DNA from: Nanobdellota archaeon
Lineage (GTDB): Archaea; Nanobdellota; Nanobdellia; Woesearchaeales; GW2011-AR4
Assembly (NCBI GenBank): GCA_038046385.1
Contig: JBBSWH010000012.1
Coordinates: 1-55,216 of the forward strand
Direction of reading: 5' to 3'
DNA: 55,216 nucleotides
The notes beneath the pieces were generated by a model. That model searched no databases. It worked only from the letters and a program-made list of their open reading frames with translations, and was not told the origin of the DNA. This document shows, piece after piece, positions 1-55,216 of the stretch (position 1 is the first letter of the stretch; every line of letters begins with the position of its first letter). Made by a program: the position numbers and the translations under genes.

Positions 1-16
1 TTGCTTTTACCTAAAG

Positions 17-51
17 GAAACTCCACCCTTTAGGGTGCGAGAGGAGGTCAT
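17..51 (+). mobile_element. Probable right end of an IS200/IS605-type (tnpB) element, i.e. an omegaRNA 3' scaffold end
   Basis: Sequence GAAACTCCACCC-TTTA-GGGTGCGAGAGGAGGTCA. Hairpin CACCC(24-28)/GGGTG(33-37), extended by CTC/GAG, then a GAGGAGGTCA terminus and an abrupt shift to AT-rich DNA. Resembles archaeal tnpB right ends; any element body lies outside the window. Confidence 0.55.
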
Positions 52-85
52 TCATAATAATAAATTAATTATTAGCCATATATAA

Positions 86-101
86 CCGAAAGATTTATAT
101 A
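86..101 (+). promoter_or_regulatory. Archaeal BRE + TATA box for the S26 peptidase gene
   Basis: CCGAAAGA-TTTATATA about 40 bp upstream of the ATG at 141; a GGGGGT SD-like motif precedes the start. Confidence 0.6.
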
Positions 102-140
102 TAGTTAACTACTTTTAAGTAATGAATAGTTGGGGGTAAA

Positions 141-725
141 ATGGACAAAAAAGATTTGATACTATATATAGTATTGTTCGCCTTAGGGTGGACTATGAGT
201 GGAGCATACTTCTACTATTCGGCCCCTGTTATGATTCTAAGCACAGCGCAGGATTATGATTCAAGCTCTGCGCAGCTGGTTACTGAAAAAACACAGGATA
301 AAAATTTAGAAGCTTTTGCTGCTGCGATAGGCATTTCTGATGCGCAGGCTGATAATGACATTCCCTCGCCGCAGTCAAGGATAAAGGTGGAAGACATATC
401 AGTTTATGACAATGAAATCGTGCTTAAAGTTAAAAATCCCCAATGGGCTATTTTCACAGACACAAACTCAATGGATCCCGTTATTGACTCAAATAGCAAG
501 GCAATAGAAGTTGTTCCAAACTCTCCTGAAGACATTCATGTTGGAGACATTGTTGCTTACCGTTCAAAATATGTTGACGGCGTTGTTGCCCACAGGGTTA
601 TTGAAACAGGGTACGATTCTTCTGGATGGTACGCAAGATTGAAAGGGGATAACAACCCGAATGCAGATCCTGAAAAAGTAAGAATGTCTCAAGTAAAAGG
701 GATTGTTGCTGCGATAATATACTGA
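141..725 (+). CDS. Signal peptidase I, S26B (Sec11/SipW-like) family
   Basis: N-terminal TM helix, catalytic-Ser box TNSMDP, GDIVAY, catalytic-His box VAHRV, and KGDNN..D. Confidence 0.8.
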   Translation: MDKKDLILYIVLFALGWTMSGAYFYYSAPVMILSTAQDYDSSSAQLVTEKTQDKNLEAFAAAIGISDAQADNDIPSPQSRIKVEDISVYDNEIVLKVKNPQWAIFTDTNSMDPVIDSNSKAIEVVPNSPEDIHVGDIVAYRSKYVDGVVAHRVIETGYDSSGWYARLKGDNNPNADPEKVRMSQVKGIVAAIIY

Positions 726-875
726 TTAATATTCAATTCTATATTGCTTATGGCACGTAAATTTCTTCACACCCAAAACGTGCTTTATCGTCAGAAACAC
801 TTATACAATTTCTAAAATATAATTTCAATAGGAAAAATAATAAGTTATTTAAACAAAACAGGCATGTTTTTCCCT

Positions 876-1295
876 ATGGAAAAAAGATTTTATCTGGATA
901 CAAACATCTGGCGCGACTATTATGAAAACAGGTCAGATTCTTTAAAATCCTTGGGCAAACCTGCTTTGAATTTCTTGCTGGGCGCAATAAAGGAAGGTAA
1001 CTTAATCATATACTCGGAATTGGTGGTTCACGAATTAATTTCCAAATATACAAAAGAAGAAATAAGCGCTATTTTCTCGATTTTCTATAACCTCAATATT
1101 TTGGTCAAAGCTGAAATTTCAAAAAATCAGGCAAAAGAAGCCAGTGACTTATGCAGAAAAAGGAATGTGCCTTTCGGAGATGCACTACATGCAATTTTGG
1201 CAAGAGATAACGGTGCCATGCTCATTACAAGAGACAATCACTTCAAAAAGCTGAATGGTATTGCGGAAACCAAGAAACCGGAAGAATTAATTTAA
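876..1295 (+). CDS. vapC: PIN-domain (VapC-like) ribonuclease toxin
   Basis: Motifs YLDTN, S...HEL, FGDALHA and LITRDNHF supply the acidic PIN quartet. ATG 876 is preferred over 864. Confidence 0.85.
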   Translation: MEKRFYLDTNIWRDYYENRSDSLKSLGKPALNFLLGAIKEGNLIIYSELVVHELISKYTKEEISAIFSIFYNLNILVKAEISKNQAKEASDLCRKRNVPFGDALHAILARDNGAMLITRDNHFKKLNGIAETKKPEELI

Positions 1296-1550
1296 CCTTA
1301 TGCCAAACTTTTTTGCAAACTTATTTCCAACCTTTTCCCTTATTTCTCTTTCTTCCTTCTGGCTGGTTTTAACTTTGGAGCTCCCAAAGTATGCTCTAAG
1401 CTTTTTTGCAGCTTGCTCTTTTTTCAAATCAATGAGCTTGTCCCTGATTGCTTCCCTTATAAATTCAGTTTTAGTGCTGTAGTAAGGCTTCATTGCCTTG
1501 TCTATCTCCTTAGCAAGATTATCTTCGACCTTTATTGTTATAGACTCCAT
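1287..1550 (-). CDS. Ribbon-helix-helix (CopG/VapB-like) protein, probable antitoxin
   Basis: MESITIKVEDNLAKEID...YSTKTEFIREAIRDKL fits the RHH pattern. Its 3' end overlaps vapC by 9 bp, convergently. Confidence 0.8.
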   Translation of the reverse strand: MESITIKVEDNLAKEIDKAMKPYYSTKTEFIREAIRDKLIDLKKEQAAKKLRAYFGSSKVKTSQKEEREIREKVGNKFAKKFGIRLN

Positions 1551-1552
1551 AG

Positions 1553-1571
1553 TAAGACTAAATAAGACTAA
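1553..1571. promoter_or_regulatory. Putative RHH operator (direct repeats)
   Basis: TAAGACTAA at 1553-1561 and 1563-1571 (10-bp period), between the TATA-like TTTAAATA and the RHH start. Confidence 0.5.
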
Positions 1572-1651
1572 GTAATATTTAAACCTTTCGGCTGAATCAC
1601 ATAAAAAACGGAACTACTAGAATACTGACTTTCTTAGTGCATAACGATTGG

Positions 1652-1687
1652 GCTTCATGGTACGTAAAGTTCTGGTACGTAAAGTAC
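1652..1687 (+). repeat. Tandem TGGTACGTAAAGT(T/A)C repeat with a degenerate copy at 746-766
   Basis: 15-bp period tandem at 1658-1687. GCTTCATGGTACGTAAAGTTCT (1652-1673) versus GCTTATGGCACGTAAATTTCT (746-766). Confidence 0.6.
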
Positions 1688-1751
1688 TCTAACCTCAAAA
1701 TATAGTTTTCCGTCTAAAATCTGAAAATAAAATTCTAAAAATTCAGGAAAA

Positions 1752-2720
1752 TCAATAAGCCTGCACTGCCCTGAAGATTATCGTGCCGTTGCAGACTCCT
1801 GCTGCTCCTAATGGAATCTGCAGCTTCCAGTAAGTTGAATTAGTGCTGTTTCCGACAGCGCTGTCTTTGAATCTCTGCCCGATTGTCAGATTAACAACCT
1901 GCCTTGACTGGTTGGTTATATTCTGCATGTCCCCGAAAATGGTTGTATTGTCCGGCTGGTATCTCATGTAGCCGAATGTTATGTTTACGCCTGCTTCGCA
2001 TATCATGCTTAAATTTTGGCCAATATCTTCATCATCGCTTCCGTACCCTCTTACGCTTACATTTATCGGAATATTTCCGGTGTTGGTTACATTTTGCCTT
2101 ACAAATCTCGAAATCTGGGATGCAGACAAATTTCCAAAATCCAAAACAGGAGTTTCAACATCTATTCCAAGCACTTCATTTACCGTAACAAAAGATGAAT
2201 TTTCGCTGCTTAGCAGGCCGCCGCTGTCATTTATTGTCATATTGCACTGCCATCTTCCGGCATTTGCATAATACTGCACGGGAAACTGGCACGAGCATGT
2301 CGCGTTTTGGTTTCCGGTTCCGGGAACAGCGCTGCACAGCCCGCAGCTTATATTTTTGTAATGGGTGTTGTTGTCATCAGCAGCATTTGGGTTTATTCCT
2401 TCAAAATAAAAAGTAGCGCTTACATTTTTTATGTCATTAAATCCGTTTATTTCCGTAGCTGATCCGTTGCAGATTACATTTGTTGCGTTGTTTGCAGTAA
2501 GGTCAATCGGAGGCGTTGGAGAAGTAACATACACTCTGTAAAGCGTAGGCTCTGTGTTTGAAACATTGACCCTCGCAAGAACGCTTTTGTTGGTGACATT
2601 AAGCGCCGCAGCGTCAGGAGAAGTAAAAACAGTTCCAATAAACAGGAAAGAGGAAAAAAGTAAAACTAATAAAATGTATTCAAACAGATTCCAAACGCTT
2701 CTTTTTACTTTTAGTATCAT
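1752..2720 (-). CDS. Secreted/surface glycoprotein (beta-rich, Cys pairs); paralog of the C-terminal part of 11076..12602
   Basis: N-terminal hydrophobic segment and many NxS/T sequons. Shares PxDL..C, DDNNxHYxNxSC, D(F/Y)GNL, NxGNxPIN and YWKLQxP..GxCNGT with the 508-aa ORF. Confidence 0.8.
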   Translation of the reverse strand: MILKVKRSVWNLFEYILLVLLFSSFLFIGTVFTSPDAAALNVTNKSVLARVNVSNTEPTLYRVYVTSPTPPIDLTANNATNVICNGSATEINGFNDIKNVSATFYFEGINPNAADDNNTHYKNISCGLCSAVPGTGNQNATCSCQFPVQYYANAGRWQCNMTINDSGGLLSSENSSFVTVNEVLGIDVETPVLDFGNLSASQISRFVRQNVTNTGNIPINVSVRGYGSDDEDIGQNLSMICEAGVNITFGYMRYQPDNTTIFGDMQNITNQSRQVVNLTIGQRFKDSAVGNSTNSTYWKLQIPLGAAGVCNGTIIFRAVQAY

Positions 2721-2768
2721 CTACATTTCATTTGTTTCAGTATTCCATGTCCAATATTGGTGATAGGG

Positions 2769-2918
2769 CTATTTCAGAACCATTATTATCTCAGAGCCCT
2801 GGTTAATCCAGTAATTCCTGCACCGCGTGTTTATGCACACTAGCAGAATGCTCTCGCTGTTTTCCCTAACCCTCAACCTTTGGCTGCACATTTTGCAGTG
2901 TTCTTCTTTTTGAATCAT
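2769..2918 (-). CDS. Small zinc-finger-like protein, 49 aa (missing from the ORF track)
   Basis: Hand translation: MIQKEEHCKMCSQRLRVRENSESILLVCINTRCRNYWINQGSEIIMVLK. Has CxxC...Cx4C and starts 4 nt after the upstream stop on the same strand. Confidence 0.55.
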   Translation of the reverse strand: MIQKEEHCKMCSQRLRVRENSESILLVCINTRCRNYWINQGSEIIMVLK

Positions 2919-2922
2919 GTTA

Positions 2923-3699
2923 TTATGAAAGCTCTACAAAAAAATAATACGTTGTGGCGCTGGCGACATCTCCATTTTCCCCGACAATCATTTGAAAGTC
3001 AACAGGGCTTCCCTGAAATCCGATTTGATTTTGCTCAAGAAGCGCAGTATAGATTATGCTTTGATTATCTGTAAGAAGAACTTCAACAAAATCATTTGTC
3101 TGGTACCTGTCATTAACGAACAATGTTGTCTGCATGCACCCGCTTTCATTGTTTATCACAGACGTTCCAACCTGAAAATTGCCGGAGAATGTCTGGTTGA
3201 ATGTCTTGTTGATGCTGTCGCTGTCCGAAGGCTGCGCGCCCAAAGTTCTTTCAAGATCTGTGCCATTGAATTTTTGTATTATTGGCTGGCCGTTGCTGAG
3301 GTTGTTTGTGTAATTAAAGCAAAACACATTTGCCCAGGCTATATTTCCCGACTCGCTCCCGTTTGAAGCGTAAATCTCTCCTTGCGGGCTCGCAAGCTCC
3401 CAGTTATACAAAGTAGAATTAAGGGCATCATCAAGCGTTATGGCTCCCGTGATGTTTCCATAATAGCCCTGCCATCTATTGGTTAGCCTTGTAGAATTTA
3501 TGTTCAACGCCGTGACATTTCCTGCCTGAGCCTGCACTTTTACCCCTCCGGTTGTGTTATCTATCCCCAGCACCCTTCTTTCTGGAGTTGCATTCCTGAT
3601 GTAATCAGGGCCCTGCGGGGCTGCTTTTGCAAATTCCGTTCCCACTATAGGCAGCAGGAATATCAAAACCACCAAAACAATCGCATTTTTTATTTTCAT
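2923..3699 (-). CDS. Secreted beta-rich hypothetical protein
   Basis: Signal peptide ending AKA-A, AGNVT..WQGYYGNITG motif, C-terminal aromatic strand TYYFFVELS; no C-terminal TM. Confidence 0.8.
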   Translation of the reverse strand: MKIKNAIVLVVLIFLLPIVGTEFAKAAPQGPDYIRNATPERRVLGIDNTTGGVKVQAQAGNVTALNINSTRLTNRWQGYYGNITGAITLDDALNSTLYNWELASPQGEIYASNGSESGNIAWANVFCFNYTNNLSNGQPIIQKFNGTDLERTLGAQPSDSDSINKTFNQTFSGNFQVGTSVINNESGCMQTTLFVNDRYQTNDFVEVLLTDNQSIIYTALLEQNQIGFQGSPVDFQMIVGENGDVASATTYYFFVELS

Positions 3700-3734
3700 T
3701 TTTCATTTTGGCTCTCGTTGCGCCTGTAAAAAAA

Positions 3735-3817
3735 TAAGGAAGCATGGAATTTTGGTTTTAGAACATCTTGGTCTGAGGTGTTTTAGGACGCCTTCTGCCA
3801 AAATTCCGCTGCCCTTA
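3735..3817. other. Long intergenic stem-loop (terminator/attenuator-like)
   Basis: GGAATTTTGG(3746-3755)/CCAAAATTCC(3798-3807), outer TAAGG/CCTTA and an inner G-T-rich stem. Followed by a T-run on the minus strand. Confidence 0.5.
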
Positions 3818-3833
3818 CTTTATAAAAAATGAT

Positions 3834-4448
3834 TCAAGCGCCTCCGCTTCCAACTCCCATTGCATTATTTTTGTCGTATATAACCAATAATTTTGACTGT
3901 GGTGAAAACTGGCCCTTGCCGCCCTTGAGCATCTTTTCAAATTCTGCCGGCAGCAATGCAATAACTCCGATTTCCTTGTTTTTTCCGGCAGCTTTCTCAG
4001 CATCTGATTTTTTTTCGCAGACCAGCACAAGATTATTGGAACTGATGTCAAATGCAATAAGGCCCATACTGCCCATTAGGGGTTTTATCCTCCAGTACAT
4101 GCTCTCAACCTTTTCGTGAATCTCTTTGCCTAAAAACCAAATTCTGAGAATTATCTTTTGATGCTCGCTGGCCTTAAGCAGCGTTTTGCCGGCAAACCCC
4201 TGCATTGCAAGAACAATATAAGCAGAATCGTCGTTTAGTGAAAACAGCGTCCTTGGCTTGCCTTTGTCCCTGTTTTTTATCTTCTCTTTTTTGACAAGAT
4301 TGGTTGCCTCAAGAAGCCTTAGCTGCTGGCTGACATTGGCCATTGTCGTGTTAAGCTTCTCTGCAAGCTGCAGAGGGCTGCTTTTCTCATATGAAAGTGA
4401 CTTTAGAATATTCCACTTCTGCTCTGAAAACATTAGTTCAAGTTCCAT
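3834..4448 (-). CDS. Winged-HTH (ArsR-like) transcription regulator with an extra C-terminal domain
   Basis: KWNILKSL..SPLQLAEKLNTTMANVSQQLRLLEATNLV..GKPRTLFSL wHTH signature. Confidence 0.8.
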   Translation of the reverse strand: MELELMFSEQKWNILKSLSYEKSSPLQLAEKLNTTMANVSQQLRLLEATNLVKKEKIKNRDKGKPRTLFSLNDDSAYIVLAMQGFAGKTLLKASEHQKIILRIWFLGKEIHEKVESMYWRIKPLMGSMGLIAFDISSNNLVLVCEKKSDAEKAAGKNKEIGVIALLPAEFEKMLKGGKGQFSPQSKLLVIYDKNNAMGVGSGGA

Positions 4449-4653
4449 TTGTTGACGTCATTTCCGATTTTAGTATGGAAAATGGTATACTGATACCTTT
4501 TGTGAAACCGCTTATATTTAAATATTTCGTTTTTTATTCAATTACTTTATTTTTTTGATTATTGTAGTTAATTTATTATTTAATTAGTCATGAATAAAAA
4601 ATGTTTTTCATTGTTTGGTAAGTTGAGTTATAATGTATGGGCGAAGCGTTGCG

Positions 4654-4770
4654 ATTACAATGTATGGCGAGCTGGTTATGGTGCCAGCGAGCTGTAGAAT
4701 TTGTCGCGAAGCGACGGAAAGGAAATTTCAATAAAACAAAATAACGAAAAACACATTAACTAATAACATT
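4654..4770 (+). repeat. Structured intergenic repeat, copy 1 (inverted partner at 8581-8709)
   Basis: The 30-bp core GCGAGCTGGTTATGGTGCCAGCGAGCTGTA (4667-4696) is the exact reverse complement of 8667-8696. Flanks are also similar (AATGTAT, TTCAATAAAA, TAACTAATAACATT). Confidence 0.85.
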
Positions 4771-4812
4771 AAAAAAATAATAGAATTAAATTAATTAAAA
4801 TTATCCTAAAAT

Positions 4813-6522
4813 CTAAACAGCAGGCTTATTCTCGTCTTTCTTTTTCCTGCGCTTCTTCCAGACTACAAGGAACAGCAGGAGGATTATGACTATCATCAAT
4901 GAATAGAACAGGTAATCTATCTTCTCAAACACTATCTGGAAAACAGCTTCTTTCACCCTCACAAGCGCATTCTCCCTTTCTCCGTAATACACCCTAAGCT
5001 TGACTTTTTCATTGTCTGCAAGGTCTTCTTCTTCAAGCGAATCAACTTTCACCTTCAGTGTTTTTTTGGAGCCTGCAGAAACCAATTCTGCGCCCCCTTC
5101 CATTGCGAAATTATTTTTCTGCCCGGCAACAATCACATCTATCAGTTCAGCATCAACATAGCAGTCAACTCCGCCTGTGTTTTCGACTTCAATGCCAAAA
5201 TACTTGCTTCTTTTGTTGAAAGACATTGTTTCATCCTGGCTTAATGTGACGTCGCATTCATCAAGAACCCTGACAGATTGGACATCCAGTCTTAATCTTA
5301 TTTCCTTTTCAAGAGACCCTTTGGATTCTCCGTATATTACAAATACATCAACACTTATCGCTCCGTCGGCTATTGTATCAACATCATAAATCATTGTCTT
5401 TGTCTCGCCGCCGTCAATGAATACTGCGCCTATGTCTCCGACTGTCTGCTTTGACCCGTCTGGGCCGTCTATGCCGTAGCTTCCTATGAAATATGCTGCC
5501 TGCTGTTCTGGATTTTTTAAAGTTACTTCGAGCTTGTTTGTTGCCTTGTTGTATTTTATGGAAACAATTTCAAGTTTGATAGAATAAAACGGCAGGTAAT
5601 ACATATCCAGCGCCTCTACTTGGGATATCGCCCCCTGAGGTGCTCTTGCGCCCTGCGCAAATTTTACGAAAACGCTTATTCCCAGCTGCCTTCTTATTGT
5701 TGTTGCAGTCCCGACAAGCTCATTTCCTATAAGAACTCCGACTTCTATGTCGCTTCCGGTAATATATTCCTTGACTGCATCAGGCACGTTATTTGTTCCT
5801 ATAAAAACAACCGGCTCAGAGCCAGACATAATCTCCTGTTCTATGAATTCCCCGTTTGTCAGGACAGCCTGCTTCGAGTGTTTTATTTCCTGATATTTTT
5901 TTACTATTTCTATATTATTAAGAAAACGATCACCTTCTTTGTTTATTATTTCAGGATTGTATTTTGCAAGTGTATTTTTAACTTCCCTGTCTACATTTCC
6001 GTATATCACCAAAGCCCCTATCTTCTTTGTGCCGAGGAAAGAATCAACATCCCTGTAGTTGCCCTTGTCTGCAAAAATAACAAATGAGTTCGTAACCATA
6101 GCGTATGGTGCTATTGCAACTGCATTGTAGCCGTAAGAATCATCTATTATAATATAATTATTGATTGAGTCAAGTTTTTTTGCCAGCTCCAGATTAACAT
6201 TATCAAATACCCATTCCTCTGCAGTGTATCCTTTCCCCTGCAGCAGATTCTTGTATCCAACAACATAAGGTATTTTTTTTGAGCTGACTGCAAGGACATT
6301 GCTGTCTGTAGGTATGCTGTTGAGTATCAGCGTTGCGTGCTTGTCGCTTACTAAAAAGCCGGAGGTGCTTCCTATGAGATTGCTGTAAAGAACAACAGAA
6401 TAAACATCTCTCCAGTCCTCTGAATTGGAAAGTACTCTGTCAGGAACCTCTTGTGCAAAAACAAAAGAAGACGGCATAATCATCATAAGAAATAACGCAG
6501 CAAATGTGAAATATTTTTTCAT
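4813..6522 (-). CDS. Membrane-anchored surface protein with cell-wall-binding-2-like alpha/beta repeats and two Ig-like domains
   Basis: Signal peptide ending VFA-Q, three alpha/beta segments, beta-rich C-terminal half, C-terminal TM followed by a KKRRKKK tail. The domain call is tentative. Confidence 0.7.
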   Translation of the reverse strand: MKKYFTFAALFLMMIMPSSFVFAQEVPDRVLSNSEDWRDVYSVVLYSNLIGSTSGFLVSDKHATLILNSIPTDSNVLAVSSKKIPYVVGYKNLLQGKGYTAEEWVFDNVNLELAKKLDSINNYIIIDDSYGYNAVAIAPYAMVTNSFVIFADKGNYRDVDSFLGTKKIGALVIYGNVDREVKNTLAKYNPEIINKEGDRFLNNIEIVKKYQEIKHSKQAVLTNGEFIEQEIMSGSEPVVFIGTNNVPDAVKEYITGSDIEVGVLIGNELVGTATTIRRQLGISVFVKFAQGARAPQGAISQVEALDMYYLPFYSIKLEIVSIKYNKATNKLEVTLKNPEQQAAYFIGSYGIDGPDGSKQTVGDIGAVFIDGGETKTMIYDVDTIADGAISVDVFVIYGESKGSLEKEIRLRLDVQSVRVLDECDVTLSQDETMSFNKRSKYFGIEVENTGGVDCYVDAELIDVIVAGQKNNFAMEGGAELVSAGSKKTLKVKVDSLEEEDLADNEKVKLRVYYGERENALVRVKEAVFQIVFEKIDYLFYSLMIVIILLLFLVVWKKRRKKKDENKPAV

Positions 6523-6633
6523 TTTATCTTGAACCGGCCATTTAGTCTATTTTTTTAAATTATTGAAAATTTTAAGTGATATAATGTTTAATGTGAAATT
6601 ATCCTATAAAAACATTATAAACCTTTCGCTTGT

Positions 6634-7851
6634 TTAGTGCTGCAGCACGCTGACAAATCTGTTGTATATCTCTATGCATTTCTGCGCAGGCACATCCCAG
6701 CTGAATTTCTTGACTTCTACTGATCCGTGTTCCTTAAGAGTTTCATGAAGCGCCTTGTACTTCAGTGCAGACAATATTTTATTGGCAAGCTCGTCCACAT
6801 CCCAGAAATCTGCTGTGAGGCAGTGCTTCACAACTTCAGACACTCCGCTTTGCTTGGACACGAGAAGCGGCGTTCCGTTTCTCATGGCTTCAAGCGCTGC
6901 AATCCCGAAAGGCTCTGACACAGACGGCATCACATAAAGGTCAGCCATTTTGTAAATCCTGTCAATATCCCTCCCCTGAAGGAATCCTGCAAATGTAACG
7001 CTCTTCGATATGCCAAGCTCTGCTGTCTTTTCTATTATGAAGCGCTCCATGTCTCCCTTTCCGACAATTATGAATTTTACATTCGGATCGCGCTGCAGAA
7101 CTCTTTTTGCAGCATAAAGAAAGTAATCCGGGCCTTTCTGCAGAGTTATTCTTCCAAGGAACAAAACCATCTTGTTGTATTTGCTTATCCTGAATCCGCT
7201 ATCATCGCCCTCGCCTGAAAAATCAACGGCGTTGTGGACAACATAAACTTTATCCGGGTTTATCCCGTAATGCTTTATGATTTTGTTTTTCGTGAAGTTG
7301 CTTACTGCAATGACAGCATCAGCTGCTTCCATTCCTTCCCTTTCTATGTCATAAACATACTGGTTGACATGGTCTCCGCCAGTGCGGTCAAATTCTGTTG
7401 AATGAACATGCACAACCAATGGGCGATTTCTTGCAATCTTTGCATTTATTCCTGCTTTGAAAGTCATCCAGTCATGGCAGTGTATTATATCAAAATCCTC
7501 TTCCATTGCAATGAGCTTGGCTTCTTCAGAATACCTGTAAACCTCGTCGAAAAGTGAATCGCTGTATATCACTGCGAGCTTAGCAGCACTTCTCTTATTT
7601 TTTCTTATCTCATCAGAGTAGCTTTGAGAGCTCATGTACGGAGTCAGCATGGATTTTATTGTTTTTATTTTGATGCTGTTTATCGGCCTTAAATGCAGAA
7701 AATCATATTCAGCAACATCCCTTCCGTAAGGCAGTATAAATGTTATATCTATATGTAATTTGCTTAGGCTTTTTGTGAGCCCATAGCATGCTGTACCCAG
7801 CCCCCCGCTGCTGTATGGAGGGAACTCCCACCCGAACATCAGAACTTTCAT
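6634..7851 (-). CDS. GT4 family glycosyltransferase (glycogen/alpha-glucan synthase-like)
   Basis: MKVLMFGWEFPP..GGLG, IHCHDW, HVHSTE, FLGRITLQKG and PSVSEPFGIAALEAM (EX7E). Confidence 0.9.
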   Translation of the reverse strand: MKVLMFGWEFPPYSSGGLGTACYGLTKSLSKLHIDITFILPYGRDVAEYDFLHLRPINSIKIKTIKSMLTPYMSSQSYSDEIRKNKRSAAKLAVIYSDSLFDEVYRYSEEAKLIAMEEDFDIIHCHDWMTFKAGINAKIARNRPLVVHVHSTEFDRTGGDHVNQYVYDIEREGMEAADAVIAVSNFTKNKIIKHYGINPDKVYVVHNAVDFSGEGDDSGFRISKYNKMVLFLGRITLQKGPDYFLYAAKRVLQRDPNVKFIIVGKGDMERFIIEKTAELGISKSVTFAGFLQGRDIDRIYKMADLYVMPSVSEPFGIAALEAMRNGTPLLVSKQSGVSEVVKHCLTADFWDVDELANKILSALKYKALHETLKEHGSVEVKKFSWDVPAQKCIEIYNRFVSVLQH

Positions 7852-8025
7852 CTCACCCTCTTTTTTATACCATGATTTCTTTAGTCTATATTAAAGCCTT
7901 TCTCTTTACTTGAGAAGAGTAACCGAACAATTTTTTAGGGGGATTATAATCTACTTAGGGTTTTAATATACAAAAACATAATATTTATATATTAGACTGA
8001 GTTAATCAAGTTTTGGGGTGGTAAA

Positions 8026-8448
8026 GTGGTAATATTAGTAGACCAGTATAATTTACCTGAAGACATATTTGAGATTATTTTTGCAACTTCTCAGCAAAAG
8101 ATTGTTGCCAAGATTCTCGTGAATACATTTAAGGAAAACAACAGCGAACTTACAAAAAGCGAGATGTCGCTCTTTGCTACAAAGCTTCACGAAGGAAACC
8201 TTGTAACAACAATAGACGAGGAGCCTTTCAGGGGCAAGCAGGTTAAGCTGTCTTACAACAAGAGGCAGTTCTACGATAGAATTTTGACGCCAATGAGGAG
8301 CATGGGGCTCATAGACTATGACCTTTACAAAAAGACATACAAGCTTTCAGAAAACTTCAACAAGCTCATGATGCAGATAGGCTTAATGTGGACAACTGAA
8401 GTGAGAAAGCAGAATGCAGGCTTCAAAATAAAGGCAGAGCATAACTGA
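8026..8448 (+). CDS. Hypothetical winged-helix-like protein
   Basis: GTG start with a GGGGTG SD and an upstream TTTATATA. FYDRILTPMRSMGLIDYD..KTYKLS resembles a recognition helix plus wing. Confidence 0.7.
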   Translation: MVILVDQYNLPEDIFEIIFATSQQKIVAKILVNTFKENNSELTKSEMSLFATKLHEGNLVTTIDEEPFRGKQVKLSYNKRQFYDRILTPMRSMGLIDYDLYKKTYKLSENFNKLMMQIGLMWTTEVRKQNAGFKIKAEHN

Positions 8449-8580
8449 ATTTATTTATTTATTATCTTATTTTTTTCTTTATTTTATTATTAAAATTTTA
8501 TTAATTTTTTATATTGATTTTTATTATTTTAATCTTTTGTTAATTATTTTTTATTGGTTTAATTTTAATTATTATTGGTC

Positions 8581-8709
8581 AATGTTATTAGTTATTGATT
8601 TGTTTTTTAATGAGCTTTCGTCAATGCGTTTCTTTTATTGAATTTTTCTGTCCTTCGGACATATGTTACAGCTCGCTGGCACCATAACCAGCTCGCAATA
8701 CATTATAAT
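8581..8709 (-). repeat. Structured intergenic repeat, copy 2 (inverted relative to copy 1)
   Basis: Reverse complement reads ATTATAATGTATTGCGAGCTGGTTATGGTGCCAGCGAGCTGTAACATATGTCCGAAGGACAG..., matching 4654-4770. Confidence 0.85.
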
Positions 8710-8733
8710 AATAAGAGATTATACTTACTTTGC

Positions 8734-9948
8734 TCAAAACCTGATTCTTTTCTTCCTTTCCTTCATTATCTTTCTTATTATGAAGGTGATTGTTGCAATT
8801 ATTATCAAATACACAATCAGCGGCAGCAGTTCCAGCTTCTTCTGCGTTTCTTCTTCAGGAGAAGCATTTACGTTTATCACAGTGCCTTTCTCATAAGTCA
8901 GTTTTTTGTTGTACACGACGCGTCCAATTAAAGTATACCTTCCGGGCTGTTCAGGATTAAAGAAAATGTCAAAGTCAGAAATCTCTCCGGCCGGAACTAT
9001 AACTTCGTCTGTTTCTACAAGCCTTACAATTCTGTCGTCAAGCCTTATTGCTCCCTTGAATTGGGCAGTAACCGCCCTCTCCCCGCTGTTTTGGAATCTT
9101 GCAGTTATCTGCACTGTTTCTTTTGTATATGCCCATGGCTTGTTTATTATTTCTTTTAACTCTCCTTTGTCGGAAATGCCGCCTTTTTCAACCACATTGA
9201 AAGTTATGATTCCGTTTGATCTGCATTCTTTGGAAGACATGCTTGCCCAGTATTGGCCTTCTCCAAGCGGATTTTGCGCAAAGCCGCTTATCTTTTTCTC
9301 TGTAGTTGGAAGAACTTCATCCCCCAGAAAATCTCTTGTAAAGATTAGCTTTTCCTGCATTTGGTCCCAAACATCTATTGTAAGGGTTGGCCTTAGCCTA
9401 ACGTTTCCGTCATTTATCGTATTATAGGAAAATTCAAGAGGAAATCCGACTTCAGCATCTTTTAAATTAAATGCTCCGGCGCGGCATTCGACTTTTTCGT
9501 CTCCTGAAACTTCCAGGTTTACTCTCAGGCTGACTGCCGTCTTGACAGCAGCGCCTGCCCTGCCTCCCCCTCCGCTCGAGCCTTCTGTTATAAACTCTAT
9601 ATCTCCTGAATAATTTCCGATTCTCGTGTCTGAAGGCGGCTCTACTATTATTTTTAATTTATATGGATTGTCTTTTGATATGGAAAATGAGGTTTCGTTT
9701 GTGTCAAACCTTACCCAGTTTCTGATTTCCCCCTGGGCATTAAATGTTGCAAATATCTCTTCATCTGAACCGGTGCTGATTGTAACTGTTCTTTCAGAAT
9801 AGCCTGCCCTGAGCACTCCCTGGAAATTTGCCCTTCCCGGGCTTATTCCTATGCTGAGGGCATGCGCAGCGCCGGAATATGCGGCAAATAATAATATGAA
9901 AATTAATAAGCGTGCATTATTACAATTTAACTTTCTGTTTTTTTGCAT
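8734..9948 (-). CDS. Membrane-anchored three-Ig-domain surface protein (DUF916/WxL-interacting-like architecture)
   Basis: Start moved to ATG 9948, 1 nt after the upstream stop. Signal peptide ending AHA-L, SIGISP start of the mature chain, NDGNV and NSGE Ig motifs, C-terminal TM plus basic tail. Confidence 0.7.
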   Translation of the reverse strand: MQKNRKLNCNNARLLIFILLFAAYSGAAHALSIGISPGRANFQGVLRAGYSERTVTISTGSDEEIFATFNAQGEIRNWVRFDTNETSFSISKDNPYKLKIIVEPPSDTRIGNYSGDIEFITEGSSGGGGRAGAAVKTAVSLRVNLEVSGDEKVECRAGAFNLKDAEVGFPLEFSYNTINDGNVRLRPTLTIDVWDQMQEKLIFTRDFLGDEVLPTTEKKISGFAQNPLGEGQYWASMSSKECRSNGIITFNVVEKGGISDKGELKEIINKPWAYTKETVQITARFQNSGERAVTAQFKGAIRLDDRIVRLVETDEVIVPAGEISDFDIFFNPEQPGRYTLIGRVVYNKKLTYEKGTVINVNASPEEETQKKLELLPLIVYLIIIATITFIIRKIMKERKKRIRF

Positions 9949-9949
9949 T

Positions 9950-11074
9950 TTATTGTTTTTTATCGTCAGCGTCATTATCTTTGCTTTCAGCAGTTTCTTC
10001 TTTTTTGTGCTTTTGCCGGTATTTTTTAAAGTCAAACATAAAAAACAAGACTATTGCCGCTACTGCAACAAGCTCTATTGCCAGTTTTGAAATTATCGGA
10101 TAGTTGTTTTTGCATTGGTTATCCTCTATCTTCCGAAAAAATCTGCAGTCAAGCGGCTTGCACGAGTGGTTAAAGAAGGTTTCATTCCAAATACAATCAA
10201 GCGCATTGCAGGAATGCATGCTCACAAACTCTTTTTCAGAGCATTCCAGCTTTCTGCATGTATTGTTGAATATAAACTCATCCTCACTGCATTCGAGCTT
10301 TATGCATGTTCTGTTAACAATATAGTCATCAAAATCGCACATTAGCTTTTTGCATGTTTCATTCTCGATATATTCATCCGGCCTGCAGTTTAACGGCTTG
10401 CAGGTTCTGTTATCCATATATTCATCATAACCGCAGTTTATTTTCATGCACGTGTTGTTTGTGCATGCTTCGTTGCCTGCGCACTGGTCATTTCCGCAGC
10501 ATTGGTAATCTATGCATTTATTATTTTTAAAATACTGGCAGCTTCCGCACTTTAAGCCTATGCAGTCATTGTCAGTGCATGACTCATCTTCCCTGCAGTA
10601 AGAATTATCGGTGCACTGTATCAGCTTAAGGCTTTCATTGTCTTCAAAGCATTTTTTTGTTTCATACACATTGTCGCGCGCTATAGTATACTCATCGGTG
10701 ATTGTTATTATAAGGCATGGCTTGTAAACAAGAAGCTGCTTGAAGTTTGCCTTTGGGAGTTTTGTTTTAAAGCTTATGTTAATCATCCCATTTGGCCTTA
10801 GCAGCGCCACATCTCTTTTGTCAAGATAGGGGTCAAACGGAAGCCTATACGATGCAAATTCTTTTTGATTGAGAACATCAATAAAATCAACACCTATAAA
10901 CTCAAGATAGTGGTTGCCGTCATTTGTAAGATTTACAAACCACTCTATTTCATCTTTTTCTATGCAAATATCGCCATTGCAAGTGTGCCCGACGCTGTAA
11001 AAATATGCATTTCCAAATCCTGCAGCCATTGCTAACGCAAACAAAAGTGAAAAAATATATTTTGTTGTTTTCAT
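9950..11074 (-). CDS. Cys-rich repeat surface protein with a C-terminal TM
   Basis: Start at ATG 11074. Signal peptide, about 7 tandem 16-aa C-x4-C-x10 repeats (e.g. CKPLNCRPDEYIENET), TM and charged tail. Confidence 0.8.
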   Translation of the reverse strand: MKTTKYIFSLLFALAMAAGFGNAYFYSVGHTCNGDICIEKDEIEWFVNLTNDGNHYLEFIGVDFIDVLNQKEFASYRLPFDPYLDKRDVALLRPNGMINISFKTKLPKANFKQLLVYKPCLIITITDEYTIARDNVYETKKCFEDNESLKLIQCTDNSYCREDESCTDNDCIGLKCGSCQYFKNNKCIDYQCCGNDQCAGNEACTNNTCMKINCGYDEYMDNRTCKPLNCRPDEYIENETCKKLMCDFDDYIVNRTCIKLECSEDEFIFNNTCRKLECSEKEFVSMHSCNALDCIWNETFFNHSCKPLDCRFFRKIEDNQCKNNYPIISKLAIELVAVAAIVLFFMFDFKKYRQKHKKEETAESKDNDADDKKQ

Positions 11075-11075
11075 T

Positions 11076-12602
11076 TTACTCTCCGGCAAATCTTGCAGTG
11101 AAAAGCACCGTGCCGTTGCATATTCCGTATGTCAGGGCAGGCACTTGCAGTTTCCAATATGTTGTGTTGGTGTCATTGCCTGCCGTGTTATCGTTAATCT
11201 TTTGGTAAAGGGTAACATTTAAGTCTTGCGTTTCGTTGTTGGCCCTTTTCATGAGGCTGAAAGCAGTCCCATTCTCCATTGAAAATCTTTGATTGTTGTT
11301 GGATATGTTTCCAACAGGGCAATTCATGGACAAATTAAGATAGCCCATGCTTTCATTCGGCGCAAAGCTCCTGAAGCTGAGGTTTATCGGGACATTTCCT
11401 GCATTTATCATAGTCAAATTAAAGTCGCTGGAAGAGGTGTTTGTTGCCTTGAGGTTTCCATAGTCTATTATTAAGCTGTCAAAGTCCACGGCAAGCAGCT
11501 CATTGACAACAGTTGAAATATTTGCATATGCGCTGAAATTGTCAAAATCAGCAACGCTTGCGTTGCATCTCCATGTTCCGTTGCTTGCATAATGCGCAAC
11601 TTTAAACTGGCAGGAATAATTTGACTGGAACTGGCTTGAACTCATGTTCACGCAGCTTCTGTTGGTGTAGTGGTCATTATTGTCGTCAGGCGCATTCAGG
11701 CCGGCAGAATCAAGGTAAAATGTGGCATTCACGTTTCTTATGTCAAGTATGGAATTGTACTCTGTTACAGAAATGTTGCACAGCAGCGATAGGTTGTTTC
11801 CGGCAAGCAAGTCAACAGGGTTGTTTATTCTTATGCTGCTTATTAATGGGGCGATGTTTTGCATTGTCAGGTTTATTGATGAATAAGGGTCTGCAGTGCT
11901 AAACTTCGGGGCTCCGTCAGAAGCGCAAAAAGCAATAACGGTTACATTCGCGTTCCCTGAGCCTGTTCCTGTGATGCTCCAGTTAACTAATTTATACCCT
12001 CTGCTTATTATATCTCCGAGAGGATGAACTGGCTTTTCCCCCTCCGATATGTTTATTATGCTCCTATCCGTAAAGTTTATTGACGTGTTGCAGTCAAACC
12101 CATCCCCTCCAAGTATGCTTATGTTGGCAAAGAAGCTAAAAATCACAGTCTTGTTCAATATGCTGTTGTTGGCCGGGAAAACTATCGTAACATTTTCCTC
12201 GCTTGGCCTGGTGGTGTTTAAAATCACGTTAGCCGTAGTTGTTGTCGGGCTTAAGTTAACTGCATAAATTCCGTAATGGGTTGCATTCCACGACGTTACT
12301 AATATAAAGTCTCCGTCGTTTCCGCTTATAGTGTCTGAATATGTTCCCCTTAATTCAGGAGTCTCTTCTACTCCGTTGACATAAGTAAAAACAAAATCTT
12401 CAGTGATGGTGTCATTTATAGTTATGGGTATCTCATTCGGAACGCCATTAGCGCTTCCGTTGGCGAAAACCTGGCCTTCTACGTTATGCGAGGAAGGCGG
12501 TGCAAGCGCAAACTTTGCCATAATTATAAAATTCATTGCCAAAGCTAAAAATATCAAGTGCATCTTTAATCTTTCAATCCTCTTTTTTTTTGATAATGTC
12601 AT
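11076..12602 (-). CDS. Secreted multidomain glycoprotein; C-terminal ~260 aa paralogous to 1752..2720
   Basis: Signal peptide and sequon-rich Ig-like domains, with the shared motifs above. The start overlaps the upstream stop (ATGA). Confidence 0.8.
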   Translation of the reverse strand: MTLSKKKRIERLKMHLIFLALAMNFIIMAKFALAPPSSHNVEGQVFANGSANGVPNEIPITINDTITEDFVFTYVNGVEETPELRGTYSDTISGNDGDFILVTSWNATHYGIYAVNLSPTTTTANVILNTTRPSEENVTIVFPANNSILNKTVIFSFFANISILGGDGFDCNTSINFTDRSIINISEGEKPVHPLGDIISRGYKLVNWSITGTGSGNANVTVIAFCASDGAPKFSTADPYSSINLTMQNIAPLISSIRINNPVDLLAGNNLSLLCNISVTEYNSILDIRNVNATFYLDSAGLNAPDDNNDHYTNRSCVNMSSSQFQSNYSCQFKVAHYASNGTWRCNASVADFDNFSAYANISTVVNELLAVDFDSLIIDYGNLKATNTSSSDFNLTMINAGNVPINLSFRSFAPNESMGYLNLSMNCPVGNISNNNQRFSMENGTAFSLMKRANNETQDLNVTLYQKINDNTAGNDTNTTYWKLQVPALTYGICNGTVLFTARFAGE

Positions 12603-14938
12603 ATTCTCTTTTTTTTGTATTTACGCCCATACTTAATTTTTCTCAAGGCAATAAAAGATGAAACTAAAACTGCGGCAATCAAAAGAGTATATGGCTGGGC
12701 TATTGAAGTGTACAATAAATCAAGCCTTACTCTTGAAAATCCGTTTCCAAAAATGTTTAGCATGAAGTCAACATTTCTTTGGTCTTTTAATTCTGCCTTG
12801 TAATCTCCATTTGCTCCCTGAATCATTATCTCTATAGGGTCGCCGGCTTCTCCGCTGACCAGCATTGAATAAGCGCCTGTAACTTCTTCTCCGCTGGTTT
12901 CGCCAAGAAAAACTTCCATTGTTCTGAGATTCCTGATGGCAACTCCGGTGCCGCTTTCAGCCTGTTTCAGTCCGCCAAACTTATACACAATTCCGCTTAT
13001 GCTGTACGGCGCTTCTATCTTTGAAATCTGCGGAGTTATTTTTGTTTTTACAGGAATATCCTGCCTGACGCTTATTGCAAAATAAGAAAATCCAGGAGTT
13101 GTTGCGCTGTATTTTGCGAAATTGCCTTCATTCCCGGTTTTGCTTGTTTCAAGCTCACTCCATTGTTTATTGTTATACCTGTTCAGCACAATTGCACTTT
13201 CATCAATCCCAATCTCTTTTATCCATTCCCTGTCCACAGTGAAATTAACTTCGAATTCTTCCTCAGTTAATTCAGCATTTTCAAGCTGCACCCTGTCTAT
13301 CTTCAGGTATTTGTAAACTCTGTTTTGAATGCTTTCTGCATCTTTCGGCTTCTCGCTTAATTCTTCTATCTTTAAATCAATCTTGTCAGTAGGAGACGTT
13401 ATTGATATCTCTGTTTTTTTATTGCTGCCTTCAAGCTTTTTTATGAAATGTTTTAGCCCGCCTCTTCCTTTATTGTCTTTTTGCAAAATTTGTTCTGGAA
13501 CTTTTACATACACTGTAAAATCCTGCTCTGCAGAAAGAAGCCCGTCGCTGGCTTCAACAGTTATGTTATAAAATCCGCCCTGGCTTGCAGGCGGAACCCA
13601 TTCAGCAATTCCGGTTGAAGCATCTATTGCCATGCTTTCAGGGGATTTTTTCAAAGAATACTGCAGGGCATCATTGTCAATATCAGAAGCATCTGCGTCA
13701 TAAGCATATAAACTGCCCGGGCTTGCAGTGCTTTGCGGAACAGAATAAATAACCGGGGCATCATTCACATTTTCAACTGTTATTGCGTAAGGGAGCGAAG
13801 TTGTTCCGGTGCCGTCAGAAACAGATACTGTGACATTTTGAATTCCAACATCATCATTTTTAGGAACCCATGAGATAACTCCGCTTGCGCTGTCGATTGA
13901 CATTCCAATGAGCCCTTCATTAACTGAATAGGCAAGAATGTCATTGTCAATGTCTGTTGCATCGATATCATAATAATAAGCAGAATCCTGCACTGCAGTT
14001 GTTACCGGCAATGAAATTATAACCGGAAGATCGTTCACATTTGAAACATCTATTGAGAATTGCTGGAAAGTTTGAGTGATTCCGTCTGTAGCGGCAACTT
14101 CAACATTGTTAATCCCTATTTGACTATTGCCTGGAATCCATTCTATTAAACCTGTTGAAGCATTTATTGCCATTCCAGACGGGCTGCTGACTAAAGAGTA
14201 AAAAATTATATCGTTGTCATCATCTGTTGCATCAACATCATAAAAGTAATATGAATCCTGCGCTCCTGTTTCCACAGGAACAGATATTATCACAGGAGCA
14301 TCGTTTACATTCTGAACATCCAGATTAAAAGACTGGTTTACATAAAAAATGCCGTCAGAAACCTGAACTGAAATTACATGCGCACCCACATCGCTGTTTG
14401 ACGGAATCCAAGTTATAATTCCGCTTGCGCTGTCTATTGCCATTCCAACAGGGCTTTCCAAAAGAGAGAACTGCAATAAGTCATTATTCTCGTCATAAGC
14501 AGAAACTTGATAAATATACTGGCTGTCTTCTGTTGCAATAACTTCCGGAGTTGAAGTGATGATCGGTGGTATCGGCGGATAAGTCATGTTGAGGTATAAA
14601 TTCACATTTCTCATAACTCCAGTCAAAGTTAAAGTTGCATTCACCTGATTGTATTTGTTCCACGCCCTTACAACAATTATATTGCCGTCATCTCCCTTTA
14701 ATGATACAGAATACGCCCCGTTTGAATCTGTCGTGCCGTAAACTGTGTTGCCGTTGTTGTTGTTTTTTACATAAAAATCAGTGCCGGCAGTGACTTTTGT
14801 AATCCCGTCAAGCTCCAGTATTGTGCCGTCAACCCCGTGCGGGACAGGAATTGAATAAGATGCAGGCACAGCAGAGAAAATAAACAAAATAAATGCAGTT
14901 ATTGCCTTGGCAAGATTTTTATTTTGCATCTGCATCAT
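12599..14938 (-). CDS. Surface protein with four cadherin-like/He_PIG Ig repeats, a PGF-pre-PGF domain and a C-terminal TM
   Basis: Four repeats of (NVND)xPxIxSxP..Y.YD.DA.D.DND..(GM).I...G.I.W.P, and YSATTPGFSYFAI. The exact start is uncertain (ATGs at 14947, 14938, 14935, 14929). Confidence 0.85.
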   Translation of the reverse strand: MMQMQNKNLAKAITAFILFIFSAVPASYSIPVPHGVDGTILELDGITKVTAGTDFYVKNNNNGNTVYGTTDSNGAYSVSLKGDDGNIIVVRAWNKYNQVNATLTLTGVMRNVNLYLNMTYPPIPPIITSTPEVIATEDSQYIYQVSAYDENNDLLQFSLLESPVGMAIDSASGIITWIPSNSDVGAHVISVQVSDGIFYVNQSFNLDVQNVNDAPVIISVPVETGAQDSYYFYDVDATDDDNDIIFYSLVSSPSGMAINASTGLIEWIPGNSQIGINNVEVAATDGITQTFQQFSIDVSNVNDLPVIISLPVTTAVQDSAYYYDIDATDIDNDILAYSVNEGLIGMSIDSASGVISWVPKNDDVGIQNVTVSVSDGTGTTSLPYAITVENVNDAPVIYSVPQSTASPGSLYAYDADASDIDNDALQYSLKKSPESMAIDASTGIAEWVPPASQGGFYNITVEASDGLLSAEQDFTVYVKVPEQILQKDNKGRGGLKHFIKKLEGSNKKTEISITSPTDKIDLKIEELSEKPKDAESIQNRVYKYLKIDRVQLENAELTEEEFEVNFTVDREWIKEIGIDESAIVLNRYNNKQWSELETSKTGNEGNFAKYSATTPGFSYFAISVRQDIPVKTKITPQISKIEAPYSISGIVYKFGGLKQAESGTGVAIRNLRTMEVFLGETSGEEVTGAYSMLVSGEAGDPIEIMIQGANGDYKAELKDQRNVDFMLNIFGNGFSRVRLDLLYTSIAQPYTLLIAAVLVSSFIALRKIKYGRKYKKKRI

Positions 14939-15074
14939 CCTTTTCATTTTTCCCAAGCTGTTCTATCGCCATTTCCACAGCATGGCTTCTGTTTCTGTAC
15001 TTCCTGTCCTTGACTAATGAATTTAGAACTCTGATTATCTCCTTGTCCAGCGTTACTGAAATCCTTTCTTTCAT
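14919..15074 (-). CDS. Ribbon-helix-helix (CopG-like) regulator, 51 aa (missing from the ORF track)
   Basis: Hand translation: MKERISVTLDKEIIRVLNSLVKDRKYRNRSHAVEMAIEQLGKNEKDDADAK, with the classic ISVTL...NRSxxVE RHH pattern. Heads the 8734-14938 operon. Confidence 0.85.
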   Translation of the reverse strand: MKERISVTLDKEIIRVLNSLVKDRKYRNRSHAVEMAIEQLGKNEKDDADAK

Positions 15075-15085
15075 AACACAAAAAG

Positions 15086-15134
15086 TATTACTTTATACTA
15101 TTTTATATTACAAAGTAATATTCTAGTATATAAA
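15086..15134 (-). promoter_or_regulatory. TATA box and inverted-repeat operator upstream of the small RHH gene
   Basis: TATTACTTT(15086-15094)/AAAGTAATA(15112-15120), plus TATTAC-AAA-GTAATA. TTTATATA lies on the minus strand at 15127-15134. Confidence 0.5.
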
Positions 15135-15309
15135 TTTATCTGAAATTTATTGTTTTGAGAAATTTAAATTAGAAAATTTTAGAAATTTTCAAAATTTAAA
15201 GTTTTTGTTGTTAATTTAAGTCATTGCAAGTTTTTAATAGGCATACATAAATACAAGCGGTTCCAGAAACAGGTATAACTCATTTTAGGCATTAAAAAAA
15301 GAGCTCAAT

Positions 15310-16230
15310 ATGGACACTAAACAAGATTCTTCGGAGTTTGCAAAGCGCTTCCAGCTTATCCTCGATTCAACTGACGAAGGAATTTATGGAATTGACTTAA
15401 CTGAAAACTGCATATTTGTAAACAAATCTGGCTTAAGAATGCTGGGCTATGCAGAAGAAGAGCTGATCGGAAGAAAACTGCATTCCATAATCCATTGCAA
15501 AAAACCAAATGGAGATATATACCCTGCAAGCGAATGCCCTATACTCCATAGCTTTAAGACTGGCAAGGGAATAAGGGATGACAGTGAAGTTTTCTGGCGC
15601 AAGGACGGGACAGCTTTTTATGTTGAATATGCAGCTTATCCTATTGTGGACGAAGGAATTGCCAAGGGGGTCGTTGTAAGCTTCACGGACATTACAAAAA
15701 GAAAAATTAAGGAGGAATCCCTTACCCAATTCAGAAAGGCAGTTGAATCCTCCGGAGACGCAATATTCCTGACAGATATAAATGGAATTTTCACTTATGT
15801 AAATTCCGGATTCACAAAGATGTATGGGTATTCCAGCGGAGAATTAGTTGGAAAAAACACGCCGAGAGTGTTTAAAAGCGGAAAGCTAGATAGACTAGCC
15901 TATGAGCATCTTTGGAAAACCATTTTGAGCAAGCAGGAATTCAAGGCAGAACTGATAAACAAGACAAAAGATGGCAGGATTATAACAATTGAAGGTTCTA
16001 TAAACTCCGTTATTGGTGACAACGGAAATATAATTGGGTTTCTCGGAATACAAAGGGACATTACCCAAAGGAAAGCAGAGCAGAACATAATAAATGAAAG
16101 AACAATCGAGCTTGAAAAGTTCAGTAGGCTTGCAGTTGGAAGAGAGCTAAAGATGGTTGAGCTCAAAAAGAAGATTCAAGATTTGGAAAATGAGTTAAAG
16201 AATGCATCGAAGAAAAATGCAGCCAAATAG
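15310..16230 (+). CDS. Cytoplasmic tandem PAS-PAS sensor with a C-terminal coiled coil and no kinase domain
   Basis: Two PAS/PAC units (VNKSGLRMLGY..RKDG..DITKRK; VNSGFTKMYGY..KTKDG..RDITQRK), ending in LEKFSRLAVGRELKMVELKK. Confidence 0.9.
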   Translation: MDTKQDSSEFAKRFQLILDSTDEGIYGIDLTENCIFVNKSGLRMLGYAEEELIGRKLHSIIHCKKPNGDIYPASECPILHSFKTGKGIRDDSEVFWRKDGTAFYVEYAAYPIVDEGIAKGVVVSFTDITKRKIKEESLTQFRKAVESSGDAIFLTDINGIFTYVNSGFTKMYGYSSGELVGKNTPRVFKSGKLDRLAYEHLWKTILSKQEFKAELINKTKDGRIITIEGSINSVIGDNGNIIGFLGIQRDITQRKAEQNIINERTIELEKFSRLAVGRELKMVELKKKIQDLENELKNASKKNAAK

Positions 16231-16298
16231 CGAAAAGTTTATCTATACTGCTTCAAACAAAATAAAAAAGAGGGATTAAAATAGCCGACGAAAAAAAA

Positions 16299-17045
16299 GT
16301 GGATAGCCTAAAAACCGGAGTGCCGGGATTTGATGTTCTTATAGATTCAGGCGGAATTCCCAGAGGCGTTTCTGTGCTTGTCTCAGGGGGCCCTGGGAGC
16401 GGCAAGACAACATTCTGCCTGCAGACAATAGCTTACGGAGCTTCTATCGGGGAAAAGTGCGTTTATCTTTCTTTTGAGGAAAGCGAGGAAAGGCTTAAGG
16501 GCCACATGCGCGGCTTCGGATGGAATCCCGAAGAGCTTGAAAATAGCGGCAATCTTATAATAAAAAGAATGGACCCGTTTGAAATCTCAAGATCCGTTGA
16601 AGCATTGCTTGCGAAGGCAAGAGGCGAGCTTCTTATCGAAATAGACGAAATCGGAGGCCTGATACCTAAAGATTTCAAGCCGGACAGGATTGTTTTGGAT
16701 TCATTGTCTGCTGTTGCAGCTGCGTTTGCCGGAAGAGATGAAGGCTACAGGATATATATAGAGCAGCTTTTCAAGGCATTGGAAAAGATAGGCGCGACTT
16801 CTTTTATGATAACAGAAATCAACCTTGACATGAATCAGTTCAGCAGAAGCGGCATAGAGGAATTTTTGTCAGATGGCGTTATCGCTTTTTATAATATAAG
16901 GAGGGGAAACAGCAGGGTAAGCGCTACAGAAATAATAAAATTAAGGGGAACGTCGCACAAAAAGAAAATAGTCCCTTTTAGCATAGCCACCGGCAAGGGA
17001 ATTGAAGTGTATCCGACAGAAGAGATATTCACTGGAAATGAATAG
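16299..17045 (+). CDS. KaiC-like (RecA-superfamily) single-domain ATPase
   Basis: KTGVPGFD, Walker A GGPGSGKT, catalytic FEES, Walker B IVLDS, EEFLSDG and KLRG. Confidence 0.9.
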   Translation: MDSLKTGVPGFDVLIDSGGIPRGVSVLVSGGPGSGKTTFCLQTIAYGASIGEKCVYLSFEESEERLKGHMRGFGWNPEELENSGNLIIKRMDPFEISRSVEALLAKARGELLIEIDEIGGLIPKDFKPDRIVLDSLSAVAAAFAGRDEGYRIYIEQLFKALEKIGATSFMITEINLDMNQFSRSGIEEFLSDGVIAFYNIRRGNSRVSATEIIKLRGTSHKKKIVPFSIATGKGIEVYPTEEIFTGNE

Positions 17046-17116
17046 GGATTTTTTTATATTTTAATCTGTTAAATCGGCCAGTATTTCTTGAATTCTTACC
17101 AAAACATTTAAATACA

Positions 17117-17178
17117 AGTATTCGCACTAATGATGGTATGAGCAATAGAGCTAAGATTAGTGCGAGTATTCGCACTAA
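17117..17178. promoter_or_regulatory. Putative autoregulatory operator
   Basis: AGTATTCGCACTAA at 17117-17130 and 17165-17178; palindrome TTAGTGCGA-GTAT-TCGCACTAA at 17157-17178. Confidence 0.65.
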
Positions 17179-17356
17179 AATACTTGAATTAATAACAAAT
17201 TCCGACAAGCCAGTCTCGACACTGGAAATAGGCTCGAAAATAAATAGGGCGTGGCATTCTGTTCAAAATCACTGCTTAAAACTCCAGATAGAGGGCAAAA
17301 TCACGGGATTCAAGGTCGGAAACATGAATCTTTGGGTAAAAGCTCCAAAGAAATAG
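17138..17356 (+). CDS. Small winged-HTH regulator
   Basis: KILELI..PVSTLEIGSKINRAWHSVQNHCLKLQIEGKI...KVGNMNLW. Lies 7 nt upstream of the 1480-aa gene. Confidence 0.8.
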   Translation: MSNRAKISASIRTKILELITNSDKPVSTLEIGSKINRAWHSVQNHCLKLQIEGKITGFKVGNMNLWVKAPKK

Positions 17357-17363
17357 CCCGTAA

Positions 17364-20300
17364 ATGGCAATAATAAAAAAAGAGAGTGAAAAAAAGAAAG
17401 TTTTAGTGCTATGCCTCTATTTAATGTTAGCATTTATCGGCTTCTCTTCCGGCGCTTATTCATTTGCCGGAAAATCCTGCGGAAGCGCATCCCCCTGCAA
17501 CTGCGGAGCTAACTGCTCATCAGGCGGAAATGAGCTGTTTGGCAACTCTCAGGAGTATTGCGATTCAAATCTTGCCGAGTGCTTTAACACAGTTGATGAA
17601 TGCAGGGATGGAAACATTGATTCTTTAAATTATGTCAAGGACATAAACATAAGCTCATTGAATGCATCTGTCTTCAGAGTTGGAGACACGATAGAGATTG
17701 ATGCAACGCTTTCCTCTTCAAGCGCCAACACAGAAGGAGTTTTCTTCGTGCATTCCAACTCAAGCGCCAATTCTAGCTTAAATTGGACAGTCATATATGC
17801 AGAAACATTTTCAGAAGAAAATTCTGACTACCGCATAAAAACAAATTTTACTATTCCCAATAAAGTCGGCAGCCAGGCGATAAGAGTTATAGATATATAC
17901 TACCAGTTTGTGAACATTACATGCGGCAGGGACGCAAATGCTGATTTTCCTTCCTATTCTGACACAGATGATATCTCATTTACAGTAATGCCTGCTCTTG
18001 GCCCAAAAGTCAATTTTTCCAGCCCAACGCCTTCAAACGGATCAATCCAGACCACGGTCACTGTCATCATCAACGTAACTCATAATGACTCTCATCCTGA
18101 CAAGCTTGTGCTCAACTGGAACGGAACAAATGAGGTGTATTCCTACTCCGGCGCATACACAACAATAACAAAAACAAACCTTAGATCAGGAGATTACACA
18201 TTTAATGTAACATTAAACAGCACTTTCGGCAGCATGAACAGCACAGAGACAAGAATTGTTTCAATAAACACTCCGGTTGATATAACTATAGATGCTCCTG
18301 CCCAAAATCAGATTTTCTCAGCAAGCCTGACAGAGCTTAACATAACCGCTAAGCCAACACAATCCAACAAGACAATACAAAGGGTGTTTTACCAGCTGAA
18401 CCTCAACAGCAACCTCACTATAACCAGCGTGCTCAACCTTTCATTTGAAGTTCCGGACTCAAACGGGCTCCTGAATGAGTCTTTAATACGCTACCACAAT
18501 CTTTCGCAGTCATTTACCCCAAAAACCCTGATGGAGATAACTAACATATCAATCAAGCTGAAAATGACTGGGTTCCCTAACGCAACGCTCCAGATAAGAG
18601 CCGATAACTCAAATTCCACTTCAAACACGGTCCTTGCAAATATCTCAATAAACAATGCTTCTGTAAATCCAAATTCGTTCAATTGGGTCAACCTTACTTT
18701 TAATTCAACTGTAACCCTTCAGGCCAACACAAGATACTGGCTTTTCCTGTCGCCAAATGGAACCGACGATGACCATTATTCATGGGAAGCAAATGATGAA
18801 GACGCATATTCAAACGGAACATTCGCGCAAAATATCTCAAGAGACCTGCTTTTCAGGATATTTGACATGTACAAATACAGGGCAGTGTTCAATGCGCCTG
18901 AAGGAATCAACAACATTACGGTCTATGCAAACGATTCTGACGGAAATCTTGTAACTTCATCTACTATAAATTTTACAGTTGACACTGTGCCGCCAAGGTT
19001 CACAGGCATAAACGTGACAAGCAACACAACAGAACTAGGGAATAATATTACAATAAGCATCAACGCAAGCGACGCTTCCTCAGGCATAACAAATGTTTTG
19101 CTCGAATACAACTCAAGCGCGCATAAAAATTACACAATGTCAACAAATGGAAATGGAAAATACAACTACACTTTTTCAGTCAGGGAGCTGGGCATATTTA
19201 ACTATACAATTTACTTAAATGACTCTGCAGGAAACATAAATGCAACAGGACAGCTGAATTTTGCTTCAATCGACACAGCAGGCCCGGAGTTCTCAAACAT
19301 ACGCAATTCTCCAAACACTGCGGATTTCATCGACCCGAATGTTTCCATAAATATAACGCTGAACATAGAAGACTTTGGAGGGATGGACACAGCAGTCCTT
19401 CAGTACAAAAACAATGCGGATGCAGAATGGATAAACGCCACAATGAGCAACACTTCCAATCTTTTCTTCGGTAATTTTACCCCAAATGCAGCCGGCAACT
19501 GGACTTACAGGATACTGGCAAACGACACAAGCGCCAACCAAAACTACAGCATAAACTCAACACTAAATGTTTCTTTTGATTACACCTGGACGAGAAGCCC
19601 TGTGCAGTTTGACACGCTCACAGGAATAAAAGGAACAGTTGTTACAATAGGCAATCTTACAATAAACAACACAGCCGATTACCTTCTTGGATTCGACATA
19701 ACCTCGAGCCAGGCTTTTATCACATTCAACAGTTCTGCATCATTTACTTTGGCAGCGCATAACTACACGGTTTTGCAGGTTAACGCAACAACTCCCTTAA
19801 ACGATGCGCAATACACAATAGCATTAACAACAACAGCCCAAAATTCATCTGCATCCCCCGGCTCACAGCAGACAAACGTGACTTTCATAGCAGCTTCTGC
19901 AGGCCCGTACCTTTTTGTGGAGATTGTACAGTACAATTCATCAGTCAGGATAGATGATTTTATAGATTTGAAGGCTAAAATTACAAACATCGGAAATGAG
20001 ACTGCAGCCAATGCAGCTGCAAACTGGACAGTTCCAAGCGGATGGACCACAATCCCGTCAGAGCTTAACAAATCTTTTAGTTCAATTGCAGTAAATCAAT
20101 TTGTATACCACAACATTTCTGCAGACATAAGCTCAAGCGCTTCAACAGGCACAAAAACAATTTCAGTTTATGCAGAGGCGCCTGGCGCGACTAACAACAC
20201 AGCTTCAAAAAGCGTGACAGTAACCTCCTCAGGCTCCGTCTCGCCAGGCTCAAATTCAGACTCAGGAAGTGGAGGCGGAAGCAGCAGCGCTGCCTCGGGC

Positions 20301-21806
20301 GGAGGAGGAGGCTTGGTATTTGTTTCTACAAAAGATTACAATGTCTTTTTGGATTTGCCGGCATCAATAGAAATAATGGCCAACGGCAAGCAGACAATAG
20401 AAATAAACATTACCAATAGCCAATTGGATTTGCTGCTTGAAAACGTAAGCCTTTCTGTTGATGGCTTCCTTTTGAGCAGGATGATTATATCCCCAAAAAT
20501 AATTCCAATAATAGAATACGGGCAGACAAAAACCTTCCTTCTTTCAGTAGATGTTCCGCAGTATTACAAATACCAGAACATCTCGCTTAAAATTTCAATA
20601 AAGGCAAGATCAAAACTGCAGATCTCAGCATCATATTCTGATTTTGAAAAAACATCGGAAATAATCCTCGTAGTGCTTCAGGTGACAAAAGAATCTGCAT
20701 TGGCAGGAATAACCGGGGCTGTTACAGACATATCTGCATTGAATGAAAACGGAATATCCCTTTCATTTTTTGATGGGCTTTTGTCAGAAGCTCAGGAAGC
20801 GATGAATTCCGGCAATTATGAAAAAGCAAAGGAGCTAAGCGACAGAATAAGCCTGCTCAAAGGCAAGGCAATTCAAGTCAATAAGCTGATAAATGAAGTG
20901 CAGTCCAGAATAGAATCCTCACTTGAGAAAGGGTTTAATGTTTACGAGGCGCAGCAGTTTCTGAATCTTGCAGTAAGCTCTTTTAATGAGGGAAACTTTG
21001 ATGAAGCTGAAGAGCTTGCCAAAAAAGCGCTCCTTTCAGAGGGGCTTGCATCCAGCTTTGGCGAATCAAGCATAATAAGGATAGCCTTAGTTTTCTTGCA
21101 GGCAAACTGGCTATTTATTCTCCTGTCTGCATTACTGCTTTCAGCAGGCGGAATTGTCCTCAGAAAAAGCTTCTGGATAAAATCAATCAATGAAAGAATC
21201 AAGACACTGGACAAAGAAGAAGCCATAATCATCGGCATGATGAAAAAAGCTCAGGAAGAATACTTCAATGATAAGCTGATAGGGGAGAGAGTTTACAAAA
21301 AAGCCATGTCGCAGTACACTAAAAGATTAACACAAGTCCATAAATCGAGGATAAAACTCACTTCCCAAAAAATATCTTTGCTGAAGAAAACAAATGATTA
21401 CGAGGCGCTGCAAAAAGAGAAAGAGTCTCTTATCAATCTTATGAAAGAAGTCCAGTCAAAGTATTTTGTTTCAAAAATAATGGACAAGGATACATACGAA
21501 TCGGTAATAAAGGAGTATTCCATAAGGGAATCTGACATAGACAAGATGCTGCAGATGCACCACGGCAATGATTTCAATGAAAAAATAAGCCATTCAGGTG
21601 CAGATAAATTAGCAGGGGAAAAAGGGATTGCCGGAATCAATGCGGTTGATTTGATTAGTGATGAATCAATGGCGGCTGCATTAAAAATGTTTGAGCAGGC
21701 GATAGAAAAATTAAACGAGTCAGGGGCGAAAAGAGAAGATGTCGAAAAACACATCGAGATTTACAGCAGGCTTTCCAAAAAATACAGGGGAAAGGATAAT
21801 CAGTAA
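17364..21806 (+). CDS. Large surface glycoprotein (1480 aa): Ig-like domains, helical stalk, TM and cytoplasmic helical domain
   Basis: Signal peptide, Cys-rich N-terminus, repeated YAND.xGN Ig motifs, Ser/Gly linker, TM NWLFILLSALLLSAGGIVL and a duplicated cytoplasmic (A/V)QxxYF motif. Confidence 0.85.
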   Translation: MAIIKKESEKKKVLVLCLYLMLAFIGFSSGAYSFAGKSCGSASPCNCGANCSSGGNELFGNSQEYCDSNLAECFNTVDECRDGNIDSLNYVKDINISSLNASVFRVGDTIEIDATLSSSSANTEGVFFVHSNSSANSSLNWTVIYAETFSEENSDYRIKTNFTIPNKVGSQAIRVIDIYYQFVNITCGRDANADFPSYSDTDDISFTVMPALGPKVNFSSPTPSNGSIQTTVTVIINVTHNDSHPDKLVLNWNGTNEVYSYSGAYTTITKTNLRSGDYTFNVTLNSTFGSMNSTETRIVSINTPVDITIDAPAQNQIFSASLTELNITAKPTQSNKTIQRVFYQLNLNSNLTITSVLNLSFEVPDSNGLLNESLIRYHNLSQSFTPKTLMEITNISIKLKMTGFPNATLQIRADNSNSTSNTVLANISINNASVNPNSFNWVNLTFNSTVTLQANTRYWLFLSPNGTDDDHYSWEANDEDAYSNGTFAQNISRDLLFRIFDMYKYRAVFNAPEGINNITVYANDSDGNLVTSSTINFTVDTVPPRFTGINVTSNTTELGNNITISINASDASSGITNVLLEYNSSAHKNYTMSTNGNGKYNYTFSVRELGIFNYTIYLNDSAGNINATGQLNFASIDTAGPEFSNIRNSPNTADFIDPNVSINITLNIEDFGGMDTAVLQYKNNADAEWINATMSNTSNLFFGNFTPNAAGNWTYRILANDTSANQNYSINSTLNVSFDYTWTRSPVQFDTLTGIKGTVVTIGNLTINNTADYLLGFDITSSQAFITFNSSASFTLAAHNYTVLQVNATTPLNDAQYTIALTTTAQNSSASPGSQQTNVTFIAASAGPYLFVEIVQYNSSVRIDDFIDLKAKITNIGNETAANAAANWTVPSGWTTIPSELNKSFSSIAVNQFVYHNISADISSSASTGTKTISVYAEAPGATNNTASKSVTVTSSGSVSPGSNSDSGSGGGSSSAASGGGGGLVFVSTKDYNVFLDLPASIEIMANGKQTIEINITNSQLDLLLENVSLSVDGFLLSRMIISPKIIPIIEYGQTKTFLLSVDVPQYYKYQNISLKISIKARSKLQISASYSDFEKTSEIILVVLQVTKESALAGITGAVTDISALNENGISLSFFDGLLSEAQEAMNSGNYEKAKELSDRISLLKGKAIQVNKLINEVQSRIESSLEKGFNVYEAQQFLNLAVSSFNEGNFDEAEELAKKALLSEGLASSFGESSIIRIALVFLQANWLFILLSALLLSAGGIVLRKSFWIKSINERIKTLDKEEAIIIGMMKKAQEEYFNDKLIGERVYKKAMSQYTKRLTQVHKSRIKLTSQKISLLKKTNDYEALQKEKESLINLMKEVQSKYFVSKIMDKDTYESVIKEYSIRESDIDKMLQMHHGNDFNEKISHSGADKLAGEKGIAGINAVDLISDESMAAALKMFEQAIEKLNESGAKREDVEKHIEIYSRLSKKYRGKDNQ

Positions 21807-21832
21807 AACAAACAAAATACAAATACTTCAAA

Positions 21833-22306
21833 ATGGAAAAAGCAGACTTCAATAAAAACCTGAAAAGCTATCTTAAATCCAGAAGGAAGCAAAAATCAAT
21901 CTGGCTTTGGAAATCGGGATTGTTCGGGAAAAAGAAAGACGGAGCAGACATACCGGAGGAAGCAGTAAAAAAGCTGCTGGCATCAAAGCCAAAATATGCG
22001 GCAAAAGGTGATGATTTAGGGGATGAAGACGGAACAGGAGATGCAGCTCAACAAATCCAAATAAAAAAAGAAATCCATTTTGAAGCGCAAATTCCTCAAG
22101 ATAGCCTGCACACCGCAGAAACAATCAAGCAATCTCCTGAAGAAACAAGATTTATCGAAGAAAAAAACAGGGATGCGGCAGAATTGATGGGTGCAATAGA
22201 CTCTGTTTTGTCCATGCTTCCGAAAGAAGAAAAATCATCATTCACTGAAACAGAAGAGCTTAAAACTTTCAGAAAACATATTGAAAGCATAAGGAAAATT
22301 CAATAA
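21833..22306 (+). CDS. Hypothetical protein
   Basis: 157-aa co-oriented ORF within the operon; charged and helical. Confidence 0.65.
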   Translation: MEKADFNKNLKSYLKSRRKQKSIWLWKSGLFGKKKDGADIPEEAVKKLLASKPKYAAKGDDLGDEDGTGDAAQQIQIKKEIHFEAQIPQDSLHTAETIKQSPEETRFIEEKNRDAAELMGAIDSVLSMLPKEEKSSFTETEELKTFRKHIESIRKIQ

Positions 22307-22442
22307 AAATAAAAAAATAAACCCAATAACTAAAAACCATTAAATTAAAAACAATAAATGAAAATAATCAATAAAAATACAAAATAAAAAAGTAATAAAA
22401 ATAAAAAACAATGAAAACAAAAATAAAATCAACACAAATAAA

Positions 22443-23819
22443 ATGAACAAAAATAAAATAAAACCAAAAATATTGTGGATGCTGCCTTTATTTGCCTTTT
22501 TGCTGATTGTTTTTGGAAACAATGTGTTTGCAGCCACGGAACAGGACGCTTCTCTCTCAATCAACAAGGCAGAGAACAAAATCAGCTACTTAAATACAAT
22601 AGGGATAAGCACTGCAAGGCTGTCGGATCTTTTGAACGACGCAAAAATATCTTTTGAAGCCAAAAATTATCAGGAAGTTGCCGATACAGGCGCGCAGATA
22701 GAATCGCTTGCCGCATTTTCCGTGAAGCTTAGGGCAGATATTGCAGCATTGTCCGGCATGATCGATTCCGGCAAAAGTGCAGGGCTGGACACAAGCAGCG
22801 CGGAGCTGAGCATCGGGGCCGCAAAATCCGAGTTTTCTGCTGAAAACTATGAGCTTGCGTCATATCACTTTAAACAGGCTGAATCATCAGCCAATGAAAT
22901 ATTTTCCTCGCAGCTCATTTTATCAGCTGCAGAGCTGAACAAGTCAGGTGTTTTATTGTCAGAAGCTGGCATAACCCTCGATGTCGTCGCTGAAAAACAA
23001 GACGCTGCTGAAAAAATGATTGCATCAGGAGAATTTTCCGGAGCTATGCCGCTTATCACTGAAACCAATCTTCTTGCAAATTTAACAAGAGCTCTTGCAG
23101 AAGCATCAAAATCCTCTTCAGAGCTTTCTGAAGCAGGAATAAGCACGCCTGTTCTTGAGGACACCATCAAGGAAGCAGTGTTTTCATTGGAGCAGCACGA
23201 TTACACAAGGGCAATTAGCCTTCTCGCAGAGTTTGACAGCACTAAAAACAGGATGCTCGGCATTTTGGAGTATATGGATAATATTGAAAAATCAATAGCC
23301 ACTGCAGAAGCAGATGGGATAGGTGCATCATCTACAAGGAATTTGCTTGCAAAAAGCAGAGCAGAGTTTGCCTTAAACCATTTTGACGATGCAGAATCTC
23401 TTGCAAAACAGTCAGAAGAAAATCTCAAAAGCCTTGAATCTTCTTCTCTTATTTTCGGGGCTCTTGGAAGAAAACGCATTGTTTTTGATGTTTTTTCTTT
23501 CTTTAAAAGCCACTGGCTTGCGATAATCGCTGTTTTGGCGGCAATTGCAGCGGCATGGAAATACTCGCATGAGGCAATTTCGTTAAAAATTCTTGCCAAA
23601 AAGCTTGCAGCCCTAAAAAAAGAAAAAGAAACAATAATGGCCATGATTAAGCAGGCACAGGAAGACTATTTCAAGAAAAAATCAATGAATGAAAACTCAT
23701 ATAACAACCTTGTTGACAACCATCAGCAGAGGCTTATGGAAATCGAGGAAAAACTAACGATGATTGAGTCTAAGCTCAAAAAACAAAATGAAAAAAACAG
23801 CAATATTAGGAAAGCTTAA
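22443..23819 (+). CDS. Helical-repeat membrane protein, paralogous to the C-terminal part of the 1480-aa protein
   Basis: Signal peptide, repeated G(I/L)xT..A...F..xxY..A helical units, TM, and cytoplasmic KKEKETIMAMIKQAQEDYF. Confidence 0.8.
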   Translation: MNKNKIKPKILWMLPLFAFLLIVFGNNVFAATEQDASLSINKAENKISYLNTIGISTARLSDLLNDAKISFEAKNYQEVADTGAQIESLAAFSVKLRADIAALSGMIDSGKSAGLDTSSAELSIGAAKSEFSAENYELASYHFKQAESSANEIFSSQLILSAAELNKSGVLLSEAGITLDVVAEKQDAAEKMIASGEFSGAMPLITETNLLANLTRALAEASKSSSELSEAGISTPVLEDTIKEAVFSLEQHDYTRAISLLAEFDSTKNRMLGILEYMDNIEKSIATAEADGIGASSTRNLLAKSRAEFALNHFDDAESLAKQSEENLKSLESSSLIFGALGRKRIVFDVFSFFKSHWLAIIAVLAAIAAAWKYSHEAISLKILAKKLAALKKEKETIMAMIKQAQEDYFKKKSMNENSYNNLVDNHQQRLMEIEEKLTMIESKLKKQNEKNSNIRKA

Positions 23820-23852
23820 TAAGGCATTGTGCGGCAATTAAACTAAACAAAA

Positions 23853-24392
23853 ATGGACCTGCAAACTGAAATTGGAAGCAACAACATTATCCTGCTAATG
23901 GTATCTAAAGAGGGGTACAGGAAGGGAATTTTAGATGTGTCGCAATTTCTGGATAAAAATTCGTCAAAAGTGTGCTATGTATGCGTCAATGAGCCTTACG
24001 GATTTGTGTCCGGCAACCTTGCCAAGAGCGGCATTGATGTAAAAAAATTCTTTTTCATAGACACCCTTACAAGAAACGTGCAGGAGCCGCCGCATGCTGA
24101 CAACTGCATTTTTGTATCGTCGCCAAGCGCCCTGACAGAGATAAGCCTCGCATTTTCAAAAGCGCTTAACGAGATGCACTGCGACGCGTCAATCTTCGAC
24201 ACGCTTTCCACAATGCTTGTTTACGAGAAGCCGCATGCCATAATCCAGTTTGTGCACAACCTGCTGACCAAACTTAGAATTTCGTCAGGAAAGGCAATAT
24301 TTGTCACGCTTAAGGATGATGTTAACTCAGAGCTTACAAAAGATCTTTTCATGTTTGTTGACAAGGTTGTTGATATGACTTTAGTTAATTAG
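23853..24392 (+). CDS. Inactivated KaiC/RecA-like domain protein (no Walker A)
   Basis: CYVCVNEPY, FFFIDTL, IFDTLSTMLVY and FVDKVV. Confidence 0.75.
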   Translation: MDLQTEIGSNNIILLMVSKEGYRKGILDVSQFLDKNSSKVCYVCVNEPYGFVSGNLAKSGIDVKKFFFIDTLTRNVQEPPHADNCIFVSSPSALTEISLAFSKALNEMHCDASIFDTLSTMLVYEKPHAIIQFVHNLLTKLRISSGKAIFVTLKDDVNSELTKDLFMFVDKVVDMTLVN

Positions 24393-24423
24393 CTTGCCCT
24401 AATCCATAAAAAAAGAGGTAAAA

Positions 24424-27054
24424 ATGAAAATCAGCTCCAAACTGGGCATAATAATGGGTATTATAAGCATTTTTGGATTAGTGGCTGTAAATCTCCTGTT
24501 TTACGTAAATGTGAAAATCATTTTTGAGCAAAATCTTGGCAAAGAGAGTGTTGCATCCGCATATTCTATCATAGACAGCATAGACAGGGAAGTTTACAAT
24601 AGAATAGAAGATTGGCAGGTGTATTTAAAAGACCATCACTTGCAGGAATTCTTGGCAGCTTCAAACAGAGAATATGAACAGCTCGGGGATGTTCAGGAGT
24701 TCATAACCAAGAATGATCTGGAATGGATATCAGTTCCAAAAAGCAGCATTACCCCCTTCATGCAGAGCTTCATAAATAATCCGTTTTCTGAGGAATTACG
24801 TGAAAAAAGCAAATTTTATGAAAAAAAATATGGCTATAAGCTCTATGGAGAAATTTTCGTTACAAACAAATACGGCGCCAATGCCGCCCAAACAGGGAAA
24901 ACATCTGATTTCAGGCAGGATGACGAGGTGTGGTGGCAAAAGGCAACCCAGGAAGGCGTTTATATCGGCGATGTCAAGTATGACGAAAGCGCAGGCATAT
25001 ATTCAATAGAAATTGACTCCAGGGTCGAAGATAAAGATGGGAACTTTTTGGGTGTTCTTAAATCTGTTCTGAACATTCAGGAGGCAATCACCATCACCGA
25101 TAACCTGCTGGCGCAAAGCACATACAAAGACCCTGAAGTGAATCTGCTGGACCATGGAGGAAGAATAATCTATTCAAATGAGCAGTTCATTATTTTTGAT
25201 GAGTTTCCGCTGTTTGCAACATTTAATGGTTCAGACGGGTTTTTTATAAGGAATGACGTTGAAGCAGACAATCAGGATGCAGTTAAAGAAGAAATTTACA
25301 GCTACGCGCACTCTCGCGGCTATAAAAAATTTAAAGGAACCGGCTGGGTTGTCATTTTAGAGCATAATTCAAACACAGTTTTGGATTTGGCCAAAAATTT
25401 TGAAAAAATAGTTATAGCAATTTTTTTGGTGACGATGCTCATCGTGATGGCCCTTTGGATACCTCTATCACAAATTCTTACCAAACCCCTGCATGAGCTT
25501 CAAAAAGCAATTGAAGAGGTTGAAAAAGGAAACCTGACTGCAAAGCTCGAAACAAAAAGAAGTGACGAGATAGGGGAGCTGGCAGTGTCATTTAGCAGAA
25601 TGGTGAACGAGCTGAGCAAAAAACAGGAAAACATTGACAGTTACGAAAAAGGACTTCAGCTGAAAATAAAGGAAAAGACAGACGAGCTCAACGAGAAGAT
25701 AAAAGAGCTTGAAACCAACAAGTCAGCCATAATGAATATCCTGGACGATTCTGACGAGGCAAACAGGCAGCTTGTTGAGGCTCAGGAAAGCCTGAGGAAA
25801 AATATACTGGAGCTTAAGAAGCTTGACCAGCAGAAAGACCAGTTCATTTCAATAGCAGCGCACGAGCTTAAAACCCCTTTGACAAGCATCATGGGATTTT
25901 CGGATTTGCTGAAGAAAGAGTCCATTGCAGGCAATGCAGAATTAAGGACAAAATATCTTCTGACTATATTCAAGGACTCAAAAAGGCTGGCTGAGCTGAT
26001 AACCAACATACTTGACCTGTCAAGAATGGACATTGGAACATTGAAAATGGCATTGGAGCCAGTTTCCGCTTATGATCTGATGAAGGAAACAAAATGGCAG
26101 ATGGATATAATAATAAAAAATAAAGGCCTGGATTCAGAATGGCAAATCGAAGAAAACATTCCTTCTATCACAATAGACAAAAACAAGATAATACAGGTTA
26201 TATCCAATCTAATCAACAACGCAGTGCATTATACGGAAAAGGGAAAAATAACAGTACAGGCAAAAAAAGAAAATGATAATGTTTTGTTCAGCGTTTCAGA
26301 CACCGGCGCAGGAATACCGAAAGAGTCCCAGCAGAAGATATTCACAAGATTTTATCAGGTTGACAGCCCTCTCACAAGGAAGATAGGAGGGACTGGGCTT
26401 GGATTGTCGCTTTCAAAAGGCTTTGTCGAGGCCATGGGGGGGAAAATATGGTTCGAGAGCGAAGAAGGCAAAGGAACAGCTTTTTACTTCACTATCCCGC
26501 TTTACGGAGTGCAGGCAAAGAAAGAAGTCGATATAATGCAGGAAATAAAGAAAAAAGGATTTGCTCCAATTGATGATGCAACGAAAAAAAAGATAGTGGA
26601 GGAATATCTTGCCGAACACGAAGAAAAGCAGCAGAACAGCGCAGAAAGCCGAAAAATAGGGAAGGAACCGGAAATTTCATCACCCCAAACCAAGGAAGGC
26701 CAAGACATCAAAGAACCGAAAAAAAATAAAAAAATTGATATCAAATATTTGGAGAAAAAAGGCTACATCTTCAAGCTCCCCGGATTAGGAGGAAAAGATT
26801 TCCCTGCTGCAGACATAAAATCCAAGGAAATTATAGAAATCACAATAAAAAACCTTAAGGATGTGCTTGGTGTTGGGGTATACAAAAAGCTGGAATCGCC
26901 CAGCCTTAAGATAATGCCGGACGGAAAAGTTGAGATATCCGGCAACGAAATAGAAATACTGGATTCGCTTGCCTACATGAGCGAAAAATTCCTTGGTTCT
27001 GTAGCAACAGGGGCTCTAAAGAAAGAGATACATAGAATTTCAGGCAGCAAATAA
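24424..27054 (+). CDS. Membrane sensor histidine kinase: TM-dCache-TM-HAMP-HisKA-HATPase plus a C-terminal extension
   Basis: Cache motifs (EIFVTNKYG, WWQKA, YIGDVKYDES), HAMP (KPLHEL..DEIGELA.SF), H-box AAHELKTPLT, N-box NLINNAVHY, G-boxes DTGAGI and GGTGLGL. Confidence 0.92.
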   Translation: MKISSKLGIIMGIISIFGLVAVNLLFYVNVKIIFEQNLGKESVASAYSIIDSIDREVYNRIEDWQVYLKDHHLQEFLAASNREYEQLGDVQEFITKNDLEWISVPKSSITPFMQSFINNPFSEELREKSKFYEKKYGYKLYGEIFVTNKYGANAAQTGKTSDFRQDDEVWWQKATQEGVYIGDVKYDESAGIYSIEIDSRVEDKDGNFLGVLKSVLNIQEAITITDNLLAQSTYKDPEVNLLDHGGRIIYSNEQFIIFDEFPLFATFNGSDGFFIRNDVEADNQDAVKEEIYSYAHSRGYKKFKGTGWVVILEHNSNTVLDLAKNFEKIVIAIFLVTMLIVMALWIPLSQILTKPLHELQKAIEEVEKGNLTAKLETKRSDEIGELAVSFSRMVNELSKKQENIDSYEKGLQLKIKEKTDELNEKIKELETNKSAIMNILDDSDEANRQLVEAQESLRKNILELKKLDQQKDQFISIAAHELKTPLTSIMGFSDLLKKESIAGNAELRTKYLLTIFKDSKRLAELITNILDLSRMDIGTLKMALEPVSAYDLMKETKWQMDIIIKNKGLDSEWQIEENIPSITIDKNKIIQVISNLINNAVHYTEKGKITVQAKKENDNVLFSVSDTGAGIPKESQQKIFTRFYQVDSPLTRKIGGTGLGLSLSKGFVEAMGGKIWFESEEGKGTAFYFTIPLYGVQAKKEVDIMQEIKKKGFAPIDDATKKKIVEEYLAEHEEKQQNSAESRKIGKEPEISSPQTKEGQDIKEPKKNKKIDIKYLEKKGYIFKLPGLGGKDFPAADIKSKEIIEITIKNLKDVLGVGVYKKLESPSLKIMPDGKVEISGNEIEILDSLAYMSEKFLGSVATGALKKEIHRISGSK

Positions 27055-27112
27055 TGAAAATTTAAATTTATTTTTCAAAGAATTTAAATATAACAGAGCA
27101 AATGGAGTAAAA

Positions 27113-27859
27113 ATGGGTAAAACATCAAAAAGCATTGTTTTTCTGGTAGTATACTCTCTTATGGTACTTGCAATATTCTTCTTTAGGCTAGGTGGAAATT
27201 ATTACATAAAAATTGTTGATTGGTTAACTTATATTACACCATTAATATCCGTTTTCTTTGGGTATACTACCTTTAAATATTTCGGGAAAGAAAGCAAGCA
27301 GGGAAAATCTATTTTGATTCTGACCTTTGCAACCTTTTTGTTCTTTGCTGCAGAAGTGATATGGAACCTGCTCGGAAATCCTGTTGTTTCTATTGCAGAC
27401 CTGTTTTGGTTTTCAGGATTCTTTTTGATTTATGCTGCGATTATCTACTCAATTTTAATGGTTTACGGAGATTACTTCAAAAATAAAAAAAGAGTTCTCA
27501 TAATAGCCGCTATATCTATTATTGTGTCATTTTTTTACTTTAAGCTGCTGCCTTTGTCATGGAACTCAGAAATAAGCCCTATAGAGAATGTAGTTACAAC
27601 AGGCTATATATTTGCAGATCTTGTGCTCATTATTCTGCTGGTGATTATGCTTTCAATTGTCTTCTCAGGAAGCTACAGCTTATTTTGGATTGTGTTTGCC
27701 CTTGCAATTCTAATACGGGTAGTAAGCGATGTCCTTTACACGCTAAACTATGAATCCTATGAAGTGGGAAGCATGATAGATTTAGGATGGCTTTTTAATT
27801 ATATCCTCTTTGCATTAAGCTTTATTGTGCTTAAACATAAAGCTGAAGCACTGCTCTGA
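27113..27859 (+). CDS. Multi-pass (7-8 TM) membrane protein resembling membrane sensor input domains
   Basis: Alternating hydrophobic helices with intramembrane acidic motifs (AEVIW, ADLFW, YIFADL, SDVLY, DLGW). Confidence 0.75.
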   Translation: MGKTSKSIVFLVVYSLMVLAIFFFRLGGNYYIKIVDWLTYITPLISVFFGYTTFKYFGKESKQGKSILILTFATFLFFAAEVIWNLLGNPVVSIADLFWFSGFFLIYAAIIYSILMVYGDYFKNKKRVLIIAAISIIVSFFYFKLLPLSWNSEISPIENVVTTGYIFADLVLIILLVIMLSIVFSGSYSLFWIVFALAILIRVVSDVLYTLNYESYEVGSMIDLGWLFNYILFALSFIVLKHKAEALL

Positions 27860-27969
27860 GCACCAGGTTCAGCAAACAGGCAGAAATAACAATAAGAAAC
27901 AATATCAATAACACAAAAAATTCTCATTATATACAAAAGAAAATAAATTCTTAATAAGAATCCGTCTGT

Positions 27970-28335
27970 TTAACCTAATGCCTTTTTCGCCCTTTTTACA
28001 AGATCATCATTGTCAAACGGCTTTGTTATATAGTCAAGCACATTAAGGTGATCGAGAGTTTCTTTACCTGTTTCAGAAAATCTTGCAACCGTAAGAAACA
28101 CAATCTTGAAGTTTTTTGTGTCTTCATTTTCCCTTATCTTCTCAACAGTTTCCCTTCCGCTCATTCCAGGCATCATCATGTCCATCAATATTAAGTCTGG
28201 CTTCTCTGTTTTGAGCTTATCGAGGCATTCCTGGCCGGAAGCTGCGTCAATCACTTCAAACCCCTCAGATGAGAATATTGCTGTTATCAACTCTCTAAGG
28301 CTCGGCTCATCATCAACAACCATTATTTTTGACAT
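27970..28335 (-). CDS. Single-domain response regulator (REC)
   Basis: IMVVDDE, phosphoacceptor PDLILMDMMMP, FLT and YITKPF. Confidence 0.93.
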   Translation of the reverse strand: MSKIMVVDDEPSLRELITAIFSSEGFEVIDAASGQECLDKLKTEKPDLILMDMMMPGMSGRETVEKIRENEDTKNFKIVFLTVARFSETGKETLDHLNVLDYITKPFDNDDLVKRAKKALG

Positions 28336-28379
28336 AGTCCTTTTATTTTTTCCTTATTTATTAAGCTTTCTATTAAGAA

Positions 28380-28940
28380 TCAATCATCCACAAAATCTAT
28401 TGACTCGTCTGCAAACATTTTAAGGTCTTTTACGAGGCTTTCATCATATTCTTGTAATCCACCATTCTCTTTTAGTATTATAAACACTTTGTTGATGTTC
28501 TGCTGCTTTTCTTCTGTTGTAAGCTCATGCGTAAAGCGCAGTATGTCATGGGTTTGCTCATAAACAAGCAGCGATGATATAGTGTCAAATATGACTATGC
28601 TGCACTTTTTCTCTGCTATTGTCTTGCTTATTGCAGACTTTATCAAGTCCAGCTTGTTTCCTCCTTCTTTTATGAAAATGCAGTTTTCCAATGGTAATGG
28701 GGATTTATAATGGCTGCTCAAAATATCTATGAAAAAGAACTTTTCAATGCCAACACCTAGCCTTTTTAATGTGCCGGCAACATCCTCGACAGGCTTGCTT
28801 AAGCATACATAGCATATTTTTGAATGATTCTCTCCTACGCTTCTGACAAGCTCATCAAGCTTCTTTTCATACTGCTTTTCTGACAGCAAAACCAACAGAA
28901 ATTTGTCTTCACTTGTATTTTTTAGCAATTCCATCTTCAC
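28380..28940 (-). CDS. Inactivated KaiC/RecA-like domain protein (paralog of 23853..24392)
   Basis: CYVCLSKP, FFFIDIL, NCIFI, IFDTISSLLVYE and KDLKMFAD. Confidence 0.75.
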   Translation of the reverse strand: MKMELLKNTSEDKFLLVLLSEKQYEKKLDELVRSVGENHSKICYVCLSKPVEDVAGTLKRLGVGIEKFFFIDILSSHYKSPLPLENCIFIKEGGNKLDLIKSAISKTIAEKKCSIVIFDTISSLLVYEQTHDILRFTHELTTEEKQQNINKVFIILKENGGLQEYDESLVKDLKMFADESIDFVDD

Positions 28941-28979
28941 GCTAAATAAGAGGGCAACTAGTATATAAAAAATTTGGAT

Positions 28980-28994
28980 ATTTTGGGATAAATT
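28980..28994 (+). repeat. 15-bp direct repeat ATTTTGGGATAAATT, copy 1 (copy 2 at 33790-33804)
   Basis: Identical 15-mers in the two promoter regions flanking the five genes at 29095-33697. Confidence 0.6.
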
Positions 28995-29094
28995 TACGGC
29001 AATTGAGGATAAATAACGTTAAAAACAGAGTAAAAACTCAAAAATACAAACTAAATTCGAAAACTTTTTATATTGTCCGCGAACTTTTATCTTT

Positions 29095-29397
29095 ATGGGG
29101 ACAATCTTGAGTTCACGGATGAAAGATGACGGCAAGATAGTCTTTGAAATTTCTGTGGATTATGAGGAATCAATACAGCTGCAGGGGCATATGGACAATA
29201 TACACATTTTTTCAGAGAATGTTTCTGACATTGAAACTGGCATAAGCCAGCGCGGCCAGAACGAGGCCACAAAATATTTTCTCATTCCAAAGGATTTAAG
29301 AAAAGGGCTCAAATTCAGCGCAAAGGCGCATTGCCAGAAGATTGAAACCAAGGCAAAAACAATATTCATTTATGTTGTTGACAAGGCAGGTTTGTAA
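29095..29397 (+). CDS. Small KaiC-associated hypothetical protein (possible AbrB-like swapped hairpin)
   Basis: 100 aa with RG.N..TKYFLIPKDLR. Its stop is 1 nt before the KaiC start. Confidence 0.7.
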   Translation: MGTILSSRMKDDGKIVFEISVDYEESIQLQGHMDNIHIFSENVSDIETGISQRGQNEATKYFLIPKDLRKGLKFSAKAHCQKIETKAKTIFIYVVDKAGL

Positions 29398-29398
29398 A

Positions 29399-30100
29399 AT
29401 GGACAAAGTAAAGACGGGGATAAAAGGATTTGACAAGCTTGTAGATGGAGGATTCCCAAGGGGAAAGAGTATACTGCTCAGCGGAACCCCCGGGACATGC
29501 AAGACAATATTCGCGCTCCAGTTTTTGCACAATGGCGCCATGGAGTCAAAGGAAAAAGGGCTGTACATTTCATTTGAGGAAAGAACCCAAAGCCTGAAGA
29601 ACCAGGCGCTGCAGTTTGGGTGGGATTTTGATAAGCTCGAGAAGAGCGGAATGGTGAAAATAATAAGCATTCCTCCCAAAAGCATTAAGGAATCAACAGC
29701 AGCTGAAATAATAAAGATGGCAAATGAGGGTAATATCAAGAGGCTTGTTGTTGACTCTCTTTCCGTGCTTTCAATAAACGCCCCCACCACATATACAAAA
29801 GTTTCTGAGCTGACAAACATATCCATAAAGAGGTTTATGTACAGATTCATAAATGATTTAAGGGACTCAAACAGCAACATAACCTCATTGTTAATCTCCC
29901 AGACGACAAACGGCCAGCTATCAAGGGACACCGTTTCAGAGTTCATATGCGACGGAATCATCCACATAAGCTATGAAAGCCTTGGAGGGGATTATTCAAG
30001 AAGCCTTATAATAAGGAAGATGAGGGAAACAAATAATGATGAGGATGTGCATCCCCTTGAGATAGGAAAAAACGGGTTAATAGTTCACGACCTCAAATAG
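29399..30100 (+). CDS. KaiC-like single-domain ATPase (second copy)
   Basis: Start reassigned to ATG 29399 (MDKVKTGIKGFD). Variant Walker A GTPGTCKT, FEER, LVVDSLS, EFICDG and RKMR. Confidence 0.9.
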   Translation: MDKVKTGIKGFDKLVDGGFPRGKSILLSGTPGTCKTIFALQFLHNGAMESKEKGLYISFEERTQSLKNQALQFGWDFDKLEKSGMVKIISIPPKSIKESTAAEIIKMANEGNIKRLVVDSLSVLSINAPTTYTKVSELTNISIKRFMYRFINDLRDSNSNITSLLISQTTNGQLSRDTVSEFICDGIIHISYESLGGDYSRSLIIRKMRETNNDEDVHPLEIGKNGLIVHDLK

Positions 30101-30156
30101 CAAAGCTATAAATATAACCATCGACATAGTTTTCAAATCAAAACTTCTTAACCCAT

Positions 30157-30822
30157 ATGAAAAACATACAGTCAGAGAATAAATTCGTCGATAAATCCAA
30201 TGCGCACGGCTTGTTCAACTTCGACAAGGACGGGACACTGAGGATTGCGGGTGTTGCAGCTTTCATGATGCCAATGACTTCTCTTGCAATTCAGTATTCT
30301 CTTATGAGCAAACATCTTGAGAAAAAGAAACTCGATGACATAATTTATTATGTTGCGAAGATACAGGGAGTTGTTGCTGTAAAAATTTTGAGGGATAAAT
30401 TCGGGATTAAGTCAAAAAAAGAGCTGTTTTTCACAAGCCTTGATCAGGGCAGCATGATTGGGCTTGGAAAAGACGAAGTGATAAGATTCAGCGAAAAAGA
30501 CAAGCATGTTATCCTAAAAAAACAAGTGTCTCCTTATGAAGATGCATATACAAAAACCTTTGGGCATCAAAAAGAGCCGATAGGCCATTTCTTCAGGGGT
30601 GTGCTAGCAGGAGTCTTGGATGAATTATTTGAAGAGCCGATGGTAGTCATTGAAAGGCAATGCAAAGCAGCAGGAAACCCTTTTTGCACATATGAAGGCT
30701 TTCCAGTAAGCTCATCAGGCTCAAGAAAAATAACAGAAACCGAAAAGCACAAGATACCAGCTACTGAAACTGATTTCCCTGAAATGGAAAACTTAAAGAG
30801 GGCTATGGGCTTTCTAAAATAA
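30157..30822 (+). CDS. V4R (4-vinyl reductase) ligand-binding domain protein
   Basis: GLGKDEV, HFFRGVLAG..ELF and ERQCKAAGNPFCTY fit the V4R E-x2-C-x3-G-x3-C signature. Confidence 0.85.
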   Translation: MKNIQSENKFVDKSNAHGLFNFDKDGTLRIAGVAAFMMPMTSLAIQYSLMSKHLEKKKLDDIIYYVAKIQGVVAVKILRDKFGIKSKKELFFTSLDQGSMIGLGKDEVIRFSEKDKHVILKKQVSPYEDAYTKTFGHQKEPIGHFFRGVLAGVLDELFEEPMVVIERQCKAAGNPFCTYEGFPVSSSGSRKITETEKHKIPATETDFPEMENLKRAMGFLK

Positions 30823-32200
30823 CAGCGCGGTTAATCAGCATAGTCTCTTTCTCTAATGATTCCAAAAACTTTAAGACTGCCGGGTCATTTATTTCTTCTG
30901 TAAAAAATTTTGGCGGATTGTCAACAGGGGAAATTTCAATGTAAGCTTCTGTATTGTAGCCATCAACTTTTCCTGAAGTAATCTTATCCAATAAAAATCC
31001 CATTTCTTTGTAAAGTTTTGTGCTGCCAATCTCCATTATGGACACAATATGTGTTATCCCCTGTTTTTTTGCATACTCATAACCAGCGCGCAGCACTTTC
31101 CTGCCAGTCCCTCTTGGAGCAAATGGAAGTGATATCCACCTTCCAGGCTCCCAAACAACCTTTCCATTCTTCCTCAAATAATCTAAATTCTGCTGCGTAT
31201 CTGCAGGAAGCCCTAAATCTTTCGAATCCATTACAAATCTGATTGTGGCAAGTATCTTGCCGCCATGCTCCGTCACCAAATGAACGGAATTATCATCAAA
31301 TTTGTCCCACTCCACCATTTTTGCGTCCTGCTCTTTTGTTGACTCCAGAACTCCAAACCTTTCCTTTGTAAAATGATACCTTATCCTGTAAAGCTTCTGC
31401 ATCTCCTCATCTTTCGCAAATCTTATTTTGATTTGCTCAGGAGATAATTTATAATAATCATTTTTTTTCCTAACAACTATAAAGTGCCCCTGCCCGAGGT
31501 ATGTCCTGTAGCCCGGCATCAAATCATTTACAATAACATCTGAAAAACCGCAAAAATCAACCAAAATTTCCTGCAGCCTTTCTGTCGTGAAGAAGTGCTT
31601 TATGTTCTTTTCTAGTATTTCGTTCACATCTCTCACAATTTTAATATCCTCACTGAACTTTTCAAGAATGCCTGCGCGCTGAAATTCCTGATAAATAGTT
31701 TTTTGCAGCAGATTGAGATTTTGATTTGGCTTTGGGCCGCTGACAACAAGAATTCCGTCTTTTTTTAGCGAAGCATAAATCTTATCTGCCAAATCATAAG
31801 GGTTATCCAGAAGGTACATTACGTTTAGCATCACGGCCCCGTCATATCCTCCCGGCTCAAGTGTTATTTTTGTAATGTCTGCATTGATTACCTCAACATA
31901 CTTGCCAAGCCCCTCTTTTTCAATCTTTTTTCTGGCTCTCTCAATCATAGCCTGGTTATTGTCAATAGCAAGGACATTCACACCTCGCTTTGCAAGTTCT
32001 ATTGCAAGATTCCCTGTTGCGCATCCAAAATCAACAACTCTTTTGCACCCTTCAAGGCTTCTTACAGCATTGCTTATCAGTTTTTTGTAAAATGATGTCC
32101 GCGCAACAACATTGTCATAGCTTTCCGCGTACTTTGAAAATATATCCTCTTGCACATTTTCAACTTTAAAGCTATCGCTAATCAAAATTGATTTTTCCAT
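30803..32200 (-). CDS. Fusion of a class I SAM methyltransferase and a LuxI/FeeM-like GNAT acyltransferase
   Basis: N-terminal half: VVDFGCATG, AIDNN..MI, ADIT, YDG, LKKDG. C-terminal half: YRIRY, EWDKFDD, ATIRFV, GLP and VWEPGRW, matching the AHL-synthase / N-acyl amino acid synthase pattern. AGGTGG SD. Confidence 0.8.
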   Translation of the reverse strand: MEKSILISDSFKVENVQEDIFSKYAESYDNVVARTSFYKKLISNAVRSLEGCKRVVDFGCATGNLAIELAKRGVNVLAIDNNQAMIERARKKIEKEGLGKYVEVINADITKITLEPGGYDGAVMLNVMYLLDNPYDLADKIYASLKKDGILVVSGPKPNQNLNLLQKTIYQEFQRAGILEKFSEDIKIVRDVNEILEKNIKHFFTTERLQEILVDFCGFSDVIVNDLMPGYRTYLGQGHFIVVRKKNDYYKLSPEQIKIRFAKDEEMQKLYRIRYHFTKERFGVLESTKEQDAKMVEWDKFDDNSVHLVTEHGGKILATIRFVMDSKDLGLPADTQQNLDYLRKNGKVVWEPGRWISLPFAPRGTGRKVLRAGYEYAKKQGITHIVSIMEIGSTKLYKEMGFLLDKITSGKVDGYNTEAYIEISPVDNPPKFFTEEINDPAVLKFLESLEKETMLINRAVILESP

Positions 32201-32215
32201 TTTACCACCTACTTT

Positions 32216-33697
32216 TTATTTATTTTTTTGAAGCATGATTGCTGGCACCGGCTGCTCAATACCGGAATTGTAATTCCTGTAATGATACCAATAAGCGCCT
32301 GTCTTGCCGTTTTTCAGAGTATTCATCACCCTTTCAGAGCCGACAAGCTGATTATTTTCTCCGGATTTGCTTGTCATTTGGGGAATCATTATTCTGTTAA
32401 TGTCCCTGCCGACATAATCCCTCAGCTCGTCGAATATTTCAGGAATTTTGAACGAAGGATCCGCATAAAACACCGGGTCTGTCAGCGGCTCTCCTGATAT
32501 GTAAAATCCATCAAGAGATTCCCCCGAAACAACTTTTTTCTGGAATATGCCTGCAAGTTTTGTGCCGTTAAGAACGCCAAACCCGACAACAACGCCTATG
32601 ACCCACGGGTCAAGCGATTTTGCAAACTCAATTGTCTCAAACATTTTTTTCGGAGTATCCCCGGGATAGCCGAAAATAAGCTCGTGCATGACTGCAATCC
32701 CGTTATCCTTGCACATCTTGGTTGCATTTGCTATGTGATTGCGCCCAAACCATTTTCCAAGCGACTTTAATACCTCAGGGTCAGCGTGATCAACTCCAAA
32801 ATTTGCCCCGACAAAATTTGCCTTTGCAAGAAGAGAAGCATATTCTTCATCAAATGGGGATGGCTGGCAATATGTCCAGAACCTTACTTTATTTGGATAA
32901 CCTCTGGCTATTATTGCCCTTAAAACCTCTTTTGAATGGATGATTGGCATGTTGAACTCGCTGTCAGCAGTGTGTATGTCGTTGATTCCCATAGCAACAA
33001 GCTGATCAATTTCCTCGATGACATCTGCTATATCTCTTGTGTTGAAACCTTTTCCTTTTGCAATTGGCTCAATGCAGTATGAGCAGGACATCCCGCAGCC
33101 GTTGCTTGTCCTGACATTTCCCAATCCGCCGTTTTTGTAATACCATCTGTTGTCAATAAATTTTCTTTTTATTTTCCTTGCAAGCTGGCTTTTCCTGCCG
33201 TCAAAAATTCCCTCATCGCAATTGCCGAATTCCTTTATTGATTTGCCTTCATTGATTGCATTTGCAATTCCTACAATTAAGGCATCTCCAGGGCCTATAA
33301 TTCCATATTTCAATCCAAACCTTTTGAGCAGTTTTTCAGCATTGGAAGAAAAGCCAACCCCTCCAAGAATCATTTTTTCTGCCGGCACATGCAGCCTTAT
33401 CCTGCTTATCAGCCTATGATGCTCTTCAAGAAAAGAGCCCTTGGTTGGCAAGTCAAGAAATGACGGAAAATAAATATCTCCTGTATTTCTCAAGCTCAAT
33501 CCAACTAAATCCGGAGTTGATTTTTTAAAATAAGAATCAATTGATTCTATCGGGTCTTCTGCAGGCGTTAAGTCAAGAACTCCTACATCATGCCCTGCTT
33601 CTTCAAGTGCAGAGCCCAGTATATCAATTGCATACGGCCCGATTGGAGGTATTTGTATCCTGTTTAAATTAACCAAAGCGACCTTAGCCAACCCCAC
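32216..33697 (-). CDS. Cobalamin-dependent radical SAM methylase, TsrM (tryptophan 2-C-methyltransferase)-like
   Basis: B12-binding N-terminus (PPIGPYAIDIL, VGLSLRNT, GGVGFS, GPGD) and CGMSCSYC cluster motif. DNRWYYKNGGLG, EPIAKG, HTADSEFN and YCQPSPFDEE match TsrM as recalled. GTG start with a GGGGTGA SD. Confidence 0.85.
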   Translation of the reverse strand: MGLAKVALVNLNRIQIPPIGPYAIDILGSALEEAGHDVGVLDLTPAEDPIESIDSYFKKSTPDLVGLSLRNTGDIYFPSFLDLPTKGSFLEEHHRLISRIRLHVPAEKMILGGVGFSSNAEKLLKRFGLKYGIIGPGDALIVGIANAINEGKSIKEFGNCDEGIFDGRKSQLARKIKRKFIDNRWYYKNGGLGNVRTSNGCGMSCSYCIEPIAKGKGFNTRDIADVIEEIDQLVAMGINDIHTADSEFNMPIIHSKEVLRAIIARGYPNKVRFWTYCQPSPFDEEYASLLAKANFVGANFGVDHADPEVLKSLGKWFGRNHIANATKMCKDNGIAVMHELIFGYPGDTPKKMFETIEFAKSLDPWVIGVVVGFGVLNGTKLAGIFQKKVVSGESLDGFYISGEPLTDPVFYADPSFKIPEIFDELRDYVGRDINRIMIPQMTSKSGENNQLVGSERVMNTLKNGKTGAYWYHYRNYNSGIEQPVPAIMLQKNK

Positions 33698-33730
33698 TTC
33701 ACCCCTCTTTTTTGTATATTTATACCTATT

Positions 33731-33804
33731 TTTATCCGAAATATAGTAAAAATATAAACTTTGTGCTTATTTTTTATCCTAAAACAACAATTTTGGGATA
33801 AATT
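33731..33804. promoter_or_regulatory. Promoter/operator of the rSAM operon: TATA box plus TTTATCCNAAA inverted repeat
   Basis: TTTATCCTAAAA(33773-33784)/TTTTGGGATAAA(33791-33802), an extra TTTATCCGAAA at 33731-33741, and minus-strand TTTATATT at about 33751-33758. Confidence 0.5.
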
Positions 33805-33991
33805 ATGTACTATTCAATGCTATTTTATGCCAATATCGGTAATTAGCCGCAATAGCTGTTAATATCATCAAGAAAAAATATACATACTGAGAAATATTCA
33901 GAAATTTTAATACAGACTATTTTTGAAGAATTCTGGATAAGTTAATCCTAAATTTATCCTGTTTTTGAGTACGTTTTACTTACCTCGCTCA

Positions 33992-36900
33992 TCAGCTCTT
34001 CTCATAATTCGGCTTGTGCCGCCATGTTGATGTGGCAGTAACATCCAGGTAATACCCCTGCGTTGGGTCCATCCTCACAAAGTTCCTGTTGCTTGCAGAC
34101 GGAATCCAATAGTCCTTTCCTGACACGAAATAGTGCGATGTAACCTCAAACTTGTCGCCCGTTACATTGTACCTGTCCATTGCCCTTATGGAATTCGCAG
34201 GGCTTACAACAAGTGGGTACGGAGTAAATGAATTCTGTATCAGCTTTGATGCGTTTGGAGAATACCAGCCAACAACATTCCATCCAACCCCCAAGTCTAA
34301 AGTTGAATTGCTTGTCGGCACTTCTCCTACAATTGTTAGGTTGCATGATATGTTTACTTCAGCCCAATACCCCTTTCCGATTTCAAGGCTTGTGAAGTTT
34401 TTGCTTCCGGATGCAGGGAACCACGCGCTTCCGTTGTAATTGGTTCTCATGAAACTTGCTGATGTTGTATTGTAAACCCACAGCGTCTTTATGCATCCAA
34501 GCGGCTTAACCCTCAAATCGCTTCCGTTGTTGCTTCCGTTGAAAAGCCCGAAGTTGGTTATATTAAGCGGCAGGCTTATGAGATTCCAGTCTGATAACGC
34601 ATTTGAATTATTAACAAGTTCAAACTCAAATTTACCGACAGTTCTGTTGGAGGTGGCATTCACATTGCCTTTGACAACACTCACCCTGTAGAATCTTGCA
34701 GTCTTGTTTGCAGCATTTGTATCTGTATAGTTTGAATCAGTTGAAACTGTGAAATTAGGAGTTGCGCTGAATGGCTCATCATATCTGTCAATCATGTACA
34801 CATTAAATCTGTCAGCATATGTTATGTCGTTCCAGTCTAGCAGTATGCTCTCATTATCGCCTGCAAGAGTGGCATTGAAAGCAGTTACTGCCTGCACTAT
34901 CGTAAAGTTTCTGGCCTGGCTTGTGTTGATGTTTCCGGAGTCATCCCAGCATGTTACATTCCATCTGTGCGCACCGCCTGAAAGGTTCACAAATGTGAAG
35001 TTCACATAAGTTCCGTTTGTTATATTGAGGTTTGTGAGGTTAATCAGTCTGTCAATGGTGAAGTTGCATGTTATGTTCATGTCAACCCTGTCAGTCACAG
35101 TGAAATTGAACATGAGCTCGTTTGATGTTGTGTTGAAGTCATTTACAGGAGATATAAGCATCGGCGCTGGAGGAGTCATGTCTGTAAGGTTAAAAGCCAA
35201 TTCATCAAATGTTAATCTTAAATTTGCCCCAACAGAAGATCCGTTTGGAGTAAACCTCACTCTCAAATGCCCAAACCCGTCCTGAAGATGGGCAACATTT
35301 GTTATGTTTACATTAACCCACGTATTGACGTCGGTATTCTTGAATGTCTTGTTGGCGTTCAATGCAGTGTTTATGGTTACGTTGTCGTTGTTGTATGCAT
35401 AAACTGCCGTGTAATATGGAGTCTGTCCCATGCTATCAACTCTTACCCTTATGAAAATCTGGTCAAACGGAGCAGGGTCAGTGTTGTTGACTATGTTAAG
35501 CACCCTTACATTCACTCCGCTTCTTGCCTCCATGAAATTTTGAGTTGCAAAGTTGTTATCTGTTAATGGCACAGTTACATCAGTATATGCTGTACCTGCC
35601 TCGCTTGCTTCCATATTTGCAATGTTGGATGTTCTTCTTATGTTGCCGGGCGTCGCAAGCCCTGCTCCAGGATCAAGGCCTTTCATTCCGCCTGCTGATA
35701 TGTTGCCGAGCGTAAAAGTCATGTTGACATTGAAGCTCCCTCCTGTTTCAAATGTGAAATTGGCAATTTGCTCTTTTATCCCGTTTACTGTTACTTCTGG
35801 CTCCCAATATACAATTCCTTTTGACTCTGAATCAGAGTCTGTGAAATATGAAGTGTAGCTTCCAAATCTGCTTAAGTTGTATCTTATTGAAGATGATTCC
35901 ATTGTGTAATTTTCACCCTCTGAAGATGAGTTAACTATTCTCAAAATGTCAGCATCATTGTCGTTGCTTATATTAAAATCTTTGAAAATCCACTTTAATT
36001 CAACATTGGATATGTTTTTGCTTCCTATATTTCTTACATTGAAAGTTATGTTGTCATACTTGGAATTGGAATATGCTATTTTTGTGTAGTTAACCAAAAG
36101 GCTTTGGTCAAGCACCCTTCCGACAAACTGCACAAAAGTGTAGTTGCTTTCATTGTTGACTCCTGTCCTCTGGAAGTCCCACGTTACATTTCCGAAATCA
36201 AATGCAGTTGTTCCGTTTATTATTATGAGCCAGCTGTTTTTGAACCTTGAATCGCCGGGCGCTGTTGAGTTGAAGTTTACAACTTCCTCGCTGTTGTTGA
36301 CCCACCAGTTGACTCCTGTTTCAGCAGCCATGTGGAAGTAGGTTGCGCCGTTTATTGTTTTTCTTTCAGCATAATGGAATTCAGACAGGTTTGCAAGCGT
36401 TGGCGTTATTTCTATGAAAGGCGATGATACAATCACGCCAACCCCTTCAGAGCAGTTCGAAGTTACATTCACAATATATGTTCCTTCTATTGTTCCGTTA
36501 AGTACCCACCCGACGGAAACGCTTGTGCTCCCGTTAGTGAAATTGCCTACTGAAATGTTGACTGGAGTAATTGCTACGAGCCCGGTCTGGTTGGATATAT
36601 TCATCCTGCAGCTGCTCACAGAGCCGTTCACTGCAGTCAAAGTTGCGTTGACAAAAATGGTTTCATTTAGATACCTGCTCGTGTCATAAATCGGATTGGT
36701 TATTGAAACATTTCCTACGGAGTTGATTACAGTGAAATTGTACCATTGCGTTACCATTAGGTTGCCGGCGCTGTCATTAGCATAGAACCTGTAATAAACA
36801 AGATTCCCTCCAGAAAGATTGCCTGAATATATCGTGAAATTGAATGTGTCTCCTGCTGAATTCATAAGGCTGTTGTTCCTGAATATATTGCTCCAGTTGC

Positions 36901-39900
36901 CCTCTATGAATGTCTCGTTGAGGAAATAATTATCCGTTATGGTCAGGAAGAGCGAAACGTTGTTGAAATTGTACACTTCAACAGGAGTCACAGAATCAAG
37001 CGTTATCGAAGGCGCCGTCAGGTCAACAGTCAAATTCCTCGCTTCAGAAGATCCCATATTGCCCCATGTGTCGTTTGCATACACTCTGTAATGGTGCGCT
37101 CCCTCTGCCAGCATCTCCTTCGATATAAAGCAGTTTGCAGACTGGCCGTTCCTTCTCAGGGGCATGGACTCATTCGCATTGTCGAACTCAAGTATGCAAT
37201 CGGCTATAGAATGGCCGTCATATATTGACGTGTTTATGAAAATAGTGTCAGATCCTATCAAAGATCCGTTTGCCGGCGTCGGATTCGTGAAGTTTATCTC
37301 AGGAGCAGCCAAATCAGTGTAGTTTATGCTGACATTCTCGAGATACGGGGTAATATACTTGTCACTTGTTGTTAAAATGGATTTGTACTGGACGTAGCGC
37401 GCCACCGTCTGCACAAGCGGTATTTCAGGAGCATTGTAAATGCCGCTCCAATCGCTCCACATGTTGGAATTGTTGCTTACCCTTGTCTGCAATGTGATGT
37501 TAGTTGATTCTGTCACGTTCACATAAAACTCTCCGGCAGGGTTGTAGGCTGCGTCTGCTGTCCCGCCAGTCATCGCCTTATCTGCGGCAAATCCGGCGCT
37601 TCCTCCGTTAAATGCGGTGCTGCGGTTTATAAAGAACGCCGCCAGGTCGTTTGCAGTGTTGTCAACCGCAAAGCCTAGAATATCTCCGGGCATCAGGCTT
37701 GCCGGCAGCGTATAGGCGAATACAGAGCCGAACGCAACTGGAGGGACCTCATCACCGGTATTTGAAACCATGCTCCTGTTCCTGAAAAACAGGGCGCTGT
37801 CCCCCGCTCCTGTGTCTATTGAGCACCCTACTACATCGCTCATGTTGAAATTGGCAGGTATTGTATTTACCCCGTTGCCTGCCAGGAATGCAATGTCAGC
37901 GCCGAATGTGGAAGCAGCGCTGGAAAAGCTGCCATTGATGAGGGATAGGTATACTAAATTTGTTGCGTCATCGTCAACCGCCACGCATGCAATGTCATCA
38001 TAGCTCCATCCTGCCGGCAAAGTATACCTATTCAATGCCCCTGTAAAGTCAACACTTGAAACTAAATCGGCTTGCGCGCTGTCAACGCCAAAGCTCCCGT
38101 TTCTGTAGAATGCCGCAGCAAGGTTGTCTGCATCATCAACCGCAATTCCCATAACATCGCTTGAATTGGGAAGGGAGGAGCTCCATGAAATATAGCTAAG
38201 GGCTGTGTTGTTTGCTCCTGTGTCAAACACCCTTGATGTGAAATTTCCTGAAAGGTTATATGTTTTGTATGTTTCCATCGTGCTGATTGTCGTGTAATTC
38301 AGCGTAACGTTTGCAGGATTGCCGGATCCTGTAACATTTGCCCTGTAAAGCAAGCCAAGCCCGAAATCCACATCAGTTGTATCGACAAAAGAATGCGGCA
38401 GCAGCGGAGGCGCATCTATTGTTATGTTGTAAAACACAGACTCATTGGTGTTTCCGGCACGATCAGTGCAGTTTATGCGCCAGTCGTAATCGCCGTTATT
38501 CAGGTTAGTCGATATGGAGTTTGAAACATTCTTTGTTATCATGCCAGACACGGAATTGACGCTGCCGTTTATTATAAGCGAGCAGTTTGCGACTGTGAAC
38601 TGGTCGGTAACATTAAAACTGAAAGTAACCAGTGACCTGTTCTCGTACGAATGGTTTGCCGGATTTAAAGGCGTAACTTGCGGGGCAGAATTGTCCACCA
38701 CATACTTGAAATAGCCGTCCGAATCAGTTGAGCGGTTGAACATGTCATACGCTATGACTTTCCAGAACCATTCCCTGTTTACAGCAAGGTTGTCTGTTGC
38801 ATTCAGGCTGTTGTTTGCAGGGCTGCCGGCTAGCATGTACGCAAAATCAGCAGACGAGAAGTCCTCCGAGTTGTCAACCAGTACAGTGTAGTTAAGGAAA
38901 TTTTCATCATACGCTTCTGTCCAGTTCAATGCCGGGCTCTGGTTACTGGATTCTGTGCTGTTTGCAGGCATTGAAAGGTTGAAGTCAGCAGGCGCAAGCA
39001 AATCTATCCTTACTGTAAAATTGGTTGAGTTAAAAGCGTCTCTTTCCAGCAAGTCATAGCACCTTACATTCCATATATAAGTTCCGTCAGATGCGTTCAT
39101 GGCGAGTATTGTGTTTGCTCCCGATACTATTGAGGTGTTCGATATATTTTCCATAAACACTGATGTAAAGTTTCCGTACAGTGTACAGTTTCTTGCATTC
39201 GGCTCAAATGCAGTGAAATTGAAGAATACTGTCGTGTTTGGATAAAGCGTGTTGTTTGCCGGTGCATTGAGCCTTACAACTGGCTCAAGATTGTCCAATA
39301 TTATCTGCCTTGTCTCGGTGCTGTTTTCAAAGCTTACTCTGTCCCTTGCAGTCACATTGTAATAATACCTTCCATCAGCCAGGCTTGTGAAATTGAAGCT
39401 TAAGTTTGCAGGCATATCTTCCGACGTGATATTCGTCTCATTCACCAGCGCAAACTCAGAATTGTACAGATAGAATGTTGCATTTGCAAAATTGGTTTCA
39501 TTTATTGTGACATTTATGAAAGTGTAATTCTGCGCGGCATATGTGTTGTTTGATTCAGTCGGCTCTGTGAAATTTATTCTGAGTATTGTGCTGTCTAGCG
39601 TTATCTTTCTGGTCTCTGTTGAATTTTCCAGCAAAGCCATGTCTCTCGCGGTTACATTGTAATAATAAACCTCATTTGCATTTGCAAGCCTAGAGAAATT
39701 GATGAAGAATGACTGGCTGTCGGCTGTGAAATTTGTTTCGTTCACAAGGTCAAATGAAGAGTTGTAAAGGTAGAAAGTTATGTTTGCGAAATTGCTTTCA
39801 TTTACTGAAACATTGACGAGTATGTAATCACTTACAATGTATGTGTTATTTGGCGCAGTTGGGTTTGTGAAGTTTATCTTCGGTATTCTTGTGTCGATAG

Positions 39901-42900
39901 CAAGCGTGAAATTCGTGGAATTAAAGTTGAAGTTTCCTGCGCTATCGTTACACCCTATGTTCCACTCTATTGTAAGGTCTCCAAACGATCTTACAATGAA
40001 CTCGTCAACGCCGCTTGCAACAGCATAAGTGACTTCCCTCTCTCCAAACATTCCTGTTTCATTCGTGTACAGCGCACAGTCCGAGAGCCCTGCGTCAAAT
40101 GCAGTGTATCCGAACAGGACATTGGAGAACTGGCTGTAAGTCTTGTTTGCAGGCTCATTCAGCCTCACTGCAGGCATCGTGTTGTCAATCCTTATTTGTA
40201 TGGTTGTCGAGTTGAGCAGGCTGTCGCTGTCTGTCGTATTGAGCCTTGCAAAGCAGCTGTCAGAGTCTTCTGCACACTGGCTGAACCCTTCTTGCGTTAT
40301 TGTGTTGAATGAGCAGTTGCTCTCGTTCGTTGCACATATTGTGGAAGGGCTTGCGAAAAGCGGGCTGTCATCATATTCCAAAAGGTACATTGAAATATTC
40401 CTGTCATCAAATGAATCTGAGAAGTTAAAAATTACAATTCCTCTCAAATGTTGCGTATCCTGCGGATAGGTAAATACTGCTTCAGGATGGTCGTTTATTG
40501 TTGCGTTTGGAATCTGCGGCGAGTAGTCATTTGGAGTGTTTGTTCCTTTTGCTTTGCATCTTAACGTAATATTGCTGTTTCCGGAATCAAAGGAAGTCCT
40601 TACTGCAAAGGTTGCATTGCAATCCTGCCCCTGCACGAGGGCGCCGCATGACTTGTTCATCGTGTATCCTGTAAGCTCGCTTGAAAAATTATTTATGTTA
40701 TTCCAAATCCCAAGAGTGGCATCTGCATATTGCGGGAAAATGGTTACATCGCTGCACGGAGCTTGGCTTTCTTCACTGCATGTGGCGTTGCAGGCCATAT
40801 AAAAAGTGTAATTTCTGCCTAAATCAGACTCATTTATGACAAAATCCGAGAGAGGATAAACCAGTGTTGAATTTATGAATATCACTGTCTTTTGCGTCCA
40901 GTTTAAATTTGGACTTTGAGATAGGTTGATGTTGCCTGCAAAATCCTCGGCATAGACTGCAGTCCAGTTTGCAGAGCCTTCTTCTGTTACGAGGCGTGCA
41001 TAGCTCCAAACATTTCCTCCAAACCCGCCGCAGCTGTTAGGATCGGTTGTGTCATTTGTCATGGAAAAATTTGTCAATCCGGAATCCGGCCTGTCTATTT
41101 CTGCATAAACATATTTTATAGATGAGAAAGTGTCGTTAATAGTCACATTAAAGCATATTTTGCTGTTCACCAGAACTTCAGTCATGTTGATGGACTGGTT
41201 TAATATTGTAGGGAAAGTCTTGTCAATCTTTATAACCTGTGTTTCAGAAGCGTTCTGGCTTCCGGCATAATCAGCACACTGCACATTCCAGTTGTATATT
41301 CCGCTGTTAAGGTTTGCAGAGAAGTTTTGATGCGCATTCTCTGTGATGCTGGTATTGGTTACAACTCTAGTATCTGCTGTTATGTTGACAAAGTCAAGCG
41401 TTAAATATATTGTTTCTCCCGGGCCAATTGCCGTAAACCTTGCTTTTATGCCGACTTTCACCTGATTGCTTGTAGTGTTCACGAAGTCCCTTGCATCGCC
41501 GTTTATGTTGAACATTTTTCTTTCTAGGTTTCCATTAGTCCCTTTTGTAGCTGTGTTGTTAAGCGTTCCAAGGCTTACCCATTTATTATTTGAGAAATTG
41601 TACACTGTTAAATTCTGGTGGGCTTCAACAACAGCCCCGCCTAATGGGGCAGTTCCGTCACATTCTGCATCAGCAGCTCCGGTGTGGCAGTATCTTACAT
41701 CAAACAACAAATCTTTGACAATGCTTCTGTCAACATTGCTCAAATTGAAAGTAGTATTTACGCTTGCGTCAACTATTGATTCTCCTGTAGTTCCTACAAA
41801 CCAGATTGAATTGTCATTTGGCTTTGTTATGTTTTCTATGCTTCCTCCGGAGCTTGCAAACGTTCCTGTGAGGCTGCCGTTTGAAACATTTGCATAAGGC
41901 TGGCCTGAAGGAAGGCTCATCAGCAGGCTGCAGTTCTTTGTTCCAAGGAAATCATCGCTTACATTGTAGCTGAACAGCTGTATAATGGAGCTGTTCCATG
42001 TATTGTTCCTTGGCCCTTCAGGGAAAACAACAGGCGGGAAAGGGTCAATATTCACTGTCCTGGTTTCCGTCTGGTTGTTTCTTCCTGCAGAGTCATTTGC
42101 CCAGAAATAGAAGCTGTATGCTCCGCTCAGTCCAGTTTTTGTAAGATTCGTAAATATTTCGGTCCCATAGCCCATTGTCTGGTTTGCAATTGAGTCATTC
42201 AGCGAGAAAATCAGCGTATGCGGATTATTGTCTGAATGGGTAACATTGAATATCTGCGTTGCAGAAGACAAATTTGTGTTGTTCAATGGCGTCGGCTCTG
42301 CAAATGCTACACGCGGATTATTCACATCAATCATTATTGTGAAGTTTGTTGCATTGTATCCGAAATTTCCTGCAGTGTCGTTGCAGAACACATTCCATAC
42401 AAACAGCCCTTCATTGTTTATTGTCGTGTTGAAAAAGCTGGTTATTCCTTCTGAAGGGGACTCTGTCTGGTTTGCCTTCCATATTCCGGAAAAGTTTGTA
42501 AAAAAGGTGCAGAAATTTATGTTTATGTCAGTTGGAATGTAGCTCATCTGCAGCATTCCGCTTGTGTTGTATGTATCATTAAGCGGGCCTGTCAGGCTGA
42601 CTGAAGGGCTTTGTGTGTCTATTGTGAAGTTTACCGTGCTGTTTGCGCTTGAATTTAAGCCGTCTGACAGGCTTACATTCAGGATATAATATCCGTCAGA
42701 GGCGTTGAATGTCGTGTTTACAGAAGATGTCTGATTTAATCTCCCGTTCACATAATACAGTATGCTGATTGCGTCATTGTCAATATCTGCTTCAAAAGTC
42801 ACATTAAGCTGGATAGGCTGCTGGTTTGTGTATAAATCGCTTGCCGGAGCCAATATGGCTGAGTTCGGAATAAAGTTCTGCACAACTGCAAACTGGCTCA

Positions 42901-45900
42901 CATTAACCCATCCTCCAAAATCAAAGCCGTCAAACGGCCTTTCGCTTGCGTTGACAGTGTCGCCCCTGTCGCCATTCCCCGCCAGCGCAAGATTTAATGT
43001 TCCGGATGTTTCTCCTGCAATTTCTGCATTGTTCCTGAACCATATATACTCGGATGTGCCCTGCGGATCATTATCTGCATCAGAATATGCGCAGCCAGAT
43101 TGGTTTATCACGTCGTTGGTAAACGGAGCAGTGTTGTTCAATGTTCCTGCTGAGCAAACAGGAGGGCTGTTTATCACTGTCACTACAAAATCAGTCTGGT
43201 TCTTGCTGTTGTAGCTGTCATTTACAATTAAGGAGAAGTTTATTACATTGCCCTTGCCTAGGAATATAGTAAAATTCTGCGAGCATTTGTCGCTTTGCCC
43301 CGAAACCGATACATTGAAGAACCTTTTTGCGCCATTGGTTTGGTTGTCAATGAACTGGCAGAAGCTTAATTCAGAATTGTCGCTTATATTTGCTGTGAAG
43401 TTTATCACTTCTCCGATTTTAGGGGAAGTATTGTTTATTGAAGAGTTCACCGAGGGTTGTACAAAGTCAAGAGAATAATTTATTGAAATGTTTTCAAGAT
43501 ACGGAGTTATATATTTGTCTCGCGTTGTAAGCACGGCTTTGTACTGTATATACTTCCCTACGTTCCACTCAACTGATTGTGAGCCATCATAATCAATATA
43601 TATGCTGCTCCATGGAGTCCATGCTATTGTGTCATTACTAATCCTAGTCTGCAGCGTTATGTTTGTAGATTCTGTCACGTTCACATAAAACTCTCCGGCA
43701 GGGTTGTAGGCTGCGTCTGCTGTCCCGCCAGTCATCGCCTTATCTGCGGCAAATCCGGCGCTTCCTCCGTTAAATGCGGTGCTGCGGTTTATAAAGAACG
43801 CCGCCAGGTCGTTTGCAGTGTTGTCAACCGCAAAGCCTAGAATATCTCCGGGCATCAGGCTTGCCGGCAGCGTATAGGCGAATACAGAGCCGAACGCAAC
43901 TGGAGGGACCTCATCACCGGTATTTGAAACCATGCTCCTGTTCCTGAAAAACAGGGCGCTGTCCCCCGCTCCTGTGTCTATTGAGCACCCTACTACATCG
44001 CTCATGTTGAAATTGGCAGGTATTGTATTTACCCCGTTGCCTGCCAGGAATGCAATGTCAGCGCCGAATGTGGAAGCAGCGCTGGAAAAGCTGCCATTGA
44101 TGAGGGATAGGTATACTAAATTTGTTGCGTCATCGTCAACCGCCACGCATGCAATGTCATCATAGCTCCATCCTGCCGGCAAAGTATACCTATTCAATGC
44201 CCCTGTAAAGTCAACACTTGAAACTAAATCGGCTTGCGCGCTGTCAACGCCAAAGCTCCCGTTTCTGTAGAATGCCGCAGCAAGGTTGTCTGCATCATCA
44301 ACCGCAATTCCCATAACATCGCTTGAATTTGGCAGCGAGCTTTCCCACGCTATTCTGTCGAAAACAGCATGCCGCTGCGTTGTATTAAATATTCTTGATG
44401 TGAAGTTGCCGCTTAAATTGTAAGCCTTTTGCGTCATCATAGTGCTGATTGTGGTATAATTCAGGGTTACATTTGCTTCATTTCCTATTCCGGATATGTT
44501 AACCTTATCCAGAGTTCCCTGCTTGAAATCTAGGTCCGTGTTGTCAACAAAAACAAGCCCCTGCAGCGCGTAGTTGTTTGCGTATCCTGTAAAGTTTCCG
44601 AAGTCAAATCTCTGCGTGTGCTTTCCTGGCGTCAGTACTTTCACTGTCCACAATGCAGTCTTATTGTCGCAATTGTAGTCCTCGACAAAAACAGACTCGA
44701 TTGGAGTTTCCTGTCCGATTGTATCGTTGATTTTTATTTTCTGCCCGCTTCCATCAATAAGGTAAACATTGCTTTCAATTATGCTGTTGCCGTAATCAAA
44801 CAGAACATTATCGCCGCACTTTAATTCAAGCACATCAAGGTCATTGGCTGTCATAAGACTGTCGGTTTCCTTCTCCGCATAAGTGGTTCCGTTGCTTGCG
44901 CTTATTGTCAGGTTTGCAGTTCCGCTTGTGTTGAACCTAACTGCCCATGTTCCGCCCACTGTCGGATAGCTTTGCAAATCTATAACATTTAATTCAACTT
45001 CAAATGTCTGGTTGCTTAAATGAGGCACAACCCATTCTATCCTTTCTATGAGGCCGTTTCCGTCAGCGTCAATGTAAGTAACATTCCTGAACAGTTCCCT
45101 TTCCCCATTCTTTAGCCAGTAAAGTTTTATCGCAGGTTCTGGCACTTCTGCAATGCTGGTGTAAGCAAGCACATTCTCATAGTGCAAATCTGAAATTATT
45201 TTGACAAGCTTCCTTGAATCGCTTAGTGTTTCCTCTTCCTTTTCGGGGGCTTCTGTGTCAAACTGCACTATTGCTTCCTTTATTTTTTCCCCTATAGTTA
45301 TGTTGGCTTCACTGGAATTTAAGCTGCTCAAATCGCTGGAAGGAGAAGATTCATTGGCTGCAGATTTTAATTTTTCAATTCTGGCTTCAAGCTGGTATTT
45401 TTTGCCGTCATCTTTTTCCCTGGCCAGCTTCCTTCCAATAATTTCAATTTCCCTGCCGGCATCATATTCATCGAGCTTTTTTACCTGTCCCCTATGGCTG
45501 ACTTTGGCTGTTGTTTTGTTTATTTCATATTTTTTTCCGCTGTCAACCTTTTCTATAGTTATGTTAAATGCCTCTTCCGGTACGCTTATGCTTGCGTTCT
45601 CCTTTTCGTTTTCAAATGAAACCTGCTTCAGCCACTTAACCGGCTTGCCTATTTCAGCTTCAAGCTGCGTAATATTGTTTTCAAATCCTGATTTCTCAAC
45701 TCTTACTTCAAATATGTTTGACGACACAGGCGATTCAGAGTCATTTGCAGTTATGAACATGTAAGCAGTTCCAACGAAATCAGTTCCGGGAGTTATATCC
45801 ATCATTTCGCCGCTTATTGCAACAGAAATATTTTCCGCGCTCTTGTAATAGCCGTATTCCAGCAGGTCGTTTTCCGGATCCTGGAAGTAATTGCTTAGGT

Positions 45901-47185
45901 TTATCTGCAGCAATTCATTTTGCTTCATTGTGTAGTTTGGCAAATCAGCCAATAAGATTGGAGGCTGGCTGCTCTCCAGCTGCAAAACAGTGTAAGTCAG
46001 ATTGTTCAAAATTATCCTTCCGCTTTCCAGCTCTACAACTATCCTGTAATCGCTCTGGTTTATTCCCGGAAGGATGCACGTTTCATCGCATTCATTGTTG
46101 AACTCAATCAACCCTTCTTCCCTGAATTCTGCGCTTAAATTGCCCCAGCCGCTGTAAACGATTTCATCTGCATCAGCATAGATTATCTGCGCGCTTACAA
46201 TGTTGTTGTAAGTCGCTCCAAGCGAGTTGTACGATAAGTACAAATTGTCATCCCATGAACTGCTTTGCGGCAACAATCCAATCAATGCACAGCATTCGCT
46301 GTTGCCGCTGCATGACCTTGTTACTGAATCGGAATCCGTGCTGTAAACTTCCCACTTTGTGCATGCCTTGGCTTTGTCAGCATCCCATCCGAATATTGTG
46401 TCTTTTACAGAGAAGTCTATGACGTTTGTAGTAAATTCCTTTCCGTCATTATCTTCGTCGTAGAACGAGTTTTCATTATACTTTAAGTTTATATTAATTG
46501 ATTTTATTATCGAATCGTTAACCAATGCTGTTTCGTTTATTGTTGTTTCATTGGTTTGAGTTTTGTTTATTATCTGAGTTGTTTCATTACTTTGAGTTTC
46601 ATTAATTATTGAAATTGTTTCATTGATTATTGTTTCAGTTATTTCAATCGTTTCATTTTCATTAATTATCGGAGTTTCTTCAGTTATTGTTTCATCAGGC
46701 TCATTTATTTCAATTGCTTCAGTTTCATCAATAGGAATAATTTCTTCATTTTCATTTGGAGTTGTTTCATTTATTAAATCATTATTTATTGTTTCATTTT
46801 CTATTGAAGTTTCATCATTTATTATTTCATTTCCGTTCTCGTCAACAACGAATCCGGTTATGATGTTGCCGGATTCCTGCTTTAAAGTGTCAAACACAAG
46901 ATACATCGTTCCGCCGCTTTCAAGATAGATTTTTGCGGCTGTATTATTGTCCATCGCTCCGGATATTCTGAAGCTTTTCAATGCGCCGCTGTTTTGCTTT
47001 TGCCATTCATATCCGGAGCTTGAAGTGAAATCCTTGCCTACATTTTCAGCATACACATTCTCCTTTTCCCTGGCGACAAAACCGGTGAAAAGCGGCTGCG
47101 CTACAGAATATATGAGCATGATTATTATTACAGAAAACATTGCAATCCATGCATTGTCCGCAATTATGTTTTTTCTTCTCTTCAT
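33992..47185 (-). CDS. Giant surface protein (~4397 aa): N-terminal TM, many Ig-like domains, two inserted propeller modules and a WNLISLP-type C-terminal region
   Basis: Uninterrupted 13.2-kb ORF; start at 47185 gives an ATGA overlap with the upstream HTH gene. NET low-complexity tract, DxDxNG Ca-binding-like loops, recurrent WNVxCxDxAGN, and very many sequons. Confidence 0.88.
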   Translation of the reverse strand: MKRRKNIIADNAWIAMFSVIIIMLIYSVAQPLFTGFVAREKENVYAENVGKDFTSSSGYEWQKQNSGALKSFRISGAMDNNTAAKIYLESGGTMYLVFDTLKQESGNIITGFVVDENGNEIINDETSIENETINNDLINETTPNENEEIIPIDETEAIEINEPDETITEETPIINENETIEITETIINETISIINETQSNETTQIINKTQTNETTINETALVNDSIIKSININLKYNENSFYDEDNDGKEFTTNVIDFSVKDTIFGWDADKAKACTKWEVYSTDSDSVTRSCSGNSECCALIGLLPQSSSWDDNLYLSYNSLGATYNNIVSAQIIYADADEIVYSGWGNLSAEFREEGLIEFNNECDETCILPGINQSDYRIVVELESGRIILNNLTYTVLQLESSQPPILLADLPNYTMKQNELLQINLSNYFQDPENDLLEYGYYKSAENISVAISGEMMDITPGTDFVGTAYMFITANDSESPVSSNIFEVRVEKSGFENNITQLEAEIGKPVKWLKQVSFENEKENASISVPEEAFNITIEKVDSGKKYEINKTTAKVSHRGQVKKLDEYDAGREIEIIGRKLAREKDDGKKYQLEARIEKLKSAANESSPSSDLSSLNSSEANITIGEKIKEAIVQFDTEAPEKEEETLSDSRKLVKIISDLHYENVLAYTSIAEVPEPAIKLYWLKNGERELFRNVTYIDADGNGLIERIEWVVPHLSNQTFEVELNVIDLQSYPTVGGTWAVRFNTSGTANLTISASNGTTYAEKETDSLMTANDLDVLELKCGDNVLFDYGNSIIESNVYLIDGSGQKIKINDTIGQETPIESVFVEDYNCDNKTALWTVKVLTPGKHTQRFDFGNFTGYANNYALQGLVFVDNTDLDFKQGTLDKVNISGIGNEANVTLNYTTISTMMTQKAYNLSGNFTSRIFNTTQRHAVFDRIAWESSLPNSSDVMGIAVDDADNLAAAFYRNGSFGVDSAQADLVSSVDFTGALNRYTLPAGWSYDDIACVAVDDDATNLVYLSLINGSFSSAASTFGADIAFLAGNGVNTIPANFNMSDVVGCSIDTGAGDSALFFRNRSMVSNTGDEVPPVAFGSVFAYTLPASLMPGDILGFAVDNTANDLAAFFINRSTAFNGGSAGFAADKAMTGGTADAAYNPAGEFYVNVTESTNITLQTRISNDTIAWTPWSSIYIDYDGSQSVEWNVGKYIQYKAVLTTRDKYITPYLENISINYSLDFVQPSVNSSINNTSPKIGEVINFTANISDNSELSFCQFIDNQTNGAKRFFNVSVSGQSDKCSQNFTIFLGKGNVINFSLIVNDSYNSKNQTDFVVTVINSPPVCSAGTLNNTAPFTNDVINQSGCAYSDADNDPQGTSEYIWFRNNAEIAGETSGTLNLALAGNGDRGDTVNASERPFDGFDFGGWVNVSQFAVVQNFIPNSAILAPASDLYTNQQPIQLNVTFEADIDNDAISILYYVNGRLNQTSSVNTTFNASDGYYILNVSLSDGLNSSANSTVNFTIDTQSPSVSLTGPLNDTYNTSGMLQMSYIPTDININFCTFFTNFSGIWKANQTESPSEGITSFFNTTINNEGLFVWNVFCNDTAGNFGYNATNFTIMIDVNNPRVAFAEPTPLNNTNLSSATQIFNVTHSDNNPHTLIFSLNDSIANQTMGYGTEIFTNLTKTGLSGAYSFYFWANDSAGRNNQTETRTVNIDPFPPVVFPEGPRNNTWNSSIIQLFSYNVSDDFLGTKNCSLLMSLPSGQPYANVSNGSLTGTFASSGGSIENITKPNDNSIWFVGTTGESIVDASVNTTFNLSNVDRSIVKDLLFDVRYCHTGAADAECDGTAPLGGAVVEAHQNLTVYNFSNNKWVSLGTLNNTATKGTNGNLERKMFNINGDARDFVNTTSNQVKVGIKARFTAIGPGETIYLTLDFVNITADTRVVTNTSITENAHQNFSANLNSGIYNWNVQCADYAGSQNASETQVIKIDKTFPTILNQSINMTEVLVNSKICFNVTINDTFSSIKYVYAEIDRPDSGLTNFSMTNDTTDPNSCGGFGGNVWSYARLVTEEGSANWTAVYAEDFAGNINLSQSPNLNWTQKTVIFINSTLVYPLSDFVINESDLGRNYTFYMACNATCSEESQAPCSDVTIFPQYADATLGIWNNINNFSSELTGYTMNKSCGALVQGQDCNATFAVRTSFDSGNSNITLRCKAKGTNTPNDYSPQIPNATINDHPEAVFTYPQDTQHLRGIVIFNFSDSFDDRNISMYLLEYDDSPLFASPSTICATNESNCSFNTITQEGFSQCAEDSDSCFARLNTTDSDSLLNSTTIQIRIDNTMPAVRLNEPANKTYSQFSNVLFGYTAFDAGLSDCALYTNETGMFGEREVTYAVASGVDEFIVRSFGDLTIEWNIGCNDSAGNFNFNSTNFTLAIDTRIPKINFTNPTAPNNTYIVSDYILVNVSVNESNFANITFYLYNSSFDLVNETNFTADSQSFFINFSRLANANEVYYYNVTARDMALLENSTETRKITLDSTILRINFTEPTESNNTYAAQNYTFINVTINETNFANATFYLYNSEFALVNETNITSEDMPANLSFNFTSLADGRYYYNVTARDRVSFENSTETRQIILDNLEPVVRLNAPANNTLYPNTTVFFNFTAFEPNARNCTLYGNFTSVFMENISNTSIVSGANTILAMNASDGTYIWNVRCYDLLERDAFNSTNFTVRIDLLAPADFNLSMPANSTESSNQSPALNWTEAYDENFLNYTVLVDNSEDFSSADFAYMLAGSPANNSLNATDNLAVNREWFWKVIAYDMFNRSTDSDGYFKYVVDNSAPQVTPLNPANHSYENRSLVTFSFNVTDQFTVANCSLIINGSVNSVSGMITKNVSNSISTNLNNGDYDWRINCTDRAGNTNESVFYNITIDAPPLLPHSFVDTTDVDFGLGLLYRANVTGSGNPANVTLNYTTISTMETYKTYNLSGNFTSRVFDTGANNTALSYISWSSSLPNSSDVMGIAVDDADNLAAAFYRNGSFGVDSAQADLVSSVDFTGALNRYTLPAGWSYDDIACVAVDDDATNLVYLSLINGSFSSAASTFGADIAFLAGNGVNTIPANFNMSDVVGCSIDTGAGDSALFFRNRSMVSNTGDEVPPVAFGSVFAYTLPASLMPGDILGFAVDNTANDLAAFFINRSTAFNGGSAGFAADKAMTGGTADAAYNPAGEFYVNVTESTNITLQTRVSNNSNMWSDWSGIYNAPEIPLVQTVARYVQYKSILTTSDKYITPYLENVSINYTDLAAPEINFTNPTPANGSLIGSDTIFINTSIYDGHSIADCILEFDNANESMPLRRNGQSANCFISKEMLAEGAHHYRVYANDTWGNMGSSEARNLTVDLTAPSITLDSVTPVEVYNFNNVSLFLTITDNYFLNETFIEGNWSNIFRNNSLMNSAGDTFNFTIYSGNLSGGNLVYYRFYANDSAGNLMVTQWYNFTVINSVGNVSITNPIYDTSRYLNETIFVNATLTAVNGSVSSCRMNISNQTGLVAITPVNISVGNFTNGSTSVSVGWVLNGTIEGTYIVNVTSNCSEGVGVIVSSPFIEITPTLANLSEFHYAERKTINGATYFHMAAETGVNWWVNNSEEVVNFNSTAPGDSRFKNSWLIIINGTTAFDFGNVTWDFQRTGVNNESNYTFVQFVGRVLDQSLLVNYTKIAYSNSKYDNITFNVRNIGSKNISNVELKWIFKDFNISNDNDADILRIVNSSSEGENYTMESSSIRYNLSRFGSYTSYFTDSDSESKGIVYWEPEVTVNGIKEQIANFTFETGGSFNVNMTFTLGNISAGGMKGLDPGAGLATPGNIRRTSNIANMEASEAGTAYTDVTVPLTDNNFATQNFMEARSGVNVRVLNIVNNTDPAPFDQIFIRVRVDSMGQTPYYTAVYAYNNDNVTINTALNANKTFKNTDVNTWVNVNITNVAHLQDGFGHLRVRFTPNGSSVGANLRLTFDELAFNLTDMTPPAPMLISPVNDFNTTSNELMFNFTVTDRVDMNITCNFTIDRLINLTNLNITNGTYVNFTFVNLSGGAHRWNVTCWDDSGNINTSQARNFTIVQAVTAFNATLAGDNESILLDWNDITYADRFNVYMIDRYDEPFSATPNFTVSTDSNYTDTNAANKTARFYRVSVVKGNVNATSNRTVGKFEFELVNNSNALSDWNLISLPLNITNFGLFNGSNNGSDLRVKPLGCIKTLWVYNTTSASFMRTNYNGSAWFPASGSKNFTSLEIGKGYWAEVNISCNLTIVGEVPTSNSTLDLGVGWNVVGWYSPNASKLIQNSFTPYPLVVSPANSIRAMDRYNVTGDKFEVTSHYFVSGKDYWIPSASNRNFVRMDPTQGYYLDVTATSTWRHKPNYEKS
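37506..38167. repeat. 662-bp intragenic direct repeat, copy A
   Basis: By eye identical to 43668-44329 (offset 6162, in frame). The identical antisense ORFs at 37770 and 43932 corroborate this. Confidence 0.95.
43668..44329. repeat. 662-bp intragenic direct repeat, copy B
   Basis: Identical to 37506-38167; flanking codons are homologous but diverged. Confidence 0.95.
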
Positions 47186-47691
47186 TTTCCTGATTTCTTT
47201 TTTGATCTCTGGTAGCATGCCCAGACTGATTTTGGATTTTTATCCAGCAGCCTTGCTGCCTGGCTTATTTTAAGATGCGAATTTTCAACAAGATATTTTG
47301 ACAGTGACTCAAGAGGGCCAAGCTTTTTTTCAGTGAAGACAGAAACAGGAATCCAGCGGCTCTGGCCTGCGATGGAAAAAGATTCTTTTTTCTTTTTTGC
47401 AGCTTTGTTGTACGTCGTCCACACAACTCTGTCGTCTCTTTTCAGGATAACCGCGATTTTGTGGTAAGCCATCCCATAATCTTCCTTCAGATGCTTTGTA
47501 AGCGCTTCAAGAATTCCAAGCTTCTTTTCCCTGAAGATATACGTCGGAATAAGGAGTTTTTCTTCTTTCTTTTTTAGCAGCTCAAGAACTTCGTTGAATG
47601 GCGTGCTGTATTTTTCAGACACACCTTTGATAAAAACTCCTGCAAGGTCAAGATTCTCTTCCATTGCTTGTGTATCGTCCTGGTGCTTCAT
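47182..47691 (-). CDS. Tandem-HTH DNA-binding protein
   Basis: Two internal repeats IPxxxF.EKKLGxLExLxKxLxE...IAxxLxRDxRxxW.xY. Translationally coupled to the giant gene. Confidence 0.8.
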   Translation of the reverse strand: MKHQDDTQAMEENLDLAGVFIKGVSEKYSTPFNEVLELLKKKEEKLLIPTYIFREKKLGILEALTKHLKEDYGMAYHKIAVILKRDDRVVWTTYNKAAKKKKESFSIAGQSRWIPVSVFTEKKLGPLESLSKYLVENSHLKISQAARLLDKNPKSVWACYQRSKKKSGK

Positions 47692-47704
47692 CTAATCTCC
47701 TGGC

Positions 47705-47720
47705 TATTGGTATACCAATA
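47705..47720. promoter_or_regulatory. Perfect 16-bp palindromic operator TATTGGTATACCAATA
   Basis: Lies between the TATA box (TTTATATATAAA, about 47738-47749) and the HTH start at 47691. Confidence 0.65.
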
Positions 47721-47982
47721 TGTATATTAAAATGGAATTTATATATAAACTTATCTATTTTTACATATCTACATAGTATAAATTACATATTCTATTAGAA
47801 ATAATACATATTTTAGTGGATAAAAAATAATGGATTTAATATATAAAAACGCGCTGAAAACCAATTAGACCAAGTTAACTTAATTGAGCAAAATACAAAA
47901 GGAATCAAGAAGAATTAAAACCAAAGTAACTTCAAAAATATTTTAAAATAAATCAAAAAAGAATTAATTCTAAAAACCCTGC

Positions 47983-50685
47983 CTAAAACATCGGCTTCAG
48001 ATGGCTTATCCTTCTGTGCAGATGGGCGCATCTCTGGTAAATCTCTGCTTTTGCCTCTTTTGGCAGGTTTTTGTAAATGTAATCTATCTTTGGGTACAGC
48101 TTTACAGCTTCTGAATGCGCGCTTCCGTCAATGTGCTCGTGCGCCTTGTCAATAAGGGCGTTAAGGAATACAACATTGTTGTTGTAGCTGTTGCCTATTG
48201 AAGCATTTTTGAATCCCTGCGTTTCAAGCTTGTTGTTTAGCTTAACAAACAATGGGAGTAATTTGTCGCTTACAGCCCCTTTAGAGTCTTTTATGTGGAG
48301 GTATATCTCGTTAAGCAGCCTTGTTGAATCCATGTCATTAACCTGCAGGCTGTTGCTTTCAATCAAAGAGTTTCTGTTTCCTATTTCCGGAAGTCCCGGA
48401 AGATCATGATGCTCATCAGTGCCCTCTCCATCATAACTGCTTCTTTTGAAAGACCTTGCAGCGCCTTTTATTGCATACCTGTAGTTCTTCACATAAAGAA
48501 AGTAATATCCTGAAAGCATTATTATTGAAAGCATTCCACCCCATATGAAAACAGACTGCGATGTGCTTAAGTCAAATGACCCGAATATCGAATTGCCGGT
48601 TACCTTGTTTATTTCAACCATCTGATTTGGGCTTATCAGCACAACAGACTTGGAATTTTTGACATCGTCTGCGCTGATGCGCTTGCTGAGATGGTACTCT
48701 ATGGTTTCCCCGTTGAAATCAAATTTAAGGAATCCGAATTTTATTATTGGATCCTCTTCCAGCACATTGTAATTCTGCGTTATAAACTCTATTTCATCGT
48801 ATCTCTCTGCAATTGATTTTGGGATTGTTTCTATCACAAGCACATCATTCAAGGCTTCCGGGTTTTCATAGGTGAGCTTTTTCTTCACAATGCTCTTTTC
48901 TTTCTTGTCTCCGTTCAGGTATTCTATTGATATAACCCTTACAGACACGCTAACCTTGATTTTATCTTTCTCTTTCTGGTTCTTTTTTAGGTATTCACTT
49001 TTTTCTTCAGGAGTGAATGCAATGCTCTTCATCACTTCATTGACTGCGTTTTCTACATCCTGCGGGCTTGTGCTCTGGATGAACTCGCTTTTTTCAAGCA
49101 GCATCACATTTTTAGGGACTGTGTTTTCTATTTTCTTAACTTCAAGGTCAATTGAATTTATTCTGTCTTCAAGCTCGCTTCTTGTTGCATATTCATCCTT
49201 AAGCCCCTCTGCCCTTGCAGACAAGTCTTCAAGTTTTGCCCTTGCAGCCTGCAATTGCTCTTTCACTTTGAACTCATCAAGAAGCGCTTTCTTTTCAGCG
49301 TCTTCTGCCTCAATCTTTACCAGTATGTCGCTTATGTCTATCAGCGTCTTATCAATTGTTTTTATGTAATTGCTGACAATCGGCACAAGGTTTGGGGGAA
49401 GGACTTTCGGAGTTGTATCCTGCGTGACTGAAGATTGCGGCAATTGCGATGAAACAACTGCACTGTTCACAGAAGTTGCATACACTTCTTCTGACAATGG
49501 CCCTTCGTTTCCTGCATTGTCAACAGCGCTTATCCTGTAATAGTATGTTGCCTTGTTGACATTGGATTCATCAAGAAAATTTCTGCTTTCATTTTCTGAC
49601 TTTTCGTAGAAATCAACGTAATTAACTCCTGCAGATGTTGATCTGTACACATTAAAGTAATTTGCGTCTTCTCCGTCATAATACCAGCTTAATTCTATGT
49701 CTCCGTTGGAGTTTGATGCTGCTTTTACGCTTTGCGCAGAAACCGGCTTTAAAGTGTCAACAACAAATATGCTGTCGCTTGTTATCTTGTTTCCTGTGTT
49801 GCCTGCGCTGTCCAATGCTGAAAAATAAAATGTTCCGACTTTGTTGTTGTCAGCTTCTGTTATTATCAGATATCCTTTCCACGACGAACCTGAGCCTGTC
49901 AGTGAAATCTGCTTCTTCGTGCTTGGAGCGTCATTGTATGCGTACTCTAATGTTGGAGTATTATCTATATTTTCAGATGTTGTGACTGTAACTTCTATTG
50001 TCCCTGCTTTTACCGGGCTTTTGTCGCTTAATTTTATTGACGCACTTGGAGGCAAATCCACGGTGAATTTTATCACTCTTGGCTCATTCATTGTAAATCC
50101 GTTTGCATCAGTGCATCTTACGAAATACGAATGCTCTCCTTCGCTCAAGCCCGTTAATGTCTGGTTATTCCAAATTGAGTTTGTGTTTGCAAAAGTGCTT
50201 GACATGTTTCCATAAGATGTGTTCCCGCTGTCGTACTTGCAGGTTGCAATCTCGCTTGTTTTAACTATCAAAATTTGAGTGTCCTTGTTTAATGTTCCAG
50301 ACGGGGATGATAAAAATACTTTAGGGATTGAGCTGTTCACAGTTCCTGTTTTGTTGTAAACCGCTAAAACATCCCCTGAAGAATTTGCAACGCTTGCATA
50401 AATCGAATAATCTCCTGCCGCAGATCCTTTAACATTCCAGCTGTAGTTGTAGTGATCTCCAACAAAATTTCCGTTGCTGAACGGAACAGAAACTATTGTG
50501 GAGTTTATGTTAGTGTACAAAATTGTGACTGTTCCGCTGAAATTTACGGAGTTTATTGAGAAATTTACGCTTGCTGTTTCTGCTTCTATAATGTATTGCG
50601 GTGAATCAACGGCTATTGATGCTGCATTTATTATTGGCAGGGCTATCAGGAACATTACTAAATATTGTAATAGTTTCTTTTTCAT
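47983..50685 (-). CDS. Surface protein (900 aa): Ig/FN3-like domains, coiled region, TM and cytoplasmic tail
   Basis: Signal peptide; FN3-like LSW..YFNVYRS..YYYRISAVDNAGNEGPLS; TM VFIWGGMLSIIMLSGYYFL. Confidence 0.85.
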   Translation of the reverse strand: MKKKLLQYLVMFLIALPIINAASIAVDSPQYIIEAETASVNFSINSVNFSGTVTILYTNINSTIVSVPFSNGNFVGDHYNYSWNVKGSAAGDYSIYASVANSSGDVLAVYNKTGTVNSSIPKVFLSSPSGTLNKDTQILIVKTSEIATCKYDSGNTSYGNMSSTFANTNSIWNNQTLTGLSEGEHSYFVRCTDANGFTMNEPRVIKFTVDLPPSASIKLSDKSPVKAGTIEVTVTTSENIDNTPTLEYAYNDAPSTKKQISLTGSGSSWKGYLIITEADNNKVGTFYFSALDSAGNTGNKITSDSIFVVDTLKPVSAQSVKAASNSNGDIELSWYYDGEDANYFNVYRSTSAGVNYVDFYEKSENESRNFLDESNVNKATYYYRISAVDNAGNEGPLSEEVYATSVNSAVVSSQLPQSSVTQDTTPKVLPPNLVPIVSNYIKTIDKTLIDISDILVKIEAEDAEKKALLDEFKVKEQLQAARAKLEDLSARAEGLKDEYATRSELEDRINSIDLEVKKIENTVPKNVMLLEKSEFIQSTSPQDVENAVNEVMKSIAFTPEEKSEYLKKNQKEKDKIKVSVSVRVISIEYLNGDKKEKSIVKKKLTYENPEALNDVLVIETIPKSIAERYDEIEFITQNYNVLEEDPIIKFGFLKFDFNGETIEYHLSKRISADDVKNSKSVVLISPNQMVEINKVTGNSIFGSFDLSTSQSVFIWGGMLSIIMLSGYYFLYVKNYRYAIKGAARSFKRSSYDGEGTDEHHDLPGLPEIGNRNSLIESNSLQVNDMDSTRLLNEIYLHIKDSKGAVSDKLLPLFVKLNNKLETQGFKNASIGNSYNNNVVFLNALIDKAHEHIDGSAHSEAVKLYPKIDYIYKNLPKEAKAEIYQRCAHLHRRISHLKPMF

Positions 50686-50879
50686 TTTAGAAACTCCTTC
50701 AGCATATCTTTGTTTTTTTCAACAGCTTCCTCTATTGCCTGCTCAAGGAATTTGTTTAATGGAATCTTTTTCAATGTAGAAATTATCTTGGCCTGTACGT
50801 GAATTTTCTCCTTCAAGCCTATATTTACCCTGGTTTCAGCCGCAGACTCAGCTTCTTTTTGTGGTGTTTTAGACGACAT
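50682..50879 (-). CDS. Small RHH-like DNA-binding protein
   Basis: TRVNIGLKEKIHVQAKIIS..PLNKFLEQAIEEAV. Its stop overlaps the start of the 900-aa gene (ATGA). Confidence 0.75.
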   Translation of the reverse strand: MSSKTPQKEAESAAETRVNIGLKEKIHVQAKIISTLKKIPLNKFLEQAIEEAVEKNKDMLKEFLK

Positions 50880-51069
50880 TTTCCGACTTAATATACCTTT
50901 TTGTATACTAAATGACTTATATGATACAACTTATTTAAATATCTTTCTATTTTTAATCATAAAAATACTTTTATGATTATTTTCATATATAGAAATGGTT
51001 AGTTACTATATGGAAAAGAAATAATACCAAAATAAACATTATGTCCAAATTTAAGAATATAGAACTAAA

Positions 51070-51564
51070 TCAAAGATTAATCCTATTCCCAATCAAAGGA
51101 TCAAGATGCTCGACAACTTCATGCGTAGCATGGTCTTTGAAGACAACAATGGAAGAAGAGCATCTTAAAGCGCCGACCTCAAGCAGTAAGTTTGTCATCA
51201 TCTGCTTCAATGGAAGGTGATTGTGCTTTACAATCAATGCAGACAAAGAATCAAGCAATATCGTGTCTACCTTCTCATCTATTATCAGATTTTTCAAAAA
51301 CAAATAAACATTGAATAAATCATTTATAGGAAGAACGTAAGTCCGGTCACTTAAAACCTGCTTTTCTGTTATGCTGCCGCTTGCGTCAATCACAATGAAT
51401 TTCTCGTTGCTTACGTTTGCATTCTCAAGCATCTTTATTATTATGTGATAAGGGTCATTAAATGATATATAGCACGGATTATTGTGCTTGCTTGACAAAT
51501 CAGAAACAATCGCATGCATGTGCTCCTTGAATTCTAAAGGATTTACAAATAACAAAGTGTGCAT
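51070..51564 (-). CDS. Inactivated KaiC/RecA-like domain protein (third paralog)
   Basis: CYISFNDPY, KFIVIDAS and ILLDSLSAL; no Walker A. Confidence 0.7.
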   Translation of the reverse strand: MHTLLFVNPLEFKEHMHAIVSDLSSKHNNPCYISFNDPYHIIIKMLENANVSNEKFIVIDASGSITEKQVLSDRTYVLPINDLFNVYLFLKNLIIDEKVDTILLDSLSALIVKHNHLPLKQMMTNLLLEVGALRCSSSIVVFKDHATHEVVEHLDPLIGNRINL

Positions 51565-51607
51565 AAGGTATACTATTCTAAAGTAGTATAAATAATTGTT
51601 GGTTTCA

Positions 51608-51756
51608 GCAAAACATTTTTTAAAATGTAAGTTTTGCCCAGATTAGCATCGGCTCAGGTTATCTGCAAAATTAGATTAGCTGACATCCCCGTAAGGGACT
51701 TCCCTCTGTCAGCTTGGATGTACAAATAAAACACCTTCGCAATTTGATGCTAATCT
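51608..51756. ncRNA. Candidate structured RNA/DNA element (nested stems)
   Basis: AGATTAGCATC(51640-50)/GATGCTAATCT(51746-56); AGCTGACA(51678-85)/TGTCAGCT(51707-14); CCC-GTAA-GGG GNRA hairpin; upstream GCAAAAC/GTTTTGC stem. Confidence 0.35.
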
Positions 51757-51788
51757 TTGTTTTCAAAAAATTATGTTTCAAATAAAAT

Positions 51789-54053
51789 CTAAAAATTCTT
51801 CTTCGTGCTTAATTCCTGCCTTTTAAGATAATGATTAAAGAGATCAACAAGGCTGTTGTAAATCGAAACAAACTCTGCTTCCTTCTGCACATCATCTAAA
51901 ACAACTGGCTTCTTTGTCATCCCTTTTATCTCGTCTGTAAATTCTCTTTCTATGCCTGCAAGCTCCTTCTCCTTGGACTGTATGTCAATGTGCCTCTTGG
52001 TGAAGTAGTCATAAAGATCAACTAATTTATTATACAAATTTCCGTACCTCTTGCTGGATTTCACAACACTTATCATGTGCGGCTTTGATATCTCCTCTAT
52101 CTCCTGCATCAGCTCTTCTTCCCTGTCGTAAGTGTCAATGTTTACTTTGTCCTGCACGTATTCAAGCAGCTTTAATATTGACGTAAACTCTTCGTAAGTG
52201 TCTGCAGCTTTCAAAAGCGCCTTGTCCTCAATCAAATCAAGTATTTTCTTGAACGCTTCGGAATCTATTTTTATCATGTCAACCCTTTCCTTTCTTGACT
52301 TTGCTGCATTTGACAGCGTGCTGTATATTGGGTTTATTTCTTTATACAATTCAGGATAGCTGTCAAATTTGTGCTTGGTGGCAAGAGAATACACATTATT
52401 TTTAAGCTTCTTCTCAATGTCAACAAGCAGCTTGTTCTCGACGTCCATTATCTGGATTATCTCCCTCTTATGCGTCTGCTTCATCATCTCTTCCTTGCTT
52501 TTCTTTTTGTATTCATAATAGGAATAGTGCCTTATAACGGCGGAAACAGCAACCGGAATCAGCAAAATACCAAAAGCCGGAATCCACGAATATTTAATCA
52601 AATTTTCAAAATTGTTGCTGAATATGTAAATGTAAAGTGAAACCAAAATTGTTATCCCGGCAGTGTTCATAGACGACCTATACATTCTTTTCTGAAGCGG
52701 CCTGTATTTTGTATATGCCTTTTTGTAGTCTTCAAACTTCCTCTTTTTTATCCTGTGCACATAAACTCTGTCCCCGGCCACAGTCATGGCTATAAGGATG
52801 GATATCAGCAATATCAGCAGCCACGGAAATTTCTTCGGAATTTGCAGCACTTGCTGCAGCTCAAGGAACGGTATTTTTGCAAATTTCTTTATCTCGCACG
52901 GATTGCATGGCCCTCCGCAGTCCACCCCGGTTTCATTCTGGTTTTGCATATCATCATCGCATGTTGGAATTTCGCAGGGGTCGCATGGCCCTCCGCAGTC
53001 TATTTTTTCCTCTCCTCCGTTTCTTATTCCATCGTCGCACGTCGGAGTGTATTCACACCTGTCAATCTCTTTTGGCTTTTTTATTTTTGTAATGCACTTG
53101 TTGATGTCTGTGCATTTTCTTGTTGTAAAACTTTCAATGCTGCATTTATTCCATTCGCTGCATTCCCATTTTTCGTCGCATTTGTAGAACGGAGCCCTTC
53201 CTGCGCCTGATGATGAAGTTCCTGCGCCGCTTCCTGCGGCGGTTCCTCCGCCTCCTGAAGAGCTTCCGGATTCTCCTTCTTCCCCTGGCGGAGGTTCAGG
53301 GCACGATCCGCAGTCTGAAGGGCAAGTTGCGCAGTTTTCCCCGTTTCCGCATGACACATCTCCGCAGTACGGCCCTCTAACAACTCTGAAAGATATGACT
53401 TCATAATCATAGAAAAACCCGTCAAAAGCAGTTATGTTTATCGTATGGTTGCCAATATCGGAAAGAGACGGCGTAAAATTAATGATTCCTGTTCCAGAAT
53501 TAATTGTGAATATTGTCGAGTTGGACCCGAAAACCAAAGTGTCTCCTTCCGGGTCTGTTGCATCTACATTCAACTCAAAGAGAGTCCCTTCTGTTGCGAC
53601 TTGAGAGCCTATCTCGGACAAAATAGGCGCGTTATTTGAGTTTTGTATTTCAAAATTAAATGACCTGCTGTCTGTGAACATTCCATCGTAGCAGGTGACA
53701 TTTATTGTGTTGTTTCCGACAAGGCTTTCGCCAAATGCAGTTTGGTTTATAACTCCCGTCGAGTCATTTATGTCAAATCCTGTAAAATTATCAAGATATG
53801 TCAATACATCTGCAAGATCCTCATCAGTGCAATTGACATCAAAGTAAAAATTGCTTGACTGATTGATTGTGAAATTGGTCATATTGTGGGCAAACTGCGG
53901 CGGGAAGCTGCTTCTTATTCTTACAGTTGAAACCACATTGCCGGTTAACCCTTTTTTAATCAGCTCTGCAGGCACGACGAGCAGCAATAAAAATACTGTA
54001 AACAATACAACTATCATCCAGTTCCTTGCCGCTCCGAATTTATTTCTGTTCAT
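51789..54053 (-). CDS. Multi-TM surface protein with cadherin-like Ig domains, Cys-rich repeats and a cytoplasmic helical domain
   Basis: N-terminal TM followed by LTGNVV; two DATDPEGD-type Ig domains; CGDxxC..GENC.TCP.DCG; WECSEW; two CDD..N..E..xDCGGPC repeats; three TMs; long helical tail. Confidence 0.85.
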   Translation of the reverse strand: MNRNKFGAARNWMIVVLFTVFLLLLVVPAELIKKGLTGNVVSTVRIRSSFPPQFAHNMTNFTINQSSNFYFDVNCTDEDLADVLTYLDNFTGFDINDSTGVINQTAFGESLVGNNTINVTCYDGMFTDSRSFNFEIQNSNNAPILSEIGSQVATEGTLFELNVDATDPEGDTLVFGSNSTIFTINSGTGIINFTPSLSDIGNHTINITAFDGFFYDYEVISFRVVRGPYCGDVSCGNGENCATCPSDCGSCPEPPPGEEGESGSSSGGGGTAAGSGAGTSSSGAGRAPFYKCDEKWECSEWNKCSIESFTTRKCTDINKCITKIKKPKEIDRCEYTPTCDDGIRNGGEEKIDCGGPCDPCEIPTCDDDMQNQNETGVDCGGPCNPCEIKKFAKIPFLELQQVLQIPKKFPWLLILLISILIAMTVAGDRVYVHRIKKRKFEDYKKAYTKYRPLQKRMYRSSMNTAGITILVSLYIYIFSNNFENLIKYSWIPAFGILLIPVAVSAVIRHYSYYEYKKKSKEEMMKQTHKREIIQIMDVENKLLVDIEKKLKNNVYSLATKHKFDSYPELYKEINPIYSTLSNAAKSRKERVDMIKIDSEAFKKILDLIEDKALLKAADTYEEFTSILKLLEYVQDKVNIDTYDREEELMQEIEEISKPHMISVVKSSKRYGNLYNKLVDLYDYFTKRHIDIQSKEKELAGIEREFTDEIKGMTKKPVVLDDVQKEAEFVSIYNSLVDLFNHYLKRQELSTKKNF

Positions 54054-55215
54054 TTTTTAATTTGCAGTCCTCATCAGTCATGTCAATCTTGCCGTCGCAG
54101 TCATTATCCGCAACATCATTGCAAACCTCGCTTGGCATGGTTTGTCTCCATCCAAATGATAGCCCGTTGGAAGTGCATTTCCATCCGGTATTGCTGCTAG
54201 CATCTGAGCACAGTTCATGCTTGCTCTCGCTGCACTCGTTCCATGTATTCTTGAAGCAGTGCATAATATGCCCTTCATATTCTGGAGTTCCAGATGCTTG
54301 GCATTTTCCGTCATAATCCACGCACGAATCAGCAGCATTGCAGCATCCGCTCTGGAAAGTGTCTTTTTGGACAATGTAATATTCGTTCTCATCATTGCCG
54401 CAGCATGCGCTTCTGCCTCCAACTCCGAAGAAATTTCCGTATCCCAGCCCGTAATCCAAAGGAGTTTTGTCTTTTGCACAATAAACACACTGCCCAATAG
54501 ACTCTTCAGGCGTTTTGCACTTTCCGTCAGAATCGCACGAGCTTCCCTGCAAGCATTCTGTTGAGTCGCATAGCTGCCTTTTAGTGTATACGCATCCGTT
54601 ATTGCTGCATGATTCAACAGAGCACTCGCTTTGAGAGCAGTCTTTTTCAGTCTGGCAGCATCCTGACACTCCTGCACAATCCTCGTCAGCGCAGTCTTTT
54701 TTTCCATCGCAGTCATTGTCTATGTCATCACTGCACTTTATTTCTACAGAGTCCTCTTTCAGATAAAGCATTCCTTCTTTGCTGCATACATCGCACGAGT
54801 CTCCAGCGCCATCTTTGTCATAATCTTCTTGGTTAAGATTAGGGACATCTATGCAGTTATCTTTTACATCACAAACACCATCTCCATCAGAATCAGTGCA
54901 GCAAATTCCGGATGAAAATTGGCATTTTCCTATTTTACAGGGGTCTTCTGAGCATGTTGTATTGTCATACTTGTAATCGCCGCATCCTTTTACAGAAGAG
55001 CATTTGCCGCATGCGCCTATATTATCCTGGCTTTTTCCCATAAACCCGGGCTTATTCTTTGTGAAAAAACATCCTTCTTCAAATTTGCTGCATTCATTTC
55101 TTCTGCATAAATTGAAAATTCCGTATCCGCACTGCGAGCAGTATTTCCATATGCATGGCTCTTCATCAGTTTTTCCGTTGTCGTTTTCATCTTTCCCGCT
55201 GCCGCAGATTTCAGG
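54040..55215 (-). CDS. Cys/Asp-rich secreted protein with thrombospondin type 3-like and DNDCDG repeats (5'-truncated by the window)
   Basis: The frame stays open from 55041 to the window edge (PEICGSGKDENDNGKTDE...). Contains DSDGDGVCDVKDNC..PNLNQEDYDKDGAGDSCD and two E.C.D..DNDCDG..D..DEDC repeats. Confidence 0.85.
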   Translation of the reverse strand, partial: PEICGSGKDENDNGKTDEEPCIWKYCSQCGYGIFNLCRRNECSKFEEGCFFTKNKPGFMGKSQDNIGACGKCSSVKGCGDYKYDNTTCSEDPCKIGKCQFSSGICCTDSDGDGVCDVKDNCIDVPNLNQEDYDKDGAGDSCDVCSKEGMLYLKEDSVEIKCSDDIDNDCDGKKDCADEDCAGVSGCCQTEKDCSQSECSVESCSNNGCVYTKRQLCDSTECLQGSSCDSDGKCKTPEESIGQCVYCAKDKTPLDYGLGYGNFFGVGGRSACCGNDENEYYIVQKDTFQSGCCNAADSCVDYDGKCQASGTPEYEGHIMHCFKNTWNECSESKHELCSDASSNTGWKCTSNGLSFGWRQTMPSEVCNDVADNDCDGKIDMTDEDCKLKNEQK

Positions 55216-55216
55216 C

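Follow-up and report, generated by a model that had tools for sequence, protein, structure and literature searches.

In LuxI/LuxR N-acyl homoserine lactone (AHL) circuits, including those of BjaI, RpaI and MesI, the gene of a GNAT-fold N-acyl synthase adjoins sensor/regulator genes. FeeM (PDB 2g0b) and other synthases from soil eDNA make N-acyl amino acids, and FeeM is said, by Van Wagoner and Clardy, to use acyl-ACP. In archaea, KaiC-like ATPases have reportedly been described as signal-transduction hubs (by Makarova, Galperin and Koonin, in 2017). V4R domains are described as binding hydrophobic ligands and signalling in cis or in trans (PMC2253512). TsrM, the tryptophan 2-C-methyltransferase of thiostrepton biosynthesis, methylates free tryptophan (PMC8992657). 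Here we describe an archaeal locus in which a GNAT-fold N-acyl synthase gene likewise adjoins presumed sensor/regulator genes, in this case encoding V4R, KaiC-like and AbrB-like proteins.

Organisation of the locus

The locus lies in a 55-kb window (the whole stretch of DNA analysed) from a groundwater archaeon with a small genome (1.28 Mb, 85% complete), whose relatives carry the names 'Nanobdellati archaeon', 'DPANN group archaeon' and Nanobdellota, in keeping with the DPANN lineage of the original prediction. The regulator operon on the forward strand comprises small100 (29095-29397), a 100-residue frame from the ORF list, a single-domain KaiC-like ATPase (29399-30100; PF06745, 189 bits, E 8.5e-56) and a stand-alone V4R protein of 221 residues (30157-30822; PF02830, 40 bits), the putative ligand sensor. 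The KaiC frame as called begins at 29342; judging from the junction sequence, the ATG at 29399, 1 nt past the small100 stop, is likely the actual start. On the reverse strand are genes for a 493-residue TsrM-type B12/radical-SAM enzyme (32216-33697) and a 465-residue methyltransferase-GNAT fusion (30803-32200), separated by 15 bp and preceded by the Shine-Dalgarno-like purine-rich stretches GAGGGGTGA and GGTGG. At their 3' ends the V4R and fusion genes share 20 bp. Gap, Shine-Dalgarno-like stretches and overlap agree with the layout first proposed. As the two operons are convergent, they are not co-transcribed. No exporter is present in the module.

Signalling genes flank the regulator operon (23853-28940), and their homologues adjoin the module in same-genus loci and in a genome of another family, G141. 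They encode a DUF7504/KaiC-like protein (23853-24392, forward), a HAMP/HisKA/HATPase_c histidine kinase (24424-27054, forward), an unknown protein with no Pfam family (27113-27859, forward), a REC protein (27970-28335, reverse; 100 bits) and a degenerate KaiC-like protein (28380-28940, reverse). A Cache kinase, REC and PAS genes had been predicted here; the kinase and REC stand, but Pfam detects no Cache domain in the first 349 residues of the kinase and no match at E <= 0.01, PAS included, in the 27113-27859 frame. A single-domain KaiC placed among genes for REC, histidine kinase and inactivated KaiC-like proteins is reportedly also the setting of the archaeal KaiC hubs.

The enzymes

The TsrM-type enzyme shares with TsrM the B12-binding (35.6 bits) and Radical_SAM (69.8 bits) Pfam domains and the CX3CX2C motif (Cys201/205/208), and matches PDB 6wte with an E-value of 3e-81. 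The assignment as TsrM-like is borne out at the level of the hallmark residues, as Arg70 and Glu247 are equivalent to TsrM Arg69 and Glu273 and this Arg and Glu are missing from the seven other cassette B12-radical-SAM enzymes; the TIGR04428 score, 318 bits, is under the equivalog cut-off of 500. The enzyme is shorter than TsrM by some 80 residues, shows 32% identity to the S. laurentii protein across 60% of the query, and unlike TsrM falls in a clade of 470-510-residue proteins of Acidobacteriota, Myxococcota and DPANN; a thiopeptide cluster is absent here. It is the sole B12-binding-domain match in the genome. The gene is accessory to the module: among 401 genomes of the order just three have it, and that of G306 is located away from the module.

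The fusion consists of a class I SAM methyltransferase (residues ~1-245; Methyltransf_25, 63.2 bits) and a FeeM-type GNAT acyltransferase (residues ~246-465), which like the soil synthases scores above the Pfam FeeM cut-off (40.4 bits against 27, and up to 113 bits elsewhere in the order). PrmA and RiPP methyltransferase models also match weakly. The model of the GNAT domain (pLDDT 84, pTM 0.80) has FeeM as its top fold match (E 3e-9, TM 0.73 normalised to target), with the CoA-dependent AHL synthases BjaI, RpaI and MesI also among the best, and matches TofI and LasI as well, which upholds the LuxI/FeeM fold originally proposed. The product had been predicted to be an N-acyl amino acid or AHL-like, and the second part of this fares less well: because the Autoind_synth (LuxI) score of the fusion, 17.7 bits, is under the cut-off of 24, synthesis of an N-acyl amino acid is more likely than that of an AHL. 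A methylated N-acyl amino acid is the probable product of the two enzymes.

This sub-cut-off score sets the module apart from LuxI/LuxR circuits, as does the fusion of its synthase to a methyltransferase. It is also distinct from FeeM, the acyl-ACP user, in that the 85%-complete genome has no ACP match and the synthase comes with methylating enzymes, as a fusion or as a pair, and is linked to a regulator cassette. One AMP-binding ligase is matched in the genome, and acyl-CoA dehydrogenases are present in sister cassettes. A further parallel may be drawn, speculatively, with the Roseovarius N-acyl alanine methyl esters (NAMEs), AHL-like compounds that would require a FeeM-type synthase and a methyltransferase and whose synthase genes are not known (PMC11580390).

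The regulators

None of 35 small100 members has a Pfam family, and the family comprises 233 representative clusters. In the structural model (pLDDT 81) the C-terminal half of small100 forms a swapped hairpin like that of AbrB/SpoVT, and we therefore regard the protein as a putative AbrB-like DNA-binding output. The fold match is weak: the top nine rows of a VIA search are all of AbrB/MazE/SpoVT/VapB type, the best with Z 4.6, rmsd 2.8 and 51 residues aligned, against Z <= 2.2 for unrelated rows, and Foldseek returns nothing at E <= 1e-3.

The V4R protein is the only V4R match in the genome. Its invariant Glu166, Cys169 and Cys177 (E-x2-C-x7-C, alignment of 12) recall the conserved Glu and Cys of the XylR/DmpR/MopR/PoxR sensors, of which PoxR and MopR have conserved Cys residues (PMC5847659). 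Unlike these it lacks a fused AAA+ and HTH regulator, standing alone or, in the ~400-residue forms of relatives, as a tandem duplication of the same unit, and its output would go via the separate KaiC and AbrB-like proteins. The absence of LuxR, also part of the original prediction, is confirmed by zero Autoind_bind (LuxR-type) matches in the 85%-complete genome; in contrast to LuxI/LuxR the presumed receptor is V4R, with the KaiC ATPase and AbrB-like protein.

Across ten related loci the identities of V4R and FeeM correlate with r = 0.69 (0.60-0.78 after dropping pairs), compared with 0.24 for KaiC and V4R. Small100 and KaiC (44-77% identical across 24 loci) remain conserved while V4R and FeeM diverge together. 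Block transfer of V4R with the enzymes would produce an equal co-variation signal.

A promoter motif common to both operons

The exact 15-mer ATTTTGGGATAAATT occurs twice in the window, once in each module promoter region, at 28980-28994 (regulator) and 33790-33804 (enzyme). These copies coincide with the bounds first given for the locus, one beginning at base 28980 and the other finishing at base 33804. Operator-like sites in the regulator promoter (28980-29014, forward) consist of this 15-mer and, 21 bp downstream, a second GGATAAAT at 29007-29014; four of the five GGATAAAT copies in the window fall inside the two module promoters. The enzyme promoter region (33698-33991, reverse) contains four GGATAA sites within 250 bp, and its GGATAAA cluster at 33731-33802 is the densest in the genome. 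Common to both is a phased TnGGATAAA motif, with site pairs phased at 20-21 bp, and such common promoter motifs suggest feedback, as in LuxI/LuxR circuits.

GGATAA is enriched about 7-fold in module promoters, with 92 occurrences in 10.5 kb (8.8/kb, 21 loci) against 29 in 22.8 kb (1.27/kb) of other intergenic DNA. One or more motif sites precede 34 of 41 small100 genes, and the motif tracks this gene family. Genome-wide, GGATAAA pairs no more than 70 bp apart number nine, not commoner than the Poisson estimate of about seven, and the motif argument therefore relies on recurrence across genomes. The shared motif and V4R-FeeM co-variation lend support to the proposed coupling of the enzymes with V4R/KaiC; ligand binding by V4R and relay by KaiC, also part of that proposal, we infer.

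Conservation of the module

The five-gene co-occurrence that the original prediction suggested looking for is found in G141 (same order, different family), where all five genes are kept at 42-63% identity and the module is inverted relative to the histidine kinase/REC/KaiC-like block, with adjacency to it retained. This runs counter to the possibility, raised at the outset, that the enzymes are never neighbours elsewhere or never near V4R/KaiC. Of 24 loci examined across the order in which V4R stands tail-to-tail with an enzyme cassette, 22 have FeeM. Its partner is a class I methyltransferase (fused on either side of it or encoded separately), a B12-radical-SAM enzyme, or both (arrangements MT-FeeM, FeeM-MT, split genes, and rSAM-MT plus FeeM). 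The enzyme cassettes vary strongly, with acyl-CoA dehydrogenase, iron redox enzyme, ThiF and UbiA among their contents. One locus (L217) has a FeeM cassette without V4R, and in a V4R locus (L234) an unknown 312-residue gene replaces FeeM.

Within the genus, FeeM is present in eight and small100 in seven of 43 genomes, the same genomes and on the same contig. In the eighth FeeM genome the contig stops just past KaiC. Across the order, small100 lies within 4 kb of FeeM in 15 of the 20 genomes with FeeM over cut-off (13 of 18 with unpublished genomes left out). The arrangement is beyond chance because it is found again in many genomes, and the five genes are a single unit rather than chance neighbours.

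Proposed mechanism and alternatives

The genetic linkage, common motif, domain identities, fold matches and co-variation are best read as an auto-regulated small-molecule cassette sensed via V4R, KaiC and the AbrB-like protein, to which we assign a probability of about 0.5. The FeeM-type domain would N-acylate an amino acid or similar amine, with acyl-CoA proposed as donor given the lack of ACP matches, the fused methyltransferase would add a methyl group, e.g. as a methyl ester, and in this variant the TsrM-type enzyme would supply or modify an indole or other sp2-carbon moiety, e.g. 2-methyl-Trp, giving a small hydrophobic methylated N-acyl amino acid. V4R would bind this product or its precursor and modulate the KaiC ATPase, which would control the AbrB-like protein, and binding of the latter to the phased TnGGATAAA sites of both promoters would close a feedback loop. 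Any action of the product between cells, in quorum or host sensing, is conjectural. Recurrence of the pairing and the control motif across the order makes the module a strong candidate for a circuit of chemical sensing not described before.

Linkage, motif and co-variation are equally compatible with substrate-responsive tailoring or detoxification, in which V4R would respond to a hydrophobic compound (fatty acid, indole or aromatic) entering from host or environment and the enzymes would be induced to acylate and methylate it, so that it is assimilated or detoxified, under a pathway-specific regulator and with no signal loop. The published V4R sensors answer to hydrophobic or aromatic compounds (PMC2253512, PMC5847659), and the strong variation of the enzyme cassettes points the same way. 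We nevertheless consider this rather unlikely, as every solved FeeM-type relative matched is a biosynthetic N-acyl amino acid or AHL synthase, and a dedicated catabolic route would be unlikely in a 1.28 Mb genome that has just one B12 enzyme and lacks ACP matches. Remodelling of membrane aminolipids, in which the FeeM-type enzyme would make an OlsB-like N-acyl amino acid lipid that is then methylated and V4R, a relative of Bet3 (PMC2253512), would be a lipid sensor or carrier tuning membrane composition, is improbable. It would fit the second NCBIfam match of the radical-SAM enzyme ('lipid biosynthesis B12-binding/radical SAM protein', 197 bits, under the cut-off of 360), the UbiA prenyltransferases of related small100-KaiC modules and Acetyltransf_5 matches among paralogues. 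However, the enzyme here carries the TsrM-type signature, which the other cassette radical-SAM enzymes lack, the known TsrM acts on free tryptophan, and presence in just eight of 43 genomes of the genus would be odd for a core membrane function.

Proteins are frequent targets of GNATs and class I methyltransferases, and the weak PrmA and RiPP methyltransferase matches could likewise be taken to mean that these domains act on KaiC, small100 or a peptide, in CheR-like adaptation or RiPP-like tailoring. This is very improbable given that the top fold matches are small-molecule N-acyl synthases, that the module has no precursor-peptide ORF of at least 60 residues and that the acyl-CoA dehydrogenases of sister cassettes suggest fatty-acyl chemistry. 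That the operons, convergent and not co-transcribed, are unrelated neighbours held together by local synteny is scarcely credible in view of their perfect co-occurrence within the genus, the unit remaining intact though inverted in G141, the motif common to both promoters and the permuted domains.

Organisation of the convergent operons

The five genes form two convergent units, plus-strand regulators facing minus-strand enzymes. ORF calls on the plus strand give a protein of 100 residues (29095-29397), a KaiC-like ATPase and a V4R protein (30157-30822), the latter two also assigned by Pfam. The KaiC ORF opens at a TTG (29342) and ends at 30100, and its ATG at 29399, 1 nt past the stop of the small ORF, agrees with the start of the homologues. 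The minus-strand genes, likewise called as ORFs and assigned by Pfam, encode a B12-binding radical-SAM protein (32216-33697) and a 465-residue protein in which a class I methyltransferase is fused to a GNAT domain (30803-32200). They have the two-gene operon structure of the original prediction, with 15 bp between them, purine-rich SD-like sequences before both, and a 20-bp overlap of the fusion's 3' end with the V4R gene. The predicted protein families were also recovered by Pfam, except for Cache and PAS, which gave no match at E <= 0.01.

The 85%-complete host genome comprises 19 contigs (1.28 Mb), and relatives carry the names DPANN, Nanobdellati or Nanobdellota. Near-identical DNA is present in groundwater metagenomes from five studies; no RNA run was among the sequencing runs found to contain it. 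Excision of the unit as a cassette finds no support: in four DNA runs no read joint falls at the two 15-mers that bracket it, and the one joint listed, 28330 to 33457, was set aside as its shorter side is just 21 letters. Short KaiC-like/DUF7504 proteins, below the KaiC cut-off, and REC genes recur in the flanks, both in the window (23853-24392, 28380-28940) and at many related loci. Immediately upstream of the enzyme-operon promoter is a giant minus-strand ORF (33992-47218, 4408 residues) whose sole Pfam match is one Big_13 Ig-like domain; it and a 1480-residue ORF with weak Ig-like matches (17364-21806) probably encode surface proteins.

A FeeM-type acyltransferase and a TsrM-type methylase

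The GNAT half of the fusion matches FeeM (PF21926, residues 291-402) at 40.4 bits against a gathering cut-off of 27. Modelled from 19 aligned sequences (pLDDT 84, pTM 0.80), residues 246-465 have FeeM (2g0b, E 3e-9) as their best Foldseek match, followed by the CoA-dependent AHL synthases BjaI, RpaI and MesI, and by TofI and LasI. The LuxI/FeeM fold first proposed is upheld. For the LuxI family itself (PF00765) the fusion scores 17.7 bits, under the cut-off of 24; a paralogue (L123) attains 24.9. Acyl-CoA is the likeliest acyl donor, ahead of acyl-ACP, as the 85%-complete genome has no PP-binding/ACP match and one AMP-binding ligase, and sister cassettes include acyl-CoA dehydrogenases. Metagenome scanning with the fusion alignment returned generic methyltransferase matches only and no close relative. 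The pairing of FeeM with a methyltransferase extends beyond archaea, again amid signalling genes, as in an Actinomycetota MAG (JACUUO010000035.1, L061, 9938-11686) a bacterial FeeM gene adjoins a class I methyltransferase gene, flanked by genes for a GAF-SpoIIE phosphatase and a GGDEF-HD-GYP protein. A Woesearchaeota locus (L090) has FeeM, an unknown 222-residue protein and a methyltransferase.

The radical-SAM protein combines an N-terminal B12-binding Rossmann domain (PF02310, 35.6 bits) with PF04055 (69.8 bits) and the cluster motif CX3CX2C (C201-x3-C205-x2-C208), and matches the solved TsrM structure 6wte at E 3e-81. In the excerpted text of PMC8992657, TsrM is a non-radical methylase by virtue of Arg69, which lies under the corrin, and Glu273, which sits on the unique iron. 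Their aligned counterparts here are R70 and E247, of which the arginine is the weightier hallmark, since a glutamate on the unique iron is, according to the same excerpt, widespread in radical-SAM enzymes (PMC8992657). Both residues are kept in the orthologue of G141 (a genome of the same order and a different family), in bacterial relatives and in S. laurentii TsrM, and both are absent from the seven other B12-radical-SAM enzymes of sister cassettes. The resemblance to TsrM that had been predicted holds for domains, motif and hallmark residues, and stops short of the equivalog cut-off of TIGR04428, tryptophan 2-C-methyltransferase (318.3 bits against 500), for which reason we file the protein as TsrM-type, not TsrM.

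The closest relatives of this protein (50-59% identity, 470-510 residues) include proteins under the names Bryobacteraceae, Labilithrix and Blastocatellia, and DPANN copies are no nearer (43-49%). To judge from sequence, transfer between bacteria and DPANN is possible. The protein is the sole B12-binding-domain match in the 85%-complete host genome. A third TsrM-type gene lies outside the module in G306, on a contig other than the module's and among unrelated genes (C41, L253, 7350-11026), where it follows a 210-residue gene with no Pfam match and is near a TrmB regulator and an ADP-forming acyl-CoA synthetase pair. The G141 protein (L220, 5772-7403) has the cluster motif Cx3Cx3C, a one-residue insertion relative to Cx3Cx2C; two inserts of some 25-30 residues further set it apart from the window protein.

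The putative regulator proteins

KaiC (29399-30100) matches the RecA-like, P-loop-containing PF06745 domain at 189 bits. Its P-loop reads GTPGTCKT, with Cys in place of the Gly before Lys in the consensus of 24 homologues, GTPGTGKT. The V4R protein scores 40 bits against a cut-off of 31 (PF02830), and its E166, C169 and C177 do not vary among 12 sequences.

The 100-residue protein has no Pfam match, and none is common to 35 family members. The family comprises 233 representative clusters among 1.84 billion proteins, and its ESM Atlas relatives are unnamed Nanobdellota clusters. In the model (pLDDT 81), residues ~40-100 align best in VIA with AbrB-type swapped-hairpin DNA binders, which occupy all of the top nine rows (Z 4.6-3.0: C56 of pSSVi at 4.6, AbrB-N, SpoVT, VapB, MazE), above unrelated rows at Z <= 2.2; Foldseek with the same model returned nothing at E <= 1e-3. 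An AbrB-like DNA binder is a lead from these low-scoring model comparisons, and would be consistent with the promoter motif that accompanies the family.

A motif shared by the two promoters

Each promoter region has one copy of the 15-mer ATTTTGGGATAAATT (28980-28994 and 33790-33804), identical in both and found nowhere else in the window. The pair marks the bounds originally drawn for the module, and four of the five window copies of GGATAAAT lie inside the same two regions. GGATAA sites are also present in both G141 promoters. Across 21 loci, the 250-bp stretches that precede the small-protein gene and the first enzyme gene hold 92 GGATAA sites in 10.5 kb (8.8 per kb, with sites counted twice at L215 and L216, where one divergent promoter is common to both operons), compared with 29 in 22.8 kb of other intergenic DNA at these loci (1.27 per kb) and 208 in 272 kb of coding DNA (0.76 per kb). 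Leaving out both genomes that suggested the motif gives 83 sites in 9.5 kb. The consensus is WWTWTnGGATAAAW, and pairs spaced 20-21 bp are common. The motif tracks the small protein, as 34 of 41 small-protein genes are preceded by one or more sites, some of them in modules whose KaiC and enzymes are of other kinds. Sites are absent from the two loci whose small proteins diverge most (35-39% identity).

A wider regulon is not claimed, as the genome's 354 GGATAAA sites form nine clusters (at least two sites within 70 bp) against a Poisson estimate of about seven. The remaining clusters are near SAH hydrolase/Lrp, Big_13 surface protein, GlxRS and other genes. One, a pair of GGATAAA sites in the divergent promoter of S-adenosylhomocysteine hydrolase and Lrp/AsnC regulator genes (G000:C4:38933-38969, L249), would make sense for SAM-consuming enzymes, but across the genome such pairs are no commoner than expected by chance.

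Conservation and coupling of synthase and V4R

Relatives of the fusion are few: of 8000 candidates scored, six proteins reach E <= 1e-3. One is in a DPANN MAG (L042), the G141 genome, in which the complete five-gene set is retained with its convergent arrangement, at 63% (small protein), 60% (KaiC), 45% (V4R), 42% (fusion) and 49% (TsrM-type) identity to the window, the unit being inverted relative to the neighbouring HK/REC/KaiC-like block. The enzymes are therefore neighbours elsewhere, again beside V4R and KaiC; co-occurrence of the complete set extends to G141, and the TsrM-type gene is rare, in 3 of 401 genomes of the order. The close homologues P0004 and P0010, each listed with a 4904-bp NCBI contig, are probably a third adjacent pair.

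Within the genus, FeeM is found in 8 of 43 genomes, once each, and the small protein in 7 of 43, in the same genomes and on the same contig; the eighth contig stops right after KaiC. The locus was read in six of these genomes, and for G010 the regulator side was read (L131) and FeeM placed from the genus search. Small proteins are 35-82% and KaiC 45-77% identical to those of the window, and V4R, about 400 residues long, is a tandem duplication of the V4R unit. The enzymes are encoded as a methyltransferase-FeeM fusion (three loci, plus one broken by TAA), as the reversed FeeM-methyltransferase fusion or as separate genes, and the TsrM-type gene is at none of the six loci read.

Among 401 genomes of the order, drawn identically for every search, the small-protein family is present in 65 and FeeM exceeds its cut-off in 20, and in 15 of these 20 both genes fall within 4 kb of each other on a single contig (13 of 18 without the unpublished G163 and G252; four genomes in the tallies are also unpublished). 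Two further FeeM genomes have the small-protein gene at another contig's edge, and of the last three, two have no small-protein match and one has it on a different contig. In the loci read around the small-protein gene (34 order-level and seven same-genus re-read), a V4R gene is tail-to-tail with an enzyme cassette in 24, window included, of which 22 carry FeeM; in the other two, the contig ends directly past a methyltransferase gene (L237) or an unknown 312-residue gene replaces FeeM (L234). One FeeM cassette has no V4R gene (L217). FeeM is partnered variously by a class I methyltransferase, B12-radical-SAM, B12-radical-SAM with acyl-CoA dehydrogenase, iron redox enzyme with acyl-CoA dehydrogenase, or ThiF, and at L236 a B12-radical-SAM-methyltransferase fusion adjoins a FeeM-domain protein, so that the window's three catalytic domains recur joined otherwise.

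At ten loci with a short V4R, mean pairwise identity is 0.54 for the small protein, 0.55 for KaiC, 0.30 for V4R and 0.21 for FeeM. Identities of V4R and FeeM are correlated (Mantel r = 0.69, reached by 1 of 5001 permutations; partial r given KaiC 0.66; 0.60-0.78 once the closest pairs are removed), compared with r = 0.24 for KaiC-V4R and -0.02 for small protein-V4R. The loci are related to one another, and a transfer of V4R and the enzymes as one block would produce this pattern too; under co-evolution or block transfer alike, V4R and FeeM are coupled. The data firmly support the view that the operons share cis-elements and make up a single functional unit, centred on the FeeM-type acyltransferase and the V4R protein.

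Implications for signalling

We infer that the product of the enzymes is a methylated molecule of the N-acyl amino acid type. This product, or a precursor of it, would be bound by V4R, both operons would be under the transcriptional control of KaiC and the AbrB-like protein, and the molecule may act from cell to cell. We give a probability of roughly one in five to an order-wide DPANN family of diversifying autoinducer circuits, with FeeM-type synthases for signals, a cognate V4R receptor, a KaiC transducer and an AbrB-like factor on both promoters. In such circuits the synthases would use acyl-CoA to produce N-acyl amino acid (methyl ester) signals whose specificity comes from B12-dependent or SAM-dependent methylation, the receptor would co-evolve with its synthase, and KaiC would pass receptor occupancy to the AbrB-like factor binding TnGGATAAA in both promoters. 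Substrate-responsive tailoring is a less likely explanation of the module, and aminolipid synthesis an unlikely one.

An autoinducer circuit of this kind would differ from LuxI/LuxR quorum sensing in its receptor: that system features a LuxR-type autoinducer-binding protein, and, as predicted, the 85%-complete genome has none (0 PF03472 matches). DPANN archaea rely on other cells, and to our knowledge no system of chemical signalling has been characterised in them. The module is a candidate signalling set of synthase, candidate receptor, transducer, and candidate DNA binder with its operator. If the autoinducer reading is true, it would provide for pherotype-like kin or host-symbiont communication independent of LuxR, and would assign a definite role to stand-alone V4R proteins, one class of archaeal KaiC-like ATPases and an unannotated family of 100-residue proteins restricted to DPANN. 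We found no description of the V4R-KaiC neighbourhood in the full-text literature searched, a scope outside which lie the 2017 paper on archaeal KaiC-like ATPases as signalling hubs and its supplements. A survey of CPR and DPANN for quorum-sensing genes gives LuxI homologues, in its excerpted text, for CPR only (PMC7567580).

A second module type (L231, G050:C1; L232, G389:C33; and loci like them) has a well-conserved small protein (~60% identity), a divergent KaiC (~30%) and a protein of ~371 residues with no Pfam match. UbiA prenyltransferase, HMGL-like and oxidoreductase genes are nearby in place of FeeM, and GGATAA sites lie upstream of the small-protein gene here too.
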